Shown: piece by piece, positions 1-64,000 of the stretch
How the letters are laid out: every line of letters begins with the position of its first letter
Numbering within the stretch: the stretch's first letter is position 1
DNA from: Patescibacteria group bacterium
GTDB lineage: Bacteria > Patescibacteriota > Patescibacteriia > Patescibacteriales > JBAZCA01
Direction of reading: 5' to 3'
Length of the DNA: 64,000 nt
Assembly (NCBI GenBank): GCA_041671125.1
Contig: JBAZCA010000004.1
Location: forward strand, 87,029-151,028
The notes under the pieces: generated by a model
The model's database searches: none
Told to the model about the DNA's origin: nothing
What the model saw: the letters and a program-made list of their open reading frames with translations, nothing else
Program-made: the position numbers and the translations under genes

Positions 1-2325
1 ACGACTTATTGTTTAAATACGAATACCAGTATTCGGAGCGCGGCTGGCGGATTTATCAGATTCATTAGAGAAAGACTTTATGTGTTTTTAGGCAAAACGG
101 CGGTTTTTCGGCGGGGGCTGGTATTCAATAAAACGAGCGGCAGTTTGGATTTGGGCAAGGGAACGGAAGTTTCCAAAGTTAAGCGGGGAAAAATAGTCGT
201 CACTAATTTTGCCGGAAGAAAAGAGGGAAGCGAAGGCGCGAGCTGGAAAGAATTATCGGCGGGGGACTGGGGCGCGGATTATTATGAAAATATAAATTCA
301 ATCGCCGGACAGGGCGGATATATTTATCTTTCTGATAAAGACGAGCGGAGGATAATAAGAACCGATGAAAAAAACGCGACAATCCTTGGCGACGCGAGCT
401 GGGGCTGGATCCCTGAAGATATAGCGGTTGATTTGGACTCTATGATTTATATTACTAGTTCTTTAAACGAACATGACGAAACGGCTCTTACCGGCTTTAA
501 TATTGTCAATCCCGAAGACGGGAGCGTGTATTATGCCGGGGATCGGGTTAAGATTTCCTGGAATTCATTCCCCGGAGCGGACGCTTACCGGCTGGTTTAC
601 AACAATGGCAAGGAAAACGCTGAAATAAAGACCGCCGAAACGATTGCGAATGTTGAGCTCAAATTTAGGGGAAATTATATTTTTAAAGTCGAGGCTTTAT
701 ACGGAGATGAGATATTGGCTCATACCGGTAATGAATTATCGCTTTTCGCGATAAATAAGAAAGAACAGGCTTTCAGGCTGCTATACCCAAAAAGTGGGTC
801 AGTTTTTGGATTAGGCGAAACCATAACGTTCTATTGGGACAGATATCAGGGGAGTTTTAAGAATCTTAATTATAAGCTGGAGTTTAAAAAGAGCGGACTT
901 TCCGTTCCGCCCGTTCCCATTGTTGAGAAGGACACTTCTTATGAGCTGATAATTGACGATAAAAATATGATCGGCGATTATGAATACATAGTAAGAGCTT
1001 ATGACGGGGACAGGTTCCTGGCCGCGGCGAATACCGGCGCGCTTTCAATCGCGGATAAATCTAAAGCTGATAGCCTTGATTTGGGAGGAAATATTTTTAA
1101 AACTAAAATTGACGGAGGAGGCTGGCGGCAGTTTTTGCCGGACCGGAAGAATAAGTTAGCGGTTAAAAGGTTTAACGCGCTAAAAGAATATCTTCAGGCG
1201 GCGAATAATGATCCAAAGGCTTTGTCTTTTAATAATCCTTCGGGGGTGGCGTTATCCGGCGGCTATATTTACATCGCCGATACCGGTAATAACAGGATTA
1301 TAAGGCTTGCTAAAAATGTGTTTTTTCCCGCTGATCTCGGCGATTACTTAATTGATTTAAAAGCGAATAACGGCAAAGACTGGTCGGCGAAAATCGCGGC
1401 TAACCGTAAAGCTGAGGCGGAAAATTACTGGCAGGTTTACAGTACCGGATCGTTAAACCTTAATAATCCCCGGGATATTTTTATCGGAAACAGCGCGTAT
1501 ATCGCCGACACGGGGAATAAAAGGGTTATATTCAGGAGAGGCAACGACTGGGTAAGTATAGGAGGCGAAGGATTTAACTGGGAGCCGAACCGGGTATATG
1601 CGATAGGCGACATGCTTTATGTCCTTGATTCTTTTAACGGGCGGATAGTTAAGATTGATATTTCCGACGGTTGCAACTCATATTTTACCAAAAGTTTGGC
1701 TTTGGGTAAAAGCTATTTTATTTTTGGAAGAAGGGGAGGAGAAAAAATGGAATGGACTTATCCGGTTGACATGCTTAATAAGTCAGGAAATTTTTATGTC
1801 GTTGATTCGGTCGGGGATTTTGGCTATTCGCTTATTACTGGAGGGAACAACCTTCTCTCCATCTATTCCCCTGAAAGCAGCCGGGACATTATGGATTCCG
1901 GCGCCCCCAACCCTTTTAACGCGGAAATTACCGCCTCCATCGCTACCGCCGATCATTTGGCGTCGTTCGGAATCGCTGACGGCTTTAATAGCGAAGAAGA
2001 CCATTACGTTGAGTGGATGCAGGGAGAAGGAATTTCCCACTGTCCTTCTATTTCCGGTTGCGCGACTTCAACCTGCCTCGGTCAATGGGATTGGGACAGT
2101 AATGCCGGAAATTGTTACCATTACACGCAAGGATGCTGCGAATACAGCACGTCAACGCCTTCCGTTTGCCTTCAGACTGGTTGTTGCGAGATTGAAACCG
2201 AGAATTGCCATGTTGGTTATTCGGTCAGTTTTAAGGATTATATTAAACCTTATAAAGATCAGGATTTAAACGATGATTTGATTTACGGCTGGATGGCGTC
2301 ATCAACCAGGGATAAGTGCGATTAG
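1..2325 (+). CDS. NHL-repeat / Ig-like-domain surface protein with Cys-rich C-terminal module (5' end probably outside window)
   Basis: ORF track gives 82..2325 (GTG), but the same frame has no stop back to position 1. NHL-like motifs: YIYLSDKDERRIIR, YIYIADTGNNRIIR, AYIADTGNKRVIF, LYVLDSFNGRIVKI. The last ~90 aa are Cys-rich (CPSISGCATSTC, GCCEY, GCCEIETENC). Confidence 0.6.
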   Translation, partial: TTYCLNTNTSIRSAAGGFIRFIRERLYVFLGKTAVFRRGLVFNKTSGSLDLGKGTEVSKVKRGKIVVTNFAGRKEGSEGASWKELSAGDWGADYYENINSIAGQGGYIYLSDKDERRIIRTDEKNATILGDASWGWIPEDIAVDLDSMIYITSSLNEHDETALTGFNIVNPEDGSVYYAGDRVKISWNSFPGADAYRLVYNNGKENAEIKTAETIANVELKFRGNYIFKVEALYGDEILAHTGNELSLFAINKKEQAFRLLYPKSGSVFGLGETITFYWDRYQGSFKNLNYKLEFKKSGLSVPPVPIVEKDTSYELIIDDKNMIGDYEYIVRAYDGDRFLAAANTGALSIADKSKADSLDLGGNIFKTKIDGGGWRQFLPDRKNKLAVKRFNALKEYLQAANNDPKALSFNNPSGVALSGGYIYIADTGNNRIIRLAKNVFFPADLGDYLIDLKANNGKDWSAKIAANRKAEAENYWQVYSTGSLNLNNPRDIFIGNSAYIADTGNKRVIFRRGNDWVSIGGEGFNWEPNRVYAIGDMLYVLDSFNGRIVKIDISDGCNSYFTKSLALGKSYFIFGRRGGEKMEWTYPVDMLNKSGNFYVVDSVGDFGYSLITGGNNLLSIYSPESSRDIMDSGAPNPFNAEITASIATADHLASFGIADGFNSEEDHYVEWMQGEGISHCPSISGCATSTCLGQWDWDSNAGNCYHYTQGCCEYSTSTPSVCLQTGCCEIETENCHVGYSVSFKDYIKPYKDQDLNDDLIYGWMASSTRDKCD

Positions 2326-2376
2326 CGCCGTGAGAATTTTTGTCTTGAACCGTATCCGGATGCGATGCGTTAATTT

Positions 2377-3405
2377 GTGTCAGGCGTTTGCGGATTAATG
2401 ATTGAAAAACAAATGGATTTACTGAGACAAGCAAAGAAGCTGTGTGAAATATATAAAATTACGCCTTCCCGCTCCAAAGGGCAGAATTTTTTAATCAATG
2501 AAAGCGTGTACACAAAAATTGTACAGGCGGCGGATTTGGATAAAAATGACATTGTGCTTGAAGTCGGGCCGGGACTTGGATTTTTAACGGCTAAGCTTGC
2601 TAAAGCCGTGAAAAGGGTTATTGCCGTAGAACTGGACGATAAGCTGGCGCAGGCTTTAAATGATGGGTTGGACGCGCATGGAATCAGGAACGTGGAAGTA
2701 ATAAACGAGGACATACTGAAAATTAAACATTCTGTCATTCTGAGGGAGCTTGCGACCGAAGAATCTATTATAGATCCTTCGTCCCGCCCCATAAAATGTG
2801 GGGCGGAACTCAGGATGACAAAGGGCTATAAAATAGTGGCTAATTTGCCATATAATATTACTTCCATATTTTTGCGTAAGTTTTTAAGTGAGATGGAAGT
2901 TAAGCCGGAGTCAATGACATTGCTTTTACAGAAAGAGGTGGCGGAAAGGATTGTCGCCAAACCGCCCAGGATGAGCGTTTTGGCGGTTTCGGTCCAATTT
3001 TACGCTGAGCCGAAAATTATCCGGAAAGTTTCCAATGGTAATTTTTGGCCCAGTCCGAAGGTGGATAGCGCGGTGATACAGTTAAAAGTTCAAAGTGATT
3101 TCTTAAACGTCATCCTGAGCGGAGCGAAGGATCTCGTGAACGGCGCTCCTGATGCGAGATTCTTCCCCCGCGAAATGCGGGGTCAGAATGACGGAGAGAA
3201 GAAATTTTTTAGGTTAGTGAAGTTTGGTTTTAGCTCAAAGCGGAGGATGCTAAAAAACAACCTGGCGGGCGGACTGAAAATCAGTAACGAGGAAGCGGAA
3301 AAGGCGCTCGCGGCCATCGGCCTCAATCCGAAAATCCGGGCCGAAGGTCTTTCGGTTGACGACTGGATAAAATTACTTGGCGAGCTGAATAAATATATGG
3401 TATAA
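2377..3405 (+). CDS. rsmA: 16S rRNA (adenine1518/1519-N6)-dimethyltransferase RsmA/KsgA, carrying two in-frame palindromic-element insertions
   Basis: Motifs SKGQNFL, VLEVGPGLGFLT (SAM-binding), VIAVELD, ANLPYNITS. True start may be ATG 2398 or 2413. About 342 aa, versus ~260-270 typical for the family. Confidence 0.9.
   Translation: MSGVCGLMIEKQMDLLRQAKKLCEIYKITPSRSKGQNFLINESVYTKIVQAADLDKNDIVLEVGPGLGFLTAKLAKAVKRVIAVELDDKLAQALNDGLDAHGIRNVEVINEDILKIKHSVILRELATEESIIDPSSRPIKCGAELRMTKGYKIVANLPYNITSIFLRKFLSEMEVKPESMTLLLQKEVAERIVAKPPRMSVLAVSVQFYAEPKIIRKVSNGNFWPSPKVDSAVIQLKVQSDFLNVILSGAKDLVNGAPDARFFPREMRGQNDGEKKFFRLVKFGFSSKRRMLKNNLAGGLKISNEEAEKALAAIGLNPKIRAEGLSVDDWIKLLGELNKYMV
2734..2819. repeat. 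Palindromic element, family R1 (GTCATTCTGAG...CTCAGGATGAC), in-frame inside ksgA
   Basis: Terminal inverted repeat gtcattctgag / ctcaggatgac with internal hairpins (cgcccca taaaa tggggcg). Translates as SVILRELATEESIIDPSSRPIKCGAELRMT. Confidence 0.8.
3109..3192. repeat. Palindromic element, family R1 (GTCATCCTGAG...GTCAGAATGAC), in-frame inside ksgA
   Basis: Ends gtcatcctgagc / ggtcagaatgac. Translates as VILSGAKDLVNGAPDARFFPREMRGQND. Confidence 0.8.
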
Positions 3406-3406
3406 T
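3398..3406 (+). promoter_or_regulatory. Extended -10 box TGGTATAAT
   Basis: Exact TGnTATAAT overlapping the ksgA stop codon, upstream of the 3480 gene. Confidence 0.3.
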
Positions 3407-3479
3407 ATCCGCAACGGATAACTGCCTGGTTGCAACAGCAATAACAAAATTTTTAAAATAAATTAAAGCTATTTTCCCC

Positions 3480-4223
3480 ATGCTTGATGACTTGGAAAAT
3501 AGAAATGTCGGCGGAGCCGGAGAGCAGAGGAACCAGTCGCCGGGTTTAAGAAAAAGCCAAAAGATTGCTGTGGCGGCTTTGGCGTTTTTTGCGTTGTTCA
3601 TTATGGTGATGTGGACTATCCAGTTTAAAAAAGGCCTTAGCGACCCTTTTGTCTATAAAGGGCCGGATACTTCTAATACCGCGGAAGGAAGCGCCTGCTC
3701 CGGACCCGACTGTCCGGCTGTCCAGGAAGCGCAAAAGAAAAAAGATACTGATAAAGACGGCTTAAGCGATTACGATGAAAATTATGTTTACAGGACTTCG
3801 GCGTACCTTGAAGATTCGGATTCGGACGGCTTAAGCGATAAAAAAGAAATTGACGCCAATAAAGACCCAAATTGCCCGGAAGGGAAAGAATGCTATCAAT
3901 CCCCGCTGATAAATTCCGAAGCCGGAGCCGAAGTGAATAACGGTGCTACCAACCAGAGCAATGAAGCGCTTAGTGAAATGCTGAAACAGTATGGTGCCAC
4001 GGATCCGGGCCTGATGCAAAATCCGTCAGCGGCTAGCGATGGTAGTCAGACTGGTTCCAGCCAAACGGGCGGGTCGGCGCAGGAATCGGCAACCGGTGAG
4101 ATAGACGCCAAGACTTTAAGACAATTGCTGATTGAACATGGAATGAATGAGCAGGCCTTAGCCGGAATCAGCGATGAGCAGCTGATGAAGAGTTTTGGCG
4201 AGGTGATGAGCCAGGGCCAGTAA
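3480..4223 (+). CDS. Membrane-anchored protein with two DxDxDGLSD calcium-binding (thrombospondin type 3-like) motifs
   Basis: One N-terminal hydrophobic helix (IAVAALAFFALFIMVMW). Motifs DTDKDGLSDYDE and DSDSDGLSDKKE. Confidence 0.5.
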   Translation: MLDDLENRNVGGAGEQRNQSPGLRKSQKIAVAALAFFALFIMVMWTIQFKKGLSDPFVYKGPDTSNTAEGSACSGPDCPAVQEAQKKKDTDKDGLSDYDENYVYRTSAYLEDSDSDGLSDKKEIDANKDPNCPEGKECYQSPLINSEAGAEVNNGATNQSNEALSEMLKQYGATDPGLMQNPSAASDGSQTGSSQTGGSAQESATGEIDAKTLRQLLIEHGMNEQALAGISDEQLMKSFGEVMSQGQ

Positions 4224-4289
4224 AATATATTTTTTGAAAAAGTTGGTTTTATAAAACATTTCAGCGGAGCGCGAGCGGCATGAATTAAT

Positions 4290-7200
4290 ATGGTTGGAAA
4301 AAAAGAAAAAAACAATAAGGTTATATCACTTTTGGTAATGATTTGTTTTTGCTTTTCAGTATCGGCGTCTGTTTTTATTTTCCCATTTTTTTCCCCTGAA
4401 GCAAAAGCGCAGAGTATAGGTCTCGAGGGAGCTACCTCGGAATTGGGGGGAATTGCCGCCGGAATGGGAATCACGGTTAAAGATCCTGGCGTAACGGCGG
4501 GGGTAGATAAAAATTATTTAGAGACTGCTACCGGCTGGCTGATGGATAGAGCGAGGGAAAATTGGAGAGATATGCTCTTTAACGCTTCCGCGCTGGCCTT
4601 TAAATCGGGTCTGCGGTTTTTTTTGAATGAGTTAGCTTACAACAGCGCCGTGTATCTCGCGACCGGCGATAAAGGGCAGACTCCGATGTTTTATACCGAT
4701 AGCTGGAAAGACTACCTGATAATGGCGGCGGACGGGGCGGCCGGCATGTTTTTAGATAAAATGGTAACGAATATCGGCAGCGCGACTGGCTGGTGGCAGA
4801 ATTTCAGCATTTGCGATCCGAATATAAACGTAAAAATTATGATCGCCCTCGGCCTCCGGCGGCAGATGTATGAGAGGCCGAGATGCACTTTTTCCCAGCT
4901 AACCGAGAATTGGGAATCCAAACTTTCCAGCCCGACTTTTTTAAATGATTTCCAGAATATGTTTAATCCCTGGGAGAGTGATATGGGAATCGCCTTAACC
5001 ATGCAGGCCGGAAGCGTTGATTACGCCCAAAAAGCGAAGGAGAATGCGACTTACCAGCGGCTGACAAACGATTTTAAGCCCATAACGGAAAAGATATCGG
5101 GATTTATAAAGAGTCCTTCCAGGGCGACGATGAAAGCCTTTGACAAGCCGATTGACGATTCGGACGCGCCGGAAAAAATATTCACCGGTTCTATGGCGGC
5201 GGATGCGATTGATATTTTTATCAGCACGTTAATCGGAAAACTGTTTGAGCAATGGCTGATGTCGGGGCTCGTATCCGAAGTGCCTTCCACTGTTGATTTG
5301 AGTAATCCGGAAATTGAAGCCTTAAATGATGATATTGAAGCCGCTAAAGAAAGATTTAGAAAATTAATAGAACCGCAGTTCGGCACGCGCGGCGATTATG
5401 ACATTTTAGTTGATTTAACATCCTGTCCGGATCCGTCTAAGCCCGGGCCGACCGATTGTGTGATAACGGAAAAATTTCGGCAGGCCGTCGCCAACCGGCT
5501 GACGGTCAAGGCGGCCATGGATCAGGGTTATCTTAATAAAAACGGAGTTTTCGGGTTCATCGCCGGAAAAAGCCTTGAGCCGAAGTTTGAAAACGGAGAT
5601 TATCCTTACCGTAGCCTCGTCATTTTAAGAAAATACCGGATTATTCCGGTCGGCTGGGAAATTGGCGCCCAGTATATAAAAATGGATAATCCTCAGGGCG
5701 GGAACGACCAAGGCAAGAATATCACTTTAAAGGAGATGGCGGAATGTTTTGAGGCTGATGACAACGTTGAAGGCTACGAAGAGCCTTGGTGTCGGGGACT
5801 CGTTGATCCGAATTGGGTCTTAAAGGCGCCTTTAAATTATTGCAAAAAGCTCGGTTACGGTCCGGAAATAATTTCAAAATCAATTACCGGCGATGGCGAT
5901 TCCAGCAAGACTAATATTTCAAGGAATGGCGATTATTGCGCTGACGAGCAGTCCTGCGTTAAAGAGAATTTTGACGGTTCCTGCCAGGTTTACGGCTATT
6001 GCTCCGAAGAGCGGAGAACCTGGAATTTTAATAACCGATCCTGCGATCCGAAATATAATACCTGCGAAATTTTTCGCTCGCGTTCCGGCAATACGGCTTC
6101 TTACCTTGAAAATACCCTGGACTATAACGGCTGTACGGCCGATAACGTCGGCTGTCTTGGTTATTGTAAGACCGAAAATTATGTTCCCGGCGTAAAAAAT
6201 ACGTCTTTTGTAATTGAGCAGGATTATGACGCCGGAGGAGGAAAGATTAGAACCAGGAAATGGGAACTCCCGGCGACTTTCCAGAATAATCAGACCGCCG
6301 CGGAATTTTATGGTTACCGGGACGCCCATTCGCTAATGGATAACCAATGGATTGTAAAAGCTGACCGGAGCGAATTTTTCATTCACTATAATACGGTTAC
6401 CGGAATATCCAGCATCGGCTGGCTCCATGACAAACCGCAACTGGTAAAGTGTCAGGCTTATATAAAACATCCGGAAGATCCTTATGACTCTCAGAGTGAA
6501 AATGACTGGTGTGTTGATTCCGCCAATCCAGGAGCCTGCGGTAACGGAGAAAATTGGCAGACGGCCGACCCTTCAGCTAACTGTTTTGATTTTGTCGAGT
6601 ATTGTAAGACCCATGAAGACGACAGATCTGACGAGGTAAATTGCGACGGCGGGGAAGCGGCGCTCGCGTTTAGTAAAATTACGGCCGGTAACAAAGTCGC
6701 GGTAAGGGATGACGCTGGAGACGCTAATAATAGCGGAATAGGAAATGAAATAAAACAAGGAGACAACTGGGAGGAAGGATGGACTAAAAAAAATACCGAC
6801 GGCGGCATGATTGAGATGCCGTCCGGGAACTGGGAAGTTGAGATCGCTCCGACGCTTACAGCCGGAATAAGCGAATTGGTTTTTGCTTATGAAGGAGGAA
6901 TGCTGGACGCGAGCCAAGGGTTTAAAGTGGTTTTGGGCGGAAGTAATTTGCCGTTTAGAATTAAGTCCAGCCCGGACACTTTAAGCGGAGAATGGCAATG
7001 CGAAGGAGCTAAAGATAAAATTTATTTTGACAAGGACGCGGAAAAATGCGATTCCGGAAACGAGGGTTGCCATGAATTCATAAGAACCAAAGCCGGAATC
7101 GGGGCGAACCTCCTTATCAATTCCGGGTTTGAGGATTATCTTGATATCGGCGGATGGGATAAATGGGGAAAAGCCGATTCTGATCGGAGAAGCGGGAGTA

Positions 7201-10200
7201 GCGCTTTGGCATTAAAAGACGGCGGCGTCAGCAAGGACGATGTTTCCCCGGGTCCGTGGGAAGTCGGCGAATATTTTACGCTTTCTTTATACGCGAAGAA
7301 TTGCGCGGGTCTTAAAGCTAAACTGGGAGACGCGGAGAGTGAGACCGGACTAAGCGGTTCTTCAGACTGGCAGAGGTTAATACTCAGCGCGAAAATGGAT
7401 GGTACGGGAATTGAAATAGCAATCGGGTTAAAAGAATACGCCGCCGGATGCGTTATAGACGACATAAAACTGGAAAGAAATGACAGCGCGAGCGACTGGA
7501 ACGAATATGGGGGGCCGGGAAAAATTTACGAAAAACTGATACCGGCTTATTTTGAAAACAGCGCGGAAAATGAAAACAGGAGCCATTGCTATGAAGATGT
7601 TAATCCGGACGACGGAGACGGTCTGGATTATACGTTCAGTAAAGACGCTTTGCCGGAATGTTCCAATTTTGCGAGAAAGTGCAATCCGGACGAAGCGAAT
7701 TGCGAATTATACACATCGATTCGGACTAAAGAAGCCATACCGGCGAAGATTTCAGCTAATGATTTATGCCCGTCAACCTGCGTTGGGTATGATATGTTCA
7801 TCCAAAAAGAAACCGGTTTTGATTCCGCGCGGCCCGAATACTTTATACCGAAAACCGCGAGAACCTGCGGTTATGTTTCAGCCGGATGCGATGAATTTAC
7901 CAATCTTGATGAACTGGAAAAAGGAGCGGAAAAAAAGGAGTATTATTCGGAGTTAAGGCAGTGCATAAAGCCCGCCGAGGCGGGCAGTCCCGGCTGTAAT
8001 GATTTTTACACCTGGGAAGGCTCAAGCGAAACCGGGTTCCAGCTTAAAGTTTTTCGGCTGAAGCAGGATGACGACGGCGAGGCAGGAGATCTATATAGCG
8101 GAGATCCGGCAATTACCGGAGATGATTCGGATAATTGCGGTGAAACCAGTTACGCCGACGGAACAGGAGGATCCGACTGCCGCCAGTTCTATAACCGCCA
8201 GGGCGGAATTTCTTACCACCTGTATTTAAAAACTATATCTTGCTCGGACGATTGCCATCCATACCGGCGGACGGAAAATAATACTTTAGATTCCGAGGCC
8301 AGGTGCAAAGAAGAATGTCCTGACTCAAACCAGGCCTGCGCCTGTTCAACAGACTGCGGAGCGGCCACGGGTAAGTTAAGCTGTAAAAAATCTAATACCG
8401 AGTATATTTATTGTAAAAACGGCGGAACCTGGCGAAATGACCATAATGCCTGCGTTTATTCGGCTATTCCGGGAGAAGGAAGAGCCTGCTCGGCCAGCCA
8501 GGCCGGTTGCCGCGAATATAACGGCAATAACGGCGCGAATGTCCGAACCATATTTTCCGATAATTTTGAAGACGGAACCGGTGATTGGACCGCGAACAAA
8601 GGGACGCTAGAGATTTCCGGCGAAGCGGTTTTTGTCGGCGAACATTCGCTCAAAGCTACCGTGAGCGGGACCGAAGTTGAACTTGTGAAACCGGTCGGAA
8701 CTTTGCTCGCGGATGATGATGAGAGTTCCTACATCTTAACTTTTACCGCCAAAAAATTAAAAGGAGGATCCGGCGGGCAGTGGATTGTTGACAATGGCAT
8801 CTATTTTTCAGACGGAACTGATAAGTCTTACTTTGAAATTGACGAGGAAACTAAAGCCGGCTTGGCCGGAGACGGAGACTGGCTTTTATATAAATTTAAT
8901 TTGAAAAAGCTTGATCATGCCGAAACCGACAAGGAAATTTTAGTAATTAAAGCTAATCAGGGATATTATATTGATAATATTAAACTCACGCAGACCATTG
9001 ACCGCTACTATCTTATTAAAAATTCCTGGAATACGCCCTTAGAATGTGATAACAAGATTGATGATCCTGAGGGGCAAAAGGCCTATGCGAGCGGAAGCGC
9101 CGGATGTAAAACAGCACTTCCGGATAGTGACGGAACTGTGAGGGCCTGCTTCCCCCAGGAAATGTTAAACTGCGACCAATATAAGGATCGGGAAAAGATT
9201 GATTACTACCTGAAAAGTTTTTCCGCGCTTTGCCAGGATTCGGCCGTCGGGTGCGAATTAATGGTTGATACCCATAATTCAACCAATCCGGAAGCAATGA
9301 GCTATGAAGACGGGGAAATAAGCGTGCCGGCCGATAATTTTATCTACGCGGTTTATGATAAGAAAAAAACCTGCAACGCGGCGGATAAAGGCTGCGAGCG
9401 GCTCGGCAAACCCTATAGTTATTCAGGCGATTCGGTTTATCAGAATGAATTTTTAAAGAATGACCCGGACGCGTATCCGAAGATTCTTTGCTCATCGTCC
9501 GAAGAAGGCTGCGAAGAATGGATCGCGACGGAGAGCGATAAAAATTATTTTAAGGATCCGGGCGACCAGGTCTGCGAATACCGGCAGGCTTTGGGATTGG
9601 GCGCGGGCTGGTGGAAAAAACAGGTAAAGAGATGCGACGACGGAAGCGGTGTCGGATCGTCGGTTAACGGAAAAATTGACGCGGAAATTAACGCCGAAGG
9701 CAATTCGGTCAAGGCTTCGGAGAATCAGATCTGCGTTGACACCGGCGGTTGCGGACGCACCGGAATAAAATGCGATTCTGACGAAGTTTGCGGAGCTTTT
9801 AGAACCTGCCTTGAAGGAGAGTGCCGCTATACCTGTATTCTGGACGCTAACAATTACGGTTGCCAGACTGATGCCAAAAAAGCTCCTAAAACCATAGGTT
9901 ATCCCGGAGCGCCAATAGAACAGCCGGACGAAGAAGAGATTAAAGACGTTAATGACATCGACAGAGACGGCAATACAGATGAAATAATTAAAACTATTAA
10001 ATGGGCCGGAGCCTGCCCGGCTTCTGAAGCAGGTTGTTCGGAATATATTGATCCGGTGAGCCGGTTTTTAACTAACGTTGTTTTTAATAGTGATTTTTCC
10101 CAGAACGTGGACAACGCGAACGGACCGGACGGCTGGAATTGCGACGCGAGGGAGGAAGATTGTTCGCAAGAACTGCAATTGTCTCCGAGCGCTCTGTATA

Positions 10201-13200
10201 TTATATCGGGCGAAAATCTTGCCGGCGGAAACGTAAGCTTAAAGGAAAAAGCGGCAGCGGCAAAAGATATTCATGAATTGATTGAAGGGGCCGGTAGCGG
10301 AGGAGCTAATTATTTCAAAGACGGGGAAAATTCAATATCTCTTGATTTGTCCGGTAATATACGGAAAAGCAAACGCTTTTACGTGTCGGGTAATGATATA
10401 ACCAACGGGACTCTTTCGGTAAAGGGCAAGGCGGACAATTCTACGCTGGAAATTAAGGAAGCGGCGATTAGCTACCAGCTTAAAAGGAATATTGATAAAA
10501 CTTCCTGCAACGGGCTGGTAAACTTTGACAACGGGTGCGTTTTGTTCAATGAAAGGACTTACGCCGGAGCCGGCTGGGCAGGACTCACCTTAAACGCCGA
10601 TTCCTCAAAAGACGGAGAAGCGCCGAAAACCGATTCGCCGGTAAATGCCAACGTTTTAATTAAGGTCGCTCCCGACCGGGTCTGCAATGAATGGCTGGCC
10701 TGCCGATCAGCCGTCGGCCTCGGAATAAAAAATGCGAGCAATTCCGAAGAGCAGGCTTGCTTTAATATTGGCACCTGCAACCAGATGGACGACAGCGGCA
10801 AATGCGTCAGTTTTTCCATTTCGGATGATGAAAGCGCAATGGAGGCGAAAGGAATCAAAGGCGCGCTAAGCAATGTTTCGGAATTCGCGAACCGTTCTGG
10901 TTATTCAAAAGTCGGAATAAAAACGGTTGACGACCCGGGGATGAAAGGCTACTTTGCTTTTGGCGATATGAATCAGATCGGCGAAGTGTCCACTGTTCCT
11001 AACGGAAATTTTGAAATTTATGGCAGTAATAAATATCCGATCGGCTGGTCTCCACAGAAAGGAAGTTGGAACATGAACCTTTTCTCGGCAATTAACAATC
11101 CTTACGCGGCTCAGGCTGAAGGAGGAATTTCCGGCCGGGGCGGAATCGGTTATCCGGTTGAAGGCGTAAGCTTACTTAAATATTCGGCCGCCATCCATCC
11201 CAAAGTCGGGCCGACTTCGGAATATATAGATGTTGAAAGAGGGGAATATGTTCTTAGCGCCAGGATTAATACTCTTGGTTTAAAATCCGTTGATTCCGCG
11301 ACAGTCAGAGCGGTTGTCGGGCTGGAATTTTTTAACTCTCAGGGAAACAGTCTGGCCTCCTCCTTAGAGCCTATTAACATGGACATGGCCGGAGACTGGA
11401 AGCTGAATGTGGCAAAATTTAAAGTGAGCGGATCAGCCAAAAGAATAAAACTTAACCTTACCAGTAAAATCGGGAATGATTATTGCCAGTCCGCCGTCGA
11501 TCCGGTCTTGAGATTATCAGACGGCGTTTCCAATATTGACTGTAACGAAGGCGCCTGGATGACTGTCGGGCCCGAAGACAACGGCGAAATTCAGAGCGAT
11601 TCATCGGGCCCGGAAATAAAGATAAGAAGCGATAATCAGACTCCGTCCGATTGCGCCACTGAAAAATGGAAGGCTGAAATACAGGACGCCAGCGGCGGCT
11701 GGCATGAAGTTTATTCGGGTGATTCCTGCAATTTAGAAAACGGCAGTAATTTTTTAATAAACATGGAAGATTTCGGGCTTTCGTCCATAAAAAATGTCCG
11801 GGCGACCTGTACCGGTACCGGATCGGATGAATGCGTGTCCTGCCCGGATATTAGCGATTGGCATTTTATCAGCCTGGCCCCGGCATATAATATTTCCAAC
11901 TCAAAGTGCTCGGGAAATATTTACATAGACGACATAAAAATAAAACCGGCGCTTGCCGCTCGCCCGGAATGGAACATAACCCAGTCCTGTCGGCTCTATC
12001 CGCAGTCCGATTCCCTTTCCTGCGATTACTTTAACGATTCAGGCCTCCGGGAAAAAGGCCTTTACGGCTACTGCCTCCAGTACGACCGGTCTCCGGGCTC
12101 GCCGGAAAATTGCCTTCAGTGGTGGCCGGTTGATAAGGTAAAAGGCGACGGTATAGAAGAAGGCGCCGGGTATCAAGGCAGATATCCGTTGTATTATACG
12201 ACTGACATAGAGGATATAAGCCATTGCTCAAGTTATGAATTAGTCGGAGTGAAAAAAAATCAAGTTTTTACGACTCCAGCCATGCACTGTGATAGCTTCG
12301 GCGATGAGTGCGATGACGATCGCGTAGAAGTAATTTTTGACGCAGTAAGAATGGAAAAGAGACTAAATCCCGGGCCATTTCCAGGGTTTACATTCAGTTG
12401 TTCCGAGGATGGGGTTAATATGCAATATACTGGAGCCGGACTTAATCCCGTATATTCAGATTCAACATATGATTGGTTTTGTACTTCTGATTCTTTTGTT
12501 CCCGAACTGATTGAAATAAACGCGCCTTGCGGAGCTGAGGCAATCTTTGATCCAGGTCCGCGCAAACCATGGTATAAGTTTATTGCTACTAAGATTATTC
12601 AGGTTGTTACTCCGTCAGGACAGAATAAATATTGGAGTGGTAGAGTTTATAATGGAAGCACTTTTAACTATAGTTGCAACGCAGGCTTGCCTGACGGTTT
12701 ATTGCCGGATCCTAACTATAGGAATTGCGAATATGGATATGACTATCCTCCTTTCGGCTCTCTTGTTTATCCTTACCCTTCGGCTAATCCTTATGAATGG
12801 GACGGCAAAGGCGATTTAGGTATCCAGCCATTATATTATGAACTTCCGGATACGGAAAATTACTCCGCGCCTTATCAGCCGAGAACCGGACAGCTAAGTA
12901 CGGAAGACAATATCAAAAACCTTTTTGCCCAAAGCTACGGCAACTGGCAATGGGACGGGAGTAATTATGTTCCATACAATTCCAGCTGTGTCGGCGGAAG
13001 TAATGACAAGAAAGTCTGTATAATTGACGCGGATTGTCCGGGAGGCGCTTGCACCGGCAATAATTGGACTTCGCCGGGAATAGTTTGTCCGACTGTTAGC
13101 GGAGAGATATTAAGACCGGAATTTAATTCAGCCGCCCCAAGCGCCGACCTTTGCGCTGTCCCTCCCCTGATCTATAACATAAAAGTCAACGCTACTTCAA

Positions 13201-13607
13201 CGGTTGACGTAGAAATCATAAAGAACGGCTACGTCAACTTCACTTTTAACAGCCATATTGACTCGCAGCAGCTGCCCCTCACTATGATTTCGGTTGACTG
13301 GGGAGATTTAGAAAACACCATAATAACCGGGGTGGAAATGCGCGACCGCCAGGATCCGGTTAATCCGCATTCGCTCTATCACCTGTATGATTATTGGGAT
13401 TTAAAAAGAAAGGCGGCGGATACGAGCCCGAGGGGTCTAGACGTTTCGGATATTGACTGCCCGGCGGGAGGAAATTTTTGTCTCGTAAGGCCGAGAATAA
13501 AAATCATGGATAACTGGGGTTGGTGCACGAGCGGAACTACCGGCGACAATTGTCCTAGCAACGGCTATATTGAATTTTCGCATTGGATTGTTGTAAAGGA
13601 GAGGTGA
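4290..13607 (+). CDS. Giant (3105 aa) Cys-rich secreted/surface protein with several beta-sandwich (CBM4/9- or laminin-G-like) modules
   Basis: Uninterrupted 9.3-kb ORF with an N-terminal hydrophobic signal/anchor (ISLLVMICFCFSVSASVFIFPFF). Cys-rich throughout. Recurrent N-x-x-F-E type module starts (NLLINSGFEDY, FSDNFEDGTGDW, VPNGNFEIYG). Ends with TGA. Confidence 0.8.
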   Translation: MVGKKEKNNKVISLLVMICFCFSVSASVFIFPFFSPEAKAQSIGLEGATSELGGIAAGMGITVKDPGVTAGVDKNYLETATGWLMDRARENWRDMLFNASALAFKSGLRFFLNELAYNSAVYLATGDKGQTPMFYTDSWKDYLIMAADGAAGMFLDKMVTNIGSATGWWQNFSICDPNINVKIMIALGLRRQMYERPRCTFSQLTENWESKLSSPTFLNDFQNMFNPWESDMGIALTMQAGSVDYAQKAKENATYQRLTNDFKPITEKISGFIKSPSRATMKAFDKPIDDSDAPEKIFTGSMAADAIDIFISTLIGKLFEQWLMSGLVSEVPSTVDLSNPEIEALNDDIEAAKERFRKLIEPQFGTRGDYDILVDLTSCPDPSKPGPTDCVITEKFRQAVANRLTVKAAMDQGYLNKNGVFGFIAGKSLEPKFENGDYPYRSLVILRKYRIIPVGWEIGAQYIKMDNPQGGNDQGKNITLKEMAECFEADDNVEGYEEPWCRGLVDPNWVLKAPLNYCKKLGYGPEIISKSITGDGDSSKTNISRNGDYCADEQSCVKENFDGSCQVYGYCSEERRTWNFNNRSCDPKYNTCEIFRSRSGNTASYLENTLDYNGCTADNVGCLGYCKTENYVPGVKNTSFVIEQDYDAGGGKIRTRKWELPATFQNNQTAAEFYGYRDAHSLMDNQWIVKADRSEFFIHYNTVTGISSIGWLHDKPQLVKCQAYIKHPEDPYDSQSENDWCVDSANPGACGNGENWQTADPSANCFDFVEYCKTHEDDRSDEVNCDGGEAALAFSKITAGNKVAVRDDAGDANNSGIGNEIKQGDNWEEGWTKKNTDGGMIEMPSGNWEVEIAPTLTAGISELVFAYEGGMLDASQGFKVVLGGSNLPFRIKSSPDTLSGEWQCEGAKDKIYFDKDAEKCDSGNEGCHEFIRTKAGIGANLLINSGFEDYLDIGGWDKWGKADSDRRSGSSALALKDGGVSKDDVSPGPWEVGEYFTLSLYAKNCAGLKAKLGDAESETGLSGSSDWQRLILSAKMDGTGIEIAIGLKEYAAGCVIDDIKLERNDSASDWNEYGGPGKIYEKLIPAYFENSAENENRSHCYEDVNPDDGDGLDYTFSKDALPECSNFARKCNPDEANCELYTSIRTKEAIPAKISANDLCPSTCVGYDMFIQKETGFDSARPEYFIPKTARTCGYVSAGCDEFTNLDELEKGAEKKEYYSELRQCIKPAEAGSPGCNDFYTWEGSSETGFQLKVFRLKQDDDGEAGDLYSGDPAITGDDSDNCGETSYADGTGGSDCRQFYNRQGGISYHLYLKTISCSDDCHPYRRTENNTLDSEARCKEECPDSNQACACSTDCGAATGKLSCKKSNTEYIYCKNGGTWRNDHNACVYSAIPGEGRACSASQAGCREYNGNNGANVRTIFSDNFEDGTGDWTANKGTLEISGEAVFVGEHSLKATVSGTEVELVKPVGTLLADDDESSYILTFTAKKLKGGSGGQWIVDNGIYFSDGTDKSYFEIDEETKAGLAGDGDWLLYKFNLKKLDHAETDKEILVIKANQGYYIDNIKLTQTIDRYYLIKNSWNTPLECDNKIDDPEGQKAYASGSAGCKTALPDSDGTVRACFPQEMLNCDQYKDREKIDYYLKSFSALCQDSAVGCELMVDTHNSTNPEAMSYEDGEISVPADNFIYAVYDKKKTCNAADKGCERLGKPYSYSGDSVYQNEFLKNDPDAYPKILCSSSEEGCEEWIATESDKNYFKDPGDQVCEYRQALGLGAGWWKKQVKRCDDGSGVGSSVNGKIDAEINAEGNSVKASENQICVDTGGCGRTGIKCDSDEVCGAFRTCLEGECRYTCILDANNYGCQTDAKKAPKTIGYPGAPIEQPDEEEIKDVNDIDRDGNTDEIIKTIKWAGACPASEAGCSEYIDPVSRFLTNVVFNSDFSQNVDNANGPDGWNCDAREEDCSQELQLSPSALYIISGENLAGGNVSLKEKAAAAKDIHELIEGAGSGGANYFKDGENSISLDLSGNIRKSKRFYVSGNDITNGTLSVKGKADNSTLEIKEAAISYQLKRNIDKTSCNGLVNFDNGCVLFNERTYAGAGWAGLTLNADSSKDGEAPKTDSPVNANVLIKVAPDRVCNEWLACRSAVGLGIKNASNSEEQACFNIGTCNQMDDSGKCVSFSISDDESAMEAKGIKGALSNVSEFANRSGYSKVGIKTVDDPGMKGYFAFGDMNQIGEVSTVPNGNFEIYGSNKYPIGWSPQKGSWNMNLFSAINNPYAAQAEGGISGRGGIGYPVEGVSLLKYSAAIHPKVGPTSEYIDVERGEYVLSARINTLGLKSVDSATVRAVVGLEFFNSQGNSLASSLEPINMDMAGDWKLNVAKFKVSGSAKRIKLNLTSKIGNDYCQSAVDPVLRLSDGVSNIDCNEGAWMTVGPEDNGEIQSDSSGPEIKIRSDNQTPSDCATEKWKAEIQDASGGWHEVYSGDSCNLENGSNFLINMEDFGLSSIKNVRATCTGTGSDECVSCPDISDWHFISLAPAYNISNSKCSGNIYIDDIKIKPALAARPEWNITQSCRLYPQSDSLSCDYFNDSGLREKGLYGYCLQYDRSPGSPENCLQWWPVDKVKGDGIEEGAGYQGRYPLYYTTDIEDISHCSSYELVGVKKNQVFTTPAMHCDSFGDECDDDRVEVIFDAVRMEKRLNPGPFPGFTFSCSEDGVNMQYTGAGLNPVYSDSTYDWFCTSDSFVPELIEINAPCGAEAIFDPGPRKPWYKFIATKIIQVVTPSGQNKYWSGRVYNGSTFNYSCNAGLPDGLLPDPNYRNCEYGYDYPPFGSLVYPYPSANPYEWDGKGDLGIQPLYYELPDTENYSAPYQPRTGQLSTEDNIKNLFAQSYGNWQWDGSNYVPYNSSCVGGSNDKKVCIIDADCPGGACTGNNWTSPGIVCPTVSGEILRPEFNSAAPSADLCAVPPLIYNIKVNATSTVDVEIIKNGYVNFTFNSHIDSQQLPLTMISVDWGDLENTIITGVEMRDRQDPVNPHSLYHLYDYWDLKRKAADTSPRGLDVSDIDCPAGGNFCLVRPRIKIMDNWGWCTSGTTGDNCPSNGYIEFSHWIVVKER

Positions 13608-13767
13608 ATTGTCTGAACCGCTGATTTCGCCGAGAACGCTGATGTCTTTGATTTATGTTATGTCACGGCAGAATCTCCTGAAAAGGGATTCTGCCGGTAG
13701 AAAAATTTTAGAATTAAAGAATTAGAAATTGTTTAAAAATTGAAAATTAGAAATTGAAAATTTAGAC

Positions 13768-14436
13768 ATGTCTGATATAAATGAAAACATATTCCGGGAA
13801 AAAGTTTTGGGGAAAGAGCTTAGCGGCGAAAGTCAGGCGCGGGCGGCCGGGGACAGGTTAAGGCAGGATAAGGCGGAGAGCGCGAGTAAAAAAAGAACTG
13901 AAAATCAGACCGCCGGAAACCGGAGAGGGCTCAGGATGCCGGAGACAGGAAGCGGGAATAATGGTAATATGGATAGTATGCGGGACGAACAGGATGGCGA
14001 TAAAAACAACGAGCCGGAAAGACTTAATGATCCGGTTGAGCAGGCAAAAGCGGCCGGGGATTTAGCGAAAGGAGAAAAAGAAGCTAAAGAAAAGGGAGAT
14101 AAAAAGAAAGATGAGTCTGGCGAAGAAGGTTTAGTGCAAGGATTTTTCGCGAAAAAAATAAAGAATAAAATATACAGCTCCATTCCGGGGTTTAACCTAG
14201 TCTGGGCGTTATGGAGGTTTTTAAGCGGAAAGAAATTGAAACTGGATATTGGCGATATTTTTTTGATGTCGTTTTCAAGTCTGACCGCGTTGTTTGTGGT
14301 ATTAGCTACAACCGGCTTTATAGTAATGATTACCACCTTTATGTTCCATCCCTGGGAGGCGACGAAAACTTTGGTAAGCGCGCTTTGGAGTGGATTAGAC
14401 TGGAGCGCGTTCAAGGCTATAGCCGACTTATTTTAA
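13768..14436 (+). CDS. Small protein with charged low-complexity N-terminus and two C-terminal transmembrane helices
   Basis: K/E/D/G-rich N-terminal half. C-terminal hydrophobic segments FNLVWALWRFL and LTALFVVLATTGFIVMITTFMF. Confidence 0.5.
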   Translation: MSDINENIFREKVLGKELSGESQARAAGDRLRQDKAESASKKRTENQTAGNRRGLRMPETGSGNNGNMDSMRDEQDGDKNNEPERLNDPVEQAKAAGDLAKGEKEAKEKGDKKKDESGEEGLVQGFFAKKIKNKIYSSIPGFNLVWALWRFLSGKKLKLDIGDIFLMSFSSLTALFVVLATTGFIVMITTFMFHPWEATKTLVSALWSGLDWSAFKAIADLF

Positions 14437-14479
14437 AATCAGGCGCGTCTAAAGAAAAGTAAGTAACAGCTAATCTTAA

Positions 14480-17218
14480 ATGTTTAATATTACTGAAAAG
14501 AAAAATAAATTTTATAGTTTTATCCATCAAAACAGGCGGATTATTTTTTCGTTCGCAGGGAGTATTTTATTATTATTTGTCGCGAATAATACGGCGTATG
14601 CCGTTGATAATTCTTCTGGTGTGCTTGGAACGGTTTCCAATGCGGTAGGCGGAGTCGTGGCGACGCTCATCGCCATAATCGCGTTGCTGGTTTCTTCCGC
14701 GCTCGGGCTTTTATCAACCCTGCTAATCCAAGTTTTGATCAACATAGCCAGCTATAGCAGTTTTACGGGCGCCCAAGCAGTTATAACTGGCTGGGTTATT
14801 ATTAGGGATATATGCAACATGTTTTTTATATTAATTCTCTTAATAATCGCTTTTGCTACGATTTTAAGGGTTGAAAGTTATAATATAAAAAAAACTTTGC
14901 CAAAACTGCTTATAATGGCGGTGCTTATTAACTTTTCCAAAACAATTTTCGGTTTAATAACTGATTCAGCCCAGATAGTCATGATGACTTTTGTCAACGC
15001 TTTTTCCCAGGGGGCGGGGTTTTTTGTAAATATGCTCAATATTGTTGACATATATAAAGGAGTAGCGTTATCAGGCACCGGATGGGAGAATTGGAAAGTA
15101 GCAGCCACACTAATATTGGCGGTTATTGCTTCCATAGTCACGGTCATCATATTAGGGGTAATGATAGCGGTGCTCACAGTAAGAATTGTGATGATTTGGA
15201 TTTATACGATTTTTTCGCCTTTGGTATTTTTAGGCTTTGCTTTTCCGCCTATTGCTAAATATACCGGCCAGATCTGGCAGGATTTTATTAAGCAGGTAAT
15301 AGTCGGACCGGTTCTGGCGTTTTTTATTTGGCTGGCTCTAACTACCCAGCAAAGCACTCCGTTAGTAAATCAAACGACCGTATGCGCAGGAGTGGCCGAA
15401 TTTTTTTGCGAAGGAAATTTTCAAAAATTTATCATAACCATCGGCCTTTTAATGGGCGGGATGATGGCCGCCCAGCAGATGGGCGGGGCGGCGGCGAGTA
15501 TCGCCGGGAAAGGTTTAAATTGGGCGAAAGCGGTGGCGGGTACTCCAGGAAAATTGGCGCTCGGAACACCGGGCTGGGTGGCTGGTAAAATAAAAATGGG
15601 GGCATTTTCGGATTTATTGGCAACAAAGAAAACAGTGGATGTTCATGATGAAGCGGGAAATGTTATCGGCCAAAAGACGAAATATGTCGGAAAAAAATGG
15701 AGCAGGGGAGTTGGAGGCGCGCTGGCTAATTTTGCTTATGGACTGGAATTAAATCCAGTGAATATGTATAAGGGTATTAAGGAGGGGTTGGCTTCAAAGA
15801 CTGAAAAAGACAAGATGAGGGGAATCGTCGCATCCTCAGACGCCTTAAAAGGTGGTGGAGTTTTGGGTTTAGTCAAAGGACTCGGGGTTTCCAGAGATAT
15901 GACCGAGGCGCTGGCGCATGGATTTTTTTGGGCGGATGGATTTAAGAGAGTGATAGCGGTTGCCAGAGGAACGGATAGAAAGAGAATGGGAATTTCCAAG
16001 GAACTGGATAAAGCTTTTGCGGAACAAAAGGCTCTGGAGAAAGACGGAAAATATTCCAAATCGCAAATTGACGGGCAGAGAGAAAAAGCTATGGATGCCA
16101 AGGAGCGCTATGATAATGCTGATCGGTCTGCCACTTCTCCGGAAGAATTAAATAAGCTGGTAGAAGCGGCAAAAGAAGAGAATAGAATTCTTAAAGAAAT
16201 GGAAGCGAATTTTGATAGTGAAAAAGATAATAAAGTTTCATTAAATAATAATAAAATAGAACAGCTAAGAACGGACATGACTCATTACCGGCCGATTCAG
16301 ACCTTCTACGCTGATCGCGATCGGGACGCTTTAATTTCGCAGACCCAGCAAAAATTAGGCAATACTAATAATGAAGATTTATTGAAAGAATTGTTTAAGA
16401 ACGCAATTGCCAATAAAGACCGGGAAGCGGCGGCCGCTATTATGCTTCATGCCGCCCGAGTTGGGCATCTAAACGAAATGATCCATTCTTGGACCTCAAA
16501 GAAAGACGTTAAGGAAGAATATATTGATGAAAATGGTAACAAGAAAGAGAGAATAGTAATTGGCGAAGGTAAAAAATTACATCAAAGCGGGTTGGGACTG
16601 AATGAATTAGTTAACCAAGCGCTTATTAGCGAATTAGGCATGAGTGAACAGCAGGCTTACGCAGTGCAGGCGGACGCGAGCATGTTGGCTAAATCAGTTG
16701 GTCATTTTAATATGGCTGAAACTATAACTTCCGAAAACGGACGTTTGAAACAATTAAGCCAGGCAAATCATATGGGAAGAATCAGGGGAGAGGCGAGAAA
16801 AGTTGATGCTAGAACGTATCTTAGGAATTATAACCGGATAGCCCATGGAGACGAAATAGAAGCCGAAGACGGCTCAGGAAGAGATTTTAAAATCAATGAT
16901 CTCGGTTTCAGAACATTTCTGGAAAACCCTGGAGCTTACAGATATCTTGTTCTCAGGAATGAATTTAATAAAAATGCGGCTATGAATATAGCCAGAGATA
17001 AGAAGCGTTTGTTTGAATTTGTAGATAAATTAAAAGGGGCGGGAACGGAGACATATTGGGATGAATATGAGAAGAAAGAAGTCTCTTATAAGGATGTAGC
17101 CGATTCTCTTGTTAAATACGGAGAAATAATCAGTAAGACTTCCGTAGGAGAAGGTAAAGAAAAGCTAGGAGTTGATGAGGCTATAAAACAAATGCGAGAA
17201 TCCGGAGCTAAGAGTTAA
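14480..17218 (+). CDS. Polytopic membrane protein (about 8-10 TM) with ~500-aa charged coiled-coil-like C-terminal domain; possible VirB6/TrbL-like channel component
   Basis: N-terminal signal-like helix followed by many hydrophobic helices up to about aa 330, then a long K/E-rich soluble region. The VirB6-like call is topology-based only. Confidence 0.55.
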   Translation: MFNITEKKNKFYSFIHQNRRIIFSFAGSILLLFVANNTAYAVDNSSGVLGTVSNAVGGVVATLIAIIALLVSSALGLLSTLLIQVLINIASYSSFTGAQAVITGWVIIRDICNMFFILILLIIAFATILRVESYNIKKTLPKLLIMAVLINFSKTIFGLITDSAQIVMMTFVNAFSQGAGFFVNMLNIVDIYKGVALSGTGWENWKVAATLILAVIASIVTVIILGVMIAVLTVRIVMIWIYTIFSPLVFLGFAFPPIAKYTGQIWQDFIKQVIVGPVLAFFIWLALTTQQSTPLVNQTTVCAGVAEFFCEGNFQKFIITIGLLMGGMMAAQQMGGAAASIAGKGLNWAKAVAGTPGKLALGTPGWVAGKIKMGAFSDLLATKKTVDVHDEAGNVIGQKTKYVGKKWSRGVGGALANFAYGLELNPVNMYKGIKEGLASKTEKDKMRGIVASSDALKGGGVLGLVKGLGVSRDMTEALAHGFFWADGFKRVIAVARGTDRKRMGISKELDKAFAEQKALEKDGKYSKSQIDGQREKAMDAKERYDNADRSATSPEELNKLVEAAKEENRILKEMEANFDSEKDNKVSLNNNKIEQLRTDMTHYRPIQTFYADRDRDALISQTQQKLGNTNNEDLLKELFKNAIANKDREAAAAIMLHAARVGHLNEMIHSWTSKKDVKEEYIDENGNKKERIVIGEGKKLHQSGLGLNELVNQALISELGMSEQQAYAVQADASMLAKSVGHFNMAETITSENGRLKQLSQANHMGRIRGEARKVDARTYLRNYNRIAHGDEIEAEDGSGRDFKINDLGFRTFLENPGAYRYLVLRNEFNKNAAMNIARDKKRLFEFVDKLKGAGTETYWDEYEKKEVSYKDVADSLVKYGEIISKTSVGEGKEKLGVDEAIKQMRESGAKS

Positions 17219-17232
17219 ATATTTTAAGTAAT

Positions 17233-18156
17233 ATGGCGCAACAAACAAAATTAAAAGATCAGGAATTCTTCGCGAAAGTTCAGAAAACAGCCGAGGATTT
17301 GATTAATGATAATAATTTTACCGAAGCTTATAATCTTGGCGCGGGATTGAATGACAGTATAGAAAAAGCGAAAAATTTTAAAATTGAATCGCAGGAGCTG
17401 TACCGGAAATATAAGGAGTTAGCGATTAAATTACTCTGGATTGGACTGCCGGTTATGACCAAAAATGAAGTGAGAAGGATATTCCGCGATCATTTTGTTA
17501 AGAGTTTTGCTATTTTCGGATATGACCATTGGGTTAAATTAAAACCCATCTTGCTCGCGATAATGTCATTGGACGATCGGGATGCCTTTAAAAAGCAGTT
17601 AACTCAGGTCTTGGCGGAGAATCAGGAGAAAATTACCAATAAGAAACTCCTAATCAGCAGCGAAGAAAAAGATCCGACGGTCGGCAATTGGATTCTTGAT
17701 TATAACCGAAGCCTTGGGACTTCGGGAATGAGTGGAATCGCGAGAACTCAGTATCTAGTTAATAGTATAAACATAAAAAATCTTTCCAAAGAAGAAAAGG
17801 AGAGAATTCAAAAACTTTTTGAGTTGTATGAGCGGCTTAAATTATCTTCACAGACTCTTGAGGGCTATGAAATGGATGTTCCGGTAAATGAGATGGGGGT
17901 AAACGGAACAATCCGGCAGGGAGTTTTTGAGCCGACTCCGCCGGAAACAAAGAACGATAAAATTATCCAAAGGATAATTGATGAAATGATGGGGCGGATC
18001 AAGCCGACGGCAAGCGGCGGTGAGGATGTGGTTGGAGGCACAAAAGGGGTTCAAAATGAACTCACTCAGCTAAAAATCCTCGCCTCCGAATACCCGGCCG
18101 GGTCGCTTGAGCGTAGGGCGATTGAGGAGGAGATGGGGAAGCTGAATGCTGAATAA
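17233..18156 (+). CDS. Hypothetical soluble protein
   Basis: 307-aa ORF starting 14 bp after the previous gene. No motif recognised. Confidence 0.5.
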   Translation: MAQQTKLKDQEFFAKVQKTAEDLINDNNFTEAYNLGAGLNDSIEKAKNFKIESQELYRKYKELAIKLLWIGLPVMTKNEVRRIFRDHFVKSFAIFGYDHWVKLKPILLAIMSLDDRDAFKKQLTQVLAENQEKITNKKLLISSEEKDPTVGNWILDYNRSLGTSGMSGIARTQYLVNSINIKNLSKEEKERIQKLFELYERLKLSSQTLEGYEMDVPVNEMGVNGTIRQGVFEPTPPETKNDKIIQRIIDEMMGRIKPTASGGEDVVGGTKGVQNELTQLKILASEYPAGSLERRAIEEEMGKLNAE

Positions 18157-18262
18157 TGAAGCATGAATTATGAATCAAGGAGGCAAGATAAAATCATTCA
18201 CTGATTTGAACGCGTGGAAAGAGGGTCATAAACTGGTACTAATGATTCGTTATTCGTAATTC
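18151..18262. repeat. Palindromic element, family R2 (GAATTATGAAT...ATTCGTAATTC arms) enclosing a four-helix-bundle gene fragment
   Basis: Left arm gaataatgaagcatgaattatgaat; right arm attcgttattcgtaattc. Same arm vocabulary as the elements in recG and pilD. Confidence 0.65.
18170..18259 (+). pseudogene. Truncated four-helix-bundle protein (23S rRNA intervening-sequence protein family) fragment, 29 codons
   Basis: Translates MNQGGKIKSFTDLNAWKEGHKLVLMIRYS*. The K-S-F-x-D-L-x-x-W motif matches the N-terminus of the four-helix-bundle family, but only about 25% of normal length is present. Confidence 0.4.
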
Positions 18263-18271
18263 AGTTGGAAT

Positions 18272-18904
18272 ATGTCGGAACTAATCCCCTACGAAAACAT
18301 TAAAACTAAAATTTACCTGATCCGGGGCCAAAAGGTTATGATTGACCGCGATTTGGCTGTGCTTTACGGGGTTGAGACGAAGAGACTGAATGAACAAGTA
18401 AGGAGAAATATTAAAAGATTTCCTTCGGATTTTATGTTTCAGCTTTCGAGAAAAGAATATGAAAACTTGATATTCCAATTTGGCATTTCAAGTTTAGAAA
18501 TTGGCGAAGGTGAAGTTAACTTGAAGTCGCAAAATGCGACCTTGAACGAGAAAGTGGGCGAAAATTCGCAAATTTCAAGGTCGCAAAATGCGACCTTGAA
18601 AGACAGAAGAGGTTCTAATGTTAAATATCTGCCTTACGCCTTTACCGAGCACGGTGTGGCTATGCTCTCCAGCGTTCTAAAAAGCGAGCGAGCCGTAGAA
18701 ATAAATATCGCGATAATCCGGACATTTATTAAATTGCGTGATTTTGCCTTAAACTACAAGGCGCTGGCGGAAAAGATTAACGAACTGGAAAGCGGCTATA
18801 AAAATCATGATAAAAAGATCGTAGAAATATTCGCGGCGCTAAGGCTGATGGCAAGGAATGACGGGAATGAAATAAAAGAGGAAATCGGATTTAAGGCTGT
18901 CTGA
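18272..18904 (+). CDS. ORF6N-domain (KilA-N-like) DNA-binding protein
   Basis: N-terminus IYLIRGQKVMIDRDLAVLYGVETKRLNEQVRRNIKRFPSDFMFQL and YLPYAFTEHGVAMLSSVLKSERAVEINIAIIRTF are typical ORF6N signatures. Internal duplicated KSQNATL segment. Confidence 0.75.
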   Translation: MSELIPYENIKTKIYLIRGQKVMIDRDLAVLYGVETKRLNEQVRRNIKRFPSDFMFQLSRKEYENLIFQFGISSLEIGEGEVNLKSQNATLNEKVGENSQISRSQNATLKDRRGSNVKYLPYAFTEHGVAMLSSVLKSERAVEINIAIIRTFIKLRDFALNYKALAEKINELESGYKNHDKKIVEIFAALRLMARNDGNEIKEEIGFKAV

Positions 18905-18958
18905 TAAAGCCGGACGCGGATAATTGACGGCGAAATGATTTTTAGGCAAACTGAATAA

Positions 18959-19954
18959 ATGAAAAATAACAAACTCAACATACTCGTCTCCGGCTCGCTA
19001 GCCATTGATCGGATTATGGACTTTCCGGGGTATTTTCGGGATCATATCCTGCCGGATAAAATCCATAATTTAAACGTCTCATTTAATATCAGCGAACTGC
19101 GGGAAAATTTCGGCGGCACGGCCGGCAATATCGCTTATAACCTGGCTTTACTCGGTGAAAAGCCGGTGGTTTTAGCGACGGCCGGAGCTGACTTCGCGCC
19201 GTATAGGGCATGGTTAAAAAAACAAGGGGTGGACATTTCACATGTTAAGGAAATTAGTAACAAACTCATGGCTTCGGCCTACATAATAACCGACAAGGAT
19301 GATAATCAGATCACCGGTTTTAACATGGGCGCCATGAATGCTCCGCTCGGAAAATTTAACGAAAAACTGTTAAAAAATTCTTTGGCCATAGTTTCGCCGG
19401 GCAATACCCGTGACATGGAAAAATACGCCCGGCTTTACCAGAAAAAAAAGGTGAAGTATATTTTTGATCCCGGCCAGGCCATGACCGCCTTAAGCGATGA
19501 CGTCCTGCGAATGGCCAGCGCCGGGGCGGAGATCGTCATCGGCAATGATTACGAAATTGAATTATTGAAAAAGCGGACCGGGTGGACAACCGATAAATTA
19601 GCTGATAAACTGAAAAAGTTAATTATCACCAAAGGCGCGCGGGGTTCGGAGCTATATACTCCTATTACAAATTCACAAATTATTTCACAAATACACAAAT
19701 ACGGTGGAAAAAGTAAAATTATTATAAGGGCGGTGAAAGCCAAAGTTCTAAAAGACCCGACCGGCGCCGGGGACGCTTACCGGGCCGGGCTGATCAAGGG
19801 TTTGGCCTTGGGTTGGGAACTGGAAAAATGCGCTCAGCTCGCCAGTACAGTAGCATCATACGCGGTGGAAAAATACGGGACGCAGAAGCACTATTTTAGC
19901 TGGAAGGACTTAGAGGGAAGATATGGGATAACTTATAAAGAAAGTTTAATGTAA
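18959..19954 (+). CDS. PfkB-family carbohydrate/nucleoside kinase (adenosine kinase-like by context)
   Basis: C-terminal DPTGAGDAYRAG motif and N-terminal GG dipeptide region (NFGGTAGNIAYN). Located next to ahcY/metK. Confidence 0.8.
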   Translation: MKNNKLNILVSGSLAIDRIMDFPGYFRDHILPDKIHNLNVSFNISELRENFGGTAGNIAYNLALLGEKPVVLATAGADFAPYRAWLKKQGVDISHVKEISNKLMASAYIITDKDDNQITGFNMGAMNAPLGKFNEKLLKNSLAIVSPGNTRDMEKYARLYQKKKVKYIFDPGQAMTALSDDVLRMASAGAEIVIGNDYEIELLKKRTGWTTDKLADKLKKLIITKGARGSELYTPITNSQIISQIHKYGGKSKIIIRAVKAKVLKDPTGAGDAYRAGLIKGLALGWELEKCAQLASTVASYAVEKYGTQKHYFSWKDLEGRYGITYKESLM

Positions 19955-19973
19955 AAATTAAAAATCAAAATGT

Positions 19974-20077
19974 AAAATTAATTCGTCATTCTGAGGCCGA
20001 AGGCCGAAGAATCTCGTGATAATAGCTCTGTTCACGGGATCCTTCGCTACGCTCAGGATGACGAGAAAAAATTTGTC
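19974..20077. repeat. Palindromic element family R1, intergenic copy (104 bp, identical to 22833..22936)
   Basis: Core gtcattctgaggccgaaggccgaagaatctcgtgataatagctctgttcacgggatccttcgctacgctcaggatgac, plus shared flanks. Confidence 0.9.
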
Positions 20078-20106
20078 ATTTTGATTTTTGATTTTTACAT
20101 TTTAAA

Positions 20107-21417
20107 TTGACTATGGAATACGACATCAAAGATATAAAACTGGCCGCTGGCGGGAAGAAGAGGATTGAGTGGGCGGAAAAAGACATGCCGGTTTTAGCAG
20201 CGATTAAAAAAAGATGGGCCAAGGAGCAACCTTTTAGAGGCGTCCGCATGTCAGCCTGCCTCCATGTTACCGCCGAGACCGCCAACCTGGTACGGACCCT
20301 AAAGGAGGGAGGAGCGGAAATATTACTTTGCGCGTCCAACCCGTTATCCACCCAGGATGACGTGGCCGCTTCGCTCGTTAAAGACTATGGCGTTCCGGTT
20401 TTTGCTATTTGCGGGGAGGATAAGAAATCATATTATTCGCATCTGGTCGCGGCCCTGGATTTTTCCCCGAATGTTACCATGGACGACGGCGCTGATTTAC
20501 TGCACCTTATACACACTGACTATAAAAAGCTGGCCGGAAAAATTTATGGCAGTATGGAAGAAACTACGACCGGAGTAATCCGCTTAAAAGCTTTGGAAAA
20601 AGAAAAAAAACTTTTAGTTCCGATCATGGCGGTGAACGACGCAAAAACTAAGAACATGTTTGATAATCGCTACGGCACCGGACAATCCACCCTGGACGGA
20701 ATTATCCGGGCGGCTGATATCCTTATCGCCGGCAAGACCGTTGTCGTCGCCGGTTACGGCTGGTGCGGTCGGGGGTTTGCCTCGCGCTCCCGGGGCATGG
20801 GCGCCAAAGTGGTTGTTACCGAGGTGGATAAAATTAAAGCTTTAGAAGCGGCTATGGACGGCTTTTCGGTTATGCCCATGCGCGAAGCCGCGAAGATTGG
20901 CGACCTGTTCTGCACCTTAACCGGCGACATTAATGTTTTAAGGGGCGAGCATTTTAGGCTGATGAAGGACGGAGCTATGATCTGCAATTCCGGGCATTTT
21001 GACGTGGAAATCAATATTCCGGAACTGAAAAAAATGGCGAAAAAAATAAATAAGAACGTAAGGAATTTTGTTGATGAATATGTGATAGAAGTCAACAAGT
21101 CAACAAGTCAACAAGTCAACAAGTCAGAGAGCCGGAAGGTTAAAAGTATTTATTTGCTTGGCGAGGGGAGGCTAATTAATCTGGCGGCGGCTGAAGGGCA
21201 CCCGGCTTCGGTAATGGATATGAGTTTCGCGACTCAGGCTCTCGCTTCGGAATATGTCATAAAAAATAAGGGAAAACTGGAAAATAAAGTCCATAATGTG
21301 CCGGTTGAAATAGAAGACTGGATTGCGGATCTTAAGCTGAAGTCCATGGGGATTAGCGTGGATAAGCTGACGACTGAACAGGAAAAATATCTTAAGAGTT
21401 GGGAGATAGGAACGTAG
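20107..21417 (+). CDS. ahcY: Adenosylhomocysteinase
   Basis: Motifs DDGADL, ETTTGV, NAD-binding [12 protein letters not shown], and [23 protein letters not shown]. Confidence 0.92.
21091..21126 (+). repeat. Tandem octanucleotide repeat (GTCAACAA) x4.5 inside ahcY
   Basis: gtcaacaa repeated four times plus gtca. Encodes [12 protein letters not shown] within an insertion relative to the usual YxLxDGRxIYLL region. Confidence 0.9.
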
Positions 21418-21421
21418 ATAG

Positions 21422-21523
21422 AATTTTTAATTTTTAATTTTTGAATTTTTAAAGTCCAAATTTTTCAACAAAAAAATCAAGGCATAGTTACTTAAAAATT
21501 ACAAAATTAAAAATTAAAAATTT
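21422..21523. repeat. Long AT-rich inverted repeat (about 30-bp arms) between ahcY and metK
   Basis: aatttttaatttttaatttttgaatttttaa pairs with ttaaaaattacaaaattaaaaattaaaaattt. Confidence 0.7.
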
Positions 21524-21616
21524 AATTTAAGGAAGACTAGTGGATGAGGATAGTGGGTTTTAATAGTTTTTGCTATTTACTTACTGTCCTTATCTCCTGG
21601 CTTCCTAAAAAATCGT

Positions 21617-22780
21617 ATGGAAGAGAACATCAGGCTCATTACTTCCGAGTCCGTTACCGAGGGCCATCCGGATAAAGTCTGCGACCAGATTTCGGACGGC
21701 ATTTACGACGAGATGTTAAAACAGGATCCGGACAGCCATGCCGGAATTGAGTGTTTTTGCACCACCGGTTTGGTGCTCGTCGGAGGGGAAGCTAGGACAA
21801 AAGCTTACGTGAACATTGAACAGGTAGTCCGGAACGTTTTGCGCGACATCGGTTATGATAAACAGGAGTTTGGATTCTGCTGTGATGACGTTGGCGTAAT
21901 TGTAACTTTGCACGAGCAGAGCCCGGATATCGCCCAAGGGGTAGACGAAGGGTCGGGCGAGCATGAAGAGCAGGGCGCCGGCGACCAGGGGTTGATGTAC
22001 GGCTTTGCCTGCAATGAAACCCCGGAATTAATGCCTTTGCCGATAATTTTAGCCCACAAGCTTACAGCCAAATTGGCCGAGGTAAGGAAAAACGGAATTC
22101 TGTCTTACTTAAGGCCGGACGGAAAAAGCCAGGTAACTGTGGAATACCATGATGGCAAGGCTACCAGGGTGGAGACCGTTGTCATTGCCGCCCATCATAG
22201 TGAACAGGTAGATACTCCGACTTTACGCGCTGATATCAGGGAAAAAGTTATCCGCCCGATTTTGGGCGATTTGATGGATGAAAAAACTAAAGTATTCATC
22301 AATTCAACCGGACGCTTCGTAATCGGCGGACCGCCGGCCGACGCCGGACTCACCGGACGGAAAATAATCGTTGACACTTACGGCGGAGTCGGGGCGCACG
22401 GCGGCGGAGCATTTTCCGGAAAATGCGCGACTAAGGTTGACCGGAGCGGCGCTTACATGGCGCGCTATGTCGCGAAGAACGTCGTGGCGGCCGGCCTCGC
22501 TGATAAATGCCAGTTGCAGGTAGCTTACGCGATCGGCGTGGCCGAACCGGTCGGAATTTACGTCAACACTTTCGGCACCAACAAAATATCGGAAAATAAA
22601 ATTATAGAACTCGTGAAAAAACATTTTGATTTCCGGCCTAAGCAGATTATAGAAAAATTAAACCTAAAAAGGCCGATCTACCGGAAAACCGCCGCTTACG
22701 GGCATTTCGGAAGAAATGACAAAGACTTTACCTGGGAAGCCGTTGACATGGCTGAGGTTTTAAAGAAGGATAGCTGTTAA
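21617..22780 (+). CDS. metK: S-adenosylmethionine synthase
   Basis: Motifs [42 protein letters not shown]. Confidence 0.95.
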
Positions 22781-22832
22781 GATAGTTTAAACATTAAAAA
22801 CATCTAAACAGAAATTAAAAATTTAAAATGCA

Positions 22833-22936
22833 AAAATTAATTCGTCATTCTGAGGCCGAAGGCCGAAGAATCTCGTGATAATAGCTCTGTTCACGGGATC
22901 CTTCGCTACGCTCAGGATGACGAGAAAAAATTTGTC
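22833..22936. repeat. Palindromic element family R1, intergenic copy (104 bp, identical to 19974..20077)
   Basis: Base-for-base identical to the copy upstream of ahcY. Confidence 0.9.
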
Positions 22937-22963
22937 TTTTGATTTTTTATTTTTGCATTCGTT

Positions 22964-23881
22964 ATGGAGTCAGAAACAAAAGATGACCGATATAAATTAT
23001 TTGGCGCTTTGGCTGTTATATTTGCGGCCCTTCTTTGGAGTCTGGATGGAGTTTTTATCCGGCCGAAATTATACGCCCTGCCAGCCGGATTGGTAGTTTT
23101 TCTTGAACATTTTTTAGGACTAATCGTGTTAAGCCCTTTTATATTTTTTGGTTGGGCGCGGATCAGGGCGCTTAAACTGAAAGATTGGGGAGCCGTGGCC
23201 TGGGTTTCGGTTTTCGGCGGACTGATCGGGACGCTTTTTATTACTAAAGCATTTTTCGCGGCTGTCTCCGGGGAAGTTACTTTCGCGACAGTCGTGATAC
23301 TGCAGAAGCTTCAGCCGGTTTTCGCCCTGATACTCGCGCGGATCGCGCTTGGCGAAAAACTGAAAAAAAGTTTTTATTTTTGGGCCGTTATGGCGATTGT
23401 CGCCGCTTATTTTCTTACGTTTGGAAAAATCATCAGCCTCGGAGAACTGATGCTCGCGCATAAGGCGGCGCTTTTCGCCGTAATCGCCGCTTTTGCTTTC
23501 GGCTCTTCAACGGTTTACGGAAAAAAGATTGTTAATCAGCTTGATTTTAAGTCAACCGCGGCTCTGCGTTTTGGTTTAACGACTATTCTGGCCGGAGTGT
23601 ATGTTTTTATTACCGGAGACATGTTTAAAATGGGCCAGCTTGAGTTTTCGCAATGGAAACTATTGGGGATAATTGTCTTTACCAGCGGGGCGGCGGCTAT
23701 GTTTATTTATTACTATGGCTTAAAAAAAATAAGCGCTTCGGCCGCCACTATTTTTGAGCTGGCCTGGCCGTTATCAGCCGTGATCCTGGATTTTATTTTA
23801 AACCGCAATATTCTCAGCCCCGTCCAGATCGGGGCCAGCCTAATACTTCTTCTTTGTTTTTTCAAAATCGTGAGAAAATAA
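22964..23881 (+). CDS. EamA/DMT-superfamily transporter (10 TM)
   Basis: Two-fold repeated 5-TM architecture, hydrophobic throughout. Typical EamA length (305 aa). Confidence 0.8.
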   Translation: MESETKDDRYKLFGALAVIFAALLWSLDGVFIRPKLYALPAGLVVFLEHFLGLIVLSPFIFFGWARIRALKLKDWGAVAWVSVFGGLIGTLFITKAFFAAVSGEVTFATVVILQKLQPVFALILARIALGEKLKKSFYFWAVMAIVAAYFLTFGKIISLGELMLAHKAALFAVIAAFAFGSSTVYGKKIVNQLDFKSTAALRFGLTTILAGVYVFITGDMFKMGQLEFSQWKLLGIIVFTSGAAAMFIYYYGLKKISASAATIFELAWPLSAVILDFILNRNILSPVQIGASLILLLCFFKIVRK

Positions 23882-23890
23882 GGTTGCCGG

Positions 23891-23976
23891 GATGACCTGC
23901 CTGCCGGCAGGCAGGTTTGCTCACCCGCAAAGAGATCCCTCGCCTTTCGGCTCGGGATGATTTGCTCACCCGCAAA
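23891..23976. repeat. GC-rich repeat cluster: 20-bp perfect palindrome plus 16-bp direct repeat
   Basis: cctgcctgccggcaggcagg (23896-23915) is a perfect palindrome. tttgctcacccgcaaa occurs at 23916-23931 and 23961-23976. Confidence 0.75.
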
Positions 23977-24001
23977 TCAGTTTTTTGTTTTTGGAAAAAT
24001 G

Positions 24002-24010
24002 TGTTATAAT
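24002..24010 (+). promoter_or_regulatory. Extended -10 box TGTTATAAT immediately upstream of ATG 24018
   Basis: TGnTATAAT ends 7 nt before the ATG, which suggests a leaderless or near-leaderless transcript. Confidence 0.35.
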
Positions 24011-24017
24011 AAGGGAG

Positions 24018-25610
24018 ATGTTTGACTATATCCAAAAATTCAAGAAACTCCCCGGAGACGTTTACGCTAAACTTTCGGGATCCGAAGCCGCGTCAATAAT
24101 TGATTCGCTGGAAAAAGAATATGGAGCAAGTCTCGTTAAACTGGTTATGCTCGTTTCCGTTAAGGAGATTTCTATTGAAAAGCTGGAAAATTACATTTTC
24201 GCAGAATTTGGTTTGAGCCCGGAAAAATCAAAAAAATTATCGGATAACCTTAAGGAGAAACTTTTTTCTTTGGTAAAAAGTTATTTTTATCCGGAAGCGG
24301 AATCCGCTGTCCGGCAAAATCCGGCAGTTAAAAAAGAAGAAATAAAAAAAGAATTGAGTCCGGCAAAGACCGGCGCGCAAAGTAATCCGGCCGGAGTGGT
24401 AGTGGAAGTAAGGGAAAAAAAGCTTGAGTCGGCGGCTCGGCCGGTTCAGTTAGCGGTTATGGCAAAAACGCAAACTTTGCCCGCGGCTTACGCTAAATCG
24501 GTAGCAGTTGCCGTTTCCGGCGCCCGGAGCAATAAAGTTGCGCCTTTCTTTTTTTCCGCCGAAGACGAAGAAGAGATTTCTAGCCTCTCAAGCAAAGTTT
24601 TAAGCTATCTCGGAGATAACCGGATTCAGTCGGAAATGGAAATGACGATTGACCGTGTAGTAAGCGAGTTTGGAAATAACTTCGCGAGCGCTGAAGCCGT
24701 AAGTCGGTTAAGGCAGATTCTCAAAATCTACATTCAGGGCATCCGCAACAAACTGGAAACAAAATCCACCCTAATGAAAGATTACCGTTCCGGAGGGATG
24801 GGGGTTGATGAAAAATTCGCTCTAGTCGTTCTTTCAGCCGTTGAAAGAGGCGGTGTCGTGCAGGGAGGTGCGCCGGGCAAGGAGGCGGATCGGGAGTTGG
24901 CTCTTCGCCCGGTTTGGAAACCGATTGTCGCCCCGGCGGCGAGAGATATGGATTATGACTTGAAAAATGAGATTGAAAAGAGGAAAAAAGAAATTTCAAA
25001 AATTGTTGATAAAAATGAACCGCCCGGCGAGGTAATAACCAGGGAAAAGGAGAACAAAATAAAAGAAGAGTTGTCCAGGGCGCTAAAGGCCGCGGTCGGG
25101 AAGCCCCGCCTTGCTCCGCTCACCGGGATTACTGGGGACAAGAAAGTTACGGAAGATAAGCCCCGTTTTGCCGAAGCTTCGCGGGATAAGTTGGCGGGAG
25201 AAAAAAATGAAGTTGCATTCGCTCCGGCGCGCTCCGGTGGCAATGGCCGAAAAAAGATGGAAGACGTAAAATTCACTCCAAAGATTCTAACGCCGGTTGA
25301 GGAGCTTAAGTATCTTGACTTAAGCAACTTCCGGAGGCTGTATAAAAATTCACCGGCTGAGGCGGCGGGAAAAATAATGGAAAAAATAGCTTTACTGGAA
25401 GAGGAAGAGTATGCCAAAAAGACGGCGGGAATAAAAGCTTGGCGCCAAAGTCCGCTTACCCGGCTTTACCTCGCGATAGGAAGCGAAGCGATTACCGAGA
25501 GGAAGCCGGTGGTTGATATCATCGCCAAAAGAAAGGCGGACAATAAAGATTTTTTAAGCGAAGAGGAAATTCATGCTATCATGGATTTAAACCGGGAGCT
25601 AAGATTTTAG
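24018..25610 (+). CDS. Hypothetical protein (K/E-rich), first gene of the PrgI/VirB4 block
   Basis: ORF track start 23985 (TTG) lies upstream of the -10 box, so in-frame ATG 24018 (MFDYIQKF) is preferred. No recognised domain. Confidence 0.5.
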   Translation: MFDYIQKFKKLPGDVYAKLSGSEAASIIDSLEKEYGASLVKLVMLVSVKEISIEKLENYIFAEFGLSPEKSKKLSDNLKEKLFSLVKSYFYPEAESAVRQNPAVKKEEIKKELSPAKTGAQSNPAGVVVEVREKKLESAARPVQLAVMAKTQTLPAAYAKSVAVAVSGARSNKVAPFFFSAEDEEEISSLSSKVLSYLGDNRIQSEMEMTIDRVVSEFGNNFASAEAVSRLRQILKIYIQGIRNKLETKSTLMKDYRSGGMGVDEKFALVVLSAVERGGVVQGGAPGKEADRELALRPVWKPIVAPAARDMDYDLKNEIEKRKKEISKIVDKNEPPGEVITREKENKIKEELSRALKAAVGKPRLAPLTGITGDKKVTEDKPRFAEASRDKLAGEKNEVAFAPARSGGNGRKKMEDVKFTPKILTPVEELKYLDLSNFRRLYKNSPAEAAGKIMEKIALLEEEEYAKKTAGIKAWRQSPLTRLYLAIGSEAITERKPVVDIIAKRKADNKDFLSEEEIHAIMDLNRELRF

Positions 25611-25614
25611 TGAT

Positions 25615-26079
25615 ATGCAACAGTTTACCATTCCTCAATTCATAGACGTGGAAGATAAAATTATCGGGCCCATAACGACGAGACAGTTCATAATTATACT
25701 CTCCGCCTCGGTTTTAATTGCCATCTGCTATAAAATTTTTGATTTTGAGCTTTTTGTTGTTGCCGGACTTTTAATTTTCGCGATGGCGGGAACTTTCGCT
25801 TTTCTAAAAATTAACGGTCGGCCTTTCCATTATTTTATCCTGAATTTTATTGAAACTTTAAAGCGGCCGGGTACCCGGGTCTGGAGAAATGTAAGCGATC
25901 AATCGTCCGAGACCGACGATGACGTCGCGATTAAGGCTATTCCGGCAAGCCGGCCGACGACGGAAAGCGGGCGGAGTATTTCCCGTTCCCGTCTGGCGCA
26001 GTTGTCTTTAATTGTTGATACCCACGGAGTTTATCGGAATGAAAACGAGGATTCAAATTCAATAAATGGAATTAACTAA
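25615..26079 (+). CDS. PrgI-family (VirB3-like) small membrane protein
   Basis: N-terminus IPQFIDVEDKIIGPITTRQFIIIL followed by two TM helices, as in PrgI/ConD-type proteins. Immediately upstream of the VirB4-like ATPase. Confidence 0.6.
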   Translation: MQQFTIPQFIDVEDKIIGPITTRQFIIILSASVLIAICYKIFDFELFVVAGLLIFAMAGTFAFLKINGRPFHYFILNFIETLKRPGTRVWRNVSDQSSETDDDVAIKAIPASRPTTESGRSISRSRLAQLSLIVDTHGVYRNENEDSNSINGIN

Positions 26080-26088
26080 AAGTGTTTT

Positions 26089-26769
26089 GTGCCAGAAAAT
26101 AAACTAGCTAAAAATAAGATAACCGTATCCACTCAAAGCTATCTTGATATAGCTGAAATTCGGGATGATACCGTGGTGATGAAGGATGGGACTCTTCGGG
26201 CCGTTATCATGGTCTCCAGCCTTAACTTTGCTTTAAAAAGCGACGACGAGCAGAATGCTATTATTTCTTCCTATGTAAGTTTTTTAAATAATATTGAGTT
26301 TCCCTTGCAGATAGTCATTCAGTCGCGGGAGTTGAATATTGAGAATTATCTTGTTGATCTTGAAAAAAAAGAAAAAGAGCAGACTAACGAACTTCTAAAA
26401 ATTCAGACCACCGAATATATCCAGTATGTTAAAGAACTTATATCTATCGGTAAAATCATGTCAAAGCGTTTTTATGTCGTCGTCCCCTATAATCCTCTCT
26501 CGGACAAGCAGAAAAAGTTCATTGCGCGGATTACGGATATTTTTAAGGCCGCCACGCTGATTAAGATGAAGGATGACGTGTTTATGAGGAGAAAGAGCCA
26601 GCTTAATTACCGGGTGGATAATATCGTTTCCGGCCTTATGTCCACCGGGCTTAATGCCGTCCCGCTTGACACCCAGGGACTGATAGAATTGTTTTATAAT
26701 ACTTATAATCCGGAAACTTCGGCCAATGAGAAGCTGGCCGACACGCGAGAGCTCCGGGTGGCGGAATGA
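26089..26769 (+). CDS. VirB4/TraE-type N-terminal domain encoded as a separate ORF
   Basis: STQSYLDIAEIRDDTVVMKDGTLRAVIMVSSLNFALKSDDEQNAIISSYVSFLNNIEFPLQIVIQS resembles the N-terminal region of Gram-positive VirB4-family ATPases. The stop lies 6 nt before the next ATG. Confidence 0.45.
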   Translation: MPENKLAKNKITVSTQSYLDIAEIRDDTVVMKDGTLRAVIMVSSLNFALKSDDEQNAIISSYVSFLNNIEFPLQIVIQSRELNIENYLVDLEKKEKEQTNELLKIQTTEYIQYVKELISIGKIMSKRFYVVVPYNPLSDKQKKFIARITDIFKAATLIKMKDDVFMRRKSQLNYRVDNIVSGLMSTGLNAVPLDTQGLIELFYNTYNPETSANEKLADTRELRVAE

Positions 26770-26775
26770 TAGATT

Positions 26776-28692
26776 ATGTTTAATCCAAAAAAAATTGAAA
26801 AAGACAAGGCTGATTTAGAAAAGGGCTTAAAAAAAGCCGCCTCTTTTGAGGCGCTGGAAAACCAGACTGACGCGGCCGGAGAAATAATCGCCGAAGAAAA
26901 AGCTTTTCGGCGGGGAACTCTCGGTATCAAAGATTTAATCGCTCCGGCGGCGATTGAAATAAAACCGAATTACCTTAAGCTCGGAGATAAGTTTGTCCGG
27001 ACGCATTTTGTCATCGGTTATCCGCGCTACATAAGCGTGGGCTGGTTCGCCCCGATAGTGAACCTTAATTCCACTTTTGATATTGGCATGTTTTTTTATC
27101 CGGTGAAGACTGCTTTGGTGCTGGAACAGCTTAAAAAGAAAGCTGGAATACTCGGAGCCCAAATCATGTCGGACTCGGAAAAAGGAGCTGCCCGCGATCC
27201 GCTCCGGGAGACGGCTTTGCGGGATGTTGAAAGCCTCCGCGACGCCCTTACCCAAGGGATTGAAAAATTCTTCCAGTTCGCCCTTTACCTTACGATTTAT
27301 TCAAACACGAAAGAAGAGATGGATAAGCTGTCGGACGAAGTTGAAAACATCTTCGGTTCCAGACTGGTTTATTCAAGAAAGGTCTTTTACCAGGCCGAGC
27401 AGGGATTTAATTCAACCCTGCCGCTCGGCAATGACGAGCTTTCCATCAGCTTTAACATGAACTCTTCGCCGATTGCCTCTTCTTTCCCTTTTATCTCTTC
27501 GGAATTAACATCGGATGAAGGAATTCTTTACGGCATCAACCGCCACAATAACAGTCTGATCCTTTTTGACCGTTTTAGCCTTCAAAACGCTAACGCGGTC
27601 GTTTTCGCCACTTCCGGCGCCGGCAAGAGCTATGCCATAAAGCTGGAAGTACTCCGGAGCCTTATGCTCGGCGCGGAAGTTATTATTATTGATCCTGAGC
27701 ATGAATATAAGCATTTGTCCGACGCGGTCGGCGGCACTTACATTAATATATCGCTGGCGTCCGAAGCCAAGATCAACCCTTTTGATCTGCCACGGGCCAT
27801 CGGCGAAGATTCAAAGCCGCAGGATATTATAAGAAGCGCGGTGATTACGGTTAAAGGGCTCTTAAGGCTCATGCTCGGCGAAATCACCCATGAGGAAGAT
27901 TCAATTATTGACCGGGCGCTTTTAGAAACTTACGCCAAAAAAGACATCACCCCGGACGCCGATATCGTCCGGCTGGAGCCGCCGATACTTTCCGATTTTC
28001 AGGAAATTATTGAAGGCATGGAAGGCGGCGAAGGCATCGCCCTGCGCTTAAAAAAATATACTGAAGGGACTTTTTCCGGTCTCTTAAATTCTTCAACCAA
28101 CGTGGAAATGGATAACCAGCTAGTCTGTTTTTCGGTTCGCGACCTTGAAGACGAACTCCGGCCGATCGCCATCTACACTATCGTCAACTATATCTGGAAC
28201 GCAGTGCGGAGCAAAATGAAGAAGCGGATTTTAGTCATTGACGAAGCCTGGTGGCTTATGCAGCACGAAGACAGCGCAAAGTTTATTTTCGCCCTGGTTA
28301 AAAGATGCCGCAAATACTATCTCGGGGTAACCACCATCACCCAGGATGTAAACGACTTTCTGACTTCACCTTATGGACAGGCGATTGTTACCAATTCCTC
28401 TATGCAACTATTATTAAAGCAGTCGCCGGCTTCGGTTGAGCTTATTCAGAAAACATTTTCCCTCACCGAAGGGGAAAAATACCTGCTTTTGGAATCCGGG
28501 GTGGGCGAGGGAATTTTCTTCGCCGGATCAAAGCACGCGGCCATTAAAATTGTCGCTTCCTACACGGAAGACCAGCTCATAACTTCCGATCCGCGCCAGC
28601 TTTTGGAGATTGAAGAGGCGAAAAAGGAATTTGCCGAAAGCTTGGAAGGTGGAACGGAAGCAGTAGATGCGACAACTGATATTCAAGGCTAG
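26776..28692 (+). CDS. VirB4-like (DUF87/TraC-type) secretion ATPase
   Basis: Walker A ATSGAGKSYAIK; Walker B ILVIDEAWWLM; C-terminal TITQDVNDF region. Confidence 0.8.
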   Translation: MFNPKKIEKDKADLEKGLKKAASFEALENQTDAAGEIIAEEKAFRRGTLGIKDLIAPAAIEIKPNYLKLGDKFVRTHFVIGYPRYISVGWFAPIVNLNSTFDIGMFFYPVKTALVLEQLKKKAGILGAQIMSDSEKGAARDPLRETALRDVESLRDALTQGIEKFFQFALYLTIYSNTKEEMDKLSDEVENIFGSRLVYSRKVFYQAEQGFNSTLPLGNDELSISFNMNSSPIASSFPFISSELTSDEGILYGINRHNNSLILFDRFSLQNANAVVFATSGAGKSYAIKLEVLRSLMLGAEVIIIDPEHEYKHLSDAVGGTYINISLASEAKINPFDLPRAIGEDSKPQDIIRSAVITVKGLLRLMLGEITHEEDSIIDRALLETYAKKDITPDADIVRLEPPILSDFQEIIEGMEGGEGIALRLKKYTEGTFSGLLNSSTNVEMDNQLVCFSVRDLEDELRPIAIYTIVNYIWNAVRSKMKKRILVIDEAWWLMQHEDSAKFIFALVKRCRKYYLGVTTITQDVNDFLTSPYGQAIVTNSSMQLLLKQSPASVELIQKTFSLTEGEKYLLLESGVGEGIFFAGSKHAAIKIVASYTEDQLITSDPRQLLEIEEAKKEFAESLEGGTEAVDATTDIQG

Positions 28693-28721
28693 ATAAGGTT
28701 TATTTTGTGTATTTCAAAATT

Positions 28722-28847
28722 TTCAATTATCAATGATCAATTTTCAATGAATTTTCAATGTTCCAATGAGCTAAATTAAACTTTCATAATTTAAAAATTG
28801 TTTAATTGAAAATTCATTGATCATTGTAAATTGAAAATTGATAATTT
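28722..28847. repeat. Long AT-rich inverted repeat (about 38-bp arms)
   Basis: ttcaattatcaatgatcaattttcaatgaattttcaat pairs with attgaaaattcattgatcattgtaaattgaaaattgataattt. Confidence 0.7.
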
Positions 28848-28851
28848 GTTT

Positions 28852-29466
28852 ATGAACCGCAGATATTTCGCCATCGCCTTAATCGTCATCGGAGCGGTTT
28901 TAATCGCCGGCCTGATTTATTTTTTCTTTTTTTACGAATATAAGGCTCCGGCTGAGGCGCCGGCGGTGAATGAGCCGACAGGCGGACTGCCTCAAACCGG
29001 AAACACCAACGTTCCGGCGGCTCCGGTCGGCCAAACCGGGATTTTTTCCCCGGCTACGAAGCCGAAAAAAGAAGAAATGGGCGAAGCTGAGCTAAAAAGG
29101 ATGGCCGGATCTTTTGCCGAGCGGTTCGGCAGTTATTCCAACCAGTCGGACTATTCCAATATTGAAGACTTAATGATTTTTATGACCAATCCCATGAAAG
29201 AATGGGCTAAAGATTATGTTGCGAAAACCGCCGGAAGAAGCGGCGACCGGAGCATCTATTATGGAATCACGACCAAAGCCGTAGCCGAAGAAGTGAAAAA
29301 TTATGATGAAATCGGTGGCGCGGCGGAAATACTCGTGAAGTCCCAAAGGCGGGAGGCAACCGGCGCCCGGGCGAATTCCCGGACTTTTTATCAGGACATA
29401 GCGATTCGGTTTAAAAAAGAGAGCAACGCCTGGAAAGTTGACGCGGCGATCTGGCAGACGGACTAA
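28852..29466 (+). CDS. Membrane-anchored hypothetical protein
   Basis: ATG 28852 is preferred over TTG 28831, which lies inside the inverted repeat. Has an N-terminal TM helix (YFAIALIVIGAVLIAGLIYFFFF). Confidence 0.5.
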   Translation: MNRRYFAIALIVIGAVLIAGLIYFFFFYEYKAPAEAPAVNEPTGGLPQTGNTNVPAAPVGQTGIFSPATKPKKEEMGEAELKRMAGSFAERFGSYSNQSDYSNIEDLMIFMTNPMKEWAKDYVAKTAGRSGDRSIYYGITTKAVAEEVKNYDEIGGAAEILVKSQRREATGARANSRTFYQDIAIRFKKESNAWKVDAAIWQTD

Positions 29467-29538
29467 GAATCCGGCGGATGGAAACGGCGGCAATAAAATG
29501 AAATTTTGGCAATAGCCCTAAGAGCCTGTCTTTAAAGC

Positions 29539-30354
29539 ATGCTGGAACCCTTAAAAATTGACAGATTAAAAAAAATTTTTAACCGCTTCGGCGCCAATCT
29601 CCTTGACGCGGTATTTCCGGTTGAATGTTTTGGTTGCGGGCGGGAAGGTGAATGGGTTTGCCCGGACTGTTTTAAAGACCTTGCCTATAAGGAAAAACAG
29701 TATTGTCTCGGTTGTAAAAAAGAAAACCGCTTTGGCGAATTCTGCCCCGGGTGCGCTGGGGATTATTTTTTAGAAGGCGTGCTTATCGCTGGGGATTATG
29801 ATAATGAGCTTCTTTCCCGGACAATCAAAAATGTAAAATATCATTTAGTCAAAGACGCGACCGGTTATCTCGGGAATTATCTGGCCGCTTTTTTAATTAA
29901 TGAAATCAATAAGGCCAAAGTGGCGGCCATTAACTTAAAAGAAGGCCGGATCTGGGAAAAATTATCCGGCGCTTCGGCCGCCCCCGGATTCTTTTTTAAC
30001 CCGGATGAAGCAATGATTATTCCGGTTCCGCTTTCAAAAAAGCGTGCGAGAACCAGAGGTTTTAACCAGGCCGAGTTAATGGCCGGCGCTTTAACAAAGA
30101 GGTTGTCATTTAGCGTGGAAAGCGGATTTCTTAACCGGGTTATCCATAAAATTCCCCAGGCTAAGTTAGGCGAAGAAAAAAGAAAGAAGAATGTTTCAGG
30201 CTGTTACGCCTGGGTCGGAAGAAACTTGGACGGCAGGGGAGTCGTGTTAATTGACGACGTCGCGACGACCGGGGCGACTTTAAACGAATGCGCGCGGATC
30301 TTAAAAGAAAACGGCGCCGGAGAAGTTTGGGGTTTAGTAGTCGCGAAGGGGTGA
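29539..30354 (+). CDS. comFC: ComF-family (ComFC) phosphoribosyltransferase-domain competence protein
   Basis: N-terminal double CxxC zinc-ribbon (CFGCGREGEWVCPDC, CLGCKK...CPGC). PRTase motif VVLIDDVATTGATL. Confidence 0.8.
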   Translation: MLEPLKIDRLKKIFNRFGANLLDAVFPVECFGCGREGEWVCPDCFKDLAYKEKQYCLGCKKENRFGEFCPGCAGDYFLEGVLIAGDYDNELLSRTIKNVKYHLVKDATGYLGNYLAAFLINEINKAKVAAINLKEGRIWEKLSGASAAPGFFFNPDEAMIIPVPLSKKRARTRGFNQAELMAGALTKRLSFSVESGFLNRVIHKIPQAKLGEEKRKKNVSGCYAWVGRNLDGRGVVLIDDVATTGATLNECARILKENGAGEVWGLVVAKG

Positions 30355-30361
30355 GAAATAA

Positions 30362-30383
30362 TTGGTGCACTCGCGAGGAATCG
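30362..30383 (-). repeat. 22-bp duplicate of the tRNA-Arg 3' end (T-loop/acceptor/CCA)
   Basis: ttggtgcactcgcgaggaatcg is identical to 30467..30488. Confidence 0.9.
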
Positions 30384-30466
30384 TCCGGCATGCGCCGGAC
30401 GCCCAGCGAACTTGTCGGGCGCATGCCCGATGCTGGGCGAACCTGCACCTTGAGGATTAGTGTTAT
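30384..30466 (-). other. GC-rich structured spacer between tRNA-Arg and its duplicated 3' end
   Basis: On the minus strand: CGCCCAGC...GCTGGGCG helix enclosing hairpin CGGGC-ATGC-GCCCG, followed by hairpin TCCGGC-GCAT-GCCGGA. Clearly more GC-rich than the surrounding sequence. Confidence 0.6.
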
Positions 30467-30467
30467 T

Positions 30468-30542
30468 TGGTGCACTCGCGAGGAATCGAACCTCGATTAC
30501 CAGCTCCGCAAGCTGATGTCCTATCCGTTGAACGACGAGTGC
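30468..30542 (-). tRNA. tRNA-Arg (anticodon GCG), CCA encoded
   Basis: Manual fold of the reverse complement: GCACTCG TC GTTC AACGGATA GGAC A TCAGC TTGCGGA GCTGG TAAT CGAGG TTCGATT CCTCG CGAGTGC A CCA. Confidence 0.85.
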
Positions 30543-30585
30543 TTAAATAAAGACTCTGCCATTTTTTGCGAGGCAGAGTTTTTGA

Positions 30586-31185
30586 CTAGAGTTTAAAAAG
30601 CCGGGCCAGACCTTCCGACGCCGGCGGGTGCAGGCGATCCAGATCCTCCGGCAGGTATTTTAGCAGAGTATCGCGAATTGGCAAGGGGTTCATGTCCAGG
30701 AGCGGAATGGAGAGCCGGTGTTTCAAGGGGTTTTTAAATTCAATATAGAGGTTTTTAATTTCTTCCCGCGGTTTGTAAATTATGGAAAAATCTTTTAAAT
30801 CGTCGTAATCGTAGAATTTCCGGCCGACAATAACGCCTTCGTCGGTTATGGTAATGGCAACGAGATCCGGCTCCCGGCCGTCGTTTAAGATTATGACAAT
30901 GGCGCCGATTATTACGATAAGAGCGAAAAGGAAGTTTGGCGAATAAGAGATGCTAAAAGGGAAGAAGCTCACGGAAAAGAAAGACGTAACCAGAAGAAAC
31001 CCCCCGGCGATTAAGGCCCAGGTGTACCAATGTTTGGTTCGTTCGTGTTTATCGTATTCCGGCACTTCCCAGCCGATAAGCCCTTCGGCGTGACTAATTT
31101 GCCCATTCTCTCCCTCCATATTTTGATTGACATTTAAGGCTTTATTTAATATAGTTATTATAGCAAAATAGCCTAAAACAGACAA
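30586..31185 (-). CDS. Membrane protein (two TM helices plus C-terminal soluble domain), function unknown
   Basis: 199-aa ORF. Hydrophobic segments WYTWALIAGGFLLVTSFF and FLFALIVIIGAIVIIL. Confidence 0.5.
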   Translation of the reverse strand: MSVLGYFAIITILNKALNVNQNMEGENGQISHAEGLIGWEVPEYDKHERTKHWYTWALIAGGFLLVTSFFSVSFFPFSISYSPNFLFALIVIIGAIVIILNDGREPDLVAITITDEGVIVGRKFYDYDDLKDFSIIYKPREEIKNLYIEFKNPLKHRLSIPLLDMNPLPIRDTLLKYLPEDLDRLHPPASEGLARLFKL

Positions 31186-31214
31186 CAGTCTGTTTTCTTT
31201 AGTCTATCTATCCG

Positions 31215-31301
31215 GGAGAGGTGCCTGAGCGGTCGAAAGGGGCACCCTGCTAAGGTGTTAGGTCTTAACGGGCCTCGAGGGTTCGAATCCCTCCCTCTCC
31301 G
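31215..31301 (+). tRNA. tRNA-Ser (anticodon GCT), no encoded CCA
   Basis: Manual fold: GGAGAGG TG CCT..AGG G GCACC CTGCTAA GGTGT, long variable arm, GAGGG TTCGAAT CCCTC CCTCTCC G. Confidence 0.9.
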
Positions 31302-31341
31302 CATGGAAATTTTCAATTGTCAATTTACAATCGGCAATTGT

Positions 31342-31372
31342 AAATCTTGAGGGAGAGATGCCAGAGCGGTCG
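31342..31372 (+). pseudogene. 5' fragment of a tRNA-Ser-like gene (acceptor strand, D-arm, start of anticodon stem)
   Basis: GGAGAGA TG CCA GAGCGGTCGAA TGG G GCAG, then the tRNA fold breaks off. Confidence 0.6.
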
Positions 31373-31389
31373 AATGGGGCAGATAAATA

Positions 31390-31476
31390 TTTTTAGGGCG
31401 GAGGGGTGCCTGAGCGGTTTAAAGGGACAGTCTTGAAAACTGTTGAGCCTTTACGGGTTCCGCGAGTTCGAATCTC
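31390..31476 (+). tRNA. tRNA-Ser (anticodon TGA), no encoded CCA
   Basis: Manual fold: GGAGGGG TG CCT..AGG G ACAGT CTTGAAA ACTGT, long variable arm, GCGAG TTCGAAT CTCGC CCCCTCC G. Confidence 0.9.
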
Positions 31477-31576
31477 GCCCCCTCCGCCCTGAAAAGTGCC
31501 TTGTCCGCCAAAAGGCGCCCAGCCAGAGGCGGGCAAGGATCCCTGTCCGCCAAGTGCGGACGCCTCGGGCGGAAAA
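31477..31576 (+). other. GC-rich structured spacer downstream of tRNA-Ser(TGA)
   Basis: 11-bp helix CCTTGTCCGCC / GGCGGGCAAGG, hairpin GTCCGC-CAAGT-GCGGAC, hairpin CGCC-TCG-GGCG. Confidence 0.6.
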
Positions 31577-31627
31577 ACTGCTGAGCCTTTACGAGTCTCG
31601 TGAGTTTAAACCTCACGCTCTCCGCCA
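31577..31627 (+). pseudogene. 3' fragment of a tRNA-Ser-like gene (anticodon-stem 3' strand, variable arm, T-arm, acceptor, CCA)
   Basis: ACTGC TGAGCCTTTACGAGTCTC GTGAG TTTAAAC CTCAC GCTCTCC G CCA. Closely parallels the 3' half of tRNA-Ser(TGA), but the T-loop is non-canonical. Confidence 0.6.
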
Positions 31628-31631
31628 ATAG

Positions 31632-31662
31632 AAATAAATCCTAATATTAGGATTTATTTTTT
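31632..31662 (+). terminator. Rho-independent terminator after the tRNA cluster
   Basis: Perfect 14-bp palindrome aaataaatcctaat/attaggatttattt followed by a T run. Confidence 0.75.
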
Positions 31663-31824
31663 AGCGGTATGATATAATGAAAAATATGACCGGAAATTTT
31701 ATTTATCCTTCAGAATTTTGTGTTGGGTTATTTTTTAAATTTTGGCGCTTATTCCGTTTATCTGGTAAAAAATGTTTTTCTAATTCAAAATGTTTGGATT
31801 ATAAACTCCCATGAGGAATTGATA

Positions 31825-31853
31825 TTGTCAAACTGTTGAGATTCTAGTATAAT
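31825..31853 (+). promoter_or_regulatory. Sigma70-like promoter TTGTCA-17 nt-TATAAT
   Basis: ttgtca at 31825-31830 and tataat at 31848-31853, about 50 nt upstream of ATG 31904. Confidence 0.4.
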
Positions 31854-31903
31854 GATAATAATTAAGCTCTTGAAATAATTATTATTAAGAAGACTCTAAA
31901 TGT

Positions 31904-33712
31904 ATGAGAATGATTAATAGGGTTTCAGTTGGCCTGCTGACAGCCGCTCTTTTATTTAGTTTGTCCGGTATAGCCAGCGCCGCGACCCAGATAGACCTTT
32001 TGACGGCTAGTGATTTCGCGGTTTTAGCCGGCTCAGGAATTACCTTCGCGGGTGCGGTAAATTCAAGCACGGTTACCGGCGATATCGGTACATTTCCAAC
32101 CACCGACATCACAGGCATTGTAAATGTTGTTTTGGACGGAGTAAACCACGCGGGCGACGCGGTTACGCAAGGAGCGAAAAATGATTTAGTAATCGCTTAC
32201 GACAATGCCGTCGGACAGCCGTGCTCCCAGGATTTAACTGGCCAGGATTTAGGCGCAATGACGCTTACGCCTGGCGTTTATTGTTTTGACACATCGGCTC
32301 AGCTAACCGGAAGTCTTACTTTAGATGCCCAAGGCGATCCGGACGCGGTATTTATTTTTAAAATCGGATCCACCTTAACTACGGCAAGCGCCAGCAGTAT
32401 TGTTTTAGCGGATAGCGCCCAGGCTTGCCACGTTTTTTGGCAAGTCGGCAGTTCTTCGACGCTTGGAACAACAACGGATTTTAAGGGAACAATTATGGCT
32501 CTTACGTCAATTACCTTAAATACCGGTGCTAAAGTGGAAGGCAGGGCTTTGGCGCGGAATGGCGCCGTCACCTTAGACGCTAACATTATTAATAAGGCGA
32601 CCTGCGCGGTCACTCCAACTCCGTCATCTTCAAATATCAATAACAAAATTACTGTAATAAAATACGTTATAAATGATAATAGTGGAACAGCTAAGTACTC
32701 TGATTTCCCCCTCTTTGTTAATGGTAATCCGGTGTCCAGCGGTCAGGGCGTAATAACGACACCAGGCATTTATAAAGTTACGGAGACCAGCTCCCCAAAA
32801 TACAAGACGACTTTTAGCGGCGATTGCAACGCCCAAGGCCAAATTGATCATGGCGGCCTTAACACCCATGATAGTATTTGCATTGTTACTAATGACGATA
32901 TAGGCTTGCCCGCGATCGTTGCGCCCGTGCCGCCGCTTATTGATGTGGTAAAAGTGCCCAGCCCTCTTGCTTTACCAGCCGGCCCCGGTTCGGTAACCTA
33001 CACTTACACGCTTCGCAATACGGGAACAGTTAAGGTAACTGACGTAACGATGATTGGCGATACCTGCAGTCCTATTGTTTTAGCTTCCGGCGATACTAAT
33101 AATGATTCAAATCTTGATATAAATGAAACCTGGGTTTACCGTTGTCAAACGACGCTGGCGCAAACCCACACCAATACTGTCGTCGCGACCGGCTGGGCAA
33201 ATGGCATTAGCGCTACTGATATTGCCAGCGCTACGGTTATTGTCGGCGAACCGGTAGTGCCGCCTTTGATTCATGTGACAAAAACCCCGAGCCCGCTGGT
33301 GTTGCCGGCCGGAGGGGGGACGGTTACCTATACCAAAAAAGTCTCCAACCCGGGAACAGTCGCGTTAAGCAATGTCCGCCTTACTGACGATAAGTGCGTT
33401 CCCGTAAAATATATTTCCGGCGACGCCAACGGCGATTCAAAGCTTGATCCTGAAGAAATTTGGAACTATACCTGTCAAGCCAATATCATTAGGACTACGG
33501 CGAACACCGCGATAGCGGAAGGCGAAGCGAATGGCCTCTTAGCGAGAGATTTTGCAATTGCCACTGTTGTTGTGGCCGCCGCTGTTCCGGCTCTGCCGAA
33601 TACCGGTTTTTCCCCTAAAGAAACAAGCGCCTTATTAAATATTTTTCTCTTAGCCGGCTTCCTTTTAATTTTGACTGGGATTTTTGTAGTTCTTAAAAGA
33701 CGCAAGAGTTAA
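31904..33712 (+). CDS. DUF3494 (ice-binding-like) beta-helix surface protein with two DUF11-type repeats and an LPXTG sortase signal
   Basis: Signal peptide. ASDFAVLAGSGITFAG...VTGDIG...LTPGVYCF...GRALARNGAVTLD matches the DUF3494 pattern. Duplicated PLI(D/H)V(V/T)K.PSPL.LPAG modules. C-terminal LPNTG followed by a TM helix and RRKS. Confidence 0.75.
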   Translation: MRMINRVSVGLLTAALLFSLSGIASAATQIDLLTASDFAVLAGSGITFAGAVNSSTVTGDIGTFPTTDITGIVNVVLDGVNHAGDAVTQGAKNDLVIAYDNAVGQPCSQDLTGQDLGAMTLTPGVYCFDTSAQLTGSLTLDAQGDPDAVFIFKIGSTLTTASASSIVLADSAQACHVFWQVGSSSTLGTTTDFKGTIMALTSITLNTGAKVEGRALARNGAVTLDANIINKATCAVTPTPSSSNINNKITVIKYVINDNSGTAKYSDFPLFVNGNPVSSGQGVITTPGIYKVTETSSPKYKTTFSGDCNAQGQIDHGGLNTHDSICIVTNDDIGLPAIVAPVPPLIDVVKVPSPLALPAGPGSVTYTYTLRNTGTVKVTDVTMIGDTCSPIVLASGDTNNDSNLDINETWVYRCQTTLAQTHTNTVVATGWANGISATDIASATVIVGEPVVPPLIHVTKTPSPLVLPAGGGTVTYTKKVSNPGTVALSNVRLTDDKCVPVKYISGDANGDSKLDPEEIWNYTCQANIIRTTANTAIAEGEANGLLARDFAIATVVVAAAVPALPNTGFSPKETSALLNIFLLAGFLLILTGIFVVLKRRKS

Positions 33713-33820
33713 ACCAGGCAGATCCGTAAAAGCAATAAATTTTTAGCCATTCGCTCCCGAAAACGGCAAAGGATCCGCAAAGCGCGGGTCTTTTGCATTA
33801 AGAATCTTTTAATCAGTTTT

Positions 33821-34486
33821 ATGCAATTAAGAGCTAAATTTAGATGGCCATCGTTTGCTATTAATATTCCGGGAATCCTGATTTTTTTAGGGATTGTTTT
33901 CTTCTCTATTTGTTTATATGGTTGGAGTTTTTATGGTAATTCGGCTCCACCTCCCGTAAGCCAAGCATCGCAAAACGCGACTGGCGACACGCCGACTGAT
34001 AACGTTTTTGGCAACGCTTTTACGGAACAAACTAGTCCCGGGCTTCCTGTCCGCCTCAATATCCCAAAAATAAATATTGATACTACTATTGAGCAGGTTG
34101 GCCTTACTCCTGACGGGGCGGTAGATACGCCGAAAAGCCAGAATGACGCGGCTTGGTTTAATCTAGGGCCGCGCCCAGGGGAAAAGGGCAGCGCCGTTAT
34201 TAGCGGACATTATGGATGGAAAGACGACAACCCGTCGGTTTTTGATAAATTATATAAATTGCGCAAAGGCGATAAACTATTTATTGAAGATGACAAAGGA
34301 GAAATTACTTCCTTCGTAGTGCGCGAAAACCGACGGTATGACCCGGACGCGCAAGCCAGAGACGTGTTTGCATCGGATGACGAGAAATCGCACCTTAACC
34401 TTGTTACTTGCGAAGGGGCTTGGGATGAAGTTTCTGAAAGTTATTCCTCCCGGCTAGTAATATTTACCGATAGGGTAGATAAGTAA
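33821..34486 (+). CDS. Sortase (class E/A-like transpeptidase)
   Basis: N-terminal TM helix, catalytic His context VISGHYGW, LVTCEG (TLxTC-type Cys), C-terminal Arg (SRLVIF). Confidence 0.8.
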   Translation: MQLRAKFRWPSFAINIPGILIFLGIVFFSICLYGWSFYGNSAPPPVSQASQNATGDTPTDNVFGNAFTEQTSPGLPVRLNIPKINIDTTIEQVGLTPDGAVDTPKSQNDAAWFNLGPRPGEKGSAVISGHYGWKDDNPSVFDKLYKLRKGDKLFIEDDKGEITSFVVRENRRYDPDAQARDVFASDDEKSHLNLVTCEGAWDEVSESYSSRLVIFTDRVDK

Positions 34487-34643
34487 ATATTTTTTTATAG
34501 TATTGCATTTAAAATTTATTAAACTTATAATTAGGATAATAATTATTAAAAATATTAAAAAGCGAAAATTGGTTTTTGAAAGTCATTAAGTTGAAAATAA
34601 AAAAACTTGAGCCCCTTTCAGATTAAGGCTTTTTATCAAGCGT

Positions 34644-37061
34644 ATGGCTAACGGAAATAATGGCAATCTTCCCGGGAAGAATTTGCTGGTCGTCAATACA
34701 GGATCAGTAAAGAAAAAATTTATTTTTCAGGAATTAAGAAAACTCGGACTCAACATACTGGTTTTAAACAAAGAAAAAAACTGGGCGCAGAGTTACGCCG
34801 ACCATTGGATTTTAGCCGATAACTACAACCATCCTGAATCAATTGAGGCGATAAAGGACTATTTGACGGCGAATAAGATAAAGTTGGACGGCGCCATTAC
34901 TTTTTGGGAAGACGACATCCCGCTACTCGCGAAAATCTGCCGTGAGTTTAAGCTGGCGGGGAACTCGCTTGAAACGGCGGTTAACACCCGCGACAAATTC
35001 CGGATGCAGGAAATACTGCGCCAGTCCGGGCTTTGCCATATTCGCCAAAGACTCATAAGGACCTGGGCCGACTTAAAAAAAGCCACCGAAGAAATCGGTT
35101 TTCCGGCGGTATTAAAGCCGGTTTACGGCGCCGACAGCCAGTTCGTCGTGCAGGTGGGGAATGAAAAAGAAGCCGAAGACGCCTACGATTATGTCTTAAA
35201 AAACTGCACCCCGGATTATGATCCGATTTTTAAATACAATAAAAGGCTTTTTGTTTACCAGGAATATGTCGCCGGACAGGAATTTTCTCTGGAATGCTAC
35301 TGCCAGCACGGCGTTCCGCACGTCGTCGGCATTCATGAAAAAACCGCTATGGATCTGCCTTTCTTCATGGAAACCGGCGACTACCTGCCGCCGAGAATTT
35401 CTCCCGAACAGGAAGCCGAGCTCGTAAAAGTTACCGAGTCGGCCCTAATTATCTTAGGCGTCCGGGACTCGCTCGCTCACGTTGAGGTAAAGCTTACGAA
35501 AGACGGGCCGAAAATCATTGAAATCGCCTCGCGCATGGGCGGCGACTATACGAGGGAAAATATTTGGCAGGTCTATAATTTTGATCTGATAAAAACCGGC
35601 TGTGAAATCGCCTTAAAAGTTAACTCGCCCGCGCACCATAAAGACGCGAAAAAATACGTCATCGGAAAGTTTTTTATCCCTAAGAGTTCAGGAATCATCA
35701 CGAAAATTATCGGTTTTGAAGAGATAAAAAAACACGCCCAGGTTCTTGATTATTTTCTCTCTAAAAAAGTCGGCGACTCGGTTTTAGTGCCGCCGGACGG
35801 CTATGAAAATATCGGTTGGGTGATCGTCGGCGGATCATCCTACACCGACGCCGAGCGGGCCATGGCTTATATTTCTGAAAAGGTGGATATTGAAATCGCG
35901 CCTTTTAAAAGTTATTCGTCTTTCGGCCGGACAGAGCGGAAAGACCGATTTTCTTCGGCGCTCTTAACGAAAAACGCCCTGGCGCGCTCCGCGAAGATTG
36001 AACATATCCGAAGCGTTTCGGATGAAGAACTTAAGAATCTCCATATTGGCGTGGCCTGCAACCTGTACGACGAAAACGGCAACGACGTGGAAAGAGATTT
36101 AACCTCGGTCGGCAAAAATATTGAAAAAACGCTTCTGGAAAAAGGCTACCGGGTTACGTTTTTTGACTTTAATGATTTTGGCAAGACGATAAATGATTTA
36201 AAGGAATCGGACGTTGATCTGGTCTTTAATGTTTGCGAGCGGATTAATAATTCAAGCCTCTTAGAGCCGCACGTCGCCTCCACCCTGGATATCCTCCAGA
36301 TTCCTTACACAGGCTCCAACCCTTTTACCCTGGCCATGTGCATTGATAAAATCCGGGTGAAAATTTTACTTAATTACCATAACATTCCGACGCCGAAATG
36401 GGATTACGCTTATTCGCTTGAAGACCGGATCCGCGACGATTTGCGCTACCCGCTAATCGTCAAGCCGGCCAATACTGATAATTCCATCGGTATTACCAAC
36501 GATTCGGTCGTTACTAATAAAAAAGAACTTGACCGCCAGCTGGAATACGTCATTGAAGAACTTGACTCGCCGGCCCTGATTGAGGAATATATTGAAGGCG
36601 ACGAATATGACGTTACCATTATTGGCAACGATGAAGATGATTTAAAGGTTTTGCCGCTTTCGCGTTCAATTTTTAAAGAAATGCCCGCCGGCTTCTGGCA
36701 TATTTATCCGTATGACGCCAAATGGACGGAAAACCCGGCCTATCAGGCGATCATTTCCCAACAGCCGCCGAAAAATATTTCCCGCCGGCTAGAATCGCTT
36801 TTGACCGAAATGGCGCTGGATACCTATAATATTCTTGACTGCCATGACTACGGCCGGGTGGAAATCCGGGTGGATGACAATGACAACCCTTATGTGCTTG
36901 AATTAAATCCCAACCCCTCAATCAATATCGGCGACTGCGTTCCGGGATCGGCCGAGCTTATTGGTATGGACTACGGCCGGTTTTTAGAAGAGATTATTAA
37001 GATGACCATCAAGCGCTACAAAGACCGGCCGCCGTATTATCATCTGCAGACGAGTTTTTAG
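34644..37061 (+). CDS. Fused double ATP-grasp ligase (N-terminal L-amino-acid-ligase-like half, C-terminal D-Ala-D-Ala-ligase-like half)
   Basis: N-terminal half: FPAVLKPVYGADS, VYQEYVAGQEFSLE, HVEVKLTKDGPKIIEIASRMGG. C-terminal half: YPLIVKPANTDNSIGI, LIEEYIEGDEYDV, YGRVEIRVDDNDNPYVLELNPNPSI. Confidence 0.75.
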   Translation: MANGNNGNLPGKNLLVVNTGSVKKKFIFQELRKLGLNILVLNKEKNWAQSYADHWILADNYNHPESIEAIKDYLTANKIKLDGAITFWEDDIPLLAKICREFKLAGNSLETAVNTRDKFRMQEILRQSGLCHIRQRLIRTWADLKKATEEIGFPAVLKPVYGADSQFVVQVGNEKEAEDAYDYVLKNCTPDYDPIFKYNKRLFVYQEYVAGQEFSLECYCQHGVPHVVGIHEKTAMDLPFFMETGDYLPPRISPEQEAELVKVTESALIILGVRDSLAHVEVKLTKDGPKIIEIASRMGGDYTRENIWQVYNFDLIKTGCEIALKVNSPAHHKDAKKYVIGKFFIPKSSGIITKIIGFEEIKKHAQVLDYFLSKKVGDSVLVPPDGYENIGWVIVGGSSYTDAERAMAYISEKVDIEIAPFKSYSSFGRTERKDRFSSALLTKNALARSAKIEHIRSVSDEELKNLHIGVACNLYDENGNDVERDLTSVGKNIEKTLLEKGYRVTFFDFNDFGKTINDLKESDVDLVFNVCERINNSSLLEPHVASTLDILQIPYTGSNPFTLAMCIDKIRVKILLNYHNIPTPKWDYAYSLEDRIRDDLRYPLIVKPANTDNSIGITNDSVVTNKKELDRQLEYVIEELDSPALIEEYIEGDEYDVTIIGNDEDDLKVLPLSRSIFKEMPAGFWHIYPYDAKWTENPAYQAIISQQPPKNISRRLESLLTEMALDTYNILDCHDYGRVEIRVDDNDNPYVLELNPNPSINIGDCVPGSAELIGMDYGRFLEEIIKMTIKRYKDRPPYYHLQTSF

Positions 37062-37066
37062 ATTTT

Positions 37067-37210
37067 AGGCGCGAAATATTTCATTTTTTCACTGCGGAAA
37101 TCTACGCCCGCGTTTAGTGAACGCATTTCCTGAAAGCGTCTTTACTTTACTGAAGATATATCCTCAGCGCGATACATGTCCTCGCTTCAAAAATGAAATA
37201 TTTCGCGCCT
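37067..37210. repeat. 22-bp perfect inverted repeat flanking about 100 bp; right arm covers ATG 37193
   Basis: aggcgcgaaatatttcattttt (37067-37088) is the exact reverse complement of aaaaatgaaatatttcgcgcct (37189-37210). Confidence 0.85.
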
Positions 37211-38125
37211 TCAATTATTATGTTCAAGATAAAAGAAATTATTGATCCGGAAGAGTGTAAAAATATTTGGAACGAGCTAAGTCCCAATGAGTCAATCTAC
37301 GACAATTGGGATTTTCGTTATTGCTTCCATAAATACGCTCCCGCGCCTTTGCATTTTTTCGCCGGCTATCTTAATGACGAACTGATCGGTCTCCTGCCAC
37401 TTGAATATATTAACGAAGAGGGCGGCTATCTCGGGTATTTTGCCGAGGAATTCATGGAAGAAAACCGGCTGTTTATTAAGCCGGGTCGGGAAAAATATAT
37501 TCCCGATTTTTATGACTCGGTTAAAGGGGATATAATGATAGACGATTTGTCCGGAGAAGACGCCTTTACCTCCGGACTGCCGCTTGAGGATTACAAATAT
37601 GTTTTACCGCTTAACGGGTTAAAAGGCTTTAAAGACCACCTGGAAAAATCATTTTCTTCAAAGCGCCGCCGGCAGTTTTTAAAAGTTAATAGTGAAATTG
37701 AGAAGAACGGAATTAAAATCATTCATAATAATTACGATGACATTGATTTGCTTTTTGAACTGAACATAAAGCGGCACGGTAAAGAGTCATATTTAAGCGA
37801 GCCGCACAAAAAGGAAATTTTTAAAGACCTGGCAAGCTTGTTTAAAGTTGAGATGCTGACCGCGGAGATAAGCGGAAAAAAACAAGGCGTGTCTTATTCA
37901 ATTCTCCATAACGGCGTTTATAATTACCTTTCGGTAGGAGCCAATTTGACCGGCTATTCAAGTTTAGGCGCTTACATCGGCATGAAGAACATTGATTACG
38001 CCATTTTATCCGGCGCGCGCGTTTTTGACGCCGGACTCGGGGATTGCGGCTGGAAACACCTTTGGCATTTTGACCGGGTACCTCAATATTCTTTAGCCAG
38101 AATCAATAACCAAATCCGTTATTAA
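37193..38125 (+). CDS. FemAB/CelD-like GNAT (Acetyltransf_6-type) protein
   Basis: C-terminal region (GVSYSILHNGVYNYLSVGAN...GARVFDAGLGDCGWKHLW) resembles the BioF2/CelD/FemAB-like acetyltransferase fold family. The start could instead be ATG 37220. Confidence 0.5.
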   Translation: MKYFAPSIIMFKIKEIIDPEECKNIWNELSPNESIYDNWDFRYCFHKYAPAPLHFFAGYLNDELIGLLPLEYINEEGGYLGYFAEEFMEENRLFIKPGREKYIPDFYDSVKGDIMIDDLSGEDAFTSGLPLEDYKYVLPLNGLKGFKDHLEKSFSSKRRRQFLKVNSEIEKNGIKIIHNNYDDIDLLFELNIKRHGKESYLSEPHKKEIFKDLASLFKVEMLTAEISGKKQGVSYSILHNGVYNYLSVGANLTGYSSLGAYIGMKNIDYAILSGARVFDAGLGDCGWKHLWHFDRVPQYSLARINNQIRY

Positions 38126-38137
38126 GAAAATTAATTA

Positions 38138-38881
38138 TTGCTAACTGACATTATGTTTTTATTGCCTGAAAAACACCTTGAAGTGAGAAAAACCAAAAGA
38201 CGGGGAAACGGGGTTTTTGCTATTCGCGAAATTGAAGGGGGAGCTGTTATCGGCGATTATCTCGGAAAAATAATCAGCGAAGACGAGGAAGAAGAGTATG
38301 AGAAGAAAAATGGTTTTTATGTTTTTGGCTATACCAGAGATTCTTCAATCGCTCCGGATCCGGCTTCTCCCGGCCCGCACCTGATAAACCACTCCTGCTC
38401 GCCTAACTGCGAATCTTTCCAGTATCGGGGCCATATCCTTTATTTCGCTTTGCGGAAAATTTTTCCCGGCGAGGAGTTGACAGTAAATTATTATGTTTTG
38501 GCCGATGTCGGGGAGGTGTACGATTTTCCCTGCTACTGCAAGAGCCCGGTCTGCCGGGGAACCATGGCCTGCACTGAGAAAAAATTTGAGGAGTATAACG
38601 CGTTTATTGAGCGGATGGATAAGGAATTCAATAATAAAATGGAAGTCGGTTTCGGAGAATATTTGCCGCCGCTCGCGCGCTACCCGAAAGCCATTAAAGA
38701 CTATCCGGTTTTTGACATTTTTGGCAGTCTGAAAGTCCGGGCGCTTGCCTGCGACGACGAATTTTTGCCGCCAAAAAATGAGCTAAGAAAAAGAATTCGC
38801 CAGAGCGGAAGATGCCTCAATTTTAAAAAACTGAAATTTAAAGTGTTTGGCGTGATGAACGGAATGGTAGTTTTGTTGTAA
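38138..38881 (+). CDS. SET-domain protein (lysine) methyltransferase with post-SET Cys cluster
   Basis: RGNGVFA, NHSCSPNC, GEELTVNYY and CYCKSPVCRG motifs. The start may be ATG 38153. Confidence 0.8.
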   Translation: MLTDIMFLLPEKHLEVRKTKRRGNGVFAIREIEGGAVIGDYLGKIISEDEEEEYEKKNGFYVFGYTRDSSIAPDPASPGPHLINHSCSPNCESFQYRGHILYFALRKIFPGEELTVNYYVLADVGEVYDFPCYCKSPVCRGTMACTEKKFEEYNAFIERMDKEFNNKMEVGFGEYLPPLARYPKAIKDYPVFDIFGSLKVRALACDDEFLPPKNELRKRIRQSGRCLNFKKLKFKVFGVMNGMVVLL

Positions 38882-38922
38882 AGCGAGCAGCTGTCCTTTG
38901 TTATTTTATTTGCGGAATAATA

Positions 38923-38952
38923 AAACCGCCCCGGCGCATGCCGGGGCGGTTT
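38923..38952. terminator. Bidirectional GC-rich terminator hairpin between convergent genes
   Basis: aaaccgccccggc gcat gccggggcggttt (13-bp stem), with A/T runs on both sides. Confidence 0.75.
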
Positions 38953-38964
38953 AAGAGCTGGTAA

Positions 38965-39381
38965 TTAGTCTCTTACTAAAACTGTTACTTTGGCTTTTTT
39001 TCCTTTGAAGAACTTTTGGCAGAATAAGACCGCCTTTTCCGCTTCAAAGAACTTACAGCTGAATATATCAATAAAGGCTTTTCTATGCGTCTCTTCAAAA
39101 TGGGCGGTTATGGACGAAGTTTCAATAAACTGCATGAAGGAATAACCTTCGCTTACCGTAACCCCGTCTCCAAAACGGTCAAGATGGGTGTCCCCGTGCC
39201 GTTTCATGCCGATTTCATTACAAAGTTCAATTACGAATTTTTTGATATGCTCCGGCGAACTGATTAAACCGAGTTCGCAATCGTAGATATCAATGACCGC
39301 GTGCAATCCCCAGGCTTTGTCTTGTCCGAAATCATTTTCGGTAAGGGTTTGGAGCTGGGTTCCCATGTAGGTTTTTTCCAT
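38965..39381 (-). CDS. AdoMetDC-family (SpeH-like) pyruvoyl-dependent decarboxylase homolog
   Basis: Aligns by eye with small class-1 SAM decarboxylases: GLHAVIDIYDC, FIETSSITAHF (equivalent to ISESHLTIHTW), AFIDIFSC. The cleavage-site residues are ET-SS rather than SE-SH. Confidence 0.6.
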   Translation of the reverse strand: MEKTYMGTQLQTLTENDFGQDKAWGLHAVIDIYDCELGLISSPEHIKKFVIELCNEIGMKRHGDTHLDRFGDGVTVSEGYSFMQFIETSSITAHFEETHRKAFIDIFSCKFFEAEKAVLFCQKFFKGKKAKVTVLVRD

Positions 39382-39697
39382 AGGCCTTTTTTCAAAAGGT
39401 TGAAACTAGCTAGACTGGTCCTCGTTCCGGGTAATCGGGACGGGAGTCGCTCTAGCAATATAAATTAAAATATTTAAAAAATATTTCGCCCGGAAGAAGC
39501 TCTCTTCCCCGAAAGAAATATTCCCGTTATAATATACCATATCGCGAAAAATTGCAAGAGGGGATATAATTTCATGCGTTCGGAAATAATAAATTGATAT
39601 TTATTATTTCCTCACTTTATTCAATTATAAAGCCAAACTTATAAAGAGGCAATAGTATTTTTAGAAAAAGAAGCGGGATTTTTTTAGGATTAAAATT

Positions 39698-41857
39698 ATG
39701 CTTGAAGCGGGTAGTAATATTTTGGATCTAAGCGGGGTTGGGGAAGCGACCGTGCGGGAATTAAAAAAGGTTGGCGTGGAAAAAATCCGTGACCTCTTAT
39801 TTTATTTTCCTTTCCGTTATGATGATTTTTCCCGGACAATTCCCATTGCCAAAATTAAAATTGGTGAAAACGCCAATATAATCGGCCAGATTGAACTCTT
39901 AGAAGCGAGGCGCAGTCCGCGGCGGCGCGCGCATGTAACAGAAGCGCTTATCCGGGACGCAACCGGCAGTCTCAGGGTTGTTTGGTTTAACCAGCCTTTT
40001 ATCGCCCGCCAATTCGCGGCCGGTGACACGATTTCCATCGCCGGAAAAGCGTCCGAAGACTACGGCGGAGCCGTGATGATTTCTCCTTTTTACGAGAGAG
40101 CCGGAACAGTTATCCACAGCCGGGAAAAATTCGCGGCAAAAAAACCGCCAGGAGGAACTCTTTCTTACTTTCATACCCGGGGACTGGTTCCGGTTTATCA
40201 TCTTTCCGGAAAATTAAACCAGAAGCGGTTAAGGTCGCTGATGGGCAAGGCCATTTATATCGCGGAAAAATTTCCCGATTGGGTTCCGCTGGAAGCGAGA
40301 GGAAGAAAGTATTTATCCCTGCCGGAAGCTGTTAGGCTCATTCATTTTCCAAAAAATCAAAAGGACGCCGCGAGCGCTAAAAAACGTTTCTCTTTCCAGG
40401 AGTTATTTTTAGTCCAGCTCCGGTCGCAAATGGCGAGAAGGGAGATGGATTCGTGCCTCGCCCATCGGCTGAAATTTTTTGAAAAAGAGACCCGCGATTT
40501 CGTCTTTAGCCTGCCGTTCCGGCTTACTGACGCCCAGAAGAAAGCGGCCTGGGAAATTTTACGCGACCTGGAAAAAGAGCGGCCGATGGCCAGGCTTTTG
40601 ACCGGAGACGTCGGGTCAGGTAAAACTATAGTGGCGGCCATCGCTATACTGAACGCGGTTTTAAACGGCAAGCAGGCGGTTCTTATGGCGCCGACCGAGA
40701 TTCTCGCCAAACAGCATTTCGCGACGCTCAGCGGGCTGTTTTCGGGACTGGACTTTAAAATCGGGTTGGTTACTTCGGGGGAGAAAATTACGAATTACGA
40801 ATTACGAATTACGAATAATGAATTAAAGGCTAAGAAGAGAAAGGAAACCCATGATTCATTATTCATAATTCGTAATTCACAGGTAATTATCGGCACGCAC
40901 GCCTTGCTTGAGGAAAAAGTGGCATTTAACAATTTGGCTCTGGCGATAATAGACGAACAGCACCGTTTCGGCGTGGAACAGAGAAAAGCCCTGATTGAAA
41001 AAGCGACGGCCAGGGGCATTAGAAAAAAGTTCGCCCCGCATTTTCTTTCCATGACCGCCACGCCCATCCCGCGCAGTCTCGCGCTTACCCTATACGGCGA
41101 ACTGGAAGTTTCCGCAATCAATGAAATGCCTAAGGGGAGAAAAAAAATCCTTACCCGGGTAATTCCCGAAGAAAAACGAGAAGCGGCTTATGGGTTTATC
41201 CGTAAAAAGGCGGACGAAGGACGGCAGATATTCGTTATCTGCCCGCTTATTGACCCTTCCGACCGGCTCGGAGTTAAGTCAGTAAAAGAAGAATACGAAA
41301 AATTGAACAAGCTGGTTTTTCCGGATTTGAAAGTCGGGCTTTTGCACGGCCGGCTAAATTCGCGGGAAAAAGACAGGGTGATGAGAGATTTTTCTTCCGG
41401 CAAAATAAAAGTACTCGTTTCTACTTCGGTAATTGAAGTCGGAATTGATATTCCCAACGCGACCGTTATGATGATAGAAGGCGCCGACCGCTTTGGTCTC
41501 GCGCAGATCCATCAGTTCCGGGGAAGGGTTGGGCGGGGCGCTCACGAATCATTTTGTTTCCTTTTTACCGACAGTGCGGCGGAAAAAACCCTGGCCCGGT
41601 TAAAAGCGGTGGAGACCGAAAATGACGGGTTTAAGCTCGCCAGGATGGATCTTGAACTCCGCGGCCCGGGCGAAGTTTACGGAATTGCCCAAAAAGGTTT
41701 TCCCGAATTTCGCGTAGCTTCGCTTTTTGATTACGAGCTTATGAGCGAGGCTAAAGCGGCGGCGGAGAAAATAATGAAAATTGACCCGAGCCTTAACCGC
41801 TGGCCGCTATTGAAGCGCGAACTCGGAGAATGGAAAAAAGGAACGCATATGGAGTAG
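39698..41857 (+). CDS. recG: ATP-dependent DNA helicase RecG with an in-frame palindromic-element insertion
   Basis: Wedge/OB N-terminus, helicase motifs GDVGSGKT, DEQHRFG, MTATPIPRS, QFRGRVGRG. Confidence 0.9.
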   Translation: MLEAGSNILDLSGVGEATVRELKKVGVEKIRDLLFYFPFRYDDFSRTIPIAKIKIGENANIIGQIELLEARRSPRRRAHVTEALIRDATGSLRVVWFNQPFIARQFAAGDTISIAGKASEDYGGAVMISPFYERAGTVIHSREKFAAKKPPGGTLSYFHTRGLVPVYHLSGKLNQKRLRSLMGKAIYIAEKFPDWVPLEARGRKYLSLPEAVRLIHFPKNQKDAASAKKRFSFQELFLVQLRSQMARREMDSCLAHRLKFFEKETRDFVFSLPFRLTDAQKKAAWEILRDLEKERPMARLLTGDVGSGKTIVAAIAILNAVLNGKQAVLMAPTEILAKQHFATLSGLFSGLDFKIGLVTSGEKITNYELRITNNELKAKKRKETHDSLFIIRNSQVIIGTHALLEEKVAFNNLALAIIDEQHRFGVEQRKALIEKATARGIRKKFAPHFLSMTATPIPRSLALTLYGELEVSAINEMPKGRKKILTRVIPEEKREAAYGFIRKKADEGRQIFVICPLIDPSDRLGVKSVKEEYEKLNKLVFPDLKVGLLHGRLNSREKDRVMRDFSSGKIKVLVSTSVIEVGIDIPNATVMMIEGADRFGLAQIHQFRGRVGRGAHESFCFLFTDSAAEKTLARLKAVETENDGFKLARMDLELRGPGEVYGIAQKGFPEFRVASLFDYELMSEAKAAAEKIMKIDPSLNRWPLLKRELGEWKKGTHME
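40787..40878. repeat. Palindromic element family R2, in-frame inside recG
   Basis: Left arm attacgaattacgaattacgaattacgaataatgaat; right arm attcattattcataattcgtaattc. Translates ITNYELRITNNELKAKKRKETHDSLFIIRNS. Confidence 0.8.
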
Positions 41858-41998
41858 ATGAAAAAATTTTAAATTTTCAATTATAAATTTTAAATTAATA
41901 AGTGAAATGAATCTCAGCTTTTGTAAGATAATTTAAAATTTGTCATTTAAAATTTAATTAAAATTAAAAATTTTAAATTTAAAATTGTTTAGGTTTAA

Positions 41999-43351
41999 TC
42001 AAAAGCGATTAAGTTTTAACAGGTCAATTATTTCCCTCAAATTCTTCATTTTAATAATTTCCAGCCCTTCGGTTTTAACTTCAAAATCAGGTATGACGGC
42101 TTTTTCAAATCCGAGGCGCGCGGCTTCATAAAGCCTTTGTTCCAGATTTTTTATGTTTCTTATTTCTCCGCCGAGCCCCACTTCGCCGAGGATGATGGTT
42201 TTCCGGTTTAAAGGCAGGTTTAAAAGCGAAGAGGCGATAGCGGCGGCAACAGCCAAATCCAGGGCCGGATCGCTGGTTTTTAATCCGCCGGCGATATTAA
42301 GGATTATGTCCTGAGCCGAGAGATTTATTGCCGCCCGCTTTCCGAGGACAGCGGCGAGAATCGCGAGGCGGTTTATATCAAAGCCCGAAGCCCGACGCAC
42401 CGGATAGCCAAAAATGGTTTTCGTGACTAGAGCCTGGATTTCAAGAAGAAAAGGCCGCGAGCCGGAAAGCATGGCGCTTACGGCCGAACCGGAAAGGTTT
42501 TCCCCGCCCGGGTGCAAAAATATGAGCGAAGGGTTTTTTACTTCCCGGAATCCTTCGGCTGTCATTTCAAAAATCCCGAGCTCGCTCGCCGACCCAAAGC
42601 GATTTTTAGCGGCTCGGAGAATCCGGTAGCTTTCTGATTTGTCGGTTTCAAGATAAATGACCGTATCCACCAGATGCTCAAGGGTTTTTGGCCCGGCGAT
42701 ACTGCCGTCTTTGGTAATATGGCCGATTAGAATCACGGCGATGTTATGATTTTTTGCCATCTCCATGATTTGCGCGGCCGAAGCCCGGATCTGCGAAGCG
42801 CTGCCGGGTTCAGATTCAAGCTTATCGGTGTAAATCGTCTGAATGGAGTCAATAATAAGAAGCTCGGGCCTTAATTCTTCAGCCGTAGCGATGATTTTTT
42901 CCACCCGGGTTTCGTTTAAAAAATTGATTTTTTCTTCTTTTATGGCCAGTCGGTCGGCGCGTAGTTTTATCTGCTCGGCCGATTCTTCGCCGGAAGCGTA
43001 AAGCGCGGCTGAGCCGTCAGGCAGGGAGCTCGCGATTTGGGCGACTATCGTTGACTTTCCAATGCCCGGTTCTCCGCCGAGGAGGATGAGGGAACCCGGG
43101 ACAATGCCGCCGCCTAAAACCCGGTCAGCTTCTTCAATGCCGGTCTTAATCCTTTTAAAGCGGCCGGCGTCAATTTCCGAAATCGGGGTGGTCTTGGCGG
43201 CCGGCAGGCGTTCGCTTCCGGGCTTTTCTTTTTTTTCAATAATCTGGTTTTGCAGAGTTCCCCATTTTCCGCATTCCAAACAGCGGCCGCTCCATTTTAA
43301 GGACTGGGCGCCGCAGTTGGAGCAGACGTAAATTGTCGCGGTTTTAGACAT
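41999..43351 (-). CDS. radA: DNA repair protein RadA/Sms
   Basis: N-terminal zinc ribbon CSNCG...CLECG, Walker A GGEPGIGKST, KNRFG motif, Lon-like C-terminal domain. Confidence 0.93.
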   Translation of the reverse strand: MSKTATIYVCSNCGAQSLKWSGRCLECGKWGTLQNQIIEKKEKPGSERLPAAKTTPISEIDAGRFKRIKTGIEEADRVLGGGIVPGSLILLGGEPGIGKSTIVAQIASSLPDGSAALYASGEESAEQIKLRADRLAIKEEKINFLNETRVEKIIATAEELRPELLIIDSIQTIYTDKLESEPGSASQIRASAAQIMEMAKNHNIAVILIGHITKDGSIAGPKTLEHLVDTVIYLETDKSESYRILRAAKNRFGSASELGIFEMTAEGFREVKNPSLIFLHPGGENLSGSAVSAMLSGSRPFLLEIQALVTKTIFGYPVRRASGFDINRLAILAAVLGKRAAINLSAQDIILNIAGGLKTSDPALDLAVAAAIASSLLNLPLNRKTIILGEVGLGGEIRNIKNLEQRLYEAARLGFEKAVIPDFEVKTEGLEIIKMKNLREIIDLLKLNRF

Positions 43352-43362
43352 GGGATAATAAA

Positions 43363-44115
43363 TTACTGTTTGTTTAGTTCTTCTTCAATCGCCATTTTCA
43401 GGTCTTCATATCTGACTTCTCCGGTAATTTTTTTTTCATTGACATAAACCGCGGGAACACCGGAAATGCCGAGAGCCTCGGCTTCGGTAAGGTTGTCAAC
43501 GATAAATTTGCTTTTTTCGCGGCCAAGGTAGCAGCCTTTGAAATTTTTTTCATTGAGCCCGATCCGTCCGGCCAGCGCGTAAAAAAGACTATCCTCCCAA
43601 GGCACTTTTTCTGAATAAAGCGCGGAGGCGTATCCGAAAAAATCTCCTTGTTCGGCGGCGCAACGTCCGGCCAGCGCGGCTTTCCAAGTCGGAGAATCTA
43701 TAGAGGCTTCGGGAAAATCTTTCCAGACGAATTTTACTTTTTTTGGATACTCTTTCACGGCTTTTAATGAAGCTTCCATGCTTTTAAGGCATTTAGAGCA
43801 TTGGAAATCGGAAAACAGGGCGATAACTATCGGCGCGTCTACGACACCGGCTGATGGATCGTCAGATCCGACAAGCGGCTGGGTAATCAAATCATTTAAG
43901 CCGGGAATCATAGTTAAAAGCGGATCACCCGATTTTATGTCTTCGCTATAGGACGCCACAGAAGGCGAACGGCCGGCGGATTTTTTAGTTGACATTATAA
44001 ATGCTTTAAAAAAAATTATCAGGAGCGTTGCCAAAAGAAGATTAGCCAGGGCGGTGGCAATAAAAATTTTAACAGGGAAGTCGCGCTTTTTTTTCAGGGA
44101 AAATTGTGGAAGCAT
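43363..44115 (-). CDS. DsbA-family thiol:disulfide oxidoreductase, membrane-anchored
   Basis: N-terminal TM helix, CSKC active-site motif in a thioredoxin-like context, GVPAVYVN near the C-terminus. Confidence 0.7.
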   Translation of the reverse strand: MLPQFSLKKKRDFPVKIFIATALANLLLATLLIIFFKAFIMSTKKSAGRSPSVASYSEDIKSGDPLLTMIPGLNDLITQPLVGSDDPSAGVVDAPIVIALFSDFQCSKCLKSMEASLKAVKEYPKKVKFVWKDFPEASIDSPTWKAALAGRCAAEQGDFFGYASALYSEKVPWEDSLFYALAGRIGLNEKNFKGCYLGREKSKFIVDNLTEAEALGISGVPAVYVNEKKITGEVRYEDLKMAIEEELNKQ

Positions 44116-44122
44116 ATTATGG

Positions 44123-45361
44123 TTATTTTAACCTCATTTTAAAAGTCTTTCCTTCGGGGTCGCTGTAATAAAGATAGCGCCCGTTTTCCGTAATGATAAG
44201 GTTGCGCATGGAAGTTTCGGTTTCCGGCCGGGCGACTAATTTTTTCTGGCCGGTATAGATATTGACCTGGTAAAGCGCGTCCGGCGAAGCGTCAGAGAGT
44301 TCTGGATAAAGCCCGGATCCTTCTTCAAGTTTTTCCGGAACGGCGCAATAAACATTTTCACTGTCAGAGAAGACGCATTTATCGGCCCAGGTAGAAATAT
44401 TCAGATTTTTCCGTCCGCTACCGATGGCTTCGCCTTTGGCGTTCGCCGCCCAGAGAGCCGGTTTTAAATCACTGTCAGCGGAGTAGACGCTGTAAAGGAG
44501 GCGGCCGCCATCGGGCGCCCAGAGGAATTTTAAGCCGCGGCCGGTTATGGTTAAAGCTTTATAATTTTCATTGTTCAGCCCGACAAAATAAACTTTTTGC
44601 TCGTCAAATCCGGTTGACTCGGTAAACATGGCGATTGACTGCTTATTCGGCGACCAGGAAGGATAAACGCGGTCTTCTTCATTTCCGAGCGCCTCAAGCG
44701 CCCGGGCTTTTGATCCGTCAGCGCTGGCAACCGCCAGCCAGCGGTTACTTCCATCAGTCCCGAGGCTTTTCATTACTATCTCGTCGCCGGATGGCGAAAA
44801 ATCAAAATCCTCCCAGTGGGCGGGAAGCGTAGTCTGGCTGTTGTCCTTAAAATTATAAAGGATATTGGCTCCGTCCGGATACTCCAAAATTGCTTTCTCG
44901 CCCTCGGGCGCCCAGTAAATATCTTTTACCTCATGAAAGACTTTGTCAGTCAGAGGCTCTAGTTTGCCGTTTTGGTCAAGGCGGTAAAAGCGTCCGTCCA
45001 GGCTGTTATATTGGAGAAGGCTTAAACCGTCTCCGGCCAGTTTTTGCCCCATCCCGCCAGCCGGGGATAAAGCTTCGGATTGCGTTAAGCCTCCCCGGGC
45101 GATTTCATCCGCCGGCAGTTCGCCGGATCCTTGCTCCGGCTGGAGCCTTGTATCGCCGCCGGTTCCCGCTATATTAGTTCCGCTTCCCGGTTCGGTTTCG
45201 GGAAGTTTTGCTCCCGGGGTGGAAGTGCCTATCAGGCCGGAAGGCGGCGGTTCGGAAATGGATTTAAAGAAAAAATTGTAAATTAGAAAGCCAAAGAAAA
45301 ACGCTACCAGCAGGAACGCGGAAATCTGGAAAATTTTATTATTTTTTAAAAAAGAAAGCAT
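44123..45361 (-). CDS. Membrane-anchored PD40/TolB-like beta-propeller repeat protein
   Basis: N-terminal TM helix. Repeated W-(A/S)-P-(D/N)-G/K motifs (YWAPEGEKAI, SWSPNKQSIA, LWAPDGGRLLY). Confidence 0.6.
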   Translation of the reverse strand: MLSFLKNNKIFQISAFLLVAFFFGFLIYNFFFKSISEPPPSGLIGTSTPGAKLPETEPGSGTNIAGTGGDTRLQPEQGSGELPADEIARGGLTQSEALSPAGGMGQKLAGDGLSLLQYNSLDGRFYRLDQNGKLEPLTDKVFHEVKDIYWAPEGEKAILEYPDGANILYNFKDNSQTTLPAHWEDFDFSPSGDEIVMKSLGTDGSNRWLAVASADGSKARALEALGNEEDRVYPSWSPNKQSIAMFTESTGFDEQKVYFVGLNNENYKALTITGRGLKFLWAPDGGRLLYSVYSADSDLKPALWAANAKGEAIGSGRKNLNISTWADKCVFSDSENVYCAVPEKLEEGSGLYPELSDASPDALYQVNIYTGQKKLVARPETETSMRNLIITENGRYLYYSDPEGKTFKMRLK

Positions 45362-45391
45362 GGACGAAGATTTTGAGGGAAATGAAGTTTA

Positions 45392-45419
45392 TGGTATAAT
45401 TATTAAAATGTGGTATAAT
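45392..45419 (+). promoter_or_regulatory. Two tandem extended -10 boxes (TGGTATAAT x2) upstream of the pilus operon
   Basis: Exact TGGTATAAT at 45392-45400 and 45411-45419. Confidence 0.3.
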
Positions 45420-45587
45420 TGAATTATAGTTCTGTTGGCGGTATTTTTTCTGCTCGGCTCGTTTTATCCACTTGTCCAGGAGCTATGAATATTATATAAT
45501 AATATAAGGATAGCGGCAACCCATATTAAAAGTACCGGCCTGAAAGCGAGCTGGTTGTAAGTTAAATAATGTTGATAAGCTAAACGC

Positions 45588-46649
45588 GTGGAGATTATGT
45601 TTTTATCTAATTCTACTAAAAGCTATCTCGGAGTGGATATCGGAGCGTCAGGCATCAAAATCGTTGAACTGCGTAAAGAAGGCGCGAAAGTGCGGCTTTC
45701 TTCTTACGGGGTGGGCGAATTAAAAGACAGCTTGGTGTCGTCAAACTGGCAAAATGAAGCCGGGCGGATAGCGAAAATGATAAAAGAGGTTTATAAAAAA
45801 GCCGGAATGATCTCAAAAAACGCCGTCGCGGCTTTGCCGACTTACTCGGTTTTTTCTTCAATAATCACTTTGTCAAACGTTGATTCCAAGGATATTGAAT
45901 CGGCGGTAAAATGGGAGGCCAAGAAAGTAATTCCTCTTCCGCTTGAGGAAATGGTAATTGACTGGGTGGAAGTCAAAGACGTCGTGGATGGCTCTGAAGC
46001 CGCCGGAGGAAAAAATTTGAAAGTCCTTCTCACCGGCGCCCCGAGAAATCTCATTGAAAAATACATAACCGCGTTTAAGGAGGCGGAATTTAATTTGATC
46101 AGTTTGGAAACCGAAACTCTGTCGCTTATAAGATCGCTCGCGGGAAACGACAAATCATCGCTTGCCATAGTGGAAATCGGTTCGGGTACTACCGATATTT
46201 TTATTGTTGAAAAAGGAATACCGGTATTAAGCCGGAGTCTTGATGTCGGCGGATTATCCATAACCAGAGCGGTATCAGAAAGCCTTAACGTAAATTTGGA
46301 TCGTGCCGAACAATTTAAGTTTGACCTCGGTATGAGTTCCCTTGAGTCGGATGAAAGTTCCATACCGAAGACCATAGCCGATTCAATCACGCCTATCGTC
46401 AATGAAATCAAATACTCCCTAAAACTTTATCAAAGTAAGAACGGCGGCAGTCCGGAAAAAATAATCCTTTCCGGCGGCTCAGCCCTTCTTATGAATTTTA
46501 CCAATTACTTAAGTAAAGTTTTGGATTGTAAAGTGATTATCGGCGACCCCTGGGCTCGCGTTCATTGTCCGGTTGATTTATTGCCTAAATTAAAAGAACT
46601 CGGCCCGAGACTGGCCGTAGCCGTAGGATTGGCTATGAGAGAGATGTAA
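45588..46649 (+). CDS. pilM: Type IV pilus assembly protein PilM (actin-like ATPase fold)
   Basis: LGVDIGASGIKIVEL N-terminus, IVEIGSGTTDI, SGGSALL motifs. The start could be ATG 45597. Confidence 0.8.
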   Translation: MEIMFLSNSTKSYLGVDIGASGIKIVELRKEGAKVRLSSYGVGELKDSLVSSNWQNEAGRIAKMIKEVYKKAGMISKNAVAALPTYSVFSSIITLSNVDSKDIESAVKWEAKKVIPLPLEEMVIDWVEVKDVVDGSEAAGGKNLKVLLTGAPRNLIEKYITAFKEAEFNLISLETETLSLIRSLAGNDKSSLAIVEIGSGTTDIFIVEKGIPVLSRSLDVGGLSITRAVSESLNVNLDRAEQFKFDLGMSSLESDESSIPKTIADSITPIVNEIKYSLKLYQSKNGGSPEKIILSGGSALLMNFTNYLSKVLDCKVIIGDPWARVHCPVDLLPKLKELGPRLAVAVGLAMREM

Positions 46650-46735
46650 ATTAACGCTTAAATTTTTTTCCGTCTCCGGCTAAGGGCGGGATGGAATTGA
46701 CACTAAAGTAATTTTTACGGGTTGGTATTATAAAT

Positions 46736-47929
46736 ATGGATAAAAAGATAAATTTTCTTGAAGAGAGCCGCAAGCGCGAAAATAAAAAGCGACCTCCGGA
46801 GAAGGATAAAGAAAAAATAGAGTGGACGTCTCCGGGAAAGCTTAAGGCGTTAAAAGAAGCCGGAGGTTCTACCGGAGTTTTTGGCGGCTGGAAAGAAATT
46901 TTATCCGGTTTGCTGAAAAAAGGCGGCAAGAAAGCAAAGAATGATTTTTCGGCCGAAGCTTCTCCGCCGATCCTGTTAGCCCGGAAGAAAAATTATCCGG
47001 AAAAGGAGCGGGAAGTTTCTTTCGTCTCTAAAATAAATAAAGTGAATGAACTGAAAGAAAAAATATTTGGCTTATTTAAAGTCGGGAAAAAGAGTTTTTT
47101 GAAAGCTGAAGGCCCTGAAGCTAAAATTAGGCCGGTTAGAGAGGATGCGAAGAAAAAAAATCAGCTACTTCCGAAAACTCCGGACATTAAGATTGACTTT
47201 ACCGAATCCGTCAGACCCAAGCCTGAGTTCGCCAAAGCCGGATCGGGGTCATTGGGAGGAGTTCATCCCGGTGAAGAAAAGAAGGATAAAGCCGGGGCAG
47301 AGAATGAGTCCGAATCAGGCGAATGGGCGGAAGGATCTTTCAGAGGTACTAATCTGATTAAAGAGCGGGTGAGCCTCCAGGAGATAAAAAAGAAATTTGT
47401 AATTACGTCCTGCTTGGTTATATTTTCGTTTTTTGCGGTGGGAGCAGTTTACTATTTTTTAGGGCTTTGGGAAAAGAGTAGTGCTGGCGAGAAGGAGAGT
47501 CTCAAGAAAGAGGCGGAAGCTCTAATCGAGGAAAAAAAGGCCAAGGAAAAAGATCTGAGTGAAGTTTTTATTTTTGAGGATAGGCTTAAATATGCCAAAC
47601 TCCTTCTTGACCGGCATGTTTATTTTACCAATTTTTTTAATTTTCTTGAGAAAAACACTTTGGAGGGCGTTTTTTATTCGGATTTTATCGGGGATAACAG
47701 AGGATCTTATATGCTTAACGCCGTAGCCAGAGATTTTAAAAATATCGCCAGACAGATTGAAATATTAAGAGCCGACCCTTTAGTGAAAGAAGTGGCCTCA
47801 ACCGGAGGAGAATATGCCGAGGGCGGGGAAAAGAGCCGCAATGGTTCTAGTAAAACTCCCGCCGCCGGAGCGAGCTTCAAGCTTAGCTTGCAACTTGAGA
47901 AGAATATTTTTTATAATCTTCCTAAATAG
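46736..47929 (+). CDS. PilN-like bitopic pilus assembly protein with extended K/E-rich N-terminus
   Basis: Position after pilM. Single TM helix (VITSCLVIFSFFAVGAVYYFLGLW) followed by an approximately 150-aa external domain. Confidence 0.45.
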   Translation: MDKKINFLEESRKRENKKRPPEKDKEKIEWTSPGKLKALKEAGGSTGVFGGWKEILSGLLKKGGKKAKNDFSAEASPPILLARKKNYPEKEREVSFVSKINKVNELKEKIFGLFKVGKKSFLKAEGPEAKIRPVREDAKKKNQLLPKTPDIKIDFTESVRPKPEFAKAGSGSLGGVHPGEEKKDKAGAENESESGEWAEGSFRGTNLIKERVSLQEIKKKFVITSCLVIFSFFAVGAVYYFLGLWEKSSAGEKESLKKEAEALIEEKKAKEKDLSEVFIFEDRLKYAKLLLDRHVYFTNFFNFLEKNTLEGVFYSDFIGDNRGSYMLNAVARDFKNIARQIEILRADPLVKEVASTGGEYAEGGEKSRNGSSKTPAAGASFKLSLQLEKNIFYNLPK

Positions 47930-47957
47930 AAAAATGCCCGGCTGCGGCTAAAATAAT

Positions 47958-48617
47958 ATGGCTAGAGAAAATATTATTTCATCGTCCAGAAAAATATTGA
48001 GCCCCGGCCGGTTCTATATAAAGTACTGGGGATTGATAAATTTATTGTTAATGCTTGTTATCATCGCGGCAGGAACCCTTTTTCTTTTAAAGCCAAAGTA
48101 TGAAAAAGCAAGGGCCGAGATGGAAACGGATTTGCTCCGAAAGGAGATCGAAAGAAGCCGGCAGGATTTAAAAAAGATGAACGCGGTGAGCGGAATTTTT
48201 GCCGGAATTTCAGATGAGGAAAAGGAGAAAGTGGCCGCGATAATTCCTTATCAGGAAAATTTTGAGAACCTTTTGCCTTTAATTGAAACTATTGTCCGGA
48301 AAAACGGGCTGGTAATTGTTTCGCTGGACGTCGCGAAAGAGGAAGAGCAGCTTTTTAAAACCAGGCAGGAGCAATTGGAAGAGCAGACTGAGGCGGAAAA
48401 TTCCGCGGAGTTCGTAACCGGCGAGAAAGAAAGCCTGCCGCCCGAAATAGGGGAAATAAAAATAAATTTAACGGTCGGCGGGGCGGACTATCGGGGTTTT
48501 AAGAGCCTTCTCGCTAATTTTGAAAGCAATTTAAGGCTGATGGATGTTACCAATGTGGGTTTTACGGAGGGTAAAAACGTAAGCCTTGAGATGTATACGT
48601 ATTTTTTAAAGCGTTAA
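47958..48617 (+). CDS. PilO-like bitopic pilus assembly protein
   Basis: N-terminal TM helix then a coiled-coil segment. Follows the pilM and pilN-like genes. Confidence 0.45.
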   Translation: MARENIISSSRKILSPGRFYIKYWGLINLLLMLVIIAAGTLFLLKPKYEKARAEMETDLLRKEIERSRQDLKKMNAVSGIFAGISDEEKEKVAAIIPYQENFENLLPLIETIVRKNGLVIVSLDVAKEEEQLFKTRQEQLEEQTEAENSAEFVTGEKESLPPEIGEIKINLTVGGADYRGFKSLLANFESNLRLMDVTNVGFTEGKNVSLEMYTYFLKR

Positions 48618-48675
48618 AGTCCGTTAGAGCTTAAATGCCGCGCAATTTAATTTTTAAAATTTTCGATCCGCGATT

Positions 48676-49050
48676 ATGCTGATAGCTTCTAAAGCCAATT
48701 TAAAAAGAGTTACTGTTTATGTTTTTGTTATGATCGGGATGCTTTTTGGCACGGGTTTTATGATATATGATAATTTTATCAAGGATTCGACGCCTGGCTC
48801 TTATCCGGAAATAATTCCGGTTCCGGCCGATAACGGAACTTTAACTTTTCCTTTAGAAACAGCCGTTCCCGCGGAAGATGGTGATCCCGGTTTTCCGGCC
48901 GGAGAGTCGGCTAAAAATGAAAATATAGATGTTATAAAGAATATTGATCTGGTAGCGGATAAAAGATTTATTGATTTGAAGGAAGTTATTGTAGAGCCGG
49001 CTACGGGAAAGCCGGGGAAAGATAATCCGTTTACTCCTTATACTCAATAA
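48676..49050 (+). CDS. Small membrane-anchored protein of the pilus operon
   Basis: One TM helix (VTVYVFVMIGMLFGTGFMIY). No recognisable motif. Confidence 0.4.
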   Translation: MLIASKANLKRVTVYVFVMIGMLFGTGFMIYDNFIKDSTPGSYPEIIPVPADNGTLTFPLETAVPAEDGDPGFPAGESAKNENIDVIKNIDLVADKRFIDLKEVIVEPATGKPGKDNPFTPYTQ

Positions 49051-49093
49051 TGTAATTTTGCTGGTTCTCCGTTCCGGGCGAATTACCCGTTGA

Positions 49094-49244
49094 GATTATA
49101 TTCTGAGGGCATGAATTTATTCGTTTGGAAATGGTAAATTGAGATTTACCATTTCCTCACTCATTGCGATTATATCTGAGGATATAAACTTATTCGTTCG
49201 GAAATGGCGAATTAATATTCGCCATTTCCTCACTCATTGCGATT
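49094..49244 (+). promoter_or_regulatory. Tandem ~73-bp repeat (2 copies) upstream of pilB, each with a 13-bp-stem hairpin
   Basis: Copy A 49094-49167, copy B 49168-49240. Hairpins ggaaatggtaaat-tgag-atttaccatttcc and ggaaatggcgaat-taat-attcgccatttcc differ by compensatory changes. Confidence 0.6.
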
Positions 49245-50981
49245 ATGAATAATTTTTTAGTTGGCTTAGTGGAAAAGAAAAAAATTACCGAAGAACAGGC
49301 CGGGGAAATAGAGAAGCTCATGTCCGAGACGGGAAAATCTCCCGAAGAGCTTATAGCTGACCGCGGAATACTTGATATTGAGGATATCTACAGTCAGAAG
49401 GCCGGTTTTTTTAACCTTCCCTATCAGAGTTTGATAGGAAAAAAAATTGACGAGAAGATTCTGAATTTTATTCCTTTTGAGGCTGCGGAAAATTATCAGA
49501 TTATATGTTTTGACAAGAAAGAAAATGAGTTTTACCTGGGACTCGCCGACCCGGGAAATTTCAAAGCCATTGAAGCGGTTGACTTTCTTGCCAAAAAAAA
49601 AGGAGTAAAAGTAAAATATTTTTTTATTTCTTCGGTAAGCTTTGATCAAGCACTTAAGCAATATCGTTCATTAAATCAGGAGGTTAACACGGCTCTTGAG
49701 CGAAAAGCGCTGGAGAAAAAAAAGGATGATGAAAAAGAGGAAAAGGAAAAACCGGAGTTTCAAGAAGTGATTAAGAGCGCGCCGGTAGCGAAGATAGTTT
49801 CGGTGATTATCCGCCACGCGGTTGAAGGTCGGGCGTCGGATATCCATATTGAGCCTTCCGCCAAAGAAAGCCGGGTGCGCTACCGGATTGACGGCATCCT
49901 CCATACGTCGCTTATAATGCCCAAAGATATTCACGGCGCCGTGGTGGCGAGAATTAAAGTTCTTTCCAACTTAAAATTAGACGAAACCCGCATTCCTCAG
50001 GATGGACGCATAAGGGAAGTTGTAAATGACAAAGAAATTGATTTCAGAATTTCCATCCTTCCTCTTACTAATGATGACGAGAAGGTGGTTATGAGAATAC
50101 TTGACGTTACCCATGGAGCGCCGGAGCTTACCGATCTCGGCTACATGGGGGAAGGTCTCGTGGTCATTCAGAAAAATCTTAAGAAAACTGACGGCATGAT
50201 GCTTGTCACCGGTCCAACCGGTTCGGGAAAATCAACCACCCTTTTCTCGGTTTTGAATAAATTGAACAAAGAAGGGGTAAATATTTCTACGCTTGAAGAT
50301 CCGGTTGAGTATAAGATCAAAGGCGTAAATCAGTCTCAGGTAAGGCAGGAAGTGGGTTTTACTTTTGCCTCCGGCCTCCGTTCGCTTCTCAGGCAGGATC
50401 CGGATATTGTAATGGTTGGGGAAATCCGCGATAATGAGACGGCCGAGCTGGCGATTCACGCCAGCCTTACGGGGCATTTTGTTCTTTCCACGCTCCATAC
50501 TAATGACGCCATCGGCGCTCTTCCTAGGCTTTTAGATATGAAAGTTGAGCCATTTTTATTAGGCTCTACCCTGAATATCGTTATAGCTCAGAGGCTGGTG
50601 AGGAGGATATGCCCGCATTGCGCGGATAAATATAATCTTCCTAAAGATATTATCGCCGAAGTTAAAGCTACCTTTGAAGGCATCCCCGCGGAAATCATAA
50701 AAAAGCATTTTCCTAAGCTGGAAAAGAGGGATTTTGTTTTTATTAAGGGTAAAGGTTGTCCGCGATGTGGCAATACCGGCTATAGCGGGCGGTTGGCGGT
50801 AGCCGAAGTTCTTGATGTTAACGACAAAATAAGGGATATAATTCTTGATAAATCAAAAAACCTGAGTCTTAAAGAAGCTAAAGAGTCGCAACTCTTCATC
50901 TCTTTAAAGGAAGACGGAGTAATCAAAGTTCTCCTGGGGCTCACAACTATGGAAGAGGTAATGAGAATTATACAGGATTAA
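49245..50981 (+). CDS. pilB: Type IV pilus assembly ATPase PilB (GspE family)
   Basis: Walker A GPTGSGKSTT, MVGEIRD, TGHFVLSTLHTND, tetracysteine CPHC...CPRC. Confidence 0.92.
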   Translation: MNNFLVGLVEKKKITEEQAGEIEKLMSETGKSPEELIADRGILDIEDIYSQKAGFFNLPYQSLIGKKIDEKILNFIPFEAAENYQIICFDKKENEFYLGLADPGNFKAIEAVDFLAKKKGVKVKYFFISSVSFDQALKQYRSLNQEVNTALERKALEKKKDDEKEEKEKPEFQEVIKSAPVAKIVSVIIRHAVEGRASDIHIEPSAKESRVRYRIDGILHTSLIMPKDIHGAVVARIKVLSNLKLDETRIPQDGRIREVVNDKEIDFRISILPLTNDDEKVVMRILDVTHGAPELTDLGYMGEGLVVIQKNLKKTDGMMLVTGPTGSGKSTTLFSVLNKLNKEGVNISTLEDPVEYKIKGVNQSQVRQEVGFTFASGLRSLLRQDPDIVMVGEIRDNETAELAIHASLTGHFVLSTLHTNDAIGALPRLLDMKVEPFLLGSTLNIVIAQRLVRRICPHCADKYNLPKDIIAEVKATFEGIPAEIIKKHFPKLEKRDFVFIKGKGCPRCGNTGYSGRLAVAEVLDVNDKIRDIILDKSKNLSLKEAKESQLFISLKEDGVIKVLLGLTTMEEVMRIIQD

Positions 50982-50991
50982 ATATAAATTT

Positions 50992-51369
50992 ATGCTTAAA
51001 AAGAAAATACTAATAGCGGAAGACGATTCTTTTCTTCTATCCATGTATGCCAACAAATTTGAGATGGAAAATTTTACCGTTTTTATGGCCGAGGACGGCA
51101 AAAAAGCTTTGAGGATCGCTTTAAAAGAACTGCCTGATTTGATATTGCTGGATTTAATGCTTCCGGCAATGGACGGATTTGAGGTCTTAAAAGAATTGAA
51201 GAGCGACGAAAGAGCTAAAAATATCCCGGTAATTCTTCTTACAAATTTGAGCCAGAGAGATGAGATTGAGCGTGGGATCGGGCTCGGGGCCATGGATTAT
51301 CTGATAAAAGCCCACTTCATGCCTTCGGAAGTGGTGGAGAAGGTAAAAAATATTTTTAACAGGAAGTAA
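50992..51369 (+). CDS. Stand-alone response-regulator receiver domain (CheY/PilH-like)
   Basis: AEDD, LILLDLMLPAMDG (phospho-acceptor Asp), LLTN, and a conserved Lys (YLIKAHF). Confidence 0.85.
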   Translation: MLKKKILIAEDDSFLLSMYANKFEMENFTVFMAEDGKKALRIALKELPDLILLDLMLPAMDGFEVLKELKSDERAKNIPVILLTNLSQRDEIERGIGLGAMDYLIKAHFMPSEVVEKVKNIFNRK

Positions 51370-51374
51370 ATATT

Positions 51375-52403
51375 ATGGAAACACCTCAGAGTTATCTCTA
51401 CAAAATTCTTTCGGCGGCCATCAAAAAAAATGCCATTCTCGTGCATTTTTCGGTTGGCAATCGGCCGCAGGTCAAAATCGGCGCAAGTTATCAGCCGATT
51501 GACGACGCGATATTGGAAAAGGAAATGGCGGAAAAAATCCTCAACGATATACTCTCGGACGAGGAGAGGGAGCAGCTCGGAAAAGACAGGGAAATTGTGG
51601 CCGTCAAAGAGCTGGAAAAGAATCTTCGCTTCAGGATAAACATATATTTTGAAAGAAATTTTCCCGCTTTTTCCTTTTATCACATAAGCGGGAGTAATCG
51701 CGAGCTTGCGGATTGTGATTTTCCAGAGTCCGTAACCGCTTTTACTTCCATTTCTTCGGGGCTTTTGGTAATTGCCGGCAGTCTCGGTTCAGGCAAAACT
51801 TCAACCGCTTTTTCGTTCATTGAAGAAATTAATAAAAATCAGGCCAAGCATATAGTTACCATAGAAGAAACGATTGACCGCGTCTTAGCGGCGCGCGGAA
51901 GTATTGTTGAGCAGAGGCAGGTCGGACGCGACGCGGTTTCCTTTCGCGATGCGATTAAATATTGTCTAAAAGAAGATGTTGATTTGGTTTATATTAATGG
52001 GATTAAAGATGAGCTGGATGTATGTCTTATTTCCATCATGGAACTAGCGTCGGGAAACTCAAGAGTGATTCTTGAGCTTAACGCTGATAGTTCAGTGGAA
52101 ATTATTGCCCGGCTTGTCAATATACTTTCTAAAAGCCTTTCCGCAGAATCATCGCGCTATATATTGGCGGACGACCTTTTTGGGGTTATTGTCCAAAAGC
52201 TTATCTACGGCCGGTCCGGTGAACCCAATATGGCGGCTGAAATACTATTGGCTAATTCAGTGGTTAAATCTTACATCCGCGAAGGAAAATTTCAGCAAAT
52301 TGAAAGCGTGATTCAAACATCACGGCGGGAAGGAATGATTAGCATGGAAAAAGCCGTTGATGAACTAGTGAGAAAAGGCAAAATAAGAAAAGAAGACCTC
52401 TAA
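51375..52403 (+). CDS. PilT-like hexameric ATPase homolog with degenerate catalytic motifs
   Basis: PilT length and order, with Walker A GSLGSGKTST retained. However, Walker B/Glu reads YINGIKD and the His-box region reads SGNSRVILELNADSS. Confidence 0.7.
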   Translation: METPQSYLYKILSAAIKKNAILVHFSVGNRPQVKIGASYQPIDDAILEKEMAEKILNDILSDEEREQLGKDREIVAVKELEKNLRFRINIYFERNFPAFSFYHISGSNRELADCDFPESVTAFTSISSGLLVIAGSLGSGKTSTAFSFIEEINKNQAKHIVTIEETIDRVLAARGSIVEQRQVGRDAVSFRDAIKYCLKEDVDLVYINGIKDELDVCLISIMELASGNSRVILELNADSSVEIIARLVNILSKSLSAESSRYILADDLFGVIVQKLIYGRSGEPNMAAEILLANSVVKSYIREGKFQQIESVIQTSRREGMISMEKAVDELVRKGKIRKEDL

Positions 52404-52406
52404 CAT

Positions 52407-53609
52407 ATGCCTATTTTTAAATACAAAGCTTTGGATCGGGAAAAACGAACAATAGCCGGATTGGTTGAAGCGGAGAATATTGAATTCGCCGAAGAAATTT
52501 TGAAAGATAAAGGTTTTTTTATTGTTTATCTGTCACTGGAGTCCGAAGGAGGGGCGGCCAGACTGGGATTTTTGAACCGGGTAAAACTTAAGGAAGTCGT
52601 GATTTTTTCCCGACAATTTTCAGTTTTAATATCCGCCAACGTCCCGCTGGTCCAGTCGCTTAAAATCCTCGTTGAGCAGACTACCAACCCCAAATTAAAG
52701 GTGATTATTTCCCAGGTTGCCGACGAGGTGGATGCCGGTTCCCGGCTGTCCGACGCCCTGGCTAAGCGTTCCAGTGCGTTTTCTGATTTCTACGTAAGCG
52801 TGATAAAATCCGGCGAAACCTCGGGAAAGCTTGATGAAGTCCTTAATTATTTAGCTGATGAAATGGAAAAAGATTTTGACATGATGAGCAAAATAAAAGG
52901 CGCCATGATTTATCCGGCTTTTGTCCTTTCCGGCCTCGGAGTTGTCGGGGCGCTGATGCTTACTTTTATTGTTCCGAAGCTCACCGATATCATGTCCGAA
53001 TCGGGCGGGGAATTGCCTTTGGCCACAAGAATACTAATCGGGGCGTCCGATTTTATGGCTAATTATTGGTGGCTCCTGATCGCGGTTATCATTGGAGTGG
53101 TAATAGGCGCGAGATTATTTATCCGCACCGAACAGGGAAGGACTATTTTTGACACAATAGCGCTAAGGATGCCTGTTTTTGGAAAATTGCTCCAGAGGAT
53201 TTATTTAGTCCGTTTTACGCGGTCAATGAAGACTCTGATTGCCGGTGGCGTAACTATAGTGAAATCCCTTGAAATTTCCGGAGACGTGGTTGGTAATTCT
53301 ATTTATAAGAGGCTGATAACCGATACGATTAAGGAAGTGGAAGACGGCAATTCTATATCGGCGGTATTTGTTAAATCAAAGGAAATTCCCGCCATGGTTT
53401 CCCAGATGATGAGTATCGGGGAAAAAACTGGGAAACTTGATGTCATCCTTTCCCGGGTCACAGATTTTTACGGCCGGGAGATTGAAAATATCGTTGCCAA
53501 CCTCATGACTTTAATGGAGCCGATAATTATGGTAGTAATGGGCGTCGGGGTAGGGTTGATGGTTGCGGCAATTATTATGCCGATGTATAACATGGCCAGC
53601 CAGTTTTAG
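52407..53609 (+). CDS. pilC: Type IV pilus platform protein PilC (T2SS-F family)
   Basis: Duplicated T2SSF domains, three TM regions, 400 aa. Confidence 0.9.
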   Translation: MPIFKYKALDREKRTIAGLVEAENIEFAEEILKDKGFFIVYLSLESEGGAARLGFLNRVKLKEVVIFSRQFSVLISANVPLVQSLKILVEQTTNPKLKVIISQVADEVDAGSRLSDALAKRSSAFSDFYVSVIKSGETSGKLDEVLNYLADEMEKDFDMMSKIKGAMIYPAFVLSGLGVVGALMLTFIVPKLTDIMSESGGELPLATRILIGASDFMANYWWLLIAVIIGVVIGARLFIRTEQGRTIFDTIALRMPVFGKLLQRIYLVRFTRSMKTLIAGGVTIVKSLEISGDVVGNSIYKRLITDTIKEVEDGNSISAVFVKSKEIPAMVSQMMSIGEKTGKLDVILSRVTDFYGREIENIVANLMTLMEPIIMVVMGVGVGLMVAAIIMPMYNMASQF

Positions 53610-53714
53610 ATTTTACGAATGACAATTGCCCTGCCCGAAACGCTGCGCGTATCGTTGCGGGCAGGCGACTGACAATTTAAAAAATTTTAATTTTAATAAT
53701 GACAAAGACATTTT

Positions 53715-54173
53715 ATGAAAAAAATCATTAAGAGCAAAAAAGGTTTTACCCTGATTGAGCTTCTGGTTGTCATTGCCATCATCGGCCTTCTGTCATCTTT
53801 CGCAGTCGTGTCTTTAAACGGAGCGAGAACCAAGGCTAGGGATGCGCTTCGGAAAGGCGATATGGCCCAAATGAGGACGGCGATGAACCTGTATTATGAC
53901 GATCATAGCAGTTTCCCGGTCTGTGGAACTTTTAATTCCGGGGCGGCGGATTTCGGCGCCACCGACGTCTGTTGGAGCGGCACGCTGGCAACGGCTTTAA
54001 CTTCGGGAACAAAGCCGTATATGGCCGAGATGCCCGAAGACCCGAGGAATCAGAACAACGATCCGGTCGTAAGCGCTGTTTACATTTACCGCTACGCTTC
54101 AAACGGAACCGAGTATGCGATAACTTACCGGCTGGAAGAAGTTACCGATCTTAAGGTGATTCGGGGATGGTAA
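53715..54173 (+). CDS. Type IV pilin (prepilin with N-terminal methylation motif)
   Basis: KKGFTLIELLVVIAIIGLL class III signal. Confidence 0.85.
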   Translation: MKKIIKSKKGFTLIELLVVIAIIGLLSSFAVVSLNGARTKARDALRKGDMAQMRTAMNLYYDDHSSFPVCGTFNSGAADFGATDVCWSGTLATALTSGTKPYMAEMPEDPRNQNNDPVVSAVYIYRYASNGTEYAITYRLEEVTDLKVIRGW

Positions 54174-54275
54174 ATGGTTTATCGCCGGAATGTTCCGGTA
54201 ATCAGGACTATCGGGATGTTTTAATATCTGTTTTTTTAATCGCTTGGCTTGCGTGTTCATATTAATTGGTAATTA

Positions 54276-54284
54276 TGTTATACT
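54276..54284 (+). promoter_or_regulatory. Extended -10-like box TGTTATACT upstream of the second pilin gene
   Basis: tgttatact lies about 170 nt upstream of ATG 54454. The leader contains two imperfect hairpins and a strong SD (gagggggtg). Confidence 0.3.
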
Positions 54285-54453
54285 GTGGATAAGTTTAATC
54301 AATCCTTCAATCTTCAATTTACAATTTTAAAGTTGTTATTAATTGCAGATTGATAATTGAAGGATTGAAGATTGATTATTAATTATTCGCGATTGTTAAT
54401 TTAATTCCTGGGATTAAATGAATAATCGCGAGCCTAACGAGAGGGGGTGAATT

Positions 54454-54861
54454 ATGAGAAAACAAAAAGGTTTTACTTTAATCGAGTTATTGGTGGTTAT
54501 CGCCATTATCGGTCTTTTGTCCACCCTGGCCGTTGTTTCCTTAAATAACGCCCGGTTGAAATCAAGAGACGCCCGTCGCGTCTCCGACGTAAAGCAGATT
54601 CAGACGGCTTTGGAATTGTATTACAACGATGTAACTGCTTATCCGGCGTCCGCGGCTTCTGGCAGCGCTATCCTTAACGGCAGTGTAACTTATATGGCCG
54701 TAGTTCCTACCGCCCCGACACCTCCAACCGGAAACGCTTACGCCTATACCCAAACTGAAAGCGGAGCGAGTTACACCCTGACCTATACTCTGGAAGGAAT
54801 TTCAGGCGGAGTTATTGCCGGCAGTCATACCGCCACTCCGGCCGGCTTGGCTAACCCATAA
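54454..54861 (+). CDS. Type IV pilin, likely major pilin
   Basis: QKGFTLIELLVVIAIIGLL class III signal. Strong Shine-Dalgarno GAGGGGGTG upstream and a strong terminator downstream. Confidence 0.85.
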   Translation: MRKQKGFTLIELLVVIAIIGLLSTLAVVSLNNARLKSRDARRVSDVKQIQTALELYYNDVTAYPASAASGSAILNGSVTYMAVVPTAPTPPTGNAYAYTQTESGASYTLTYTLEGISGGVIAGSHTATPAGLANP

Positions 54862-54881
54862 ACTGAACCGGTGTTTATCCT

Positions 54882-54919
54882 AAATCCCGTCCCGATAATT
54901 CGGGACGGGATTTGTTTTA
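54882..54919 (+). terminator. Rho-independent terminator after the pilin gene
   Basis: aaatcccgtcccg ataatt cgggacgggattt followed by gtttta. Confidence 0.8.
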
Positions 54920-54998
54920 TCCCCTCCCCGGCCCTCCCCCCATCGGCTCCGCTCAGGGGGAGGGAATTGAAGGTGGCTAGCGGTTTTTATTAGTAATC

Positions 54999-55007
54999 TG
55001 GTATAAT
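54999..55007 (+). promoter_or_regulatory. Extended -10 box TGGTATAAT just upstream of GTG 55014
   Basis: Exact TGGTATAAT ending 6 nt before the predicted start. Confidence 0.3.
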
Positions 55008-55013
55008 AAGAAA

Positions 55014-57179
55014 GTGAAAGAGAAAACCATAAAAATCAGCGATAAGCTCATAAACTTTTTTCTTCTGGCAGTTGTTTTTTTAACCCCGCTTTTTTTTAAC
55101 CCTTTAACTTTTTTAAGTTTTGAAATTGATAAAATAGTCCTTGCGAGGATCTTGACCGAATCGGCCCTGTTCTTTTTTCTTTTAAAAATTATATTGCAAA
55201 AAAAGATGGAATTGCCGAGAGAGAAGAATTTTTATCTCGCTATATCGCTCATTTTTTTTATCCAGGTTTTATCCGCTTTTTTTTCCGGCCATATTTACCA
55301 AACTTTTTGGGGAAGTTATTTCAGGGGAATGGGAATTTTTACTTACCTGCATTTGTATTTGTTTGCTTTTTTGGTTTTTGTCCGGCCGATAGCCGTTAAA
55401 AAAATTTTTGGAATTATAACATTATCCGCGTTCATTATAAGCCTTTACGGCCTCGCGCAGGTAGCCGGGTTTGATTTTTTAGAATGGCAGGAAAACCTTA
55501 CCGGGTTGCATTACCGGGCGAGCTCAACTTTAGGACAGCCTAATTATCTCGGCGGTTATCTTTTATTTACTCTGCCTTTAGCGTTTTATTTTTTTTTGGT
55601 TTTAAAGAAGACGCTTTATAAGATTTGCCTGGCGGCAGTTTTTTTTATAGAATTCGCGGCTTTCTATTTTACCTACAGCCGGGCGGCTTGGCTGGGGTTT
55701 GTTATTTCGCTCTTTGTTTTTTTAGCGGTTTATGCCGTAAGAAAATTTGGCGCAGCTAAAACTTTAATTGGCTTGGTGGTGTTTTTATTGTTCATTTATA
55801 TTTCCGGATTTATCCTTTCCGGTTTAGCCGCCGATCGCTGGTTCTTTGACCGGCTTTCCGTTCCGGAAAGAATTATGAGTTTAAAAAAAATCGGCGAGGG
55901 AAGCGCCGGAATCAGGCTTTATTATTATGACGCGGCCCTTAATATCATTAGGGAGCGGCCGATTATCGGACGCGGACCAGATACCCAAAGTTATTATTTT
56001 GCCCATTACTATGCGCCTTATTATGCTATTTTGGAACGGATAAATACATATCCGGACCGGGCTCATAACGAAATTTTAGACATCCTTATAACAACCGGAT
56101 TGCTCGGACTTTTGGCTTGGTTTTTTCTTTTTTATATTCTGGCCGGGCAACTGGTTGGGAATGATAAAAGTCATGAATCAATCTTGGAATATAGGGGAAC
56201 AATAGCCGTTCTTTTATTCGGGTTATGCTCTTTTGCCGTTTACCTTTTATTTTCTTTCATAACCGCGGTAAGCGCCATTTATCTTTGGCTTTTTTTAGCG
56301 CTTCTTTTCAGGCTATCCGCCCGAGACAAAAAAGAAATGGTTTTGCGGTTCAGCTTAAAGGCCATGGCCGCAACTATTATTATTCCGGTTCTTTTTTTTC
56401 TCCTCGTTTTTTCAATTTACGTTTTTAATCTTAAATTTACCATTGCCGATTATTATCACCGTCGGGCCAGAGTGGCGTTTATTAAGGGTGATATCGGTGG
56501 CAGTTACGAGAATTATATTAAATCAATTGAATTATTGCCCGGGGAAAGCTATTACCCCGAACAGATGGCGGCTCAGCTTCATGGAGCGCTGGATAATCTT
56601 CCGGACGCGGAAGCAAAAAGACTGTCTCTGGAAGATTTAAGAGGGAATCTGGACCGGATTGGTTTTAATCAGCTCAATTTTGAAGGGAAAGCTTATTTGG
56701 CGATTGTTTCGGGGCTTCTTTCGGAATACGGCGAAGCGGACCGGATTTTTTCAACACTGGCAGACGATTATCCTGGTTTTGCGAGAATTTATCTTGACTG
56801 GGGCAATTCGTATTTTGACCGAAAAGACTATAAGACCGCTCTGGAAAAATATTATTTTGCGCTTACCCGTTATCCCGGATTTGACGACCCGGGTTTGAAC
56901 ATCGAGCATAAAGAGGCAATAGTTTACGAAATGCTTATGGTTTATAAAAAGATCGTCCGGTCGGAAATTGCCCTGAAAAATTTTAAGCGGGCGGAAGAAT
57001 TAAACAGCCAGGCGCTAAAATTGTCACCGTTTGATTTTGAACTGCTAGACTTAAAGAACGTGATTTTTGCCTCTAAAGGAAAGAAAGAAGATCTTTTATT
57101 ATCCCTTAAGCATTTCTCGGCGCTTTTTCCCGGCAACCAGGACATACAAAAACAGCTTAAGTTGCTTTCCGGACAATGA
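55014..57179 (+). CDS. O-antigen-ligase-like (Wzy_C) polytopic membrane protein fused to C-terminal TPR repeats
   Basis: More than 10 TM helices. YSRAAWLGFVISL and DRAHNEILDILITTGLLGL are typical Wzy_C loop motifs. The C-terminal ~270 aa contain TPR-like repeats. Confidence 0.7.
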   Translation: MKEKTIKISDKLINFFLLAVVFLTPLFFNPLTFLSFEIDKIVLARILTESALFFFLLKIILQKKMELPREKNFYLAISLIFFIQVLSAFFSGHIYQTFWGSYFRGMGIFTYLHLYLFAFLVFVRPIAVKKIFGIITLSAFIISLYGLAQVAGFDFLEWQENLTGLHYRASSTLGQPNYLGGYLLFTLPLAFYFFLVLKKTLYKICLAAVFFIEFAAFYFTYSRAAWLGFVISLFVFLAVYAVRKFGAAKTLIGLVVFLLFIYISGFILSGLAADRWFFDRLSVPERIMSLKKIGEGSAGIRLYYYDAALNIIRERPIIGRGPDTQSYYFAHYYAPYYAILERINTYPDRAHNEILDILITTGLLGLLAWFFLFYILAGQLVGNDKSHESILEYRGTIAVLLFGLCSFAVYLLFSFITAVSAIYLWLFLALLFRLSARDKKEMVLRFSLKAMAATIIIPVLFFLLVFSIYVFNLKFTIADYYHRRARVAFIKGDIGGSYENYIKSIELLPGESYYPEQMAAQLHGALDNLPDAEAKRLSLEDLRGNLDRIGFNQLNFEGKAYLAIVSGLLSEYGEADRIFSTLADDYPGFARIYLDWGNSYFDRKDYKTALEKYYFALTRYPGFDDPGLNIEHKEAIVYEMLMVYKKIVRSEIALKNFKRAEELNSQALKLSPFDFELLDLKNVIFASKGKKEDLLLSLKHFSALFPGNQDIQKQLKLLSGQ

Positions 57180-57245
57180 GTTTTTAGGCGTTCCGTCGGT
57201 CGGTTTAATGTTATAGTATTATGTTTAACTACTATTAATAAATTT

Positions 57246-58058
57246 ATGCTTTTAGCTTTTTACATTTTCATTTTTATTTTTGGCAGCATAATCGGCTCTT
57301 TTCTAAACTGTCTTATCTGGCGCCTCCATACCGGCGAAAGCATGTGGGGCAGGTCCCATTGCCCTAAATGTAAAAAGATGATCGCCTGGCATGATAATAT
57401 TCCGGTATTTAGTTTCATTATGTTAAAAGGGAAGTGCCGATATTGCCATAAATCTATATCTTGGCAATATCCGGCCGTTGAAGTAATAACGGGATTGCTG
57501 TTTGTTATAGCTTGGGTCAGTGAATTAAGAATTATGAATTATGAATTATGGTTTTATCCGGACTTCGTTATTCATAATTCGTTATTCATAATTCACATTT
57601 TCCGGGATTGGTTCCTTATCTCGGTCATGATGATTATTTTTATTTATGACCTGCGCTGGTATTTGATTTTAGATATTGTAACGCTCCCGGCGGCCGCCAT
57701 TTTGCTGGCATTGAATTTAATGCTGGGTCACTCTTGGCAGACCTTGCTGTTTTCTGCTATAATAGGAAGTAGCTTCTTTCTAATACAGTTTGTTATTTCA
57801 AAAGGAAGGTGGATCGGCGGAGGCGATATACGCTTAGGGTTTTTAATCGGACTGGCTTTAGGGTGGCCGAATACGCTCGTAGCGATATTTTTAGCTTATT
57901 TCATCGGGTCAATCGCGGGATTGGGGTTAATAGCTTCTAAACGCAAAAAATGGGGTTCGGAGATTCCGCTGGGAGTATTTCTATCGCTCGGCACGATAAT
58001 AACTCTTTTTTGGGGGGATAGAATTTTAAACTGGTATTTGAATATTTTTAAATTTTGA
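57246..58058 (+). CDS. pilD: Prepilin peptidase PilD (A24 family) with an in-frame palindromic-element insertion
   Basis: N-terminal CPKC...CRYC zinc motif and GGGDIRLG catalytic Asp motif. Confidence 0.9.
   Translation: MLLAFYIFIFIFGSIIGSFLNCLIWRLHTGESMWGRSHCPKCKKMIAWHDNIPVFSFIMLKGKCRYCHKSISWQYPAVEVITGLLFVIAWVSELRIMNYELWFYPDFVIHNSLFIIHIFRDWFLISVMMIIFIYDLRWYLILDIVTLPAAAILLALNLMLGHSWQTLLFSAIIGSSFFLIQFVISKGRWIGGGDIRLGFLIGLALGWPNTLVAIFLAYFIGSIAGLGLIASKRKKWGSEIPLGVFLSLGTIITLFWGDRILNWYLNIFKF
57522..57594. repeat. Palindromic element family R2, in-frame inside pilD
   Basis: Left arm gaattaagaattatgaattatgaattatgg; right arm cgttattcataattcgttattcataattc. Translates ELRIMNYELWFYPDFVIHNSLFIIH. Confidence 0.8.
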
Positions 58059-58209
58059 ATTAGTTTTTTAGGACGTTACCGCCGATTCCCTTAGCCCTTT
58101 TTATTTTTTTAAAAATGTTATAATATGATTAAGCTGTCAATCAAAGAAAACTTTATTAAAAGAAATTTTTTTTAATTCAAAATGCAGTCTCTTAATAAAA
58201 TTTAATTTT

Positions 58210-58668
58210 GTGTCCCCAAAAAAAGCCTTAGTCATTCTTTCCGCAGCCGCCATTATTCTTTCATCGGTTTTTTTAGCTACTTATTTTTTTAGCGGTAAAA
58301 ATAGTCCATGGAGCGATTCCCGGGCGCCGGCGGATGGAACCGGAAAATCACCGGACGGAATCCGGCCAGGGGAAAAGGGTTTGGGTGGAATAATTGAAAA
58401 ATCAAATACCGGTCAGCCGTTAACGGGAGAAGAATCGGCGGTTCTTAACGAGGCGATAAACGAGAAAGCCGAAGAAAAATCCGGCGCGGTCCAGTCAGCG
58501 GCTAAAGAAAGGTCCTATACCCAGGAAGAGACTGACACTATTTTAAATCCGGAAAAAAAAGCCATGGAGGATCTTGGAATCAAAGAGCTAGTGAATAATG
58601 AAGACGTTAGTCCGGCTAAATTGTCGACCCAGGAAGAGATAGACGCGCTATTAAATCCGAAACAATAA
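58210..58668 (+). CDS. Membrane-anchored hypothetical protein
   Basis: GTG start. N-terminal TM helix (ALVILSAAAIILSSVFLATYFF). Duplicated EE(T/I)D.(I/L)LNP motif. Confidence 0.4.
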   Translation: MSPKKALVILSAAAIILSSVFLATYFFSGKNSPWSDSRAPADGTGKSPDGIRPGEKGLGGIIEKSNTGQPLTGEESAVLNEAINEKAEEKSGAVQSAAKERSYTQEETDTILNPEKKAMEDLGIKELVNNEDVSPAKLSTQEEIDALLNPKQ

Positions 58669-58771
58669 AACTGGCTGCATAGACTGGTTTTTTGAGGAGC
58701 GTGAAAAGATTAAGGCAATGAATAACCATAATGTTTTGAAATATAAAATTTTTTAATTTTGGAATTTTAAT

Positions 58772-61177
58772 ATGCGCGTCCCTAAATTATTAGCAGGCTT
58801 TTTAGCCGCCATAATTATTACCCTTGGGCTTTCGGTCTCCCTCCAGTCGCTTCTCGCGGCCTGGATTTCCCCGTCTTCCGCCCCTCCTGACGGGAATATT
58901 CCGGCCCCGATTAACGCAAGCGCGATCGGCCAGTCTAAAGATGCGGGGCTGGTTTTAAACCATGGCAATGTCAGTGGCAACGGATTAGTGGTGGAATACG
59001 GCAATGTTGGCATCGGTACGGCTGTGCCGTCTTCAAAAATGGAAGTAGCGGGCGACCTTGAGATTGCGAATTTAAAGAAAAACAACGGAGCAAATTTTTT
59101 CGGGGGTTGCGGATCTTCGGCGTCTTATATTTACCAGATCAACTCGGATGGAACCGTTCTTTGCGATCTGGACAGTTCTTCCGGCGGTACGAGCCTCTGG
59201 TCAGCCAACGGATCGGAAATTTATTATATAGGGAACGTCGGCATCGGGATAGCGGATCCGGCAAATCGCCTGTCCATAACCGTTGATCAGACAACTTTTC
59301 CGGACGACACACCGCTGGTAGGTTTGTCTACGACGGGAACGGCTTCTCCCAAAAAAGGGTCGTTATTATGGCTTTATACGACGAGGGGAGTGGTAACCGA
59401 TGATACGGATTTATTTAAGGTGCATAATAGTAGCGGATTAACTTTGTTTACGGTAAGAAATTCCGGCAATGTCGGAATAGGGGCGGGTAGTCCGAGGGAT
59501 AAGCTCCATATATCCAATCCCGGCTCCGGTAATCAGACAGGCATTTATTTAGAAGATCCTACGGCGCCAGCATACGGCGGCAGAATATATTTTGATGATA
59601 CCAGTAATACTTTAGCGCTAGGGGTGGTGAATAATTCCGTGGAAACTTTGGGTCTTGTGATACACAGAAATTCCGGCAACGTCGGCATCGGGACGACGGA
59701 TCCGGGGCAGTTACTGGACGTGGCGGGGAATATAGGCCTGCTCGCGAATATTAACCAGTCAGGAACTTATTCCCAGCTGGACATTAATCCATATGCTAGG
59801 GTTCGCATCGGCCGGAGTACGAACAATAGCGGTTTTGGCGTTGGAATATTCAAGGGCGACAGTTCAACTACCCAAAACCACTGGTTCGCCGGAAACGGCA
59901 ACAGCTATCTGGCGGGGGACAACGGCAACGTTGGCATCGGTTTAGTGTCGCCTACTGAAAAGTTGCATGTTGAAGGCGACATCAAAATCCAAACCAATTC
60001 CGGCGCGGGTGCCCTGCATTTCGGGGATATTAGCGATGAGACAAAAATAGTCGGTTTTGACGCAAGCGGAGGAAGTTATCTTGGATTTTATGCGGGAAGC
60101 AGTGAAAGGGTAAGAATAAACAGCGGCGGCAACGTCGGCATTGGGACGGTAGCCCCTAATAGCCAGTTGCACGTGAAAACCGCTTCGGGCAACGCGGAAA
60201 TAGATATCCAGAGCGCGAGTTCGGGGTACTGGGGGATATATCAGGATGACGCGACGGACGCCTTAAGATTCTGGAACACTGACAACCGGATGACCATCCA
60301 AAGCGGCGGCAACGTCGGCATCGGGACGACGAACCCGGGTCAGAAATTGGACGTGGCGGGGAATATAGGCCTGCTCGCGAATATTAACCAGTCAGGAACT
60401 AATTCCCAGCTGGACATTAATCCATATGCTAGGGTTCGCATCGGCCGGAGTACGAACAATAGCGGTTTTGGCGTTGGAATATTCAAGGGCGACAGTTCAA
60501 CTACCCAAAACCACTGGTTCGCCGGAAACGGCAACAGCTATCTGGCGGGGGACAACGGCAACGTTGGCATCGGTTTAGTGTCGCCTACTGAAAAGTTGCA
60601 TGTTGAAGGCGACATCAAAATCCAAACCAATTCCGGCGCGGGTGCCCTGCATTTCGGGGATATTAGCGATGAGACAAAAATAGTCGGTTTTGACGCAAGC
60701 GGAGGAAGTTATCTTGGATTTTATGCGGGAAGCAGTGAAAGGGTAAGAATAAACAGCGGCGGCAACGTCGGCATTGGGACAACGGATCCGGGAACGGATA
60801 AATTGGATGTGAGGGGCCGGGCGTACGCGTCAGGCGGATGGCAAACAACAAACGCCGATTACGCCGAATGGTTTGAAAAGGAAGAAAATTCCGGGCCAGG
60901 CGATATTATCGGCATTAACCTTGAAACCGGCAAAGCAAGGGTCTATCGGCCGGGAGACAGGTTTATAGGCATCCACTCAGCCGATCCGGCGTATGTCGGA
61001 AACAGGCTTAATGAGACCGACGAAGAGATGGCTAAGACCCATATCTTAGTGGGCTTGCTGGGGCAATTGGATTTCAACCGGGAACAAGCGGCGATTGACG
61101 GGAAAATCGTTAAAACCCTTGACGGAGAAGAAATCGGCGTCCTGCTAAGCAACGGCAAAGTATTTATAGGCAGATAA
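58772..61177 (+). CDS. Secreted repeat protein with recurrent GNVGIG(T/L) fibre-like motifs (tail-fibre-like architecture)
   Basis: Signal/anchor followed by AWISPSSAPPDGNIPAPIN. At least eight GNVGIG motifs spaced along the protein. Contains a near-identical internal duplication. Confidence 0.7.
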   Translation: MRVPKLLAGFLAAIIITLGLSVSLQSLLAAWISPSSAPPDGNIPAPINASAIGQSKDAGLVLNHGNVSGNGLVVEYGNVGIGTAVPSSKMEVAGDLEIANLKKNNGANFFGGCGSSASYIYQINSDGTVLCDLDSSSGGTSLWSANGSEIYYIGNVGIGIADPANRLSITVDQTTFPDDTPLVGLSTTGTASPKKGSLLWLYTTRGVVTDDTDLFKVHNSSGLTLFTVRNSGNVGIGAGSPRDKLHISNPGSGNQTGIYLEDPTAPAYGGRIYFDDTSNTLALGVVNNSVETLGLVIHRNSGNVGIGTTDPGQLLDVAGNIGLLANINQSGTYSQLDINPYARVRIGRSTNNSGFGVGIFKGDSSTTQNHWFAGNGNSYLAGDNGNVGIGLVSPTEKLHVEGDIKIQTNSGAGALHFGDISDETKIVGFDASGGSYLGFYAGSSERVRINSGGNVGIGTVAPNSQLHVKTASGNAEIDIQSASSGYWGIYQDDATDALRFWNTDNRMTIQSGGNVGIGTTNPGQKLDVAGNIGLLANINQSGTNSQLDINPYARVRIGRSTNNSGFGVGIFKGDSSTTQNHWFAGNGNSYLAGDNGNVGIGLVSPTEKLHVEGDIKIQTNSGAGALHFGDISDETKIVGFDASGGSYLGFYAGSSERVRINSGGNVGIGTTDPGTDKLDVRGRAYASGGWQTTNADYAEWFEKEENSGPGDIIGINLETGKARVYRPGDRFIGIHSADPAYVGNRLNETDEEMAKTHILVGLLGQLDFNREQAAIDGKIVKTLDGEEIGVLLSNGKVFIGR
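59675..60147 (+). repeat. Intragenic duplication, copy 1 (473 bp)
   Basis: Near-identical to 60308..60780. Differences cluster in the first ~40 bp, plus one T/A change. Confidence 0.9.
60308..60780 (+). repeat. Intragenic duplication, copy 2 (473 bp)
   Basis: Offset of 633 bp (211 codons) from copy 1, in the same frame. Confidence 0.9.
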
Positions 61178-61187
61178 TTTTTTAAAA

Positions 61188-62879
61188 ATGGAAAAGCCGC
61201 GCGTAATAAATTTGTCAGCGATTATTTTTCTCGTTGCCCTGATTTTTTTTCTGCGAGGAGAACGGCCGGAGATTCGCCGTTTAACCGCCCTAGCCGGAGC
61301 CGGACATAATATCTACGGTTTTGCCTGGTCGGAAAATATCGGCTGGGTAAGTTTTAATTCAAGGGATTGCGACGCGGATGATGACGGCTTGTCGGATGGG
61401 AGTCCTGTCGGTTGTCCTTTGGCCGGGATGGCCATTCCTGATTACGGAGTCAACATAGACGCGGCAACCGGCGATCTTTCCGGTTATGCCTGGTCGGAAA
61501 ATATCGGCTGGATAAGTTTTAACCGGAGCGACGCCGGATCGCCTCCGGGTCAGCCTTATCTTAACGGAACCATTATAGCCCACTATAACGGAGGAAATAA
61601 TCAGATTGAAGGCTGGGCGAAAATTTTGGGCTTGGGCGGTGAGGGCTGGTTAAAATTAAGAAAATTCAGCGCCGATACGGGAGCGGATTACGGGGTATCA
61701 ATCAGTCCGATCAACGGAGAATTGTTTGGCTGGGCCTGGAACGGCAGCGATGCTAACAGCGACGGTATCGTGGATACGGGCATAGGCTGGCTGGATTTTT
61801 CAGGGGTTAGCTACGGGTCGTTTGAGCCTACCGAGTCTCCTGTTTTAATCGGCGGGGCAAGGGATTTTGCTTTCGGCGAACAGGCCGGCTGGATTGATTT
61901 TAACGTTGGCATTGCCAGCACTACCGTATATAGTGATCACCTAGAGGGCTGGGCTTTCGGCGAACAGGCCGGCTGGATTCAGATGAATCCGGCCGGGGGT
62001 GGAGTTTTATTGGATCAGGCAACGGGAAAGTTAAGCGGTTACGCTTTTGGGGAAACCGTCGGCTGGATTAATTTCGCGCCTGACGTTAATAACTACGTTA
62101 AAATCAATTTTATCACTAATGAGTTTGAGGGCTGGGCTTTCGGCGAACAGGCCGGCTGGATCAGTTTTAACTGCGCTAACACTAGCAGTTGCGGTTCGTC
62201 GGACTATAAAGTAATTTTGGTCGGAGAAGGTCCCCTTGCCCCGGCAATGGGGGTAATAACCGAAGATTCTGATTGCGTCGGCGGCAGTAAGACGATAACT
62301 GTCAATTGGACCGATAACTCTTCCAATGAAATCGGATTCAGGGTGGAAAAAAGCGATGACGGAATAAACTGGCCGGCTCCGGCTGACCCGGCTTTCTGCT
62401 ATCTGAGTTATGACCTGAGCGACGCGAGATCATCCGAAAGCGGAGTGAGCCGGTCATGCTCCGGCATAGCCGATCCAGGAGCGGAATATTATTTTCGGGT
62501 TAAAGCTTTGGGAACCGGAGGAAACGATTCCGCCTGGTCGCCCGACGACAGCGGACAGACTTACGCCGTCGGTCATTGTCCGCCCGAACTTATGCTCGAA
62601 AGTTTTAATTGCGAAAAAGTTGATTTAAGCTGGACTTACGACGGAGAAGATGTTCATCATTACGATATTTACAGGAATCTCACTGGTAATGACCCATGGG
62701 ACGAGGCAATTGCCAGCACAACGCCGCCGACCGCCGTTTTTAGTGATACTGATATTATTTCCGGAGAAAGATATTACTATAAGGTTAATGTCCAATACGG
62801 CAATATTGACTCCAATATTCTCGGTCCGGTTAATCCCTGTCCCGATATGCCTTTGTGGAAAGAAGTGAAACCGAGATGA
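61188..62879 (+). CDS. Membrane-anchored protein with ~8 G(W/Y)A(W/F)xExxGWIxF repeats and C-terminal FN3-like domains
   Basis: Repeats: GFAWSENIGWVSFN, GYAWSENIGWISFN, GWAFGEQAGWIQMN, GYAFGETVGWINFA, GWAFGEQAGWISFN. Also ITVNWTDNSSNEIGFRVEKS. Confidence 0.65.
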   Translation: MEKPRVINLSAIIFLVALIFFLRGERPEIRRLTALAGAGHNIYGFAWSENIGWVSFNSRDCDADDDGLSDGSPVGCPLAGMAIPDYGVNIDAATGDLSGYAWSENIGWISFNRSDAGSPPGQPYLNGTIIAHYNGGNNQIEGWAKILGLGGEGWLKLRKFSADTGADYGVSISPINGELFGWAWNGSDANSDGIVDTGIGWLDFSGVSYGSFEPTESPVLIGGARDFAFGEQAGWIDFNVGIASTTVYSDHLEGWAFGEQAGWIQMNPAGGGVLLDQATGKLSGYAFGETVGWINFAPDVNNYVKINFITNEFEGWAFGEQAGWISFNCANTSSCGSSDYKVILVGEGPLAPAMGVITEDSDCVGGSKTITVNWTDNSSNEIGFRVEKSDDGINWPAPADPAFCYLSYDLSDARSSESGVSRSCSGIADPGAEYYFRVKALGTGGNDSAWSPDDSGQTYAVGHCPPELMLESFNCEKVDLSWTYDGEDVHHYDIYRNLTGNDPWDEAIASTTPPTAVFSDTDIISGERYYYKVNVQYGNIDSNILGPVNPCPDMPLWKEVKPR

Positions 62880-63001
62880 GCGCCGAATTTAAGCCAAAAA
62901 CAGCGCCAAACGCTTTGGGCTGTTTTTTGTTTGCGAGACGGGTATTTATGCCGCCAGCCGAAAGAAGATTAGTTTGGCAGTTTCTTTTATCACCGCAATT
63001 A

Positions 63002-63010
63002 TGGTAAAAT
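63002..63010 (+). promoter_or_regulatory. Extended -10-like box TGGTAAAAT immediately upstream of ATG 63018
   Basis: The box ends 7 nt before ATG 63018. Confidence 0.3.
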
Positions 63011-63014
63011 ATTA

Positions 63015-63572
63015 TTGATGACAAAAAGAAAATTGTTACCAAAAAAGAACCAATCCGGTTTTACGATGATTGAGCTGCTCGTCGGAATTTTTATTATCGC
63101 CATGATCTCCGGCATATTTTTAGCCAATTACCGCAGTTCAGACGAGAACTCAAAATTAAAAAATGCGGCCGACAAGTTTGCTAGTGATATAAGGCTGGCC
63201 GAGAATTATACCCTGGGTTCAAGGAAGCATCTGGCCGGAATAGACCCGCCGGATGTTCCTTCGGGGGGCTGGGGCGTTTATTTAAATATCGCCGAATCGG
63301 CGGGAGTCTATAAAATTTTCGCTGATAAAAATGCGAACCGGCTTTATGACAGCGGAGAAGAGGAAAAAGAATTCGTTCTGCCAGACGGAGTTTTGTTTTC
63401 GGCGACTACTAAAGGCGACCAGGCGGTAATTGTCTTTATGCCTCCGGATCCGGATACTTTTATCAATGGCGGTCGGCCGGAAAATATTACGATTACACTG
63501 CATTATTCCAGGGCGGGAACGATCGCATATGTTTACGTAAATTCCGAAGGCCTTGTTGAGTCAACTTACTAA
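63015..63572 (+). CDS. Minor (pseudo)pilin with prepilin N-terminal methylation motif
   Basis: QSGFTMIELLVGIFIIAMISG. The start is probably ATG 63018. Confidence 0.75.
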   Translation: MMTKRKLLPKKNQSGFTMIELLVGIFIIAMISGIFLANYRSSDENSKLKNAADKFASDIRLAENYTLGSRKHLAGIDPPDVPSGGWGVYLNIAESAGVYKIFADKNANRLYDSGEEEKEFVLPDGVLFSATTKGDQAVIVFMPPDPDTFINGGRPENITITLHYSRAGTIAYVYVNSEGLVESTY

Positions 63573-63579
63573 AAAGCGA

Positions 63580-64000
63580 ATGTTTCAATTTATGCAAATC
63601 GCGCGAAGAGCCGCAAACAGCCAAAAAGGTTTCTCAATTCTTGAGGTAATGGCGGCTGTTTATATTATCAGCATGGGTTTAGTTGGAATCCTTTCTTTAA
63701 TGTCCTTCAGCTATAATGTCAAGTATGAAAATAAAAATAATATAATCGCTTCCATGCTCGCCCAAGAAGGGCTGGAACTCATAAGAAATACGCGGGATTC
63801 CAATTTTTTAACCGAAGGAACGGAATATGACGATGGCATAAGCAGCGGCGGTGTCAGAATTTTTATAATTGATTTTTATGGAAAAGATTATATTAAAGAA
63901 GTGGTCGGCATAGACGACGCGGCCACCCGGCTTTATCTTGATTCCAACGGATTTTACGCCCATACCGTTGGTTCTTTAACCCCTTATTCAAGAATAATAA
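63580..64000 (+). CDS. Minor (pseudo)pilin, 3' end beyond window
   Basis: Not in the ORF track because it runs off the window. Manual translation MFQFMQIARRAANSQKGFSILEVMAAVYIISMGLVGILSL... has no stop up to position 64000. Confidence 0.7.
   Translation, partial: MFQFMQIARRAANSQKGFSILEVMAAVYIISMGLVGILSLMSFSYNVKYENKNNIIASMLAQEGLELIRNTRDSNFLTEGTEYDDGISSGGVRIFIIDFYGKDYIKEVVGIDDAATRLYLDSNGFYAHTVGSLTPYSRII

Follow-up and report, generated by a model that had tools for sequence, protein, structure and literature searches.

The closest described systems belong to the superfamily of REPs tagged by CGTC or TGTC that was catalogued by Di Nocera, De Gregorio and Rocco (2013, BMC Genomics 14:522; PMC3733652). 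There, a CGTC unit is defined by a fully paired stem of 8-9 bp, a loop of 4-5 nt and a CCA tail; the tag variants TGTC and CCTC are allowed, and the units mostly form HH dimers with spacers of ~20-100 bp. Because the published CGTC dimers read VIPAKAGI...DSRLRGND, we equate HH with tags pointing outward. The peptides listed for CGTC-1 to -4 are VIPAKAGI, VIPGLDPGI, VIPVLDTGI and VILDGRNIEF/RHSELVSGS. The repeats were reported from five phyla in a study that did not include Patescibacteria, and the catalogue contains in-frame dimers encoding 20-30 aa in many proteins, among them tRNA synthetases, helicases and the rRNA methyltransferase RsmE, as well as an N-terminal dimer (residues 1-12, possibly of the extragenic kind) in the dimethyladenosine transferase of R. 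conorii. The same paper equates two of the Rickettsia palindromic elements of R. conorii with REPs of this type, RPE-4 with CGTC-4 and RPE-6 with CGTC-1; the RPE themselves go back to Ogata et al. (2000, Science 290:347; 2002, Genome Res 12:808; both as cited in PMC10969869 and PMC3733652). Two other systems are relevant here: REPINs, whose repeated unit, a REP doublet in inverted orientation, can fold up as a single long hairpin (Bertels and Rainey 2011, PMC3337134), and intragenic MITEs such as ERIC, Correia and BOX (Delihas 2007; review PMC10969869), small non-autonomous inverted repeats that now and then give rise to in-frame fusions.

The window, by which we mean the whole 64-kb stretch of DNA that was analysed, carries four copies of a palindromic repeat, two of them in frame within ksgA/rsmA and two between genes. 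The features are as follows.

2398..3405, + strand: ksgA/rsmA, 16S rRNA A1518/A1519 dimethyltransferase, 335 aa from ATG 2398; carries both elements.
2734..2819: element 1, 86 nt; KsgA residues 113-141, in the loop preceding motif IV (NLPYNI).
2734-2766: 5' arm of element 1, with its hairpin unit at 2737-2764; the spacer of the element is CTATTATAG.
2774-2819: 3' arm of element 1, with an additional 8-bp distal hairpin, CCGCCCCA/TGGGGCGG.
3109..3192: element 2, 84 nt, 28 codons; KsgA residues 238-265, where a linker joins the methyltransferase domain to the C-terminal helical domain; its hairpin units are 3112-3132 and 3159-3189 and its spacer is 3133-3158.
19985..20062: intergenic, 78 nt; lies inside an AT-rich palindrome, with a PfkB kinase gene and ahcY on either side.
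22844..22921: intergenic, 78 nt; identical to 19985-20062 and flanked by metK and an EamA transporter gene.

The open reading frame at 2377..3405 (+) encodes KsgA/RsmA from ATG 2398 (PF00398, E=2.4e-51) and matches B. subtilis KsgA (6ifs) at E=2e-35 in a PDB search; the NCBI annotation gives a product of 330 aa starting at ATG 2413, and an identical protein (P0001) bears the name RsmA. The catalytic motifs are invariant across the orthologue alignment. KsgA is universally conserved, yet E. coli can dispense with it, so that the word essential, applied to this gene in the first-pass annotation, was too strong. The same annotation had placed palindromic elements at 2734-2819 and 3109-3192 in the ksgA frame, neither of them introducing a stop; their ends and folding, and a reading frame that stays open through both, bear this out. 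The length of element 1 needs a correction: 86 nt is not a multiple of three, the encoded peptide, VILRELATEESIIDPSSRPIKCGAELRMT, takes up 29 codons (87 nt), and the filled site exceeds the insert-free orthologue by 90 nt. Element 2 is exactly 84 nt long and lies between the codons AAC and GGA. The flanking residues of KsgA are ...ILKIKHS and KGYKIV... at element 1 and ...DFLN and GEKKFF... at element 2, and the predicted insert-derived peptides include ELATEESIIDPSSRPIK and DLVNGAPDAR. Compared with the closest insert-free orthologue (P0004, 277 aa), the protein is 53-58 aa longer, rather than 70-80 aa as first estimated, site 1 accounting for 30 aa of the excess and site 2 for 23 aa.

All four window copies have their termini and inner blocks in common, which agrees with the earlier assignment of the ksgA elements and the intergenic copies to one family; the starts given there for the intergenic copies, 19974 and 22833, are corrected here to 19985 and 22844. 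With at most one mismatch allowed, the terminal motif GTCATYCTGAG has 11 matches in the window where 0.70 would be expected, and 0 of 100 shuffles yielded as many; 8 of the 11 matches are ends of the four elements. These fold at -35 to -43 kcal/mol (z -3.8 to -7.3 vs shuffles), element 1 (z -5.4) ranking second in strength among the local folds of the entire 64 kb. All eight arms are paired, and the tag is TGTC in element 1 and CGTC in the remaining three copies. The copy at 22844-22921 belongs to a near-identical repeat of ~135 nt.

The anatomy of the family was derived from a sample of 126 copies in at least 120 species genomes, in which 219 arms were parsed. The repeat consists of two inverted hairpin units with their tags outward and a spacer of 9-45 nt between them, and it has terminal inverted repeats. 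Within a unit the order is YGTC tag, 5-bp stem ATYCT/AGRAT, tandem G.A/A.G, distal hairpin and CTN tail; with the G.A pairs counted in, the unit comprises nine stacked positions, and the arm measures ~26 nt (GTCATCCTGAGCGAAGCGAAGGATCT is one example). The distal hairpin is G-C-closed and variable in sequence (5-33 nt), the commonest form being GCGNAGC with a 3-nt loop. Among 102 distinct distal segments, 51% closed with at least three end pairs, compared with 2.4% of shuffles. Terminal Y and inner R covary within the arm in 214 of the 219 arms, and both arms agree in only 78 of the 126 elements. The base 5' of GTC was T in 196, C in 46, G in 6 and A in 4 of 252 arms; the 3-nt tail was CTN in 181 of 219 arms and CCA in 5. 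Tag-outward pairing was found for 230 of 274 arms, most apparent singles having a degenerate partner. Frames 0 and 2 were each open in 44% of copies and frame 1 in 0%, a mean openness of ~29% that equals the chance level for ~26 codons; the family has no coding bias, its frames being open at the chance rate.

In its architecture the element falls within the CGTC/TGTC-tagged REP superfamily, while its sequence family, judged by the encoded peptides, appears to be missing from the 2013 catalogue (PMC3733652). The two share an unpaired YGTC tag at the outer end of the arms, a stem that starts A-T, T-A (ATYCT/AGRAT in the 219 arms), a conserved 3-nt position after the stem, tag-outward pairs with an often structured spacer of 20-100 nt, dispersal mostly downstream of genes with unidirectional and convergent pairs favoured, in-frame intragenic dimers of 20-30 aa, and the lack of a dedicated transposase. 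They differ in that the stem of our element has five Watson-Crick pairs followed by tandem G.A and a variable distal hairpin instead of 8-9 uninterrupted pairs, in its commonest loop (3-nt GNA vs 4-5 nt), in its tail (CTN vs CCA) and in an occurrence in far more than five phyla, Patescibacteria included. With the G.A pairs counted the unit is similar in overall size, but it falls outside the strict definition of a CGTC unit. Its peptides, the VILSEAKDL...ILRFAQDD types and VILRELATEES, differ from those given for CGTC-1 to -4. The resemblance to RPE pointed out earlier is apt, given that the shared architecture is that of the superfamily to which RPE-4 and RPE-6 belong: in both cases palindromes lie in frame in unrelated housekeeping genes of a reduced genome, at positions compatible with the fold. 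RPE, however, occur in Rickettsia rather than Patescibacteria, appear to form other sequence families, with an indirect link to ours through RPE-4/-6 = CGTC-4/-1, and include RPE-1, of ~150 bp and with a conserved encoded peptide, whereas the present family lacks coding bias; RPE-bearing proteins have also been shown to be expressed, while translation of the inserts is here inferred. REPINs share the inverted doublet but carry a GTAG tag in place of YGTC and are species-specific, whereas our element is nearly invariant across phyla and showed no RAYT beside its copies or in the window. Unlike MITEs, the element showed neither a target-site duplication nor a parent insertion sequence with matching ends, and its interior consists of two REP-like hairpins instead of simple terminal inverted repeats.

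The family spans most phyla (>15; genome GC 32-60%), with a presence in at least 120 species genomes and on at least 120 metagenome contigs. Elsewhere its copies lie mostly between genes, with 23 of 126 within long open frames and, for the sub-family in metagenomes, 2 of 126 intragenic. By crude ORF calls the gene context was unidirectional for 35 copies, convergent for 16 and divergent for 12, and the median distance from the upstream stop to the copy was 60 nt. When ORFs within 1.5 kb of the 126 copies were clustered, neither a recurrent neighbour gene (120 loci) nor a transposase recurring near the copies was found; the largest clusters were generic, comprising regulators, ABC ATPases and epimerases. 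A RAYT/TIRYT profile HMM, built from a published alignment, had no match in the window and two non-adjacent matches in 1.75 Mb of element-bearing DNA, a weak one (L204) and a stronger one (L220) that lies 1.7 kb from an element and has no flanking arms. On these grounds an association with RAYT or another transposase was rejected, as was a plasmid or phage origin (one partial plasmid match, zero phage matches). The four window copies show no consistent target-site duplication, the orthologous empty sites being too diverged to settle the matter. That the element is mobile is suggested by its dispersal and polymorphism. A protein-database search with an 83-aa concatenate of the element peptides returned only two small hypothetical ORFs, cmscan against Rfam left the elements without a match even when E values up to 10 were admitted, and no ribozyme or intron signature was found in them. 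The intergenic copy contains CUGAG-GCCGAAGGCC-GAAG, close to a minimal hammerhead, but lacks the core UGA when judged by the CUGAUGA...GAAA core, and with Rfam empty a hammerhead was rejected.

Alignment of the orthologues, proposed in the first-pass annotation, showed that precisely these segments are polymorphic for presence and absence: both are missing from P0004, P0002 and P0003 carry just element 1, and element 2 is confined to the present genome. The orthologues among which filled and empty sites both occur are 78-82% identical. The copies of element 1 measure 86 nt here, 65 nt in P0002 and 68 nt in P0003, all 2 mod 3, so that the indels between them (+21 and +3 nt) are multiples of three; the spacer is identical in all three, which points to a single event. 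Element 1 entered an ancestor common to P0002, P0003 and the present genome, and element 2 entered recently, in the present genome only. Between this genome and P0002, element 1 has 92% nucleotide identity, compared with 57% for the third codon positions of ksgA, and therefore the DNA or RNA sequence must be subject to more than tolerance; the candidates are gene conversion, a function at the level of the nucleic acid, and re-insertion. Moreover, element 1 sits at the identical junction in the distant P0017 and P0008 (62-64% identity) and is missing from the closer P0004 (81%) and P0005-7 (70%). This patchiness calls for either repeated precise loss or site-specific re-insertion, and a pure model of random insertion plus filter does not predict it.

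Structure prediction, another of the checks put forward, gave low-confidence loops for both inserts and a confident model for the rest of KsgA (AF2 mean pLDDT 83, core >90; element 1 42-61, element 2 38-50). By Foldseek the model has a TM of 0.85 to B. subtilis/T. thermophilus KsgA, and the fold is kept. As modelled, the elements probably add two floppy surface loops to the enzyme. Among 98 Patescibacteria KsgA sequences, expansions of more than 8 aa occur in 64 (65%) at site 1 and in 35 (36%) at site 2, compared with 1-3 of 98 in three control segments. Both sites are hot spots in Patescibacteria KsgA, where several hairpin families account for the expansions. Other such KsgA carry stacked perfect hairpins at site 2 (in L246, -89.7 kcal/mol over 183 nt), and P0095 has, judging from its peptides, CGTC-1-like dimers at both sites.

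Our preferred explanation, to which we assign a probability of about 75%, is that both elements represent copies of a REP dimer (REPIN-like), a palindromic repeat that is dispersed and non-coding, and that they are translated through and filtered by selection. The copies would persist owing to the permissiveness of their two sites, one in the loop that precedes motif IV and the other in the inter-domain linker; they would add a multiple of three bases and be free of stops in the frame used, which has GTC as a codon. Given a permissive position, a multiple of three and an open frame, transcription and translation of ksgA would continue through the elements and yield disordered surface loops of ~29 and 28 residues. 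The in-frame state would then reflect selection acting on random insertions and no coding adaptation of the element, and gene conversion between copies would plausibly keep the core uniform while swapping distal hairpins.

A broader and unlikely reading sees in the YGTC hairpin dimer more than selfish DNA: a pan-bacterial structured nucleic-acid element, kept almost unchanged by a conserved factor that acts in trans on its ssDNA or RNA form, and a systematic source of new loops in the proteins of Patescibacteria. Hairpin elements might then settle again and again at sites that are permissive or structurally targeted, the two KsgA hot spots among them, and perhaps play a part at domain boundaries. 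The hairpin types it would embrace in Patescibacteria are the present family, the CGTC-1-like and GTCATTGCGAG-type elements, and GC-rich and AT-rich heptamer palindromes. Two observations are compatible with this reading. The ~26-nt arm, which has the tandem G.A and a covarying distal hairpin, persists across more than 15 phyla in genomes whose GC content spans 32-60%, and it is kept even within the coding region, well above synonymous-site conservation.

Somewhat less probable still is that the elements act or are removed at the level of RNA, either through processing by RNase III, as in the intervening sequences of rRNA, or splicing, or as regulatory mRNA structure (a translational pause at the domain boundary, or a decay site), the encoded residues being incidental or absent. 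The very stable folds (-37 to -43 kcal/mol), a nucleotide conservation exceeding that of synonymous sites, the exact coincidence of site 2 with the inter-domain linker and the perfect hairpin stacks at site 2 of L246 are consistent with such a role. However, the frame is open in all element-bearing orthologues seen, a sample biased by the fact that the matches were found as full-length proteins, and the indels are multiples of three, neither of which would be needed if the elements were excised. The empty Rfam, ribozyme and intron results also count against it. On the transcribed strand of heterodimers that lie between co-oriented genes, U.G was not preferred over C.A (9 vs 7), a count that says little either way.

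We consider it very improbable that the repeat is a cis-regulatory motif of S-adenosylmethionine metabolism. This idea arises from the neighbourhood of the four window copies, all of which touch SAM-cycle genes (KsgA twice, upstream of ahcY, and metK/EamA-type transporter; identities confirmed by Pfam), with the copy at 19985 ending 45 nt before the ahcY ORF start at 20107 (TTG; first ATG 20124). But both intergenic copies are part of one duplicated unit of ~135 nt, so that few independent events are involved, the neighbours in 120 other genomes contain no recurrent family, and a riboswitch is not expected in frame within a coding region. A SAM/SAH riboswitch, which these neighbours had brought to mind, was rejected, since Rfam gave no match and an association with genes was not seen in other genomes. 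Least of all do we favour old, lineage-specific variable KsgA loops that are palindromic by accident, or an assembly artefact: KsgA homologues do have variable loops at both sites, that of B. subtilis at site 1 having about 19 residues, but presence and absence differ between the closest relatives, the same sequence recurs at intergenic positions of the window and is also present in at least 120 genomes and on at least 120 metagenome contigs, and an artefact is unlikely because the identical protein was deposited twice (MFA6393890.1 and MFA6928308.1, with one further JGI record) and element 1 recurs in independent assemblies from other samples.

Cumulatively, the ksgA elements are a new example of a phenomenon known from Rickettsia and other bacteria. 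Every check suggested in the first-pass annotation and run here spoke for its interpretation. The annotation had considered the elements undescribed, which, as far as our searches go, stands for the sequence family and the lineage and not for the kind of phenomenon, already published (PMC3733652). In the literature we found no paper with the consensus sequence of the family or its encoded peptides, a search with the 11-mer giving primer noise only, and none on repeats of Patescibacteria. Palindromic repeats inside protein genes, classically a Rickettsia curiosity, are hereby extended to the Candidate Phyla Radiation, whose genomes are likewise reduced, and a widespread, apparently unnamed sequence family of CGTC/TGTC-type REPs is identified. 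For annotation, such insertions explain variation by tens of residues at fixed positions in Patescibacteria orthologues of conserved enzymes, and peptides such as VILSEAKDL, ILRFAQDD and LRMT can be flagged as repeat-derived and not as functional motifs. For evolution, the KsgA series, in which a site may be filled, empty or filled differently, forms a compact natural experiment on the tolerance and acquisition of loops by proteins.

The gene hosting two of the repeats was assigned to KsgA/RsmA by Pfam (RrnaAD, E=2.4e-51) and by a match of its product to B. subtilis KsgA (6ifs, E=2e-35), and an identical protein is on deposit as Patescibacteria MAG RsmA (MFA6393890.1, MFA6928308.1 and a JGI record; 158,957-bp contig). 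With up to one mismatch allowed, the window contains 11 matches to the 11-nt terminus GTCATYCTGAG, compared with a chance expectation of 0.70, and 8 of these 11 are the paired ends of four elements. The ksgA and intergenic copies, having common termini, are thus one family, as the first-pass annotation had proposed.

Features of the window
2377..3405, + strand: KsgA/RsmA ORF, ATG at 2398
2734-2819: element 1, palindromic repeat of 86 nt within ksgA
3109-3192: element 2, palindromic repeat of 84 nt within ksgA
19985-20062: intergenic copy of 78 nt, between a PfkB kinase gene and ahcY
22844-22921: intergenic copy of 78 nt, between metK and the downstream EamA-family transporter gene

All four copies fold far more strongly than shuffled sequences (z -3.8 to -7.3), element 1 ranking second in structure among the 90-nt stretches of the entire window, and neither ksgA copy interrupts the reading frame, in which GTC forms a codon. 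The palindromes first noticed in ksgA were confirmed with minor corrections. Both intergenic copies lie at the centre of long AT-rich heptamer palindromes and belong to a ~135-nt near-identical direct repeat (19963-20105 and 22822-22960) that flanks ahcY (20107-21417) and metK (21617-22780) on both sides. Since this repeat brackets ahcY/metK and the other two copies lie in ksgA, all four window copies touch SAM-cycle genes; such an association was absent in other genomes, and no riboswitch was found at the window copies.

The search for Patescibacteria KsgA homologues returned thousands, the 120 matches listed being 271-374 aa long. To the window ksgA we aligned the DNA of the three closest relatives among the matches listed.

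Occupancy of site 1 and site 2 (the KsgA positions hosting elements 1 and 2) in the closest relatives
P0004 (locus L001), 277 aa: site 1 empty, site 2 empty
P0002 (locus L002), 299 aa: element 1 at site 1, site 2 empty
P0003 (locus L004), 314 aa: element 1 at site 1, an unrelated 20-nt perfect palindrome CTTGCCTGCCGGCAGGCAAG at site 2

The anticipated presence/absence polymorphism was thus borne out. The junction and spacer CTATTATAG of element 1 are identical in the window, P0002 and P0003, and element 1 is therefore a single orthologous insertion; element 2, precisely 28 codons flanked by AAC and GGA, is private to the window genome among the four aligned. Distal side hairpins vary within the orthologous element 1, the window 3' arm (an arm being one YGTC-tagged hairpin unit) carrying 21 additional nt and the P0003 5' arm a different hairpin with 3 additional nt, and the lengths in the three orthologues (86, 65 and 68 nt) are each 2 mod 3. 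Identity between the window and L002 was 92% in the element core, 78% in the gene and 57% at third codon positions.

In an AlphaFold2 model of the window KsgA built on alignment A2 (mean pLDDT 83; 205 residues at or above 90), the sole internal low-confidence stretches, 112-140 and 237-264, coincide with the inserts (residues 113-141 and 238-265). Both inserts are accordingly predicted to be loops, as had been suggested, and the rest of the model retains the KsgA fold, aligning in Foldseek to B. subtilis and T. thermophilus KsgA with a target TM of ~0.85. Site 1 is the loop preceding motif IV (NLPYNI), which like motif I (GPGLG) is invariant or nearly so across the KsgA alignment, and site 2 is the linker that leads into the C-terminal helical domain.

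In the 98 Patescibacteria KsgA orthologues that could be parsed, expansion by more than 8 aa was seen at site 1 in 64 and at site 2 in 35, as compared with 1-3 for each of three control segments. The insert peptides are recognisable as translated hairpin families of several kinds: the window element's own family (P0008, P0017); a sister family GTCATTGCGAG...CTCGCAATGAC (P0071, P0105, P0120); CGTC-1-like peptides, namely HSREGGNP...WIPDQVRDD and, read from the protein P0095 at both sites, VIPAKAGI...SCLRRNDK (VIPAKAGILGDQ..QDSCLRRNDK); GC-rich perfect hairpins (PLLSKERE, PLYKGG, SASGG/PAGRQ); and AT-rich heptamer palindromes (NYELR, FQFPI). At the peptide level, P0095 is an independent lineage whose two-site occupancy mirrors that of the window KsgA. 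Repeat origin was confirmed in DNA at two loci. In L246 (P0071), site 1 (1301-1480) holds the sister family, with the same architecture and an ATTGC/GCAAT stem (TGTCATTGCGAG...CTCGCAATGACA), and site 2 (1715-1897) three tandem in-frame GC-rich perfect hairpins (-89.7 kcal/mol over 183 nt). L245 (390-545) carries the family and 5' arm of element 1 at an identical nucleotide junction with a different spacer, although its protein, P0017, is just ~64% identical to that of the window. The element is missing from closer orthologues, which implies that it was lost repeatedly or re-inserted at a specific site.

Other repeats were noted nearby. In-frame AT-rich palindromes occur in RecG (ORF 39665-41854, + strand; 40792-40878, inside the DEAD domain), where GAATTAC-type heptamers encode ...EKITNYELRITNNELK..., and similarly in a prepilin peptidase (ORF 57180-58055, + strand; heptamer palindrome 57520-57596), in the stretch separating the A24 N-terminal domain (33-113) from the peptidase domain (144-247). 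Long intergenic AT-rich palindromes with ~7-nt repeats lie at 28717-28847, 21415-21529, 41869-41957 and 54299-54368. An ORF at 18260-18901 (+ strand) repeats a 21-nt hairpin unit GTCGCAAAATGCGACCTTGAA at 18526-18594 within a larger fold of -34 kcal/mol. Directly 3' of ksgA and a 247-aa ORF lies a 3105-aa ORF (4290-13607, + strand), syntenic in L002, where the copy (>3110 aa) has no Pfam hit on record. The L002 LeuRS gene (1060-3681) contains a decayed half element in-frame at 2470-2499 (..KKVRSFADAQDDKE..) and two other repeat-derived inserts, SARGGSASGG and KSQIPNPKSQTNSKIQNPNFKI.

A search of species-representative genomes with the pattern GTCATYCTGAG-N45-75-CTCAGRATGAC established the family, how it is built and how widely it is dispersed; 126 copies from at least 120 genomes were analysed. 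Hosts among the matches listed include Acidobacteriota, Bacteroidota (cultured Hymenobacter and Mucilaginibacter among them), Chloroflexota, Firmicutes, Planctomycetota, Verrucomicrobiota, Omnitrophota, Nitrospirota, Gemmatimonadota, Synergistota, Armatimonadota, Patescibacteria and Alpha-, Beta-, Gamma- and Deltaproteobacteria. Beyond the search-imposed termini, almost all copies have an inner block GAAGRATC...GATYCTTC. The terminal Y covaries with the inner R in 214/219 arms, and the two arms agree in just 78/126 elements, so that the long hairpin otherwise contains T.G or C.A; the repeat's unit is therefore the arm, not the full palindrome. ATYCT-GA and GA-AGRAT enclose a distal hairpin that is closed by G-C and whose sequence is free, most commonly GCGNAGC with any N, and at least three closing pairs were present in 51% of 102 distinct distal segments vs 2.4% of shuffles. 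GTC is preceded by T (78%) or C (18%), a CTN tail follows the stem, and arms are nearly always paired with tags outward. At least 120 metagenome contigs (GC 0.32-0.60) contain the exact 5' arm of element 1, GTCATTCTGARGGAGYTTGCGACYGAAGAATC, and only 2 of 126 such copies lie inside a long open frame. Lengths of genomic copies are evenly spread modulo 3 (43/42/41) and copies are open in the three frames at 44%, 0% and 44%, the chance rate; the family thus shows no adaptation to coding. We consider it improbable that this is a functionally constrained pan-bacterial hairpin element that systematically seeds loops into proteins of the Candidate Phyla Radiation.

Hammerhead and SAM/SAH riboswitch identities were rejected since an Rfam search of the elements matched no family, and plasmid or phage carriage was rejected by searches of both. 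Neighbouring genes of element copies showed no linked gene family, and a profile search of element-bearing DNA no link to RAYT-type transposases.

Two REP superfamilies, tagged GTAG and CGTC, have been distinguished (Di Nocera et al. 2013, PMC3733652). According to that paper, CGTC repeats bear a CGTC, often TGTC, tag, stems beginning A-T, T-A and a 3-nt tail; they are chiefly HH dimers, whose spacers of 20-100 nt are often structured, are situated downstream of genes and 'apparently lack a dedicated transposase'. The Rickettsia palindromic elements RPE-6 and RPE-4 of R. conorii correspond to CGTC-1 and CGTC-4. Its Additional file 3 covers in-frame intragenic units and dimers of 20-30 residues in many proteins, including tRNA synthetases, helicases and the 16S rRNA methyltransferase RsmE, and R. 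conorii dimethyladenosine transferase, with a dimer at its N-terminus, is listed too. The window element resembles this superfamily in tag, AT-first stem, dimer, dispersal and lack of a transposase, but differs in that its stem is interrupted, with tandem G.A followed by a distal hairpin of variable sequence, its GNA loop has 3 nt, its tail reads CTN and its peptides are absent among those listed there. Our literature search found no paper with the element consensus or its typical peptides, and a 2025 REP survey mentions neither the element nor Patescibacteria. Taken together, these likenesses, departures and the lack of a literature match lead us to treat the element as a putative unlisted family, or variant, inside the known CGTC/TGTC superfamily.

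The initial interpretation of in-frame palindromic insertions in ksgA is thus supported by polymorphism, loop location and REP/RPE precedent. The inserts would be transcribed and translated as disordered loops, and their in-frame state may be the outcome of selection on a conserved gene, because just roughly 10% of random intragenic insertions (one third x ~0.29) would be frame-preserving and stop-free. Sequence exchange between copies by gene conversion would account for the exchanged distal hairpins as well as for the high conservation at the nucleotide level. The in-frame ksgA copies are a fresh case of an already published kind of event.

Follow-up and report, generated by a model that had tools for sequence, protein, structure and literature searches.

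A giant cysteine-rich protein conserved beside a VirB6-like protein in a likely envelope module of a Patescibacteria T4SS-like system

What is the role of a 3105-aa cysteine-rich protein and of the three genes that follow it in a Patescibacteria genome, and are these genes tied to the T4SS genes encoded further downstream? An original prediction, made from a 64,000-nucleotide stretch of DNA from a Patescibacteria group bacterium (hereafter “the window”), described four co-oriented genes separated by 160, 43, and 14 bp, in the order giant, 222-aa, 912-aa, and 307-aa protein, and the open reading frame (ORF) coordinates agree with this description (Table 1). Overall, our analysis suggests that it is reasonably probable that these four genes, along with an adjacent gene encoding a TSP3-like protein, represent the envelope module of the chromosomal T4SS-like system of Patescibacteria. 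The locus is the variant seen in Falkowbacteria-like (ABY1-type) lineages, and the giant is a conserved partner that is absent from published descriptions of the Patescibacteria T4SS.

Table 1 Coordinates of features in the window, numbered from its first nucleotide.
Feature	Position	Strand	Basis
247-aa membrane-anchored TSP3-like protein, directly upstream of giant	3480..4223	+	Predicted transmembrane segment, aa 25-50
Giant, 3105 aa	4290-13607	+	ORF call
Giant: predicted signal peptide or signal anchor, aa 9-36 then AKA/Q	4314..4397	+	Hydropathy, sequence
Giant: most conserved part, helical region and Cys-rich alpha/beta region, aa 85-640	4542..6209	+	Orthologue alignment
Giant: lineage-specific insert, aa 649-898	6234..6983	+	Unaligned to 6 orthologues and to about 110 of 120 homologues
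Giant: CBM-like beta-sandwich module 1, aa 938-1063	7101..7478	+	Family profile vs PDB, xylanase CBM 4xup, E 1.5e-6
Giant: CBM-like beta-sandwich module 2, aa 1423-1566	8556..8987	+	Family profile vs laminarinase CBM 1gui, E 9e-4
Giant: CBM-like beta-sandwich module 3 with insert, aa 2288-2551	11151..11942	+	Family profile vs 2zew, E 4e-3
Stable RNA stem-loop, in 160-bp gap 3' of giant gene	13666..13696	+	
222-aa protein	13768-14436	+	ORF call
912-aa protein	14480-17218	+	ORF call
912-aa protein: VirB6/TrbL-like polytopic membrane domain, aa 1-345	14480..15514	+	Pfam matches of relatives, Foldseek
912-aa protein: C-terminal domain, aa ~380-890	15617..17149	+	AlphaFold model, pLDDT mostly >90
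307-aa protein	17233-18156	+	ORF call
Interruption of locus: ORF6N gene, then PfkB, AdoHcyase, MetK, EamA	18272..23881	+	Pfam, synteny
541-aa conserved soluble protein, always just upstream of PrgI	23985..25610	+	Synteny, related loci
PrgI (VirB3-like), TrsD-like VirB4 N-terminal piece, VirB4 ATPase (CD1110 family)	25615..28692	+	Pfam, NCBIfam
211-aa bitopic protein and ComF/GntX-like protein, kept after VirB4 in related loci	28831..30354	+	Transmembrane prediction; DZR_2 and PRTase domains
DsbA-like gene	43363-44115	minus	

The Patescibacteria T4SS has been described as VirB4, TrsD, PrgI, and VirB6 without a relaxase, with a VirB4 clade sister to MPF-FATA and no adhesin detected (Quinonero-Coronel et al. 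2025, PMC12102498). The window shares with this system a chromosomal CD1110-type VirB4, a TrsD-like piece, PrgI/VirB3, VirB6, and ComF/GntX, with KsgA, recG, and radA nearby, and scans of window ORFs against Pfam and NCBIfam revealed neither a relaxase nor a VirD4/coupling protein. PrgI (Pfam match 4e-7) and a split VirB4 (NCBIfam TrsD 1e-6 and VirB4 9e-107, along with a weak CedB match) are encoded 6.8 kb downstream in the window, with metabolic genes and the ORF6N gene in between. No VirB2-like pilin was recognizable in the window, Pfam and PDB searches with the 541-aa protein gave no match, and the 211-aa bitopic protein is a possible VirB8 analogue. RecG, RadA, and a type IV pilus cluster are also encoded in these 64 kb. 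On the other side of the giant, the TSP3-like protein carries TSP3-type Ca-binding repeats (a weak Pfam TSP3_bac match). The region's top promoter-like site spans 3377-3406, with neither the promoter nor the terminator scan enriched over shuffled sequences, and the stem-loop that follows the giant gene (dG -22.8 kcal/mol, z -4.5) was equalled in stability by 0 of 200 shuffles.

Among the four proteins, the 912-aa one is supported as an extended VirB6, i.e., a polytopic domain of TrbL/VirB6 fold fused to a large C-terminal domain. The Pfam TrbL/VirB6 family (PF04610) was matched by 11 of 54 relatives (best E 1.3e-6); one relative (P0026) exceeded the curated TrbL cut-off (28.8 vs 25.9 bits), and another (P0086) spanned positions 10-209 of the 215 in the profile. 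The window protein itself had no Pfam match at E<=1. When its AlphaFold (AF2) model (pLDDT 85.6) was compared to the PDB with Foldseek, the best six matches were all TrwI/VirB6 of plasmid R388, and the comparison to 7o3v_F reached a probability of 1.00 and a target TM of 0.54, with a Foldseek E-value of only 0.12. The membrane domain includes about 7 transmembrane helices, with an ambiguous topology around aa 49-130, and the family displays invariant residues W105, R109, D110, N113, M114, P141, K142, N151, F152, and S153. The C-terminal domain (~530 residues) is globular and mostly helical with beta-hairpins, had no PDB match by fold or sequence profile, and is probably cytoplasmic, as it lacks Cys and is flanked by positively charged loops. 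The polytopic nature originally predicted for this protein thus stands, although with fewer helices than the 8-10 proposed, and in place of a coiled-coil-like domain the model displays a globular one (pLDDT >90). Similarly, the original statement that no motif could be assigned is no longer true of this protein.

The 912-aa protein has the same polytopic helical membrane fold as TrwI (PDB 7o3v) and, like extended VirB6 proteins (PMC12857230), a large hydrophilic extension, but it differs from both in a C-terminal domain without detectable PDB relative. TcpH of Clostridium perfringens pCW3 displays the same architecture, with an N-terminal polytopic VirB6-like region and a large C-terminal domain (~830 aa in total), and PrgH of Enterococcus pCF10 adjoins PrgI and VirB4; against the assignment, hhalign comparisons of the VirB6-like family to these two proteins were not significant (probability 1.6% for PrgH and 2.8% for TcpH).

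Gene order was evaluated from the VirB6 side across 80 GTDB species-level loci and from the giant side across metagenome contigs. The order TSP3-like, giant, (small transmembrane protein), VirB6-like, 307-aa protein recurs in hundreds of Patescibacteria: the giant was upstream of the VirB6-like gene in 40 of 44 species-level loci, and the 307-aa protein downstream of it in 63 of 65. In metagenome loci, the giant was followed by the VirB6-like gene in 30 of 32 cases and preceded by a TSP3-like homologue in 56 of 60. Genes in orthologous loci overlap or are separated by 0-30 bp, and the TSP3-like/giant/VirB6-like order was retained in 3 of 3 distant lineages examined. This synteny, which had been set beforehand as a test of the prediction, is very strong, and no match to an unrelated transporter family was found. 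PrgI/TrsD/VirB4 were within reach of the VirB6-like gene in 37 of 50 loci, and in about half of the lineages the 541-aa protein, PrgI, TrsD, VirB4, the 211-aa protein, and ComF directly adjoin the block. Along with the TrbL matches of relatives and the TrwI structural matches, this contiguity (23 of 50 related loci, including L007) upholds the proposal that the polytopic protein is a VirB6-like partner of PrgI and VirB4.

The association between giant and VirB6 is, however, tighter than the one between VirB6 and VirB4. The PfkB/AdoHcyase/MetK block is present and splits the locus in 27 of 50 loci, no VirB4 was found within 10 kb of the giant/VirB6 pair in the three distant lineages, and the VirB6-like protein can be as large as 2056 aa. 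The giant and the VirB6-like protein could then form an autonomous surface-attachment module, in which a VirB6-type domain was co-opted as an anchor or platform independent of the VirB4 machine. We consider this a minor but genuine possibility, given the directly contiguous loci described above, the absence of any VirB6 candidate for the VirB4 module of the 64-kb window other than the 912-aa protein, and the fact that VirB6 belongs to the T4SS core and was required in the Saccharibacterium system (PMC12102498, PMC10633639).

The giant itself contains 114 Cys (3.7%), dozens of which are invariant, and the Cys content of the cytoplasmic proteins of the locus is 0-0.3%. In keeping with the original description of a signal-anchored, Cys-rich protein, a single hydrophobic segment was identified at its N-terminus, after which it may be cleaved, and the protein is predicted to be extracytoplasmic. 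Its C-terminus (...SHWIVVKER) carries no LPXTG motif or transmembrane segment. The most conserved part displays 40-52% identity to orthologues and the invariant motifs RKYRIIPVGWE and YGYCxEERR. This N-terminal domain is common to >1270 cluster representatives and, among the matches listed, 150 of 150 were Patescibacteria-type giants or fragments. A model of the N-terminal 645 aa, built by AF2 with 32 full-length homologues, was confident only at aa ~370-500 (pLDDT 51.7 overall) and had no Foldseek match in the PDB. The giant also includes its own repeated motif (C-x6-GC-x-E-[FYW]). Neither the whole protein nor ten segments of it had any significant match in Pfam or NCBIfam, including to FhaB, haemagglutinin, RTX, autotransporter, or other adhesin domains, or to toxin or enzyme domains, and a single-sequence PDB search was uninformative. 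Instead, a family profile detected CBM-like modules at three separate positions, which were then mapped onto the window protein. Module 1 also has a weak Pfam CBM_4_9 match, and the structure matched by module 3 (2zew) is the CBM of an S-layer-associated endoglucanase. About half of the giant homologues carry PF02018, and the CBM match of the window giant alone is below threshold. The multi-beta-sandwich architecture initially proposed for this protein can thus be retained for three modules only, through the family profile. Dockerin and CBM domains occur among giant homologues, and a weak similarity to Myxococcus Cys-rich repeats was also observed.

These features bear on two other explanations. 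First, the gene adjacency may only reflect inherited gene order, the giant being an ordinary surface adhesin or an S-layer-associated glycan-binding protein with no tie to the T4SS. Gene order is generally conserved in this region, where the housekeeping genes KsgA, PfkB, AdoHcyase, and MetK are equally syntenic; CBM and dockerin domains typify free-standing surface proteins; and CPR commonly encode large Cys-rich surface proteins (PMC4736985). Yet the adjacency of giant and VirB6 persists at divergence down to about 26-35% identity, while the presence of the metabolic block and of the ORF6N gene varies among loci, and the genes are tightly packed or overlapping. Moreover, the giant is conserved over nearly its full length, at 35-41% identity compared to 41-56% for the VirB6 transmembrane domain in the same genomes, so that by this sequence measure it changes as slowly as the core of the machine, unlike a variable adhesin. 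A purely inherited neighborhood therefore seems quite improbable to us. Second, a T4SS substrate or effector moved into the host could be encoded beside T4SS genes, and protein export has been proposed for the Patescibacteria T4SS (PMC10633639). This we regard as very improbable indeed: a Sec-type N-terminal signal and mostly conserved Cys imply folding and oxidation outside the cytoplasm, conservation from end to end is that of a structural protein, and the domain searches revealed neither toxin nor enzyme.

Across 8 aligned syntenic orthologues, hydropathy indicated a charged, disordered head of about 130 aa followed by a hydrophobic helical hairpin in the 222-aa protein. The two C-terminal transmembrane helices initially proposed are seen in orthologues, where a charged loop of 10-30 aa separates them, and the window protein includes one strongly hydrophobic helix (aa 160-195) with a weaker one before. 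None of the 8 orthologues had a Pfam match, including to TrbC/VirB2 and T4SS_pilin. PrgF, the VirB2-like pilin of pCF10 (bioRxiv 10.64898/2025.12.18.695078), likewise combines a small hairpin and a charged loop, and its gene directly precedes a VirB6 gene; however, hhalign gave no match between PrgF and the 222-aa family, which has the long charged extension instead of a short leader and is missing in the distant lineages examined. The 307-aa protein is soluble and Cys-free, with an invariant C-terminal motif (YPxGSLERRAIEEE), 29 homologues that are all hypothetical, and no Pfam match. NCBIfam likewise returned nothing significant for the window's 222-, 912-, and 307-aa proteins. A paralogy with the 541-aa protein, suspected from overlapping tblastn matches, was rejected by hhalign.

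A marginal TopoVI-B H2TH match obtained with the 307-aa protein (E 0.003, and no better at 0.007 with a deeper profile), retained as a lead only, is one of several hints that the whole locus could be a ComB- or Ced-like machine for DNA uptake or exchange. In such a machine, host cells or extracellular polymers would be captured by the giant, and DNA taken in through the VirB6/VirB4 channel would be passed to ComF, RecG, and RadA. ComF/GntX directly follows VirB4, the latter weakly resembles CedB, RecG, RadA, and type IV pilus genes lie in the window, and an association of comF, recG, and radA has been noted for ABY1 (PMC12102498). Conversely, scans of the module turned up no relaxase, coupling protein, or DNA-binding domain. 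According to the passage of PMC12857230 that cites Wang 2023, the loss of ComEC in one tested Patescibacterium ended competence and left viability unaffected, so that what makes the T4SS essential in that bacterium is not transformation-based DNA acquisition. We thus consider this explanation unlikely.

We found no description in the literature of the giant family or of a link between giant and VirB6, and published accounts of the Patescibacteria T4SS list no giant, whereas here VirB6 is constantly accompanied by a Cys-rich protein of 2300-3800 aa, the TSP3-like anchor, and the 307-aa protein. Large surface proteins that mediate contact are nonetheless found in other T4SS loci, such as PrgB/PrgC in pCF10 and CagY in the Helicobacter Cag T4SS, and CagY is also very large, with cysteine-containing repeats. 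The giant, for which a similar role is proposed, has no sequence similarity to these proteins, lacks both an LPXTG anchor and a VirB10 domain, and includes CBM-like modules. It also resembles the large cysteine-rich extracellular proteins of Peribacteria, for which a role in attachment was proposed (PMC4736985), in being very large, Cys-rich, and signal-bearing with weak Myxococcus-repeat similarity, but the latter are described as strain-variable and not linked to a T4SS, whereas members of the giant family are conserved over their entire length and keep their place beside VirB6.

Returning to an envelope module of the T4SS-like system, synteny suggests that the giant is most likely a disulfide-stabilised, glycan-binding host-contact component working with the VirB6 platform, and it is from gene order that we infer this functional link. 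The protein would be exported by Sec and then oxidized outside the cell, with a DsbA-like gene encoded nearby, as the original prediction had noted. Its conserved N-terminal 600 residues, the model of which is poor, may hold it at the membrane complex through VirB6 loops, the small transmembrane protein, and/or the TSP3-like anchor, while the CBM-like and Cys-knot modules would project outward and bind host-surface glycans, i.e., a contact or adhesin function supplied in other T4SSs by PrgB-type adhesins or pili. On the cytoplasmic side, the VirB6 C-terminal domain and the 307-aa protein would presumably link to the TrsD/VirB4 ATPase, and a role as pilin-like or assembly subunit is possible for the 222-aa protein. 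The dedicated apparatus initially envisaged is thus consistent with the synteny as far as anchoring and use in host attachment are concerned, but export of the giant by this apparatus is unlikely because of its own Sec-type N-terminus and conserved Cys that need oxidation outside the cytoplasm.

Few machines have been shown to be indispensable to a Patescibacterium living as an epibiont, and the T4SS is among them, being essential for the epibiotic growth of a Saccharibacterium (Wang et al. 2023, PMC10633639). As a slow-evolving protein of glycan-binding type encoded beside VirB6 in hundreds of species, the giant is an obvious candidate for its missing host-contact part. Four or five protein families belonging to the locus are newly defined, and the giant N-domain, the three CBM-like modules, the VirB6 C-terminal domain, and the 307-aa partner represent concrete targets for study. 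More speculatively, and with low confidence, we propose that in ABY1-type T4SSs a disulfide-laced polypeptide of 2300-3800 residues, seated on an extended VirB6, bridges the parasite envelope to the host cell wall in place of a pilus or adhesin, both as a glycan-binding grapple and as an extracellular guide for cargo of the VirB4 motor (host DNA, nucleotides, or effectors). If true, such a bridging giant on an extended VirB6 would represent a previously unrecognised T4SS architecture.

The four-gene block was recovered exactly where the original prediction had placed it, as consecutive open reading frames with intergenic gaps of 160, 43, and 14 bp in gene order, and the DsbA-like gene expected elsewhere in the window was likewise present. 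The 160-bp gap 3′ of the gene for the giant (the Cys-rich protein) contains a perfect 10-bp-stem hairpin (dG −22.8 kcal/mol, z −4.5) and, after it, an AT-rich stretch in which GAAATT/GAAAATT recurs; this hairpin could be an attenuator, an mRNA stabilizer, or an internal promoter region.

Features of the locus and its surroundings (window nucleotides unless marked aa).
Feature	Position	Strand	Comment
747-aa NHL-repeat protein, Cys-rich C-terminal tail	82-2325		Upstream of KsgA, outside the conserved module
Giant, 3105 aa	4290-13607	+	ORF
CBM-like modules of the giant	aa 938-1063, 1423-1566, 2288-2551		Family-profile matches mapped onto the window protein
Hairpin	13666-13696		
Small TM protein, 222 aa	13768-14436	+	ORF
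VirB6-like protein, 912 aa	14480-17218	+	ORF
307-aa protein	17233-18156	+	ORF
ORF6N-domain gene	18272-18904		
SAM-cycle and related genes	18959-23881		PfkB-type kinase, AdoHcyase, MetK, EamA; split the T4SS locus
PrgI, TrsD-like VirB4 N-terminal piece, CD1110-type VirB4	25615-28692		
Split VirB4	26089-28692		226-aa TrsD-like N-terminal protein and 638-aa ATPase; split already reported for Patescibacteria
602-aa ice-binding-like protein	31904-34486		DUF7507 repeats and LPXTG anchor, then sortase gene
805-aa fusion	34644-38881		Two ATP-grasp/D-Ala-D-Ala-ligase-like halves, then GNAT-like and SET-domain proteins
RecG, RadA, DsbA-like genes, then full type IV pilus cluster	39698-63572		PilM, PilB, PilT-like ATPase, PilC, several N-methyl pilins, prepilin peptidase; followed by an 801-aa protein and a 563-aa fn3-like protein
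DsbA-like gene	43363-44115	minus	

The suggestion that the polytopic protein is the VirB6-like partner was borne out by TrbL matches in its relatives, structural matches to TrwI/VirB6, and a locus shared with PrgI, TrsD, and VirB4. Residues 1–345 of the protein hold ~7 TM helices rather than the ~8–10 first suggested, and Pfam and NCBIfam searches with the window sequence itself returned no match. Its homologues number >1000, every one from Patescibacteria, and 11 of the 54 relatives scanned matched Pfam TrbL/VirB6 (best E 1.3e-6), including one that passed the curated threshold (28.8 vs 25.9 bits) and another that covered profile positions 10–209 of 215. The matched region corresponds to aa ~110–320 of the window protein, which is also the site of the invariant motifs of the family. 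When an AlphaFold2 model built from 110 homologues (mean pLDDT 85.6) was compared to the PDB with Foldseek, the best six matches were all TrwI/VirB6 chains from the R388 T4SS, the match to 7o3v_F having a probability of 1.00 and a target-normalized TM of 0.54, with an E-value of only 0.12. Structural matches included no transporter family, and the protein thus gave no sign of homology to an unrelated one. Overall, the 912-aa protein is VirB6-like.

The ~500-aa domain that follows, initially described as coiled-coil-like, is instead confidently modeled as globular (aa ~380–890, pLDDT mostly >90), and neither its fold nor its sequence profile found a counterpart in the PDB. Since the topology around aa 49–130 is ambiguous, we only infer that this domain is cytoplasmic, because of the positively charged loops at aa 130–142, 245–271, and 343–375, the conserved Cys pair in the 292–313 loop, and the Cys-free, Lys/Glu-rich composition of the domain itself. 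Profile comparison of this family to the monoderm VirB6 proteins PrgH (pCF10) and TcpH (pCW3) was not significant, which fits a published remark that the VirB6 homologues of Patescibacteria are mostly recognized by the MPF-T profile and not by that for PrgH (PMC12102498); TcpH has its architecture alone in common with the 912-aa protein. In one distant lineage (locus L093, 20874–27044), the VirB6-like protein 3′ of the giant reaches 2056 aa, >2 times the usual length.

Gene order was identical around all seven homologues of the 912-aa protein examined (31–73% identity; 7/7), as (KsgA), TSP3-like, giant, small TM, VirB6-like, and ~300-aa protein, with genes overlapping or separated by tiny gaps. 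On a 772-kb contig, this block leads directly into a ~485-aa protein, PrgI, TraC/TrsD-like, VirB4, a ~196-aa protein, and ComF. A broader scan from the VirB6 side, in which each GTDB species was represented by a single genome, yielded 502 loci; 80 of them were retrieved for counts. Among these, the giant was upstream of the VirB6-like gene in 40/44 loci with sufficient flank, the 307-aa family was downstream in 63/65, and PrgI/TrsD/VirB4 were within reach in 37/50. Where downstream sequence was sufficient, the VirB6 block was directly joined to PrgI/TrsD/VirB4 in 23/50 loci, while a PfkB/AdoHcyase/MetK block lay 3′ of the 307-aa gene in 27/50, a pattern that includes the window. Loci without a visible giant have a few extra genes inserted upstream of the VirB6-like gene, and the “missing” giant may lie beyond the 10-kb flank. 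With the giant as the starting point, 80 metagenome loci showed the VirB6-like gene 3′ of it in 30/32 evaluable cases and the TSP3-like gene 5′ in 56/60. Even three distant giants (26–35% identity, some with dockerin domains) have KsgA and TSP3-like genes upstream and VirB6-like and 307-aa-like genes downstream; in these lineages the small TM gene is absent, and VirB4 was not found within 10 kb.

The locus thus comprises two modules, joined or parted by housekeeping genes: module A (TSP3-like protein, giant, (small TM protein), VirB6, and 307-aa protein) and module B (541-aa protein, PrgI, TrsD, VirB4, 211-aa protein, and ComF). Module A, with its five genes, is a fixed unit, and in many lineages it shares one locus with PrgI/TrsD/VirB4; that the giant and VirB6 form an autonomous attachment module seems fairly unlikely to us. 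Housekeeping neighbors are syntenic as well, so gene order alone is weaker evidence than it appears, and the giant–VirB6 adjacency might reflect inherited order and nothing more. However, the T4SS-related adjacency is kept across loci that differ in whether they have the metabolic block or the ORF6N gene, and we regard mere inheritance as very improbable.

Several variations were observed among these loci. One sub-lineage (L059, L067, L071, L075, L083, L089) has 3–5 extra genes, ~6–8 kb and some of them Cys-rich, between the giant and the VirB6-like gene, and in four loci (L055, L072, L079, L082) no giant was found within 9–10 kb upstream. The ORF6N-domain gene, seen in ~15/80 loci (e.g., L001 8643–9260, L005 995–1603, L009 8810–9319), varies in position: it lies 5′ of the giant, 3′ of the 307-aa gene, or in the interval that separates the giant from the small TM gene. 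It could be mobile or could regulate the locus. Riboflavin genes also occur at the site of the metabolic block in some genomes. Many GTDB records with this Patescibacteria locus (L012, L016, L018, L055, and others) bear the title “uncultured Gammaproteobacteria bacterium” or “Planctomycetota bacterium”, taxonomic labels that are probably erroneous or placeholders.

Extracytoplasmic features are evident in the giant, which also carries CBM-like modules. Its sole hydrophobic segment is N-terminal (aa 9–36, then AKA|Q), there is no C-terminal anchor, and it contains 114 Cys (3.7%) vs 0–0.3% in the soluble proteins of the locus. With a signal peptide and conserved cysteines, the giant is unlikely to be a substrate of the T4SS. 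All homologues are Patescibacteria proteins of 2000–3800 aa, which share dozens of invariant Cys; the motif C-x6-GC-x-E-[FYW] occurs ~9 times in the giant. Conserved stretches (aa 100–640, 900–2400, 2550–2650, and 2950–3100) alternate with variable inserts (aa 650–900, 2400–2530, and 2650–2950). An exhaustive HMMER search with aa 81–640 retrieved 1276 cluster representatives, 988 at E ≤ 1e-30, and in 150/150 matches listed this domain was N-terminal, or nearly so, within a giant or giant fragment. The most conserved part (aa 85–640) was modeled poorly (pLDDT 51.7), and no structural match to it was found. At three positions, the family profile matched solved beta-sandwich modules of the CBM22, CBM4, and CBM16 types (E 1.5e-6, 9e-4, and 4e-3), and Pfam CBM_4_9 was detected in about half of the homologues, dockerin in some. 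The multi-beta-sandwich architecture initially proposed is thus demonstrated for three modules, but not for the rest of the giant. Across the same genome pairs, identity was 35–41% for the giant, 41–56% for the VirB6 TM domain, 0–64% for the VirB6 C-domain, and 29–65% for the 307-aa protein, while for the small TM protein BLAST similarity was undetectable beyond the closest relative. The giant therefore evolves in the manner of a structural core component, not of a rapidly changing adhesin.

The sequence of the 222-aa protein is poorly conserved, but its design is maintained: a long charged disordered head precedes a hydrophobic helical hairpin whose loop is charged; of the two C-terminal TM helices expected, one is strongly hydrophobic and the other weak. 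Encoded immediately 5′ of VirB6, it is reminiscent in position of PrgF, for which a role as a VirB2-like pilin was recently proposed (bioRxiv 10.64898/2025.12.18.695078). Neither Pfam nor hhalign supported homology to PrgF or pilins, and no recognizable VirB2-type pilin was found elsewhere in the window. The 307-aa protein is soluble, Cys-free, and known from these loci only, and its family has an invariant C-terminal motif. A marginal but reproducible match of aa ~137–206 of this family to the helix-two-turns-helix (H2TH) domain of topoisomerase VI subunit B (E 0.003–0.007) hints at nucleic-acid binding.

Taken together, the original interpretation holds in part: the VirB6 guess was right, but the accompanying idea of an apparatus for export of the giant is unlikely. 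The giant would rather be exported by Sec and stabilized by disulfides, its conserved N-domain would hold it at the VirB6 complex, and it would extend outward and bind host surface glycans, while the VirB6 C-domain and the 307-aa protein would work together with the ATPase module at the cytoplasmic face. The locus could also be a DNA-uptake machine, as its ComF, RecG, RadA, and type IV pilus neighbors would suggest, although we hold this to be quite unlikely.

The T4SS part of this finding is already known, since the Patescibacteria T4SS was described before, with VirB4, TrsD, PrgI, and VirB6, comF in ABY1, and no relaxase (PMC12102498, PMC7427843), and shown to be essential in a Saccharibacterium (PMC10633639, PMC12857230). 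These four papers do not mention a giant protein, and adhesins were stated not to be detected for this T4SS (PMC12102498). Large Cys-rich CPR proteins were reported in Peribacteria without a T4SS link (PMC4736985), and in Patescibacterium danicum the FhaB-like giants belong to a separate family that changes rapidly (PMC11809585). We found no description of the giant family or its VirB6 linkage in the searchable literature, which excludes most subscription-journal papers. From comparative genomics only so far, the giant emerges as a plausible candidate for the host-contact component that is missing from a machine both important and poorly understood.

Follow-up and report, generated by a model that had tools for sequence, protein, structure and literature searches.

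The window that we analyzed, a stretch of 64,000 nucleotides (64 kb) from a Patescibacteria genome, contains a nested arrangement of tRNA genes. An intact tRNA-Ser(UGA), bordered by a short leader and trailer, lies between the two halves of another tRNA-Ser gene, and a GC-rich hairpin module separates it from the 3' half (Table 1). The original prediction, made from the sequence alone, had described this arrangement, and all of its features are present, although most of its coordinates were about 10 nt too low: the 5' half had been placed at 31342-31372 and the intact gene at 31390-31476, where we find 31352-31382 and 31400-31486. The 3' fragment was given a start at 31577; the segment CTGC...GCTCTCCGCCA occupies 31578-31627, and the outer 3' copy begins earlier still, at the stub CCTTG (31499-31503), and the hairpin module lies within the anticodon.

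Table 1. Features of the tRNA-Arg and tRNA-Ser loci in the window (positions counted from its first nucleotide; a slash marks a breakpoint)
Feature	Position	Strand	Basis or remark
Duplicated tRNA-Arg 3' end, CGATTCCTCGCGAGTGCACCA, at far end of interrupted copy	30363..30383	-	21/21 identical to intact gene (D5)
Twin hairpin in T-loop of partial tRNA-Arg (I2)	30382..30437	-	GGTTCG / CCCAGC..GCTGGG CGTCCGGCGCATGCCGGACG / ATTCC
Stub of second, partial tRNA-Arg (variable region, T-stem 5' strand, ...AGGTTCG)	30438..30459	-	Sense-strand reading, pattern scan
Intact tRNA-Arg(GCG)	30468..30542	-	ARAGORN; Rfam 58.4 bits
Promoter-like site TTGACA-17-TATAGT, upstream of tRNA cluster	31127..31155	+	Consensus scan, 11/12 match
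Intact tRNA-Ser(GCU), resident allele, upstream neighbor	31215..31302	+	ARAGORN; Rfam 56.3 bits
A', outer 5' half, GGAGAGATGCCAGAGCGGTCGAATGGGGCAG, positions 1-30 of former resident tRNA-Ser(UGA)	31352..31382	+	Sequence comparison
Leader of inserted unit, ATAAATATTTTTAGGGC	31383..31399	+	17/17 identical to L105
B, intact inner tRNA-Ser(UGA)	31400..31486	+	ARAGORN 31399-31489; Rfam 57.7 bits
Trailer of inserted unit, CCCTGAAAAGTG, pairs with leader	31487..31498	+	Identical to L105
Stub CCTTG, positions 31-35 of outer tRNA	31499..31503	+	Filled- versus empty-site alignment
GC-rich hairpin module, between anticodon positions 35 and 36	31504..31573	+	Repeat analysis, alignment to L105
C, outer 3' half, position 36 to end, plus CCA	31574..31627	+	First 17 nt identical to L105; remainder 61%
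Terminator-like perfect 14-bp AT-rich hairpin (I5), then T run	31632..31659	+	Inverted repeats; folding

The outer 5' half comprises the acceptor 5' strand, the D-arm and GCAG of the anticodon stem. As predicted, its acceptor strand GGAGAGA pairs with GCTCTCC of the 3' half at 6 of 7 positions, and GCAG pairs with CTGC. Not noted in the original prediction is a helix between the last 10 nt of the leader and the trailer, which lengthens the inner acceptor stem by 10 bp (inverted repeat I1, 94% complementary over 17 nt). Within the GC-rich spacer (64% G+C, compared to 45% for the window) we located the predicted 11-bp helix, formed by CCTTGTCCGCC (31499-31509) and GGCGGGCAAGG (31528-31538), and the hairpin GTCCGC-CAAGT-GCGGAC (31545-31561). 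The terminator expected after the 3' fragment corresponds to the AT-rich hairpin at 31632-31659, which a G+C-demanding terminator scan did not flag. The promoter-like site upstream likely starts a single transcript that runs from tRNA-Ser(GCU) through the nested Ser locus to the terminator; inside the leader, a conserved AAT-AATAT box lacks a convincing -35 partner. Neither the 195-nt Ser insert nor the 84-nt tRNA-Arg insert contains an ORF.

The gene order tRNA-Arg, membrane protein, tRNA-Ser(GCU), tRNA-Ser(UGA) is kept in about 80 loci. Two of these, L007 and L004, have a single intact tRNA-Ser(UGA) at the same site, with halves that match the fragments in the window. The outer 5' half is identical to the 5' part of this intact gene at 30 of 31 positions in both loci, and to that of L105 at 31 of 31, a likeness to the intact orthologue that, on sequence comparison, lies far beyond chance. 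Because the syntenic gene is intact and its halves match, we identify the fragments as the resident tRNA-Ser(UGA), in agreement with the suggestion that both derive from a single tRNA-Ser gene. The intact UGA orthologue also rules out that the split gene was another Ser isoacceptor (GGA or CGA).

Alignment of filled and empty sites revealed that, in both the window and L105, two insertions separated by 5 nt interrupt the resident gene in its anticodon stem-loop. A 116-nt unit (leader, tRNA-Ser(UGA), trailer) lies between positions 30 and 31, and the GC-rich hairpin module follows between anticodon positions 35 and 36. The stub between them reads CCTTG in the window and TCTTG in L105 and the intact gene; its retention in L105 excludes loss of TCTT(G) at the junction. 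The module is an enlarged form of the 31-nt twin hairpin of L105, TCCGCCAAAAGGCGGA-TCCGCCTCGGGCGGA, lengthened by approximately 41 nt through partial duplication of the stub and hairpin, both inverted and in tandem (D11). When the insertions are deleted in silico, ARAGORN recognizes the outer tRNA of L105, which is perfect except for its insertions and accompanies an intact inner gene, but not that of the window, and the outer copy in the window has thus decayed. Its T-loop, TTTAAAC as first described, its A7-G66 and 31-39 mismatches and its broken variable arm are further marks of decay, and the decaying insertion remnant preferred in the original prediction is the correct reading. The outer 3' half of the window is at most 81% identical to any sampled allele, and thus its history can be only partly reconstructed. 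The two filled loci (window, L105) and the two empty ones (L007, L004) lie at comparable genomic distance, and occupancy is not in step with relatedness. An assembly artifact is ruled out by identical sequence in an independent MAG and Logan contigs and by the presence of the cassette in other samples; L113 is identical to the window over 3534 nt, and L105 and L091 share the cassette. We conclude from these alignments that the locus is a resident tRNA-Ser(UGA) gene split by a small inserted cassette.

The composite could instead be a functional RNA, in which an outer tRNA-like scaffold or split tRNA-Ser presents the inner tRNA and the hairpins for processing or has a nontranslational role, or it could contain a new kind of intron. 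Consistent with this, folding of the entire composite is favorable (z = -6.55): the outer acceptor is paired, and the inner tRNA stands on its lengthened stem. There is also one promoter-like site and one terminator. The leader-trailer helix covaries among loci (AGGGC with GCCCT, AGAGC with GCTCT, AAAGC with GCTTT), many outer 3' halves end in CCA, and the outer tRNA of L105 is perfect apart from its insertions. Moreover, SerRS does not read the anticodon, and charging of an interrupted tRNA-Ser is therefore conceivable. However, the defects of the window's outer copy, which remains unrecognized by ARAGORN, are accompanied elsewhere by outer halves that are mismatched mosaics (mismatched, indel-bearing or further interrupted in L095, L087 and L018), and the closest relatives manage without an interrupted copy. 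Among adequately sampled loci, reliance on the interrupted copy alone is seen only in the partial contig L093; in all others with adequate flanks an intact tRNA of the same type is near. Rfam scans at gathering thresholds and at permissive settings (30300-31750, E up to 10; six related loci) returned tRNA-derived matches only and no intron or ribozyme model; partial matches to sX4 and Plastid-psbl-rps4 occur because both models contain tRNA-Ser-like sequence. Given the intact gene in close relatives, the mismatched outer halves and the lack of an intron match, we find no support for a spliced, permuted or split functional tRNA, and we regard any functional role for the composite as highly improbable.

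The inner tRNA-Ser(UGA) shares 77% identity with the resident lineage, but identity is higher with the inner tRNAs of other cassettes (89-90%) and with the type found in L005 (92%). It is a foreign allele and presumably the working gene. From the outer 5' half through the trailer, the window and L105 are identical at 146 of 146 positions, and the outer 3' half begins with a further 17 of 17, compared to 45-78% identity outside the cassette: 78% for the adjacent tRNA-Ser(GCU), 73% for the spacer and 61% for the remainder of the 3' half. The flanking genes are 78-86% identical. Identity of the cassette between hosts with diverged flanks indicates, at the sequence level, that it moved laterally in recent time. 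Leaders related to that of the window (AAT-AATAT...) are present in L018, L087, L089 and L095, and the design of L018 is nested like that of the window. L105 has a second replacement, in which a disrupted resident tRNA-Ser(GCU) is followed by a GIY-YIG ORF and a foreign tRNA-Ser(GCU); the anticodon and variable arm of the disrupted gene are identical to those of the intact tRNA-Ser(GCU) in the window.

The tRNA-Arg locus is the only other twin-hairpin locus in the 64-kb window. The partial tRNA-Arg begins 8 nt downstream of the intact gene, and the 21-nt 3' repeat (21/21), which the original prediction does not mention, flanks 84 nt. The second hairpin is identical at 18 of 20 positions, with a compensatory pair change, to that of L008, a T-loop insertion in tRNA-Ser(GCU) that is linked to a GIY-YIG gene, and the twin-hairpin sequence was seen again in the independent samples L002 and L003. 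The locus is a T-loop version of the element, with breakpoint TTCG/ATTCC. The idea that the Ser and Arg spacers represent one type of tRNA-associated element holds up in the comparison of loci, both in the type of hairpin and in the logic of insertion. The shared 8-mer CGCCCAGC that first hinted at it does occur in both, but is weak evidence alone, since it is scattered in coding DNA and is also found at 15469.

The tRNA-Arg locus also resembles the scar of classical integrase-mediated integration, in which a phage or island enters a tRNA gene, an att duplication results and most of the insert is later deleted, so that short spacers remain. The anticodon- and T-loop breakpoints agree with the preferences that integrases reportedly have in tRNA genes. 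The tRNA-Arg insert, with an intact tRNA on one side and an identical 3' fragment on the other, looks like textbook attL/attR sites, and tRNA fragments at the ends of integrated elements are such duplications (PMC9897764). In contrast to these elements, which measure 9-121 kb, the inserts here are always tiny (30-350 nt, in dozens of independent genomes). No integrase was found in or near roughly 120 loci examined, where the only recurrent ORF is GIY-YIG. In addition, 5' fragments are frequent, as are breakpoints in the D-loop, precisely within the loop lies a conserved, structured twin hairpin, and the Ser locus nests a whole foreign replacement tRNA (5' half, tRNA, 3' half) with no att duplication. 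Integration scars are therefore a very unlikely explanation, if slightly less so than a functional RNA.

Twin hairpins of this design recur widely, in dozens of loci from metagenomes and MAGs. A census of TGTCCGCC pointed to tRNA-associated hairpins, and in 585 kb about 35 of the 38 twin hairpins occupy loops derived from tRNA, namely D-, anticodon- and T-loops of disrupted tRNA copies, and almost nowhere else. In a metagenome search with a junction motif in which GGCGG was fixed, biasing the set toward one second-hairpin sequence, 25 of 26 loci had the stub, twin hairpin and 3' half, and the 26th was a chance match. The stub GTCTTG or GTCTCG precedes the hairpins in all family members. Insertion points share YYG/AA, and the T-loop type splits GGTTCG/AATCC; a T-loop twin hairpin is identical at 40 of 42 positions between a tRNA-Arg (L033) and a tRNA-Ser(GCU) (L038). 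The units consist of two adjacent stem-loops and are G+C-rich (64% and 62%, compared to 45%). First-hairpin stems fall into at least six different fully paired types, second-hairpin stems into several, and the stems covary across loci; folding showed L107 and L099 to be perfect 30-nt double palindromes. When the two modules were compared by short-word BLAST to the window and 80 loci, no full-length copy was recovered; the matches were limited to 26 nt in L008 and to motifs of 13-14 nt. Viral contigs had zero matches to the junction pattern and the nuclease described below has no PHROG match, on which basis we reject a viral origin. The closest relatives do lack the fragments, as simple pseudogene debris would require, but the same architecture recurs widely elsewhere, and this recurrence points to a specific mobile element and disfavors random debris. 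We found no description in the literature of tRNA-in-tRNA nesting, of twin hairpins in tRNA loops or of a link between UPF0213 proteins and tRNA genes, and the element family is apparently undescribed.

A GIY-YIG ORF lies 43-348 nt upstream in 13 of the 26 junction-motif loci; in two ORF-bearing loci, L103 and L094, the order is 5' half, ORF, intact tRNA, 3' half. The product matches the Pfam GIY-YIG family (E = 1e-16 to 1e-17) and the UPF0213 structures 1ywl and 1zg2. We also picked five homologues of the nuclease by protein similarity alone, from Elusimicrobia, Omnitrophota, Pseudomonadota, Microgenomates and a Logan contig. In four of them an intact tRNA (Ser, Pro or Trp) starts 12-110 nt past the end of the ORF; in three, a partial copy of the same tRNA, clearly interrupted by hairpins, lies on the opposite side of the ORF, and the tRNA-Pro locus has a short fragment only. 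The architecture is thus seen for tRNA-Ser, -Arg and -Trp, and more weakly for tRNA-Pro, in several phyla. We speculate, at slightly less than even odds, that UPF0213 GIY-YIG nucleases, a widespread family, drive an undescribed class of mobile elements that invade D-, anticodon- and T-loops, cap the displaced piece of the gene with a twin hairpin and keep the host alive and dependent by supplying a tRNA segment or replacement. Such elements would act as a gene drive that turns over tRNA alleles in Patescibacteria and other phyla, and the window would hold two decayed footprints of them.

Alternatively, the hairpins could be autonomous miniature palindromic insertion elements comparable to REP, MITE or the double-hairpin elements of mitochondria; they would insert into exposed loops of tRNA genes and persist only in copies already redundant. 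Duplications and the foreign tRNA would then be separate events (recombination, tandem duplication, transfer), and the GIY-YIG gene would be a passenger or have an unrelated role. Single hairpins of the same sequence types occur in intergenic, terminator-like settings at 38923-38952 and 23895-23916 of the window, the module in the window is secondarily expanded, and many hairpin loci have no ORF. Some dead copies carry several hairpins (D-loop and T-loop in L105, D-loop and variable region in L033), which fits equally well with independent parasites that arrived after the copy had died. Autonomous hairpins would not explain why the intact copy is regenerated exactly at the junction, or why the twin hairpin stands exactly at the boundary between element and displaced tRNA in nearly every locus, and not in random loops. 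They likewise leave aside the ORF in half of the motif-selected loci (13/26) and the adjacent tRNA in four of five similarity-picked homologues, three with hairpin-interrupted copies and one with a short fragment. We consider this alternative unlikely, though the most credible of those discussed.

Our preferred interpretation, to which we assign a probability of nearly 0.8, is that a homing-type element that targets tRNA genes invaded the resident tRNA-Ser(UGA) and left the present locus as a nuclease-less relic; its mode of spread we infer. In this model the family would spread as a free-standing homing endonuclease element. The nuclease would break a naive tRNA gene at the loop motif YYG/AA (in the T-loop, GGTTCG/AATCC, which SegB recognizes), and repair would copy the element from the filled allele along with some flanking tRNA sequence. 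The host could survive if the element provides the missing tRNA segment or a whole tRNA, while the twin hairpin would cap the junction with the displaced piece and split the target motif there. In the window, decoding would be performed by the inner tRNA, the outer halves would be dead, and the copy would have lost its nuclease gene and now be immobile or reliant on nuclease supplied in trans. A tblastn search found no GIY-YIG nuclease gene in the 64 kb, and current mobility consequently has no support there. Several observations speak against the homing model. Disrupted and intact copies keep identical loop sequences, which leaves the immunity of the working gene unexplained, a difficulty shared by SegB in T4, and the 116-nt unit sits between positions 30 and 31 (CAG/TC), outside the YYG/AA rule, so that it would need a secondary deletion or another mechanism. 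The covariation of leader and trailer hints at an RNA- or DNA-level constraint outside this model.

For annotation, the working tRNA-Ser(UGA) is presumably the inner gene, and the outer pieces should be treated as pseudogene debris with no split or intron-containing tRNA called. We have not found a description of this architecture, a loop-interrupted partial tRNA with a twin hairpin, often with a UPF0213 GIY-YIG gene, and an intact tRNA beside it. It would be a natural case of an insertion that brings its own substitute for the gene it destroys, and a putative source of compact loop-specific nucleases. If the link to the nuclease is true, a large family of unknown function gains a function, horizontal replacement of tRNA alleles becomes visible in genomes with one copy of each, and the breakage of many short CPR contigs at tRNA genes is explained.

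Several known systems share parts of this design. Group I introns also interrupt anticodon loops of bacterial tRNA genes, at times with a homing endonuclease; here, Rfam detects no group I core, the insert holds a whole tRNA, the outer exons in the window are decayed and, with the exception of one partial contig, an intact copy accompanies the interrupted one. Unlike the halves of archaeal or algal split and permuted tRNAs, those in the window are not the sole source of the tRNA, since an intact tRNA-Ser(UGA) lies between them. GC-rich hairpin elements of organelles include the Allomyces double-hairpin elements, yeast mitochondrial GC clusters and the repetitive hairpin-forming elements of sponges (PMC2800124, PMC4478555). 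They too are short and G+C-rich, reside in genomes richer in A+T and fold into one stem-loop or two neighboring ones whose structure is conserved although the sequence varies. They show presence/absence polymorphism and enter RNA genes at loops, and endonuclease elements are sometimes noted nearby. However, most organelle units are found between genes, in introns or in variable regions of rRNA, with no known specificity for tRNA loops, whereas the twin hairpins here are all but restricted to disrupted tRNA copies and associated with UPF0213; the resemblance is one of design only. The rRNA genes of CPR bacteria contain nonintron insertions at the tips of stem-loops, some of which encode GIY-YIG proteins and many of which are shorter than 200 bp and uncharacterized (PMC11270868). 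They share with our loci the bacterial radiation, the preference for structural RNA genes and the lack of a match to group I or group II introns, but they occupy rRNA genes, and the RNA presumably tolerates them or has them removed; a term search of that study found no description of tRNA genes, twin hairpins or compensating gene copies.

The closest known system, by analogy, appears to be SegB of phage T4, a free-standing GIY-YIG homing endonuclease encoded in the T4 tRNA gene cluster, which recognizes GGTTCRANTCC within tRNA genes and drives the inheritance of its own tRNA region (PMC2330249). In our related loci, though not in the window, a GIY-YIG gene likewise lies among tRNA genes, and the T-stem-loop motif recognized by SegB is the one split by T-loop twin hairpins (GGTTCG/AATCC). 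Further parallels are the presence/absence polymorphism at one site (filled in the window and L105, empty in L007 and L004), the replacement of the recipient's tRNA region by that of the element, and the persistence of potential sites in the element's own genome, in T4 as here. SegB is a two-domain phage protein with a NUMOD3 DNA-binding motif in common with I-TevI (PMC2330249), whereas the UPF0213 proteins are single-domain proteins of 80-95 amino acids, lack the DNA-binding domain used by SegB and I-TevI, and are encoded in cellular, mostly CPR, genomes. Twin hairpins, partial tRNA copies that regenerate the gene and tRNA-in-tRNA nesting are unreported for SegB. The nuclease gene that a SegB-like element would carry is present in homologous elements and missing from the window, whose copy would be at most a degenerate derivative. 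The contrast between complete identity within the cassette and 45-78% outside it resembles the co-conversion that accompanies homing.

Two outer pieces of an interrupted tRNA-Ser gene enclose an intact tRNA-Ser(UGA) and a hairpin module in the window of this Patescibacteria (CPR) bacterium. The features named in the original prediction all exist, but most of their coordinates were about 10 nt too low, and two further features had been overlooked: flanks of the inner tRNA (TTTTTAGGGC and GCCCTGAAAA) that lengthen its acceptor stem by 10 bp, and a recurrence of the final 21 nt of tRNA-Arg 84 nt downstream of that gene. Only three tRNAs were called in the window by ARAGORN and Rfam, namely tRNA-Arg(GCG) on the minus strand, tRNA-Ser(GCU), and tRNA-Ser(UGA). 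The spacer 3' of the inner tRNA is 64% G+C, compared to 45% for the window, and the whole nested unit folds far above shuffled sequence (z = -6.55). A permissive Rfam scan of the locus returned tRNA-derived matches only, with no intron, ribozyme, or other RNA family. Sub-threshold matches to sX4 (RF02223) and Plastid-psbl-rps4 (RF04351) occur at 31395-31577 and wherever related loci have a tRNA-Ser; these models evidently include tRNA-Ser-like sequence, and such matches are therefore not independent evidence of an sRNA.

Features of the nested tRNA-Ser locus and of other hairpin-bearing sites in the window
Feature	Position	Strand	Detail
Outer 5' piece	31352-31382		GGAGAGATGCCAGAGCGGTCGAATGGGGCAG
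Intact tRNA-Ser(UGA)	31400-31486		
Stub	31499-31503		CCTTG
Hairpin module	31504-31573		
Outer 3' piece	end at 31627		terminal sequence GCTCTCCGCCA
14-bp hairpin, then T run	31632-31659		
Partial copy downstream of tRNA-Arg(GCG)	30363-30467	minus	8 nt past gene; T-loop split by 56-nt twin hairpin
Palindromic hairpin AAACCGCCCCGGCGCATGCCGGGGCGGTTT	38923-38952		perfect, 12-13 bp, GC-rich; between two convergent genes
Intergenic palindrome ACCTGCCTGCCGGCAGGCAGGT	23895-23916		between EamA-like gene and following ORF

The order tRNA-Arg, small membrane protein, tRNA-Ser(GCU), tRNA-Ser(UGA) is kept in about 80 MAG loci. The two closest relatives retrieved via the flanking membrane protein, L007 and L004 (92% and 78% protein identity), have one intact tRNA-Ser(UGA) at the syntenic position. 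The window 5' piece matches the 5' part of this gene at 30 of 31 positions, and the anticodon stem is closed by CTGC, as in the window. Because the intact UGA gene matches the fragments, the interruption lies in the resident UGA gene rather than in another isoacceptor. The tRNA-Ser is also interrupted in L105, a relative whose flanking genes (78-86% identical) place it at a similar genomic distance. Alignment of this filled site with the empty sites shows a resident gene that is complete except for two clean insertions: 116 nt comprising a leader, a whole tRNA-Ser(UGA), and a trailer between positions 30 and 31, and a 31-nt twin hairpin (TCCGCCAAAAGGCGGA-TCCGCCTCGGGCGGA) between anticodon positions 35 and 36, with the five bases TCTTG left between them as a stub. 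The window layout is identical, with CCTTG as the stub, and its hairpin module is about 41 nt larger than the L105 twin hairpin via local inverted and tandem duplication.

Removing both insertions in silico from L105 yields an 88-nt tRNA-Ser(UGA) that is accepted by ARAGORN and is 95% identical to the L007 and L004 genes; the same operation on the window yields no tRNA recognized by ARAGORN. The window outer copy carries C31-A39 and A7-G66 mismatches, the T-loop TTTAAAC, and a broken variable arm, and outer halves elsewhere are mismatched (L095), contain indels (L018), or have further hairpins inserted in their D-loops (L087, L095). The inner tRNA has a score of 57.7 bits. It is a foreign allele, sharing 77% identity with the resident lineage but 89-90% with inner tRNAs found in other cassettes and 92% with the L005-type gene. 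The disrupted tRNA-Ser(GCU) copy in L105 is of the resident type and the intact copy is a foreign allele. We infer from sequence that the inner gene is functional and that the outer halves are decaying remnants. The original prediction had left room for a spliced or permuted tRNA; that the halves act as a functional split or scaffold RNA is highly improbable. Our preferred reading, to which we assign a probability of about 0.78, is that the window feature is a decayed footprint that has no nuclease: a working gene enclosed by a pseudogene, of unusual form but with an ordinary function.

Comparison of the window with L105 points to movement of the cassette. The 5' half, leader, inner tRNA, and trailer are identical at 146 of 146 positions, as are the first 17 nt of the 3' half (17/17), compared to 78% identity for the neighboring tRNA-Ser(GCU), 73% for the spacer, 61% for the remainder of the 3' half, and about 45% for the outer flanks, which are essentially unalignable. 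A sharp-edged identical block within old tRNA halves is the trace that gene conversion with short co-converted flanks would be expected to leave. The filled and empty pattern of sites does not track relatedness. Assembly artefacts were ruled out: the sequence recurs without any difference across 3534 nt in an independent NCBI MAG contig (L113), the tRNA-Arg insertion was seen again in two Logan contigs of other runs, and the cassette-bearing loci L091 and L105 derive from samples other than that of the window.

The nested design recurs with different sequences in L018, where the leader-trailer helix has compensatory changes. A metagenome scan with the 3' junction motif as query gave 26 loci and no match in viral contigs. 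In 25 of these loci, a twin hairpin separates the stub (GTCTTG or GTCTCG) from AAAAC and the tRNA-Ser(UGA or CGA) 3' half that follows; the remaining locus is a chance match. The fullest loci (L103, L094) have the order copy A, nuclease gene, copy B, copy C, in which A comprises positions 1-35, a twin hairpin, and positions 36-43, B is an intact tRNA, and C comprises positions 29-35, a twin hairpin, and positions 36 to the end. In a T-loop version (L008, L038, L086), a twin hairpin lies between GGTTCG and AATCC, followed by the nuclease gene and an intact tRNA. Both hairpin types occur in L116, where a 5' copy with an anticodon-loop twin hairpin and a near-complete copy with a T-loop twin hairpin precede the nuclease gene and an intact tRNA-Ser(CGA). 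Tandem repeats were also seen. L098 (~120-480) has three repeats of a promoter-like leader, a tRNA-Ser 5' copy (1-35), a twin hairpin, and positions 36-44, upstream of an intact tRNA-Ser(CGA), a GIY-YIG ORF, and a C copy, and L104 has ORF-C units in tandem, suggesting local amplification around the elements. L025 (~4500-4900, window orientation) contains ~227-nt tandem units that open with the 3'-terminal 19 nt of tRNA-Ser(UGA). Each unit also includes highly GC-rich sequence and a T-arm segment that is reversed, and the array is broken by Ns at a scaffold gap.

As a check free of search-pattern bias, we scanned 585 kb of fetched sequence blindly for adjacent perfect GC-rich hairpins. About 35 of the 38 found are in tRNA-derived sequence and always in a loop: the D-loop (GGCT/GAG or GGTTG/AA), the anticodon loop (CTYG/AAAAC), or the T-loop (TTCG/AATCC). 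Stems vary by locus while pairing stays complete, and one T-loop twin hairpin is identical at 40 of 42 positions between the tRNA-Arg of L033 and the tRNA-Ser(GCU) of L038. The window tRNA-Arg is of the T-loop type without a nuclease ORF. Its partial copy ends in a 21/21-nt repeat of the tRNA 3' end beside the stop of a comF-like gene, and its second hairpin is 18/20 identical to that of L008, with one compensatory pair change. Other spacers and hairpins occupy the same place in L004, L020, L033, L035, and L065. Elsewhere in the window, the palindromic hairpin between convergent genes shares its core, CCGGCGCATGCCGG, with the second hairpin of the tRNA-Arg module, and could act as a bidirectional terminator or represent a solo hairpin element. 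The CCTGCC..GGCAGG motif of the intergenic palindrome also occurs within the tRNA-Arg downstream copies of L005 and L007.

A small GIY-YIG ORF lies 43-348 nt upstream in 13 of the 26 junction-motif loci. The family ORFs match Pfam PF01541 (E ~1e-16 to 1e-17), their closest solved structures are the UPF0213 proteins 1ywl and 1zg2, and the match to the group I intron endonuclease family is below threshold. Independently of the search pattern, five homologues were picked with protein similarity as the sole criterion (Elusimicrobia, Omnitrophota, Pseudomonadota, Microgenomates, and an unclassified run). In four, an intact tRNA (Ser, Pro, or Trp) begins 12-110 nt past the ORF end, and on the opposite side of the ORF three of them carry a partial copy of that tRNA that is clearly interrupted by a hairpin; the tRNA-Pro locus has a short fragment only. 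The fifth, in a Microgenomates MAG (L117, ~620-1200), follows smpB and ~580 nt of non-coding DNA with GGTTCG... and ...TCCACC pieces, which may be a tmRNA gene struck in its T-loop; ARAGORN found no tmRNA there. The nuclease family adjoins tRNA-Trp(CCA), with a hairpin-interrupted 5' copy upstream, and tRNA-Pro(GGG) (L118/L119 and L115), and its targets are thus not restricted to Ser and Arg. Many homologues, a large share of the protein-search matches, are on 500-2000-nt contigs, a pattern that would arise if assembly routinely broke off at such repeat-bearing tRNA loci. The elements would then be under-counted in MAGs.

From the anatomy, polymorphism, mosaic identity, loop specificity, and nuclease-gene association documented here, we infer a homing-type cycle. 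The nuclease would cut a naive tRNA gene at a loop motif, and the element would be copied in from a filled allele during repair. The element would supply the complementary tRNA segment or an entire tRNA, restoring one intact gene, and the twin hairpin would cap the junction to the displaced piece, splitting the target motif. We give nuclease-driven homing roughly even odds. To our knowledge, UPF0213 proteins have no DNA-binding domain and no known activity, which is a weak point. The cycle also does not account for the immunity of the intact copy, and the 30/31 insertion point of the whole-tRNA unit departs from the loop rule and was probably produced by secondary deletion in an A-ORF-B-C ancestor. 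The presence of several hairpins within single dead copies would fit equally well with an alternative in which the hairpins are independent parasites of redundant tRNA copies.

The value of the window feature is that it exposes a recurrent and apparently undescribed element type; searches of an incomplete literature collection turned up no account of tRNA genes nested in one another, of twin hairpins in tRNA loops, or of UPF0213 being linked to tRNA genes. The best precedent for the proposed homing cycle is T4 SegB, a free-standing GIY-YIG endonuclease. Its 27-bp recognition site in tRNA genes has GGTTCRANTCC at the center, and it drives the inheritance of the tRNA region to which it belongs; sites also persist in the tRNA genes of T4 itself (PMC2330249). 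Integrase-mediated integration is known to leave tRNA fragments (PMC9897764), but the present loci differ in having no integrase, very small inserts, frequent 5' fragments, and structured hairpins within loops. GC-rich single or double hairpin elements are known in fungal, yeast, and sponge mitochondria (PMC2800124, PMC4478555); no specificity for tRNA loops is known for these elements, in contrast to the hairpins described here. Finally, CPR rRNA genes contain non-intron insertions at stem-loop tips, some encoding GIY-YIG proteins (PMC11270868); tRNA genes go unmentioned in that study.
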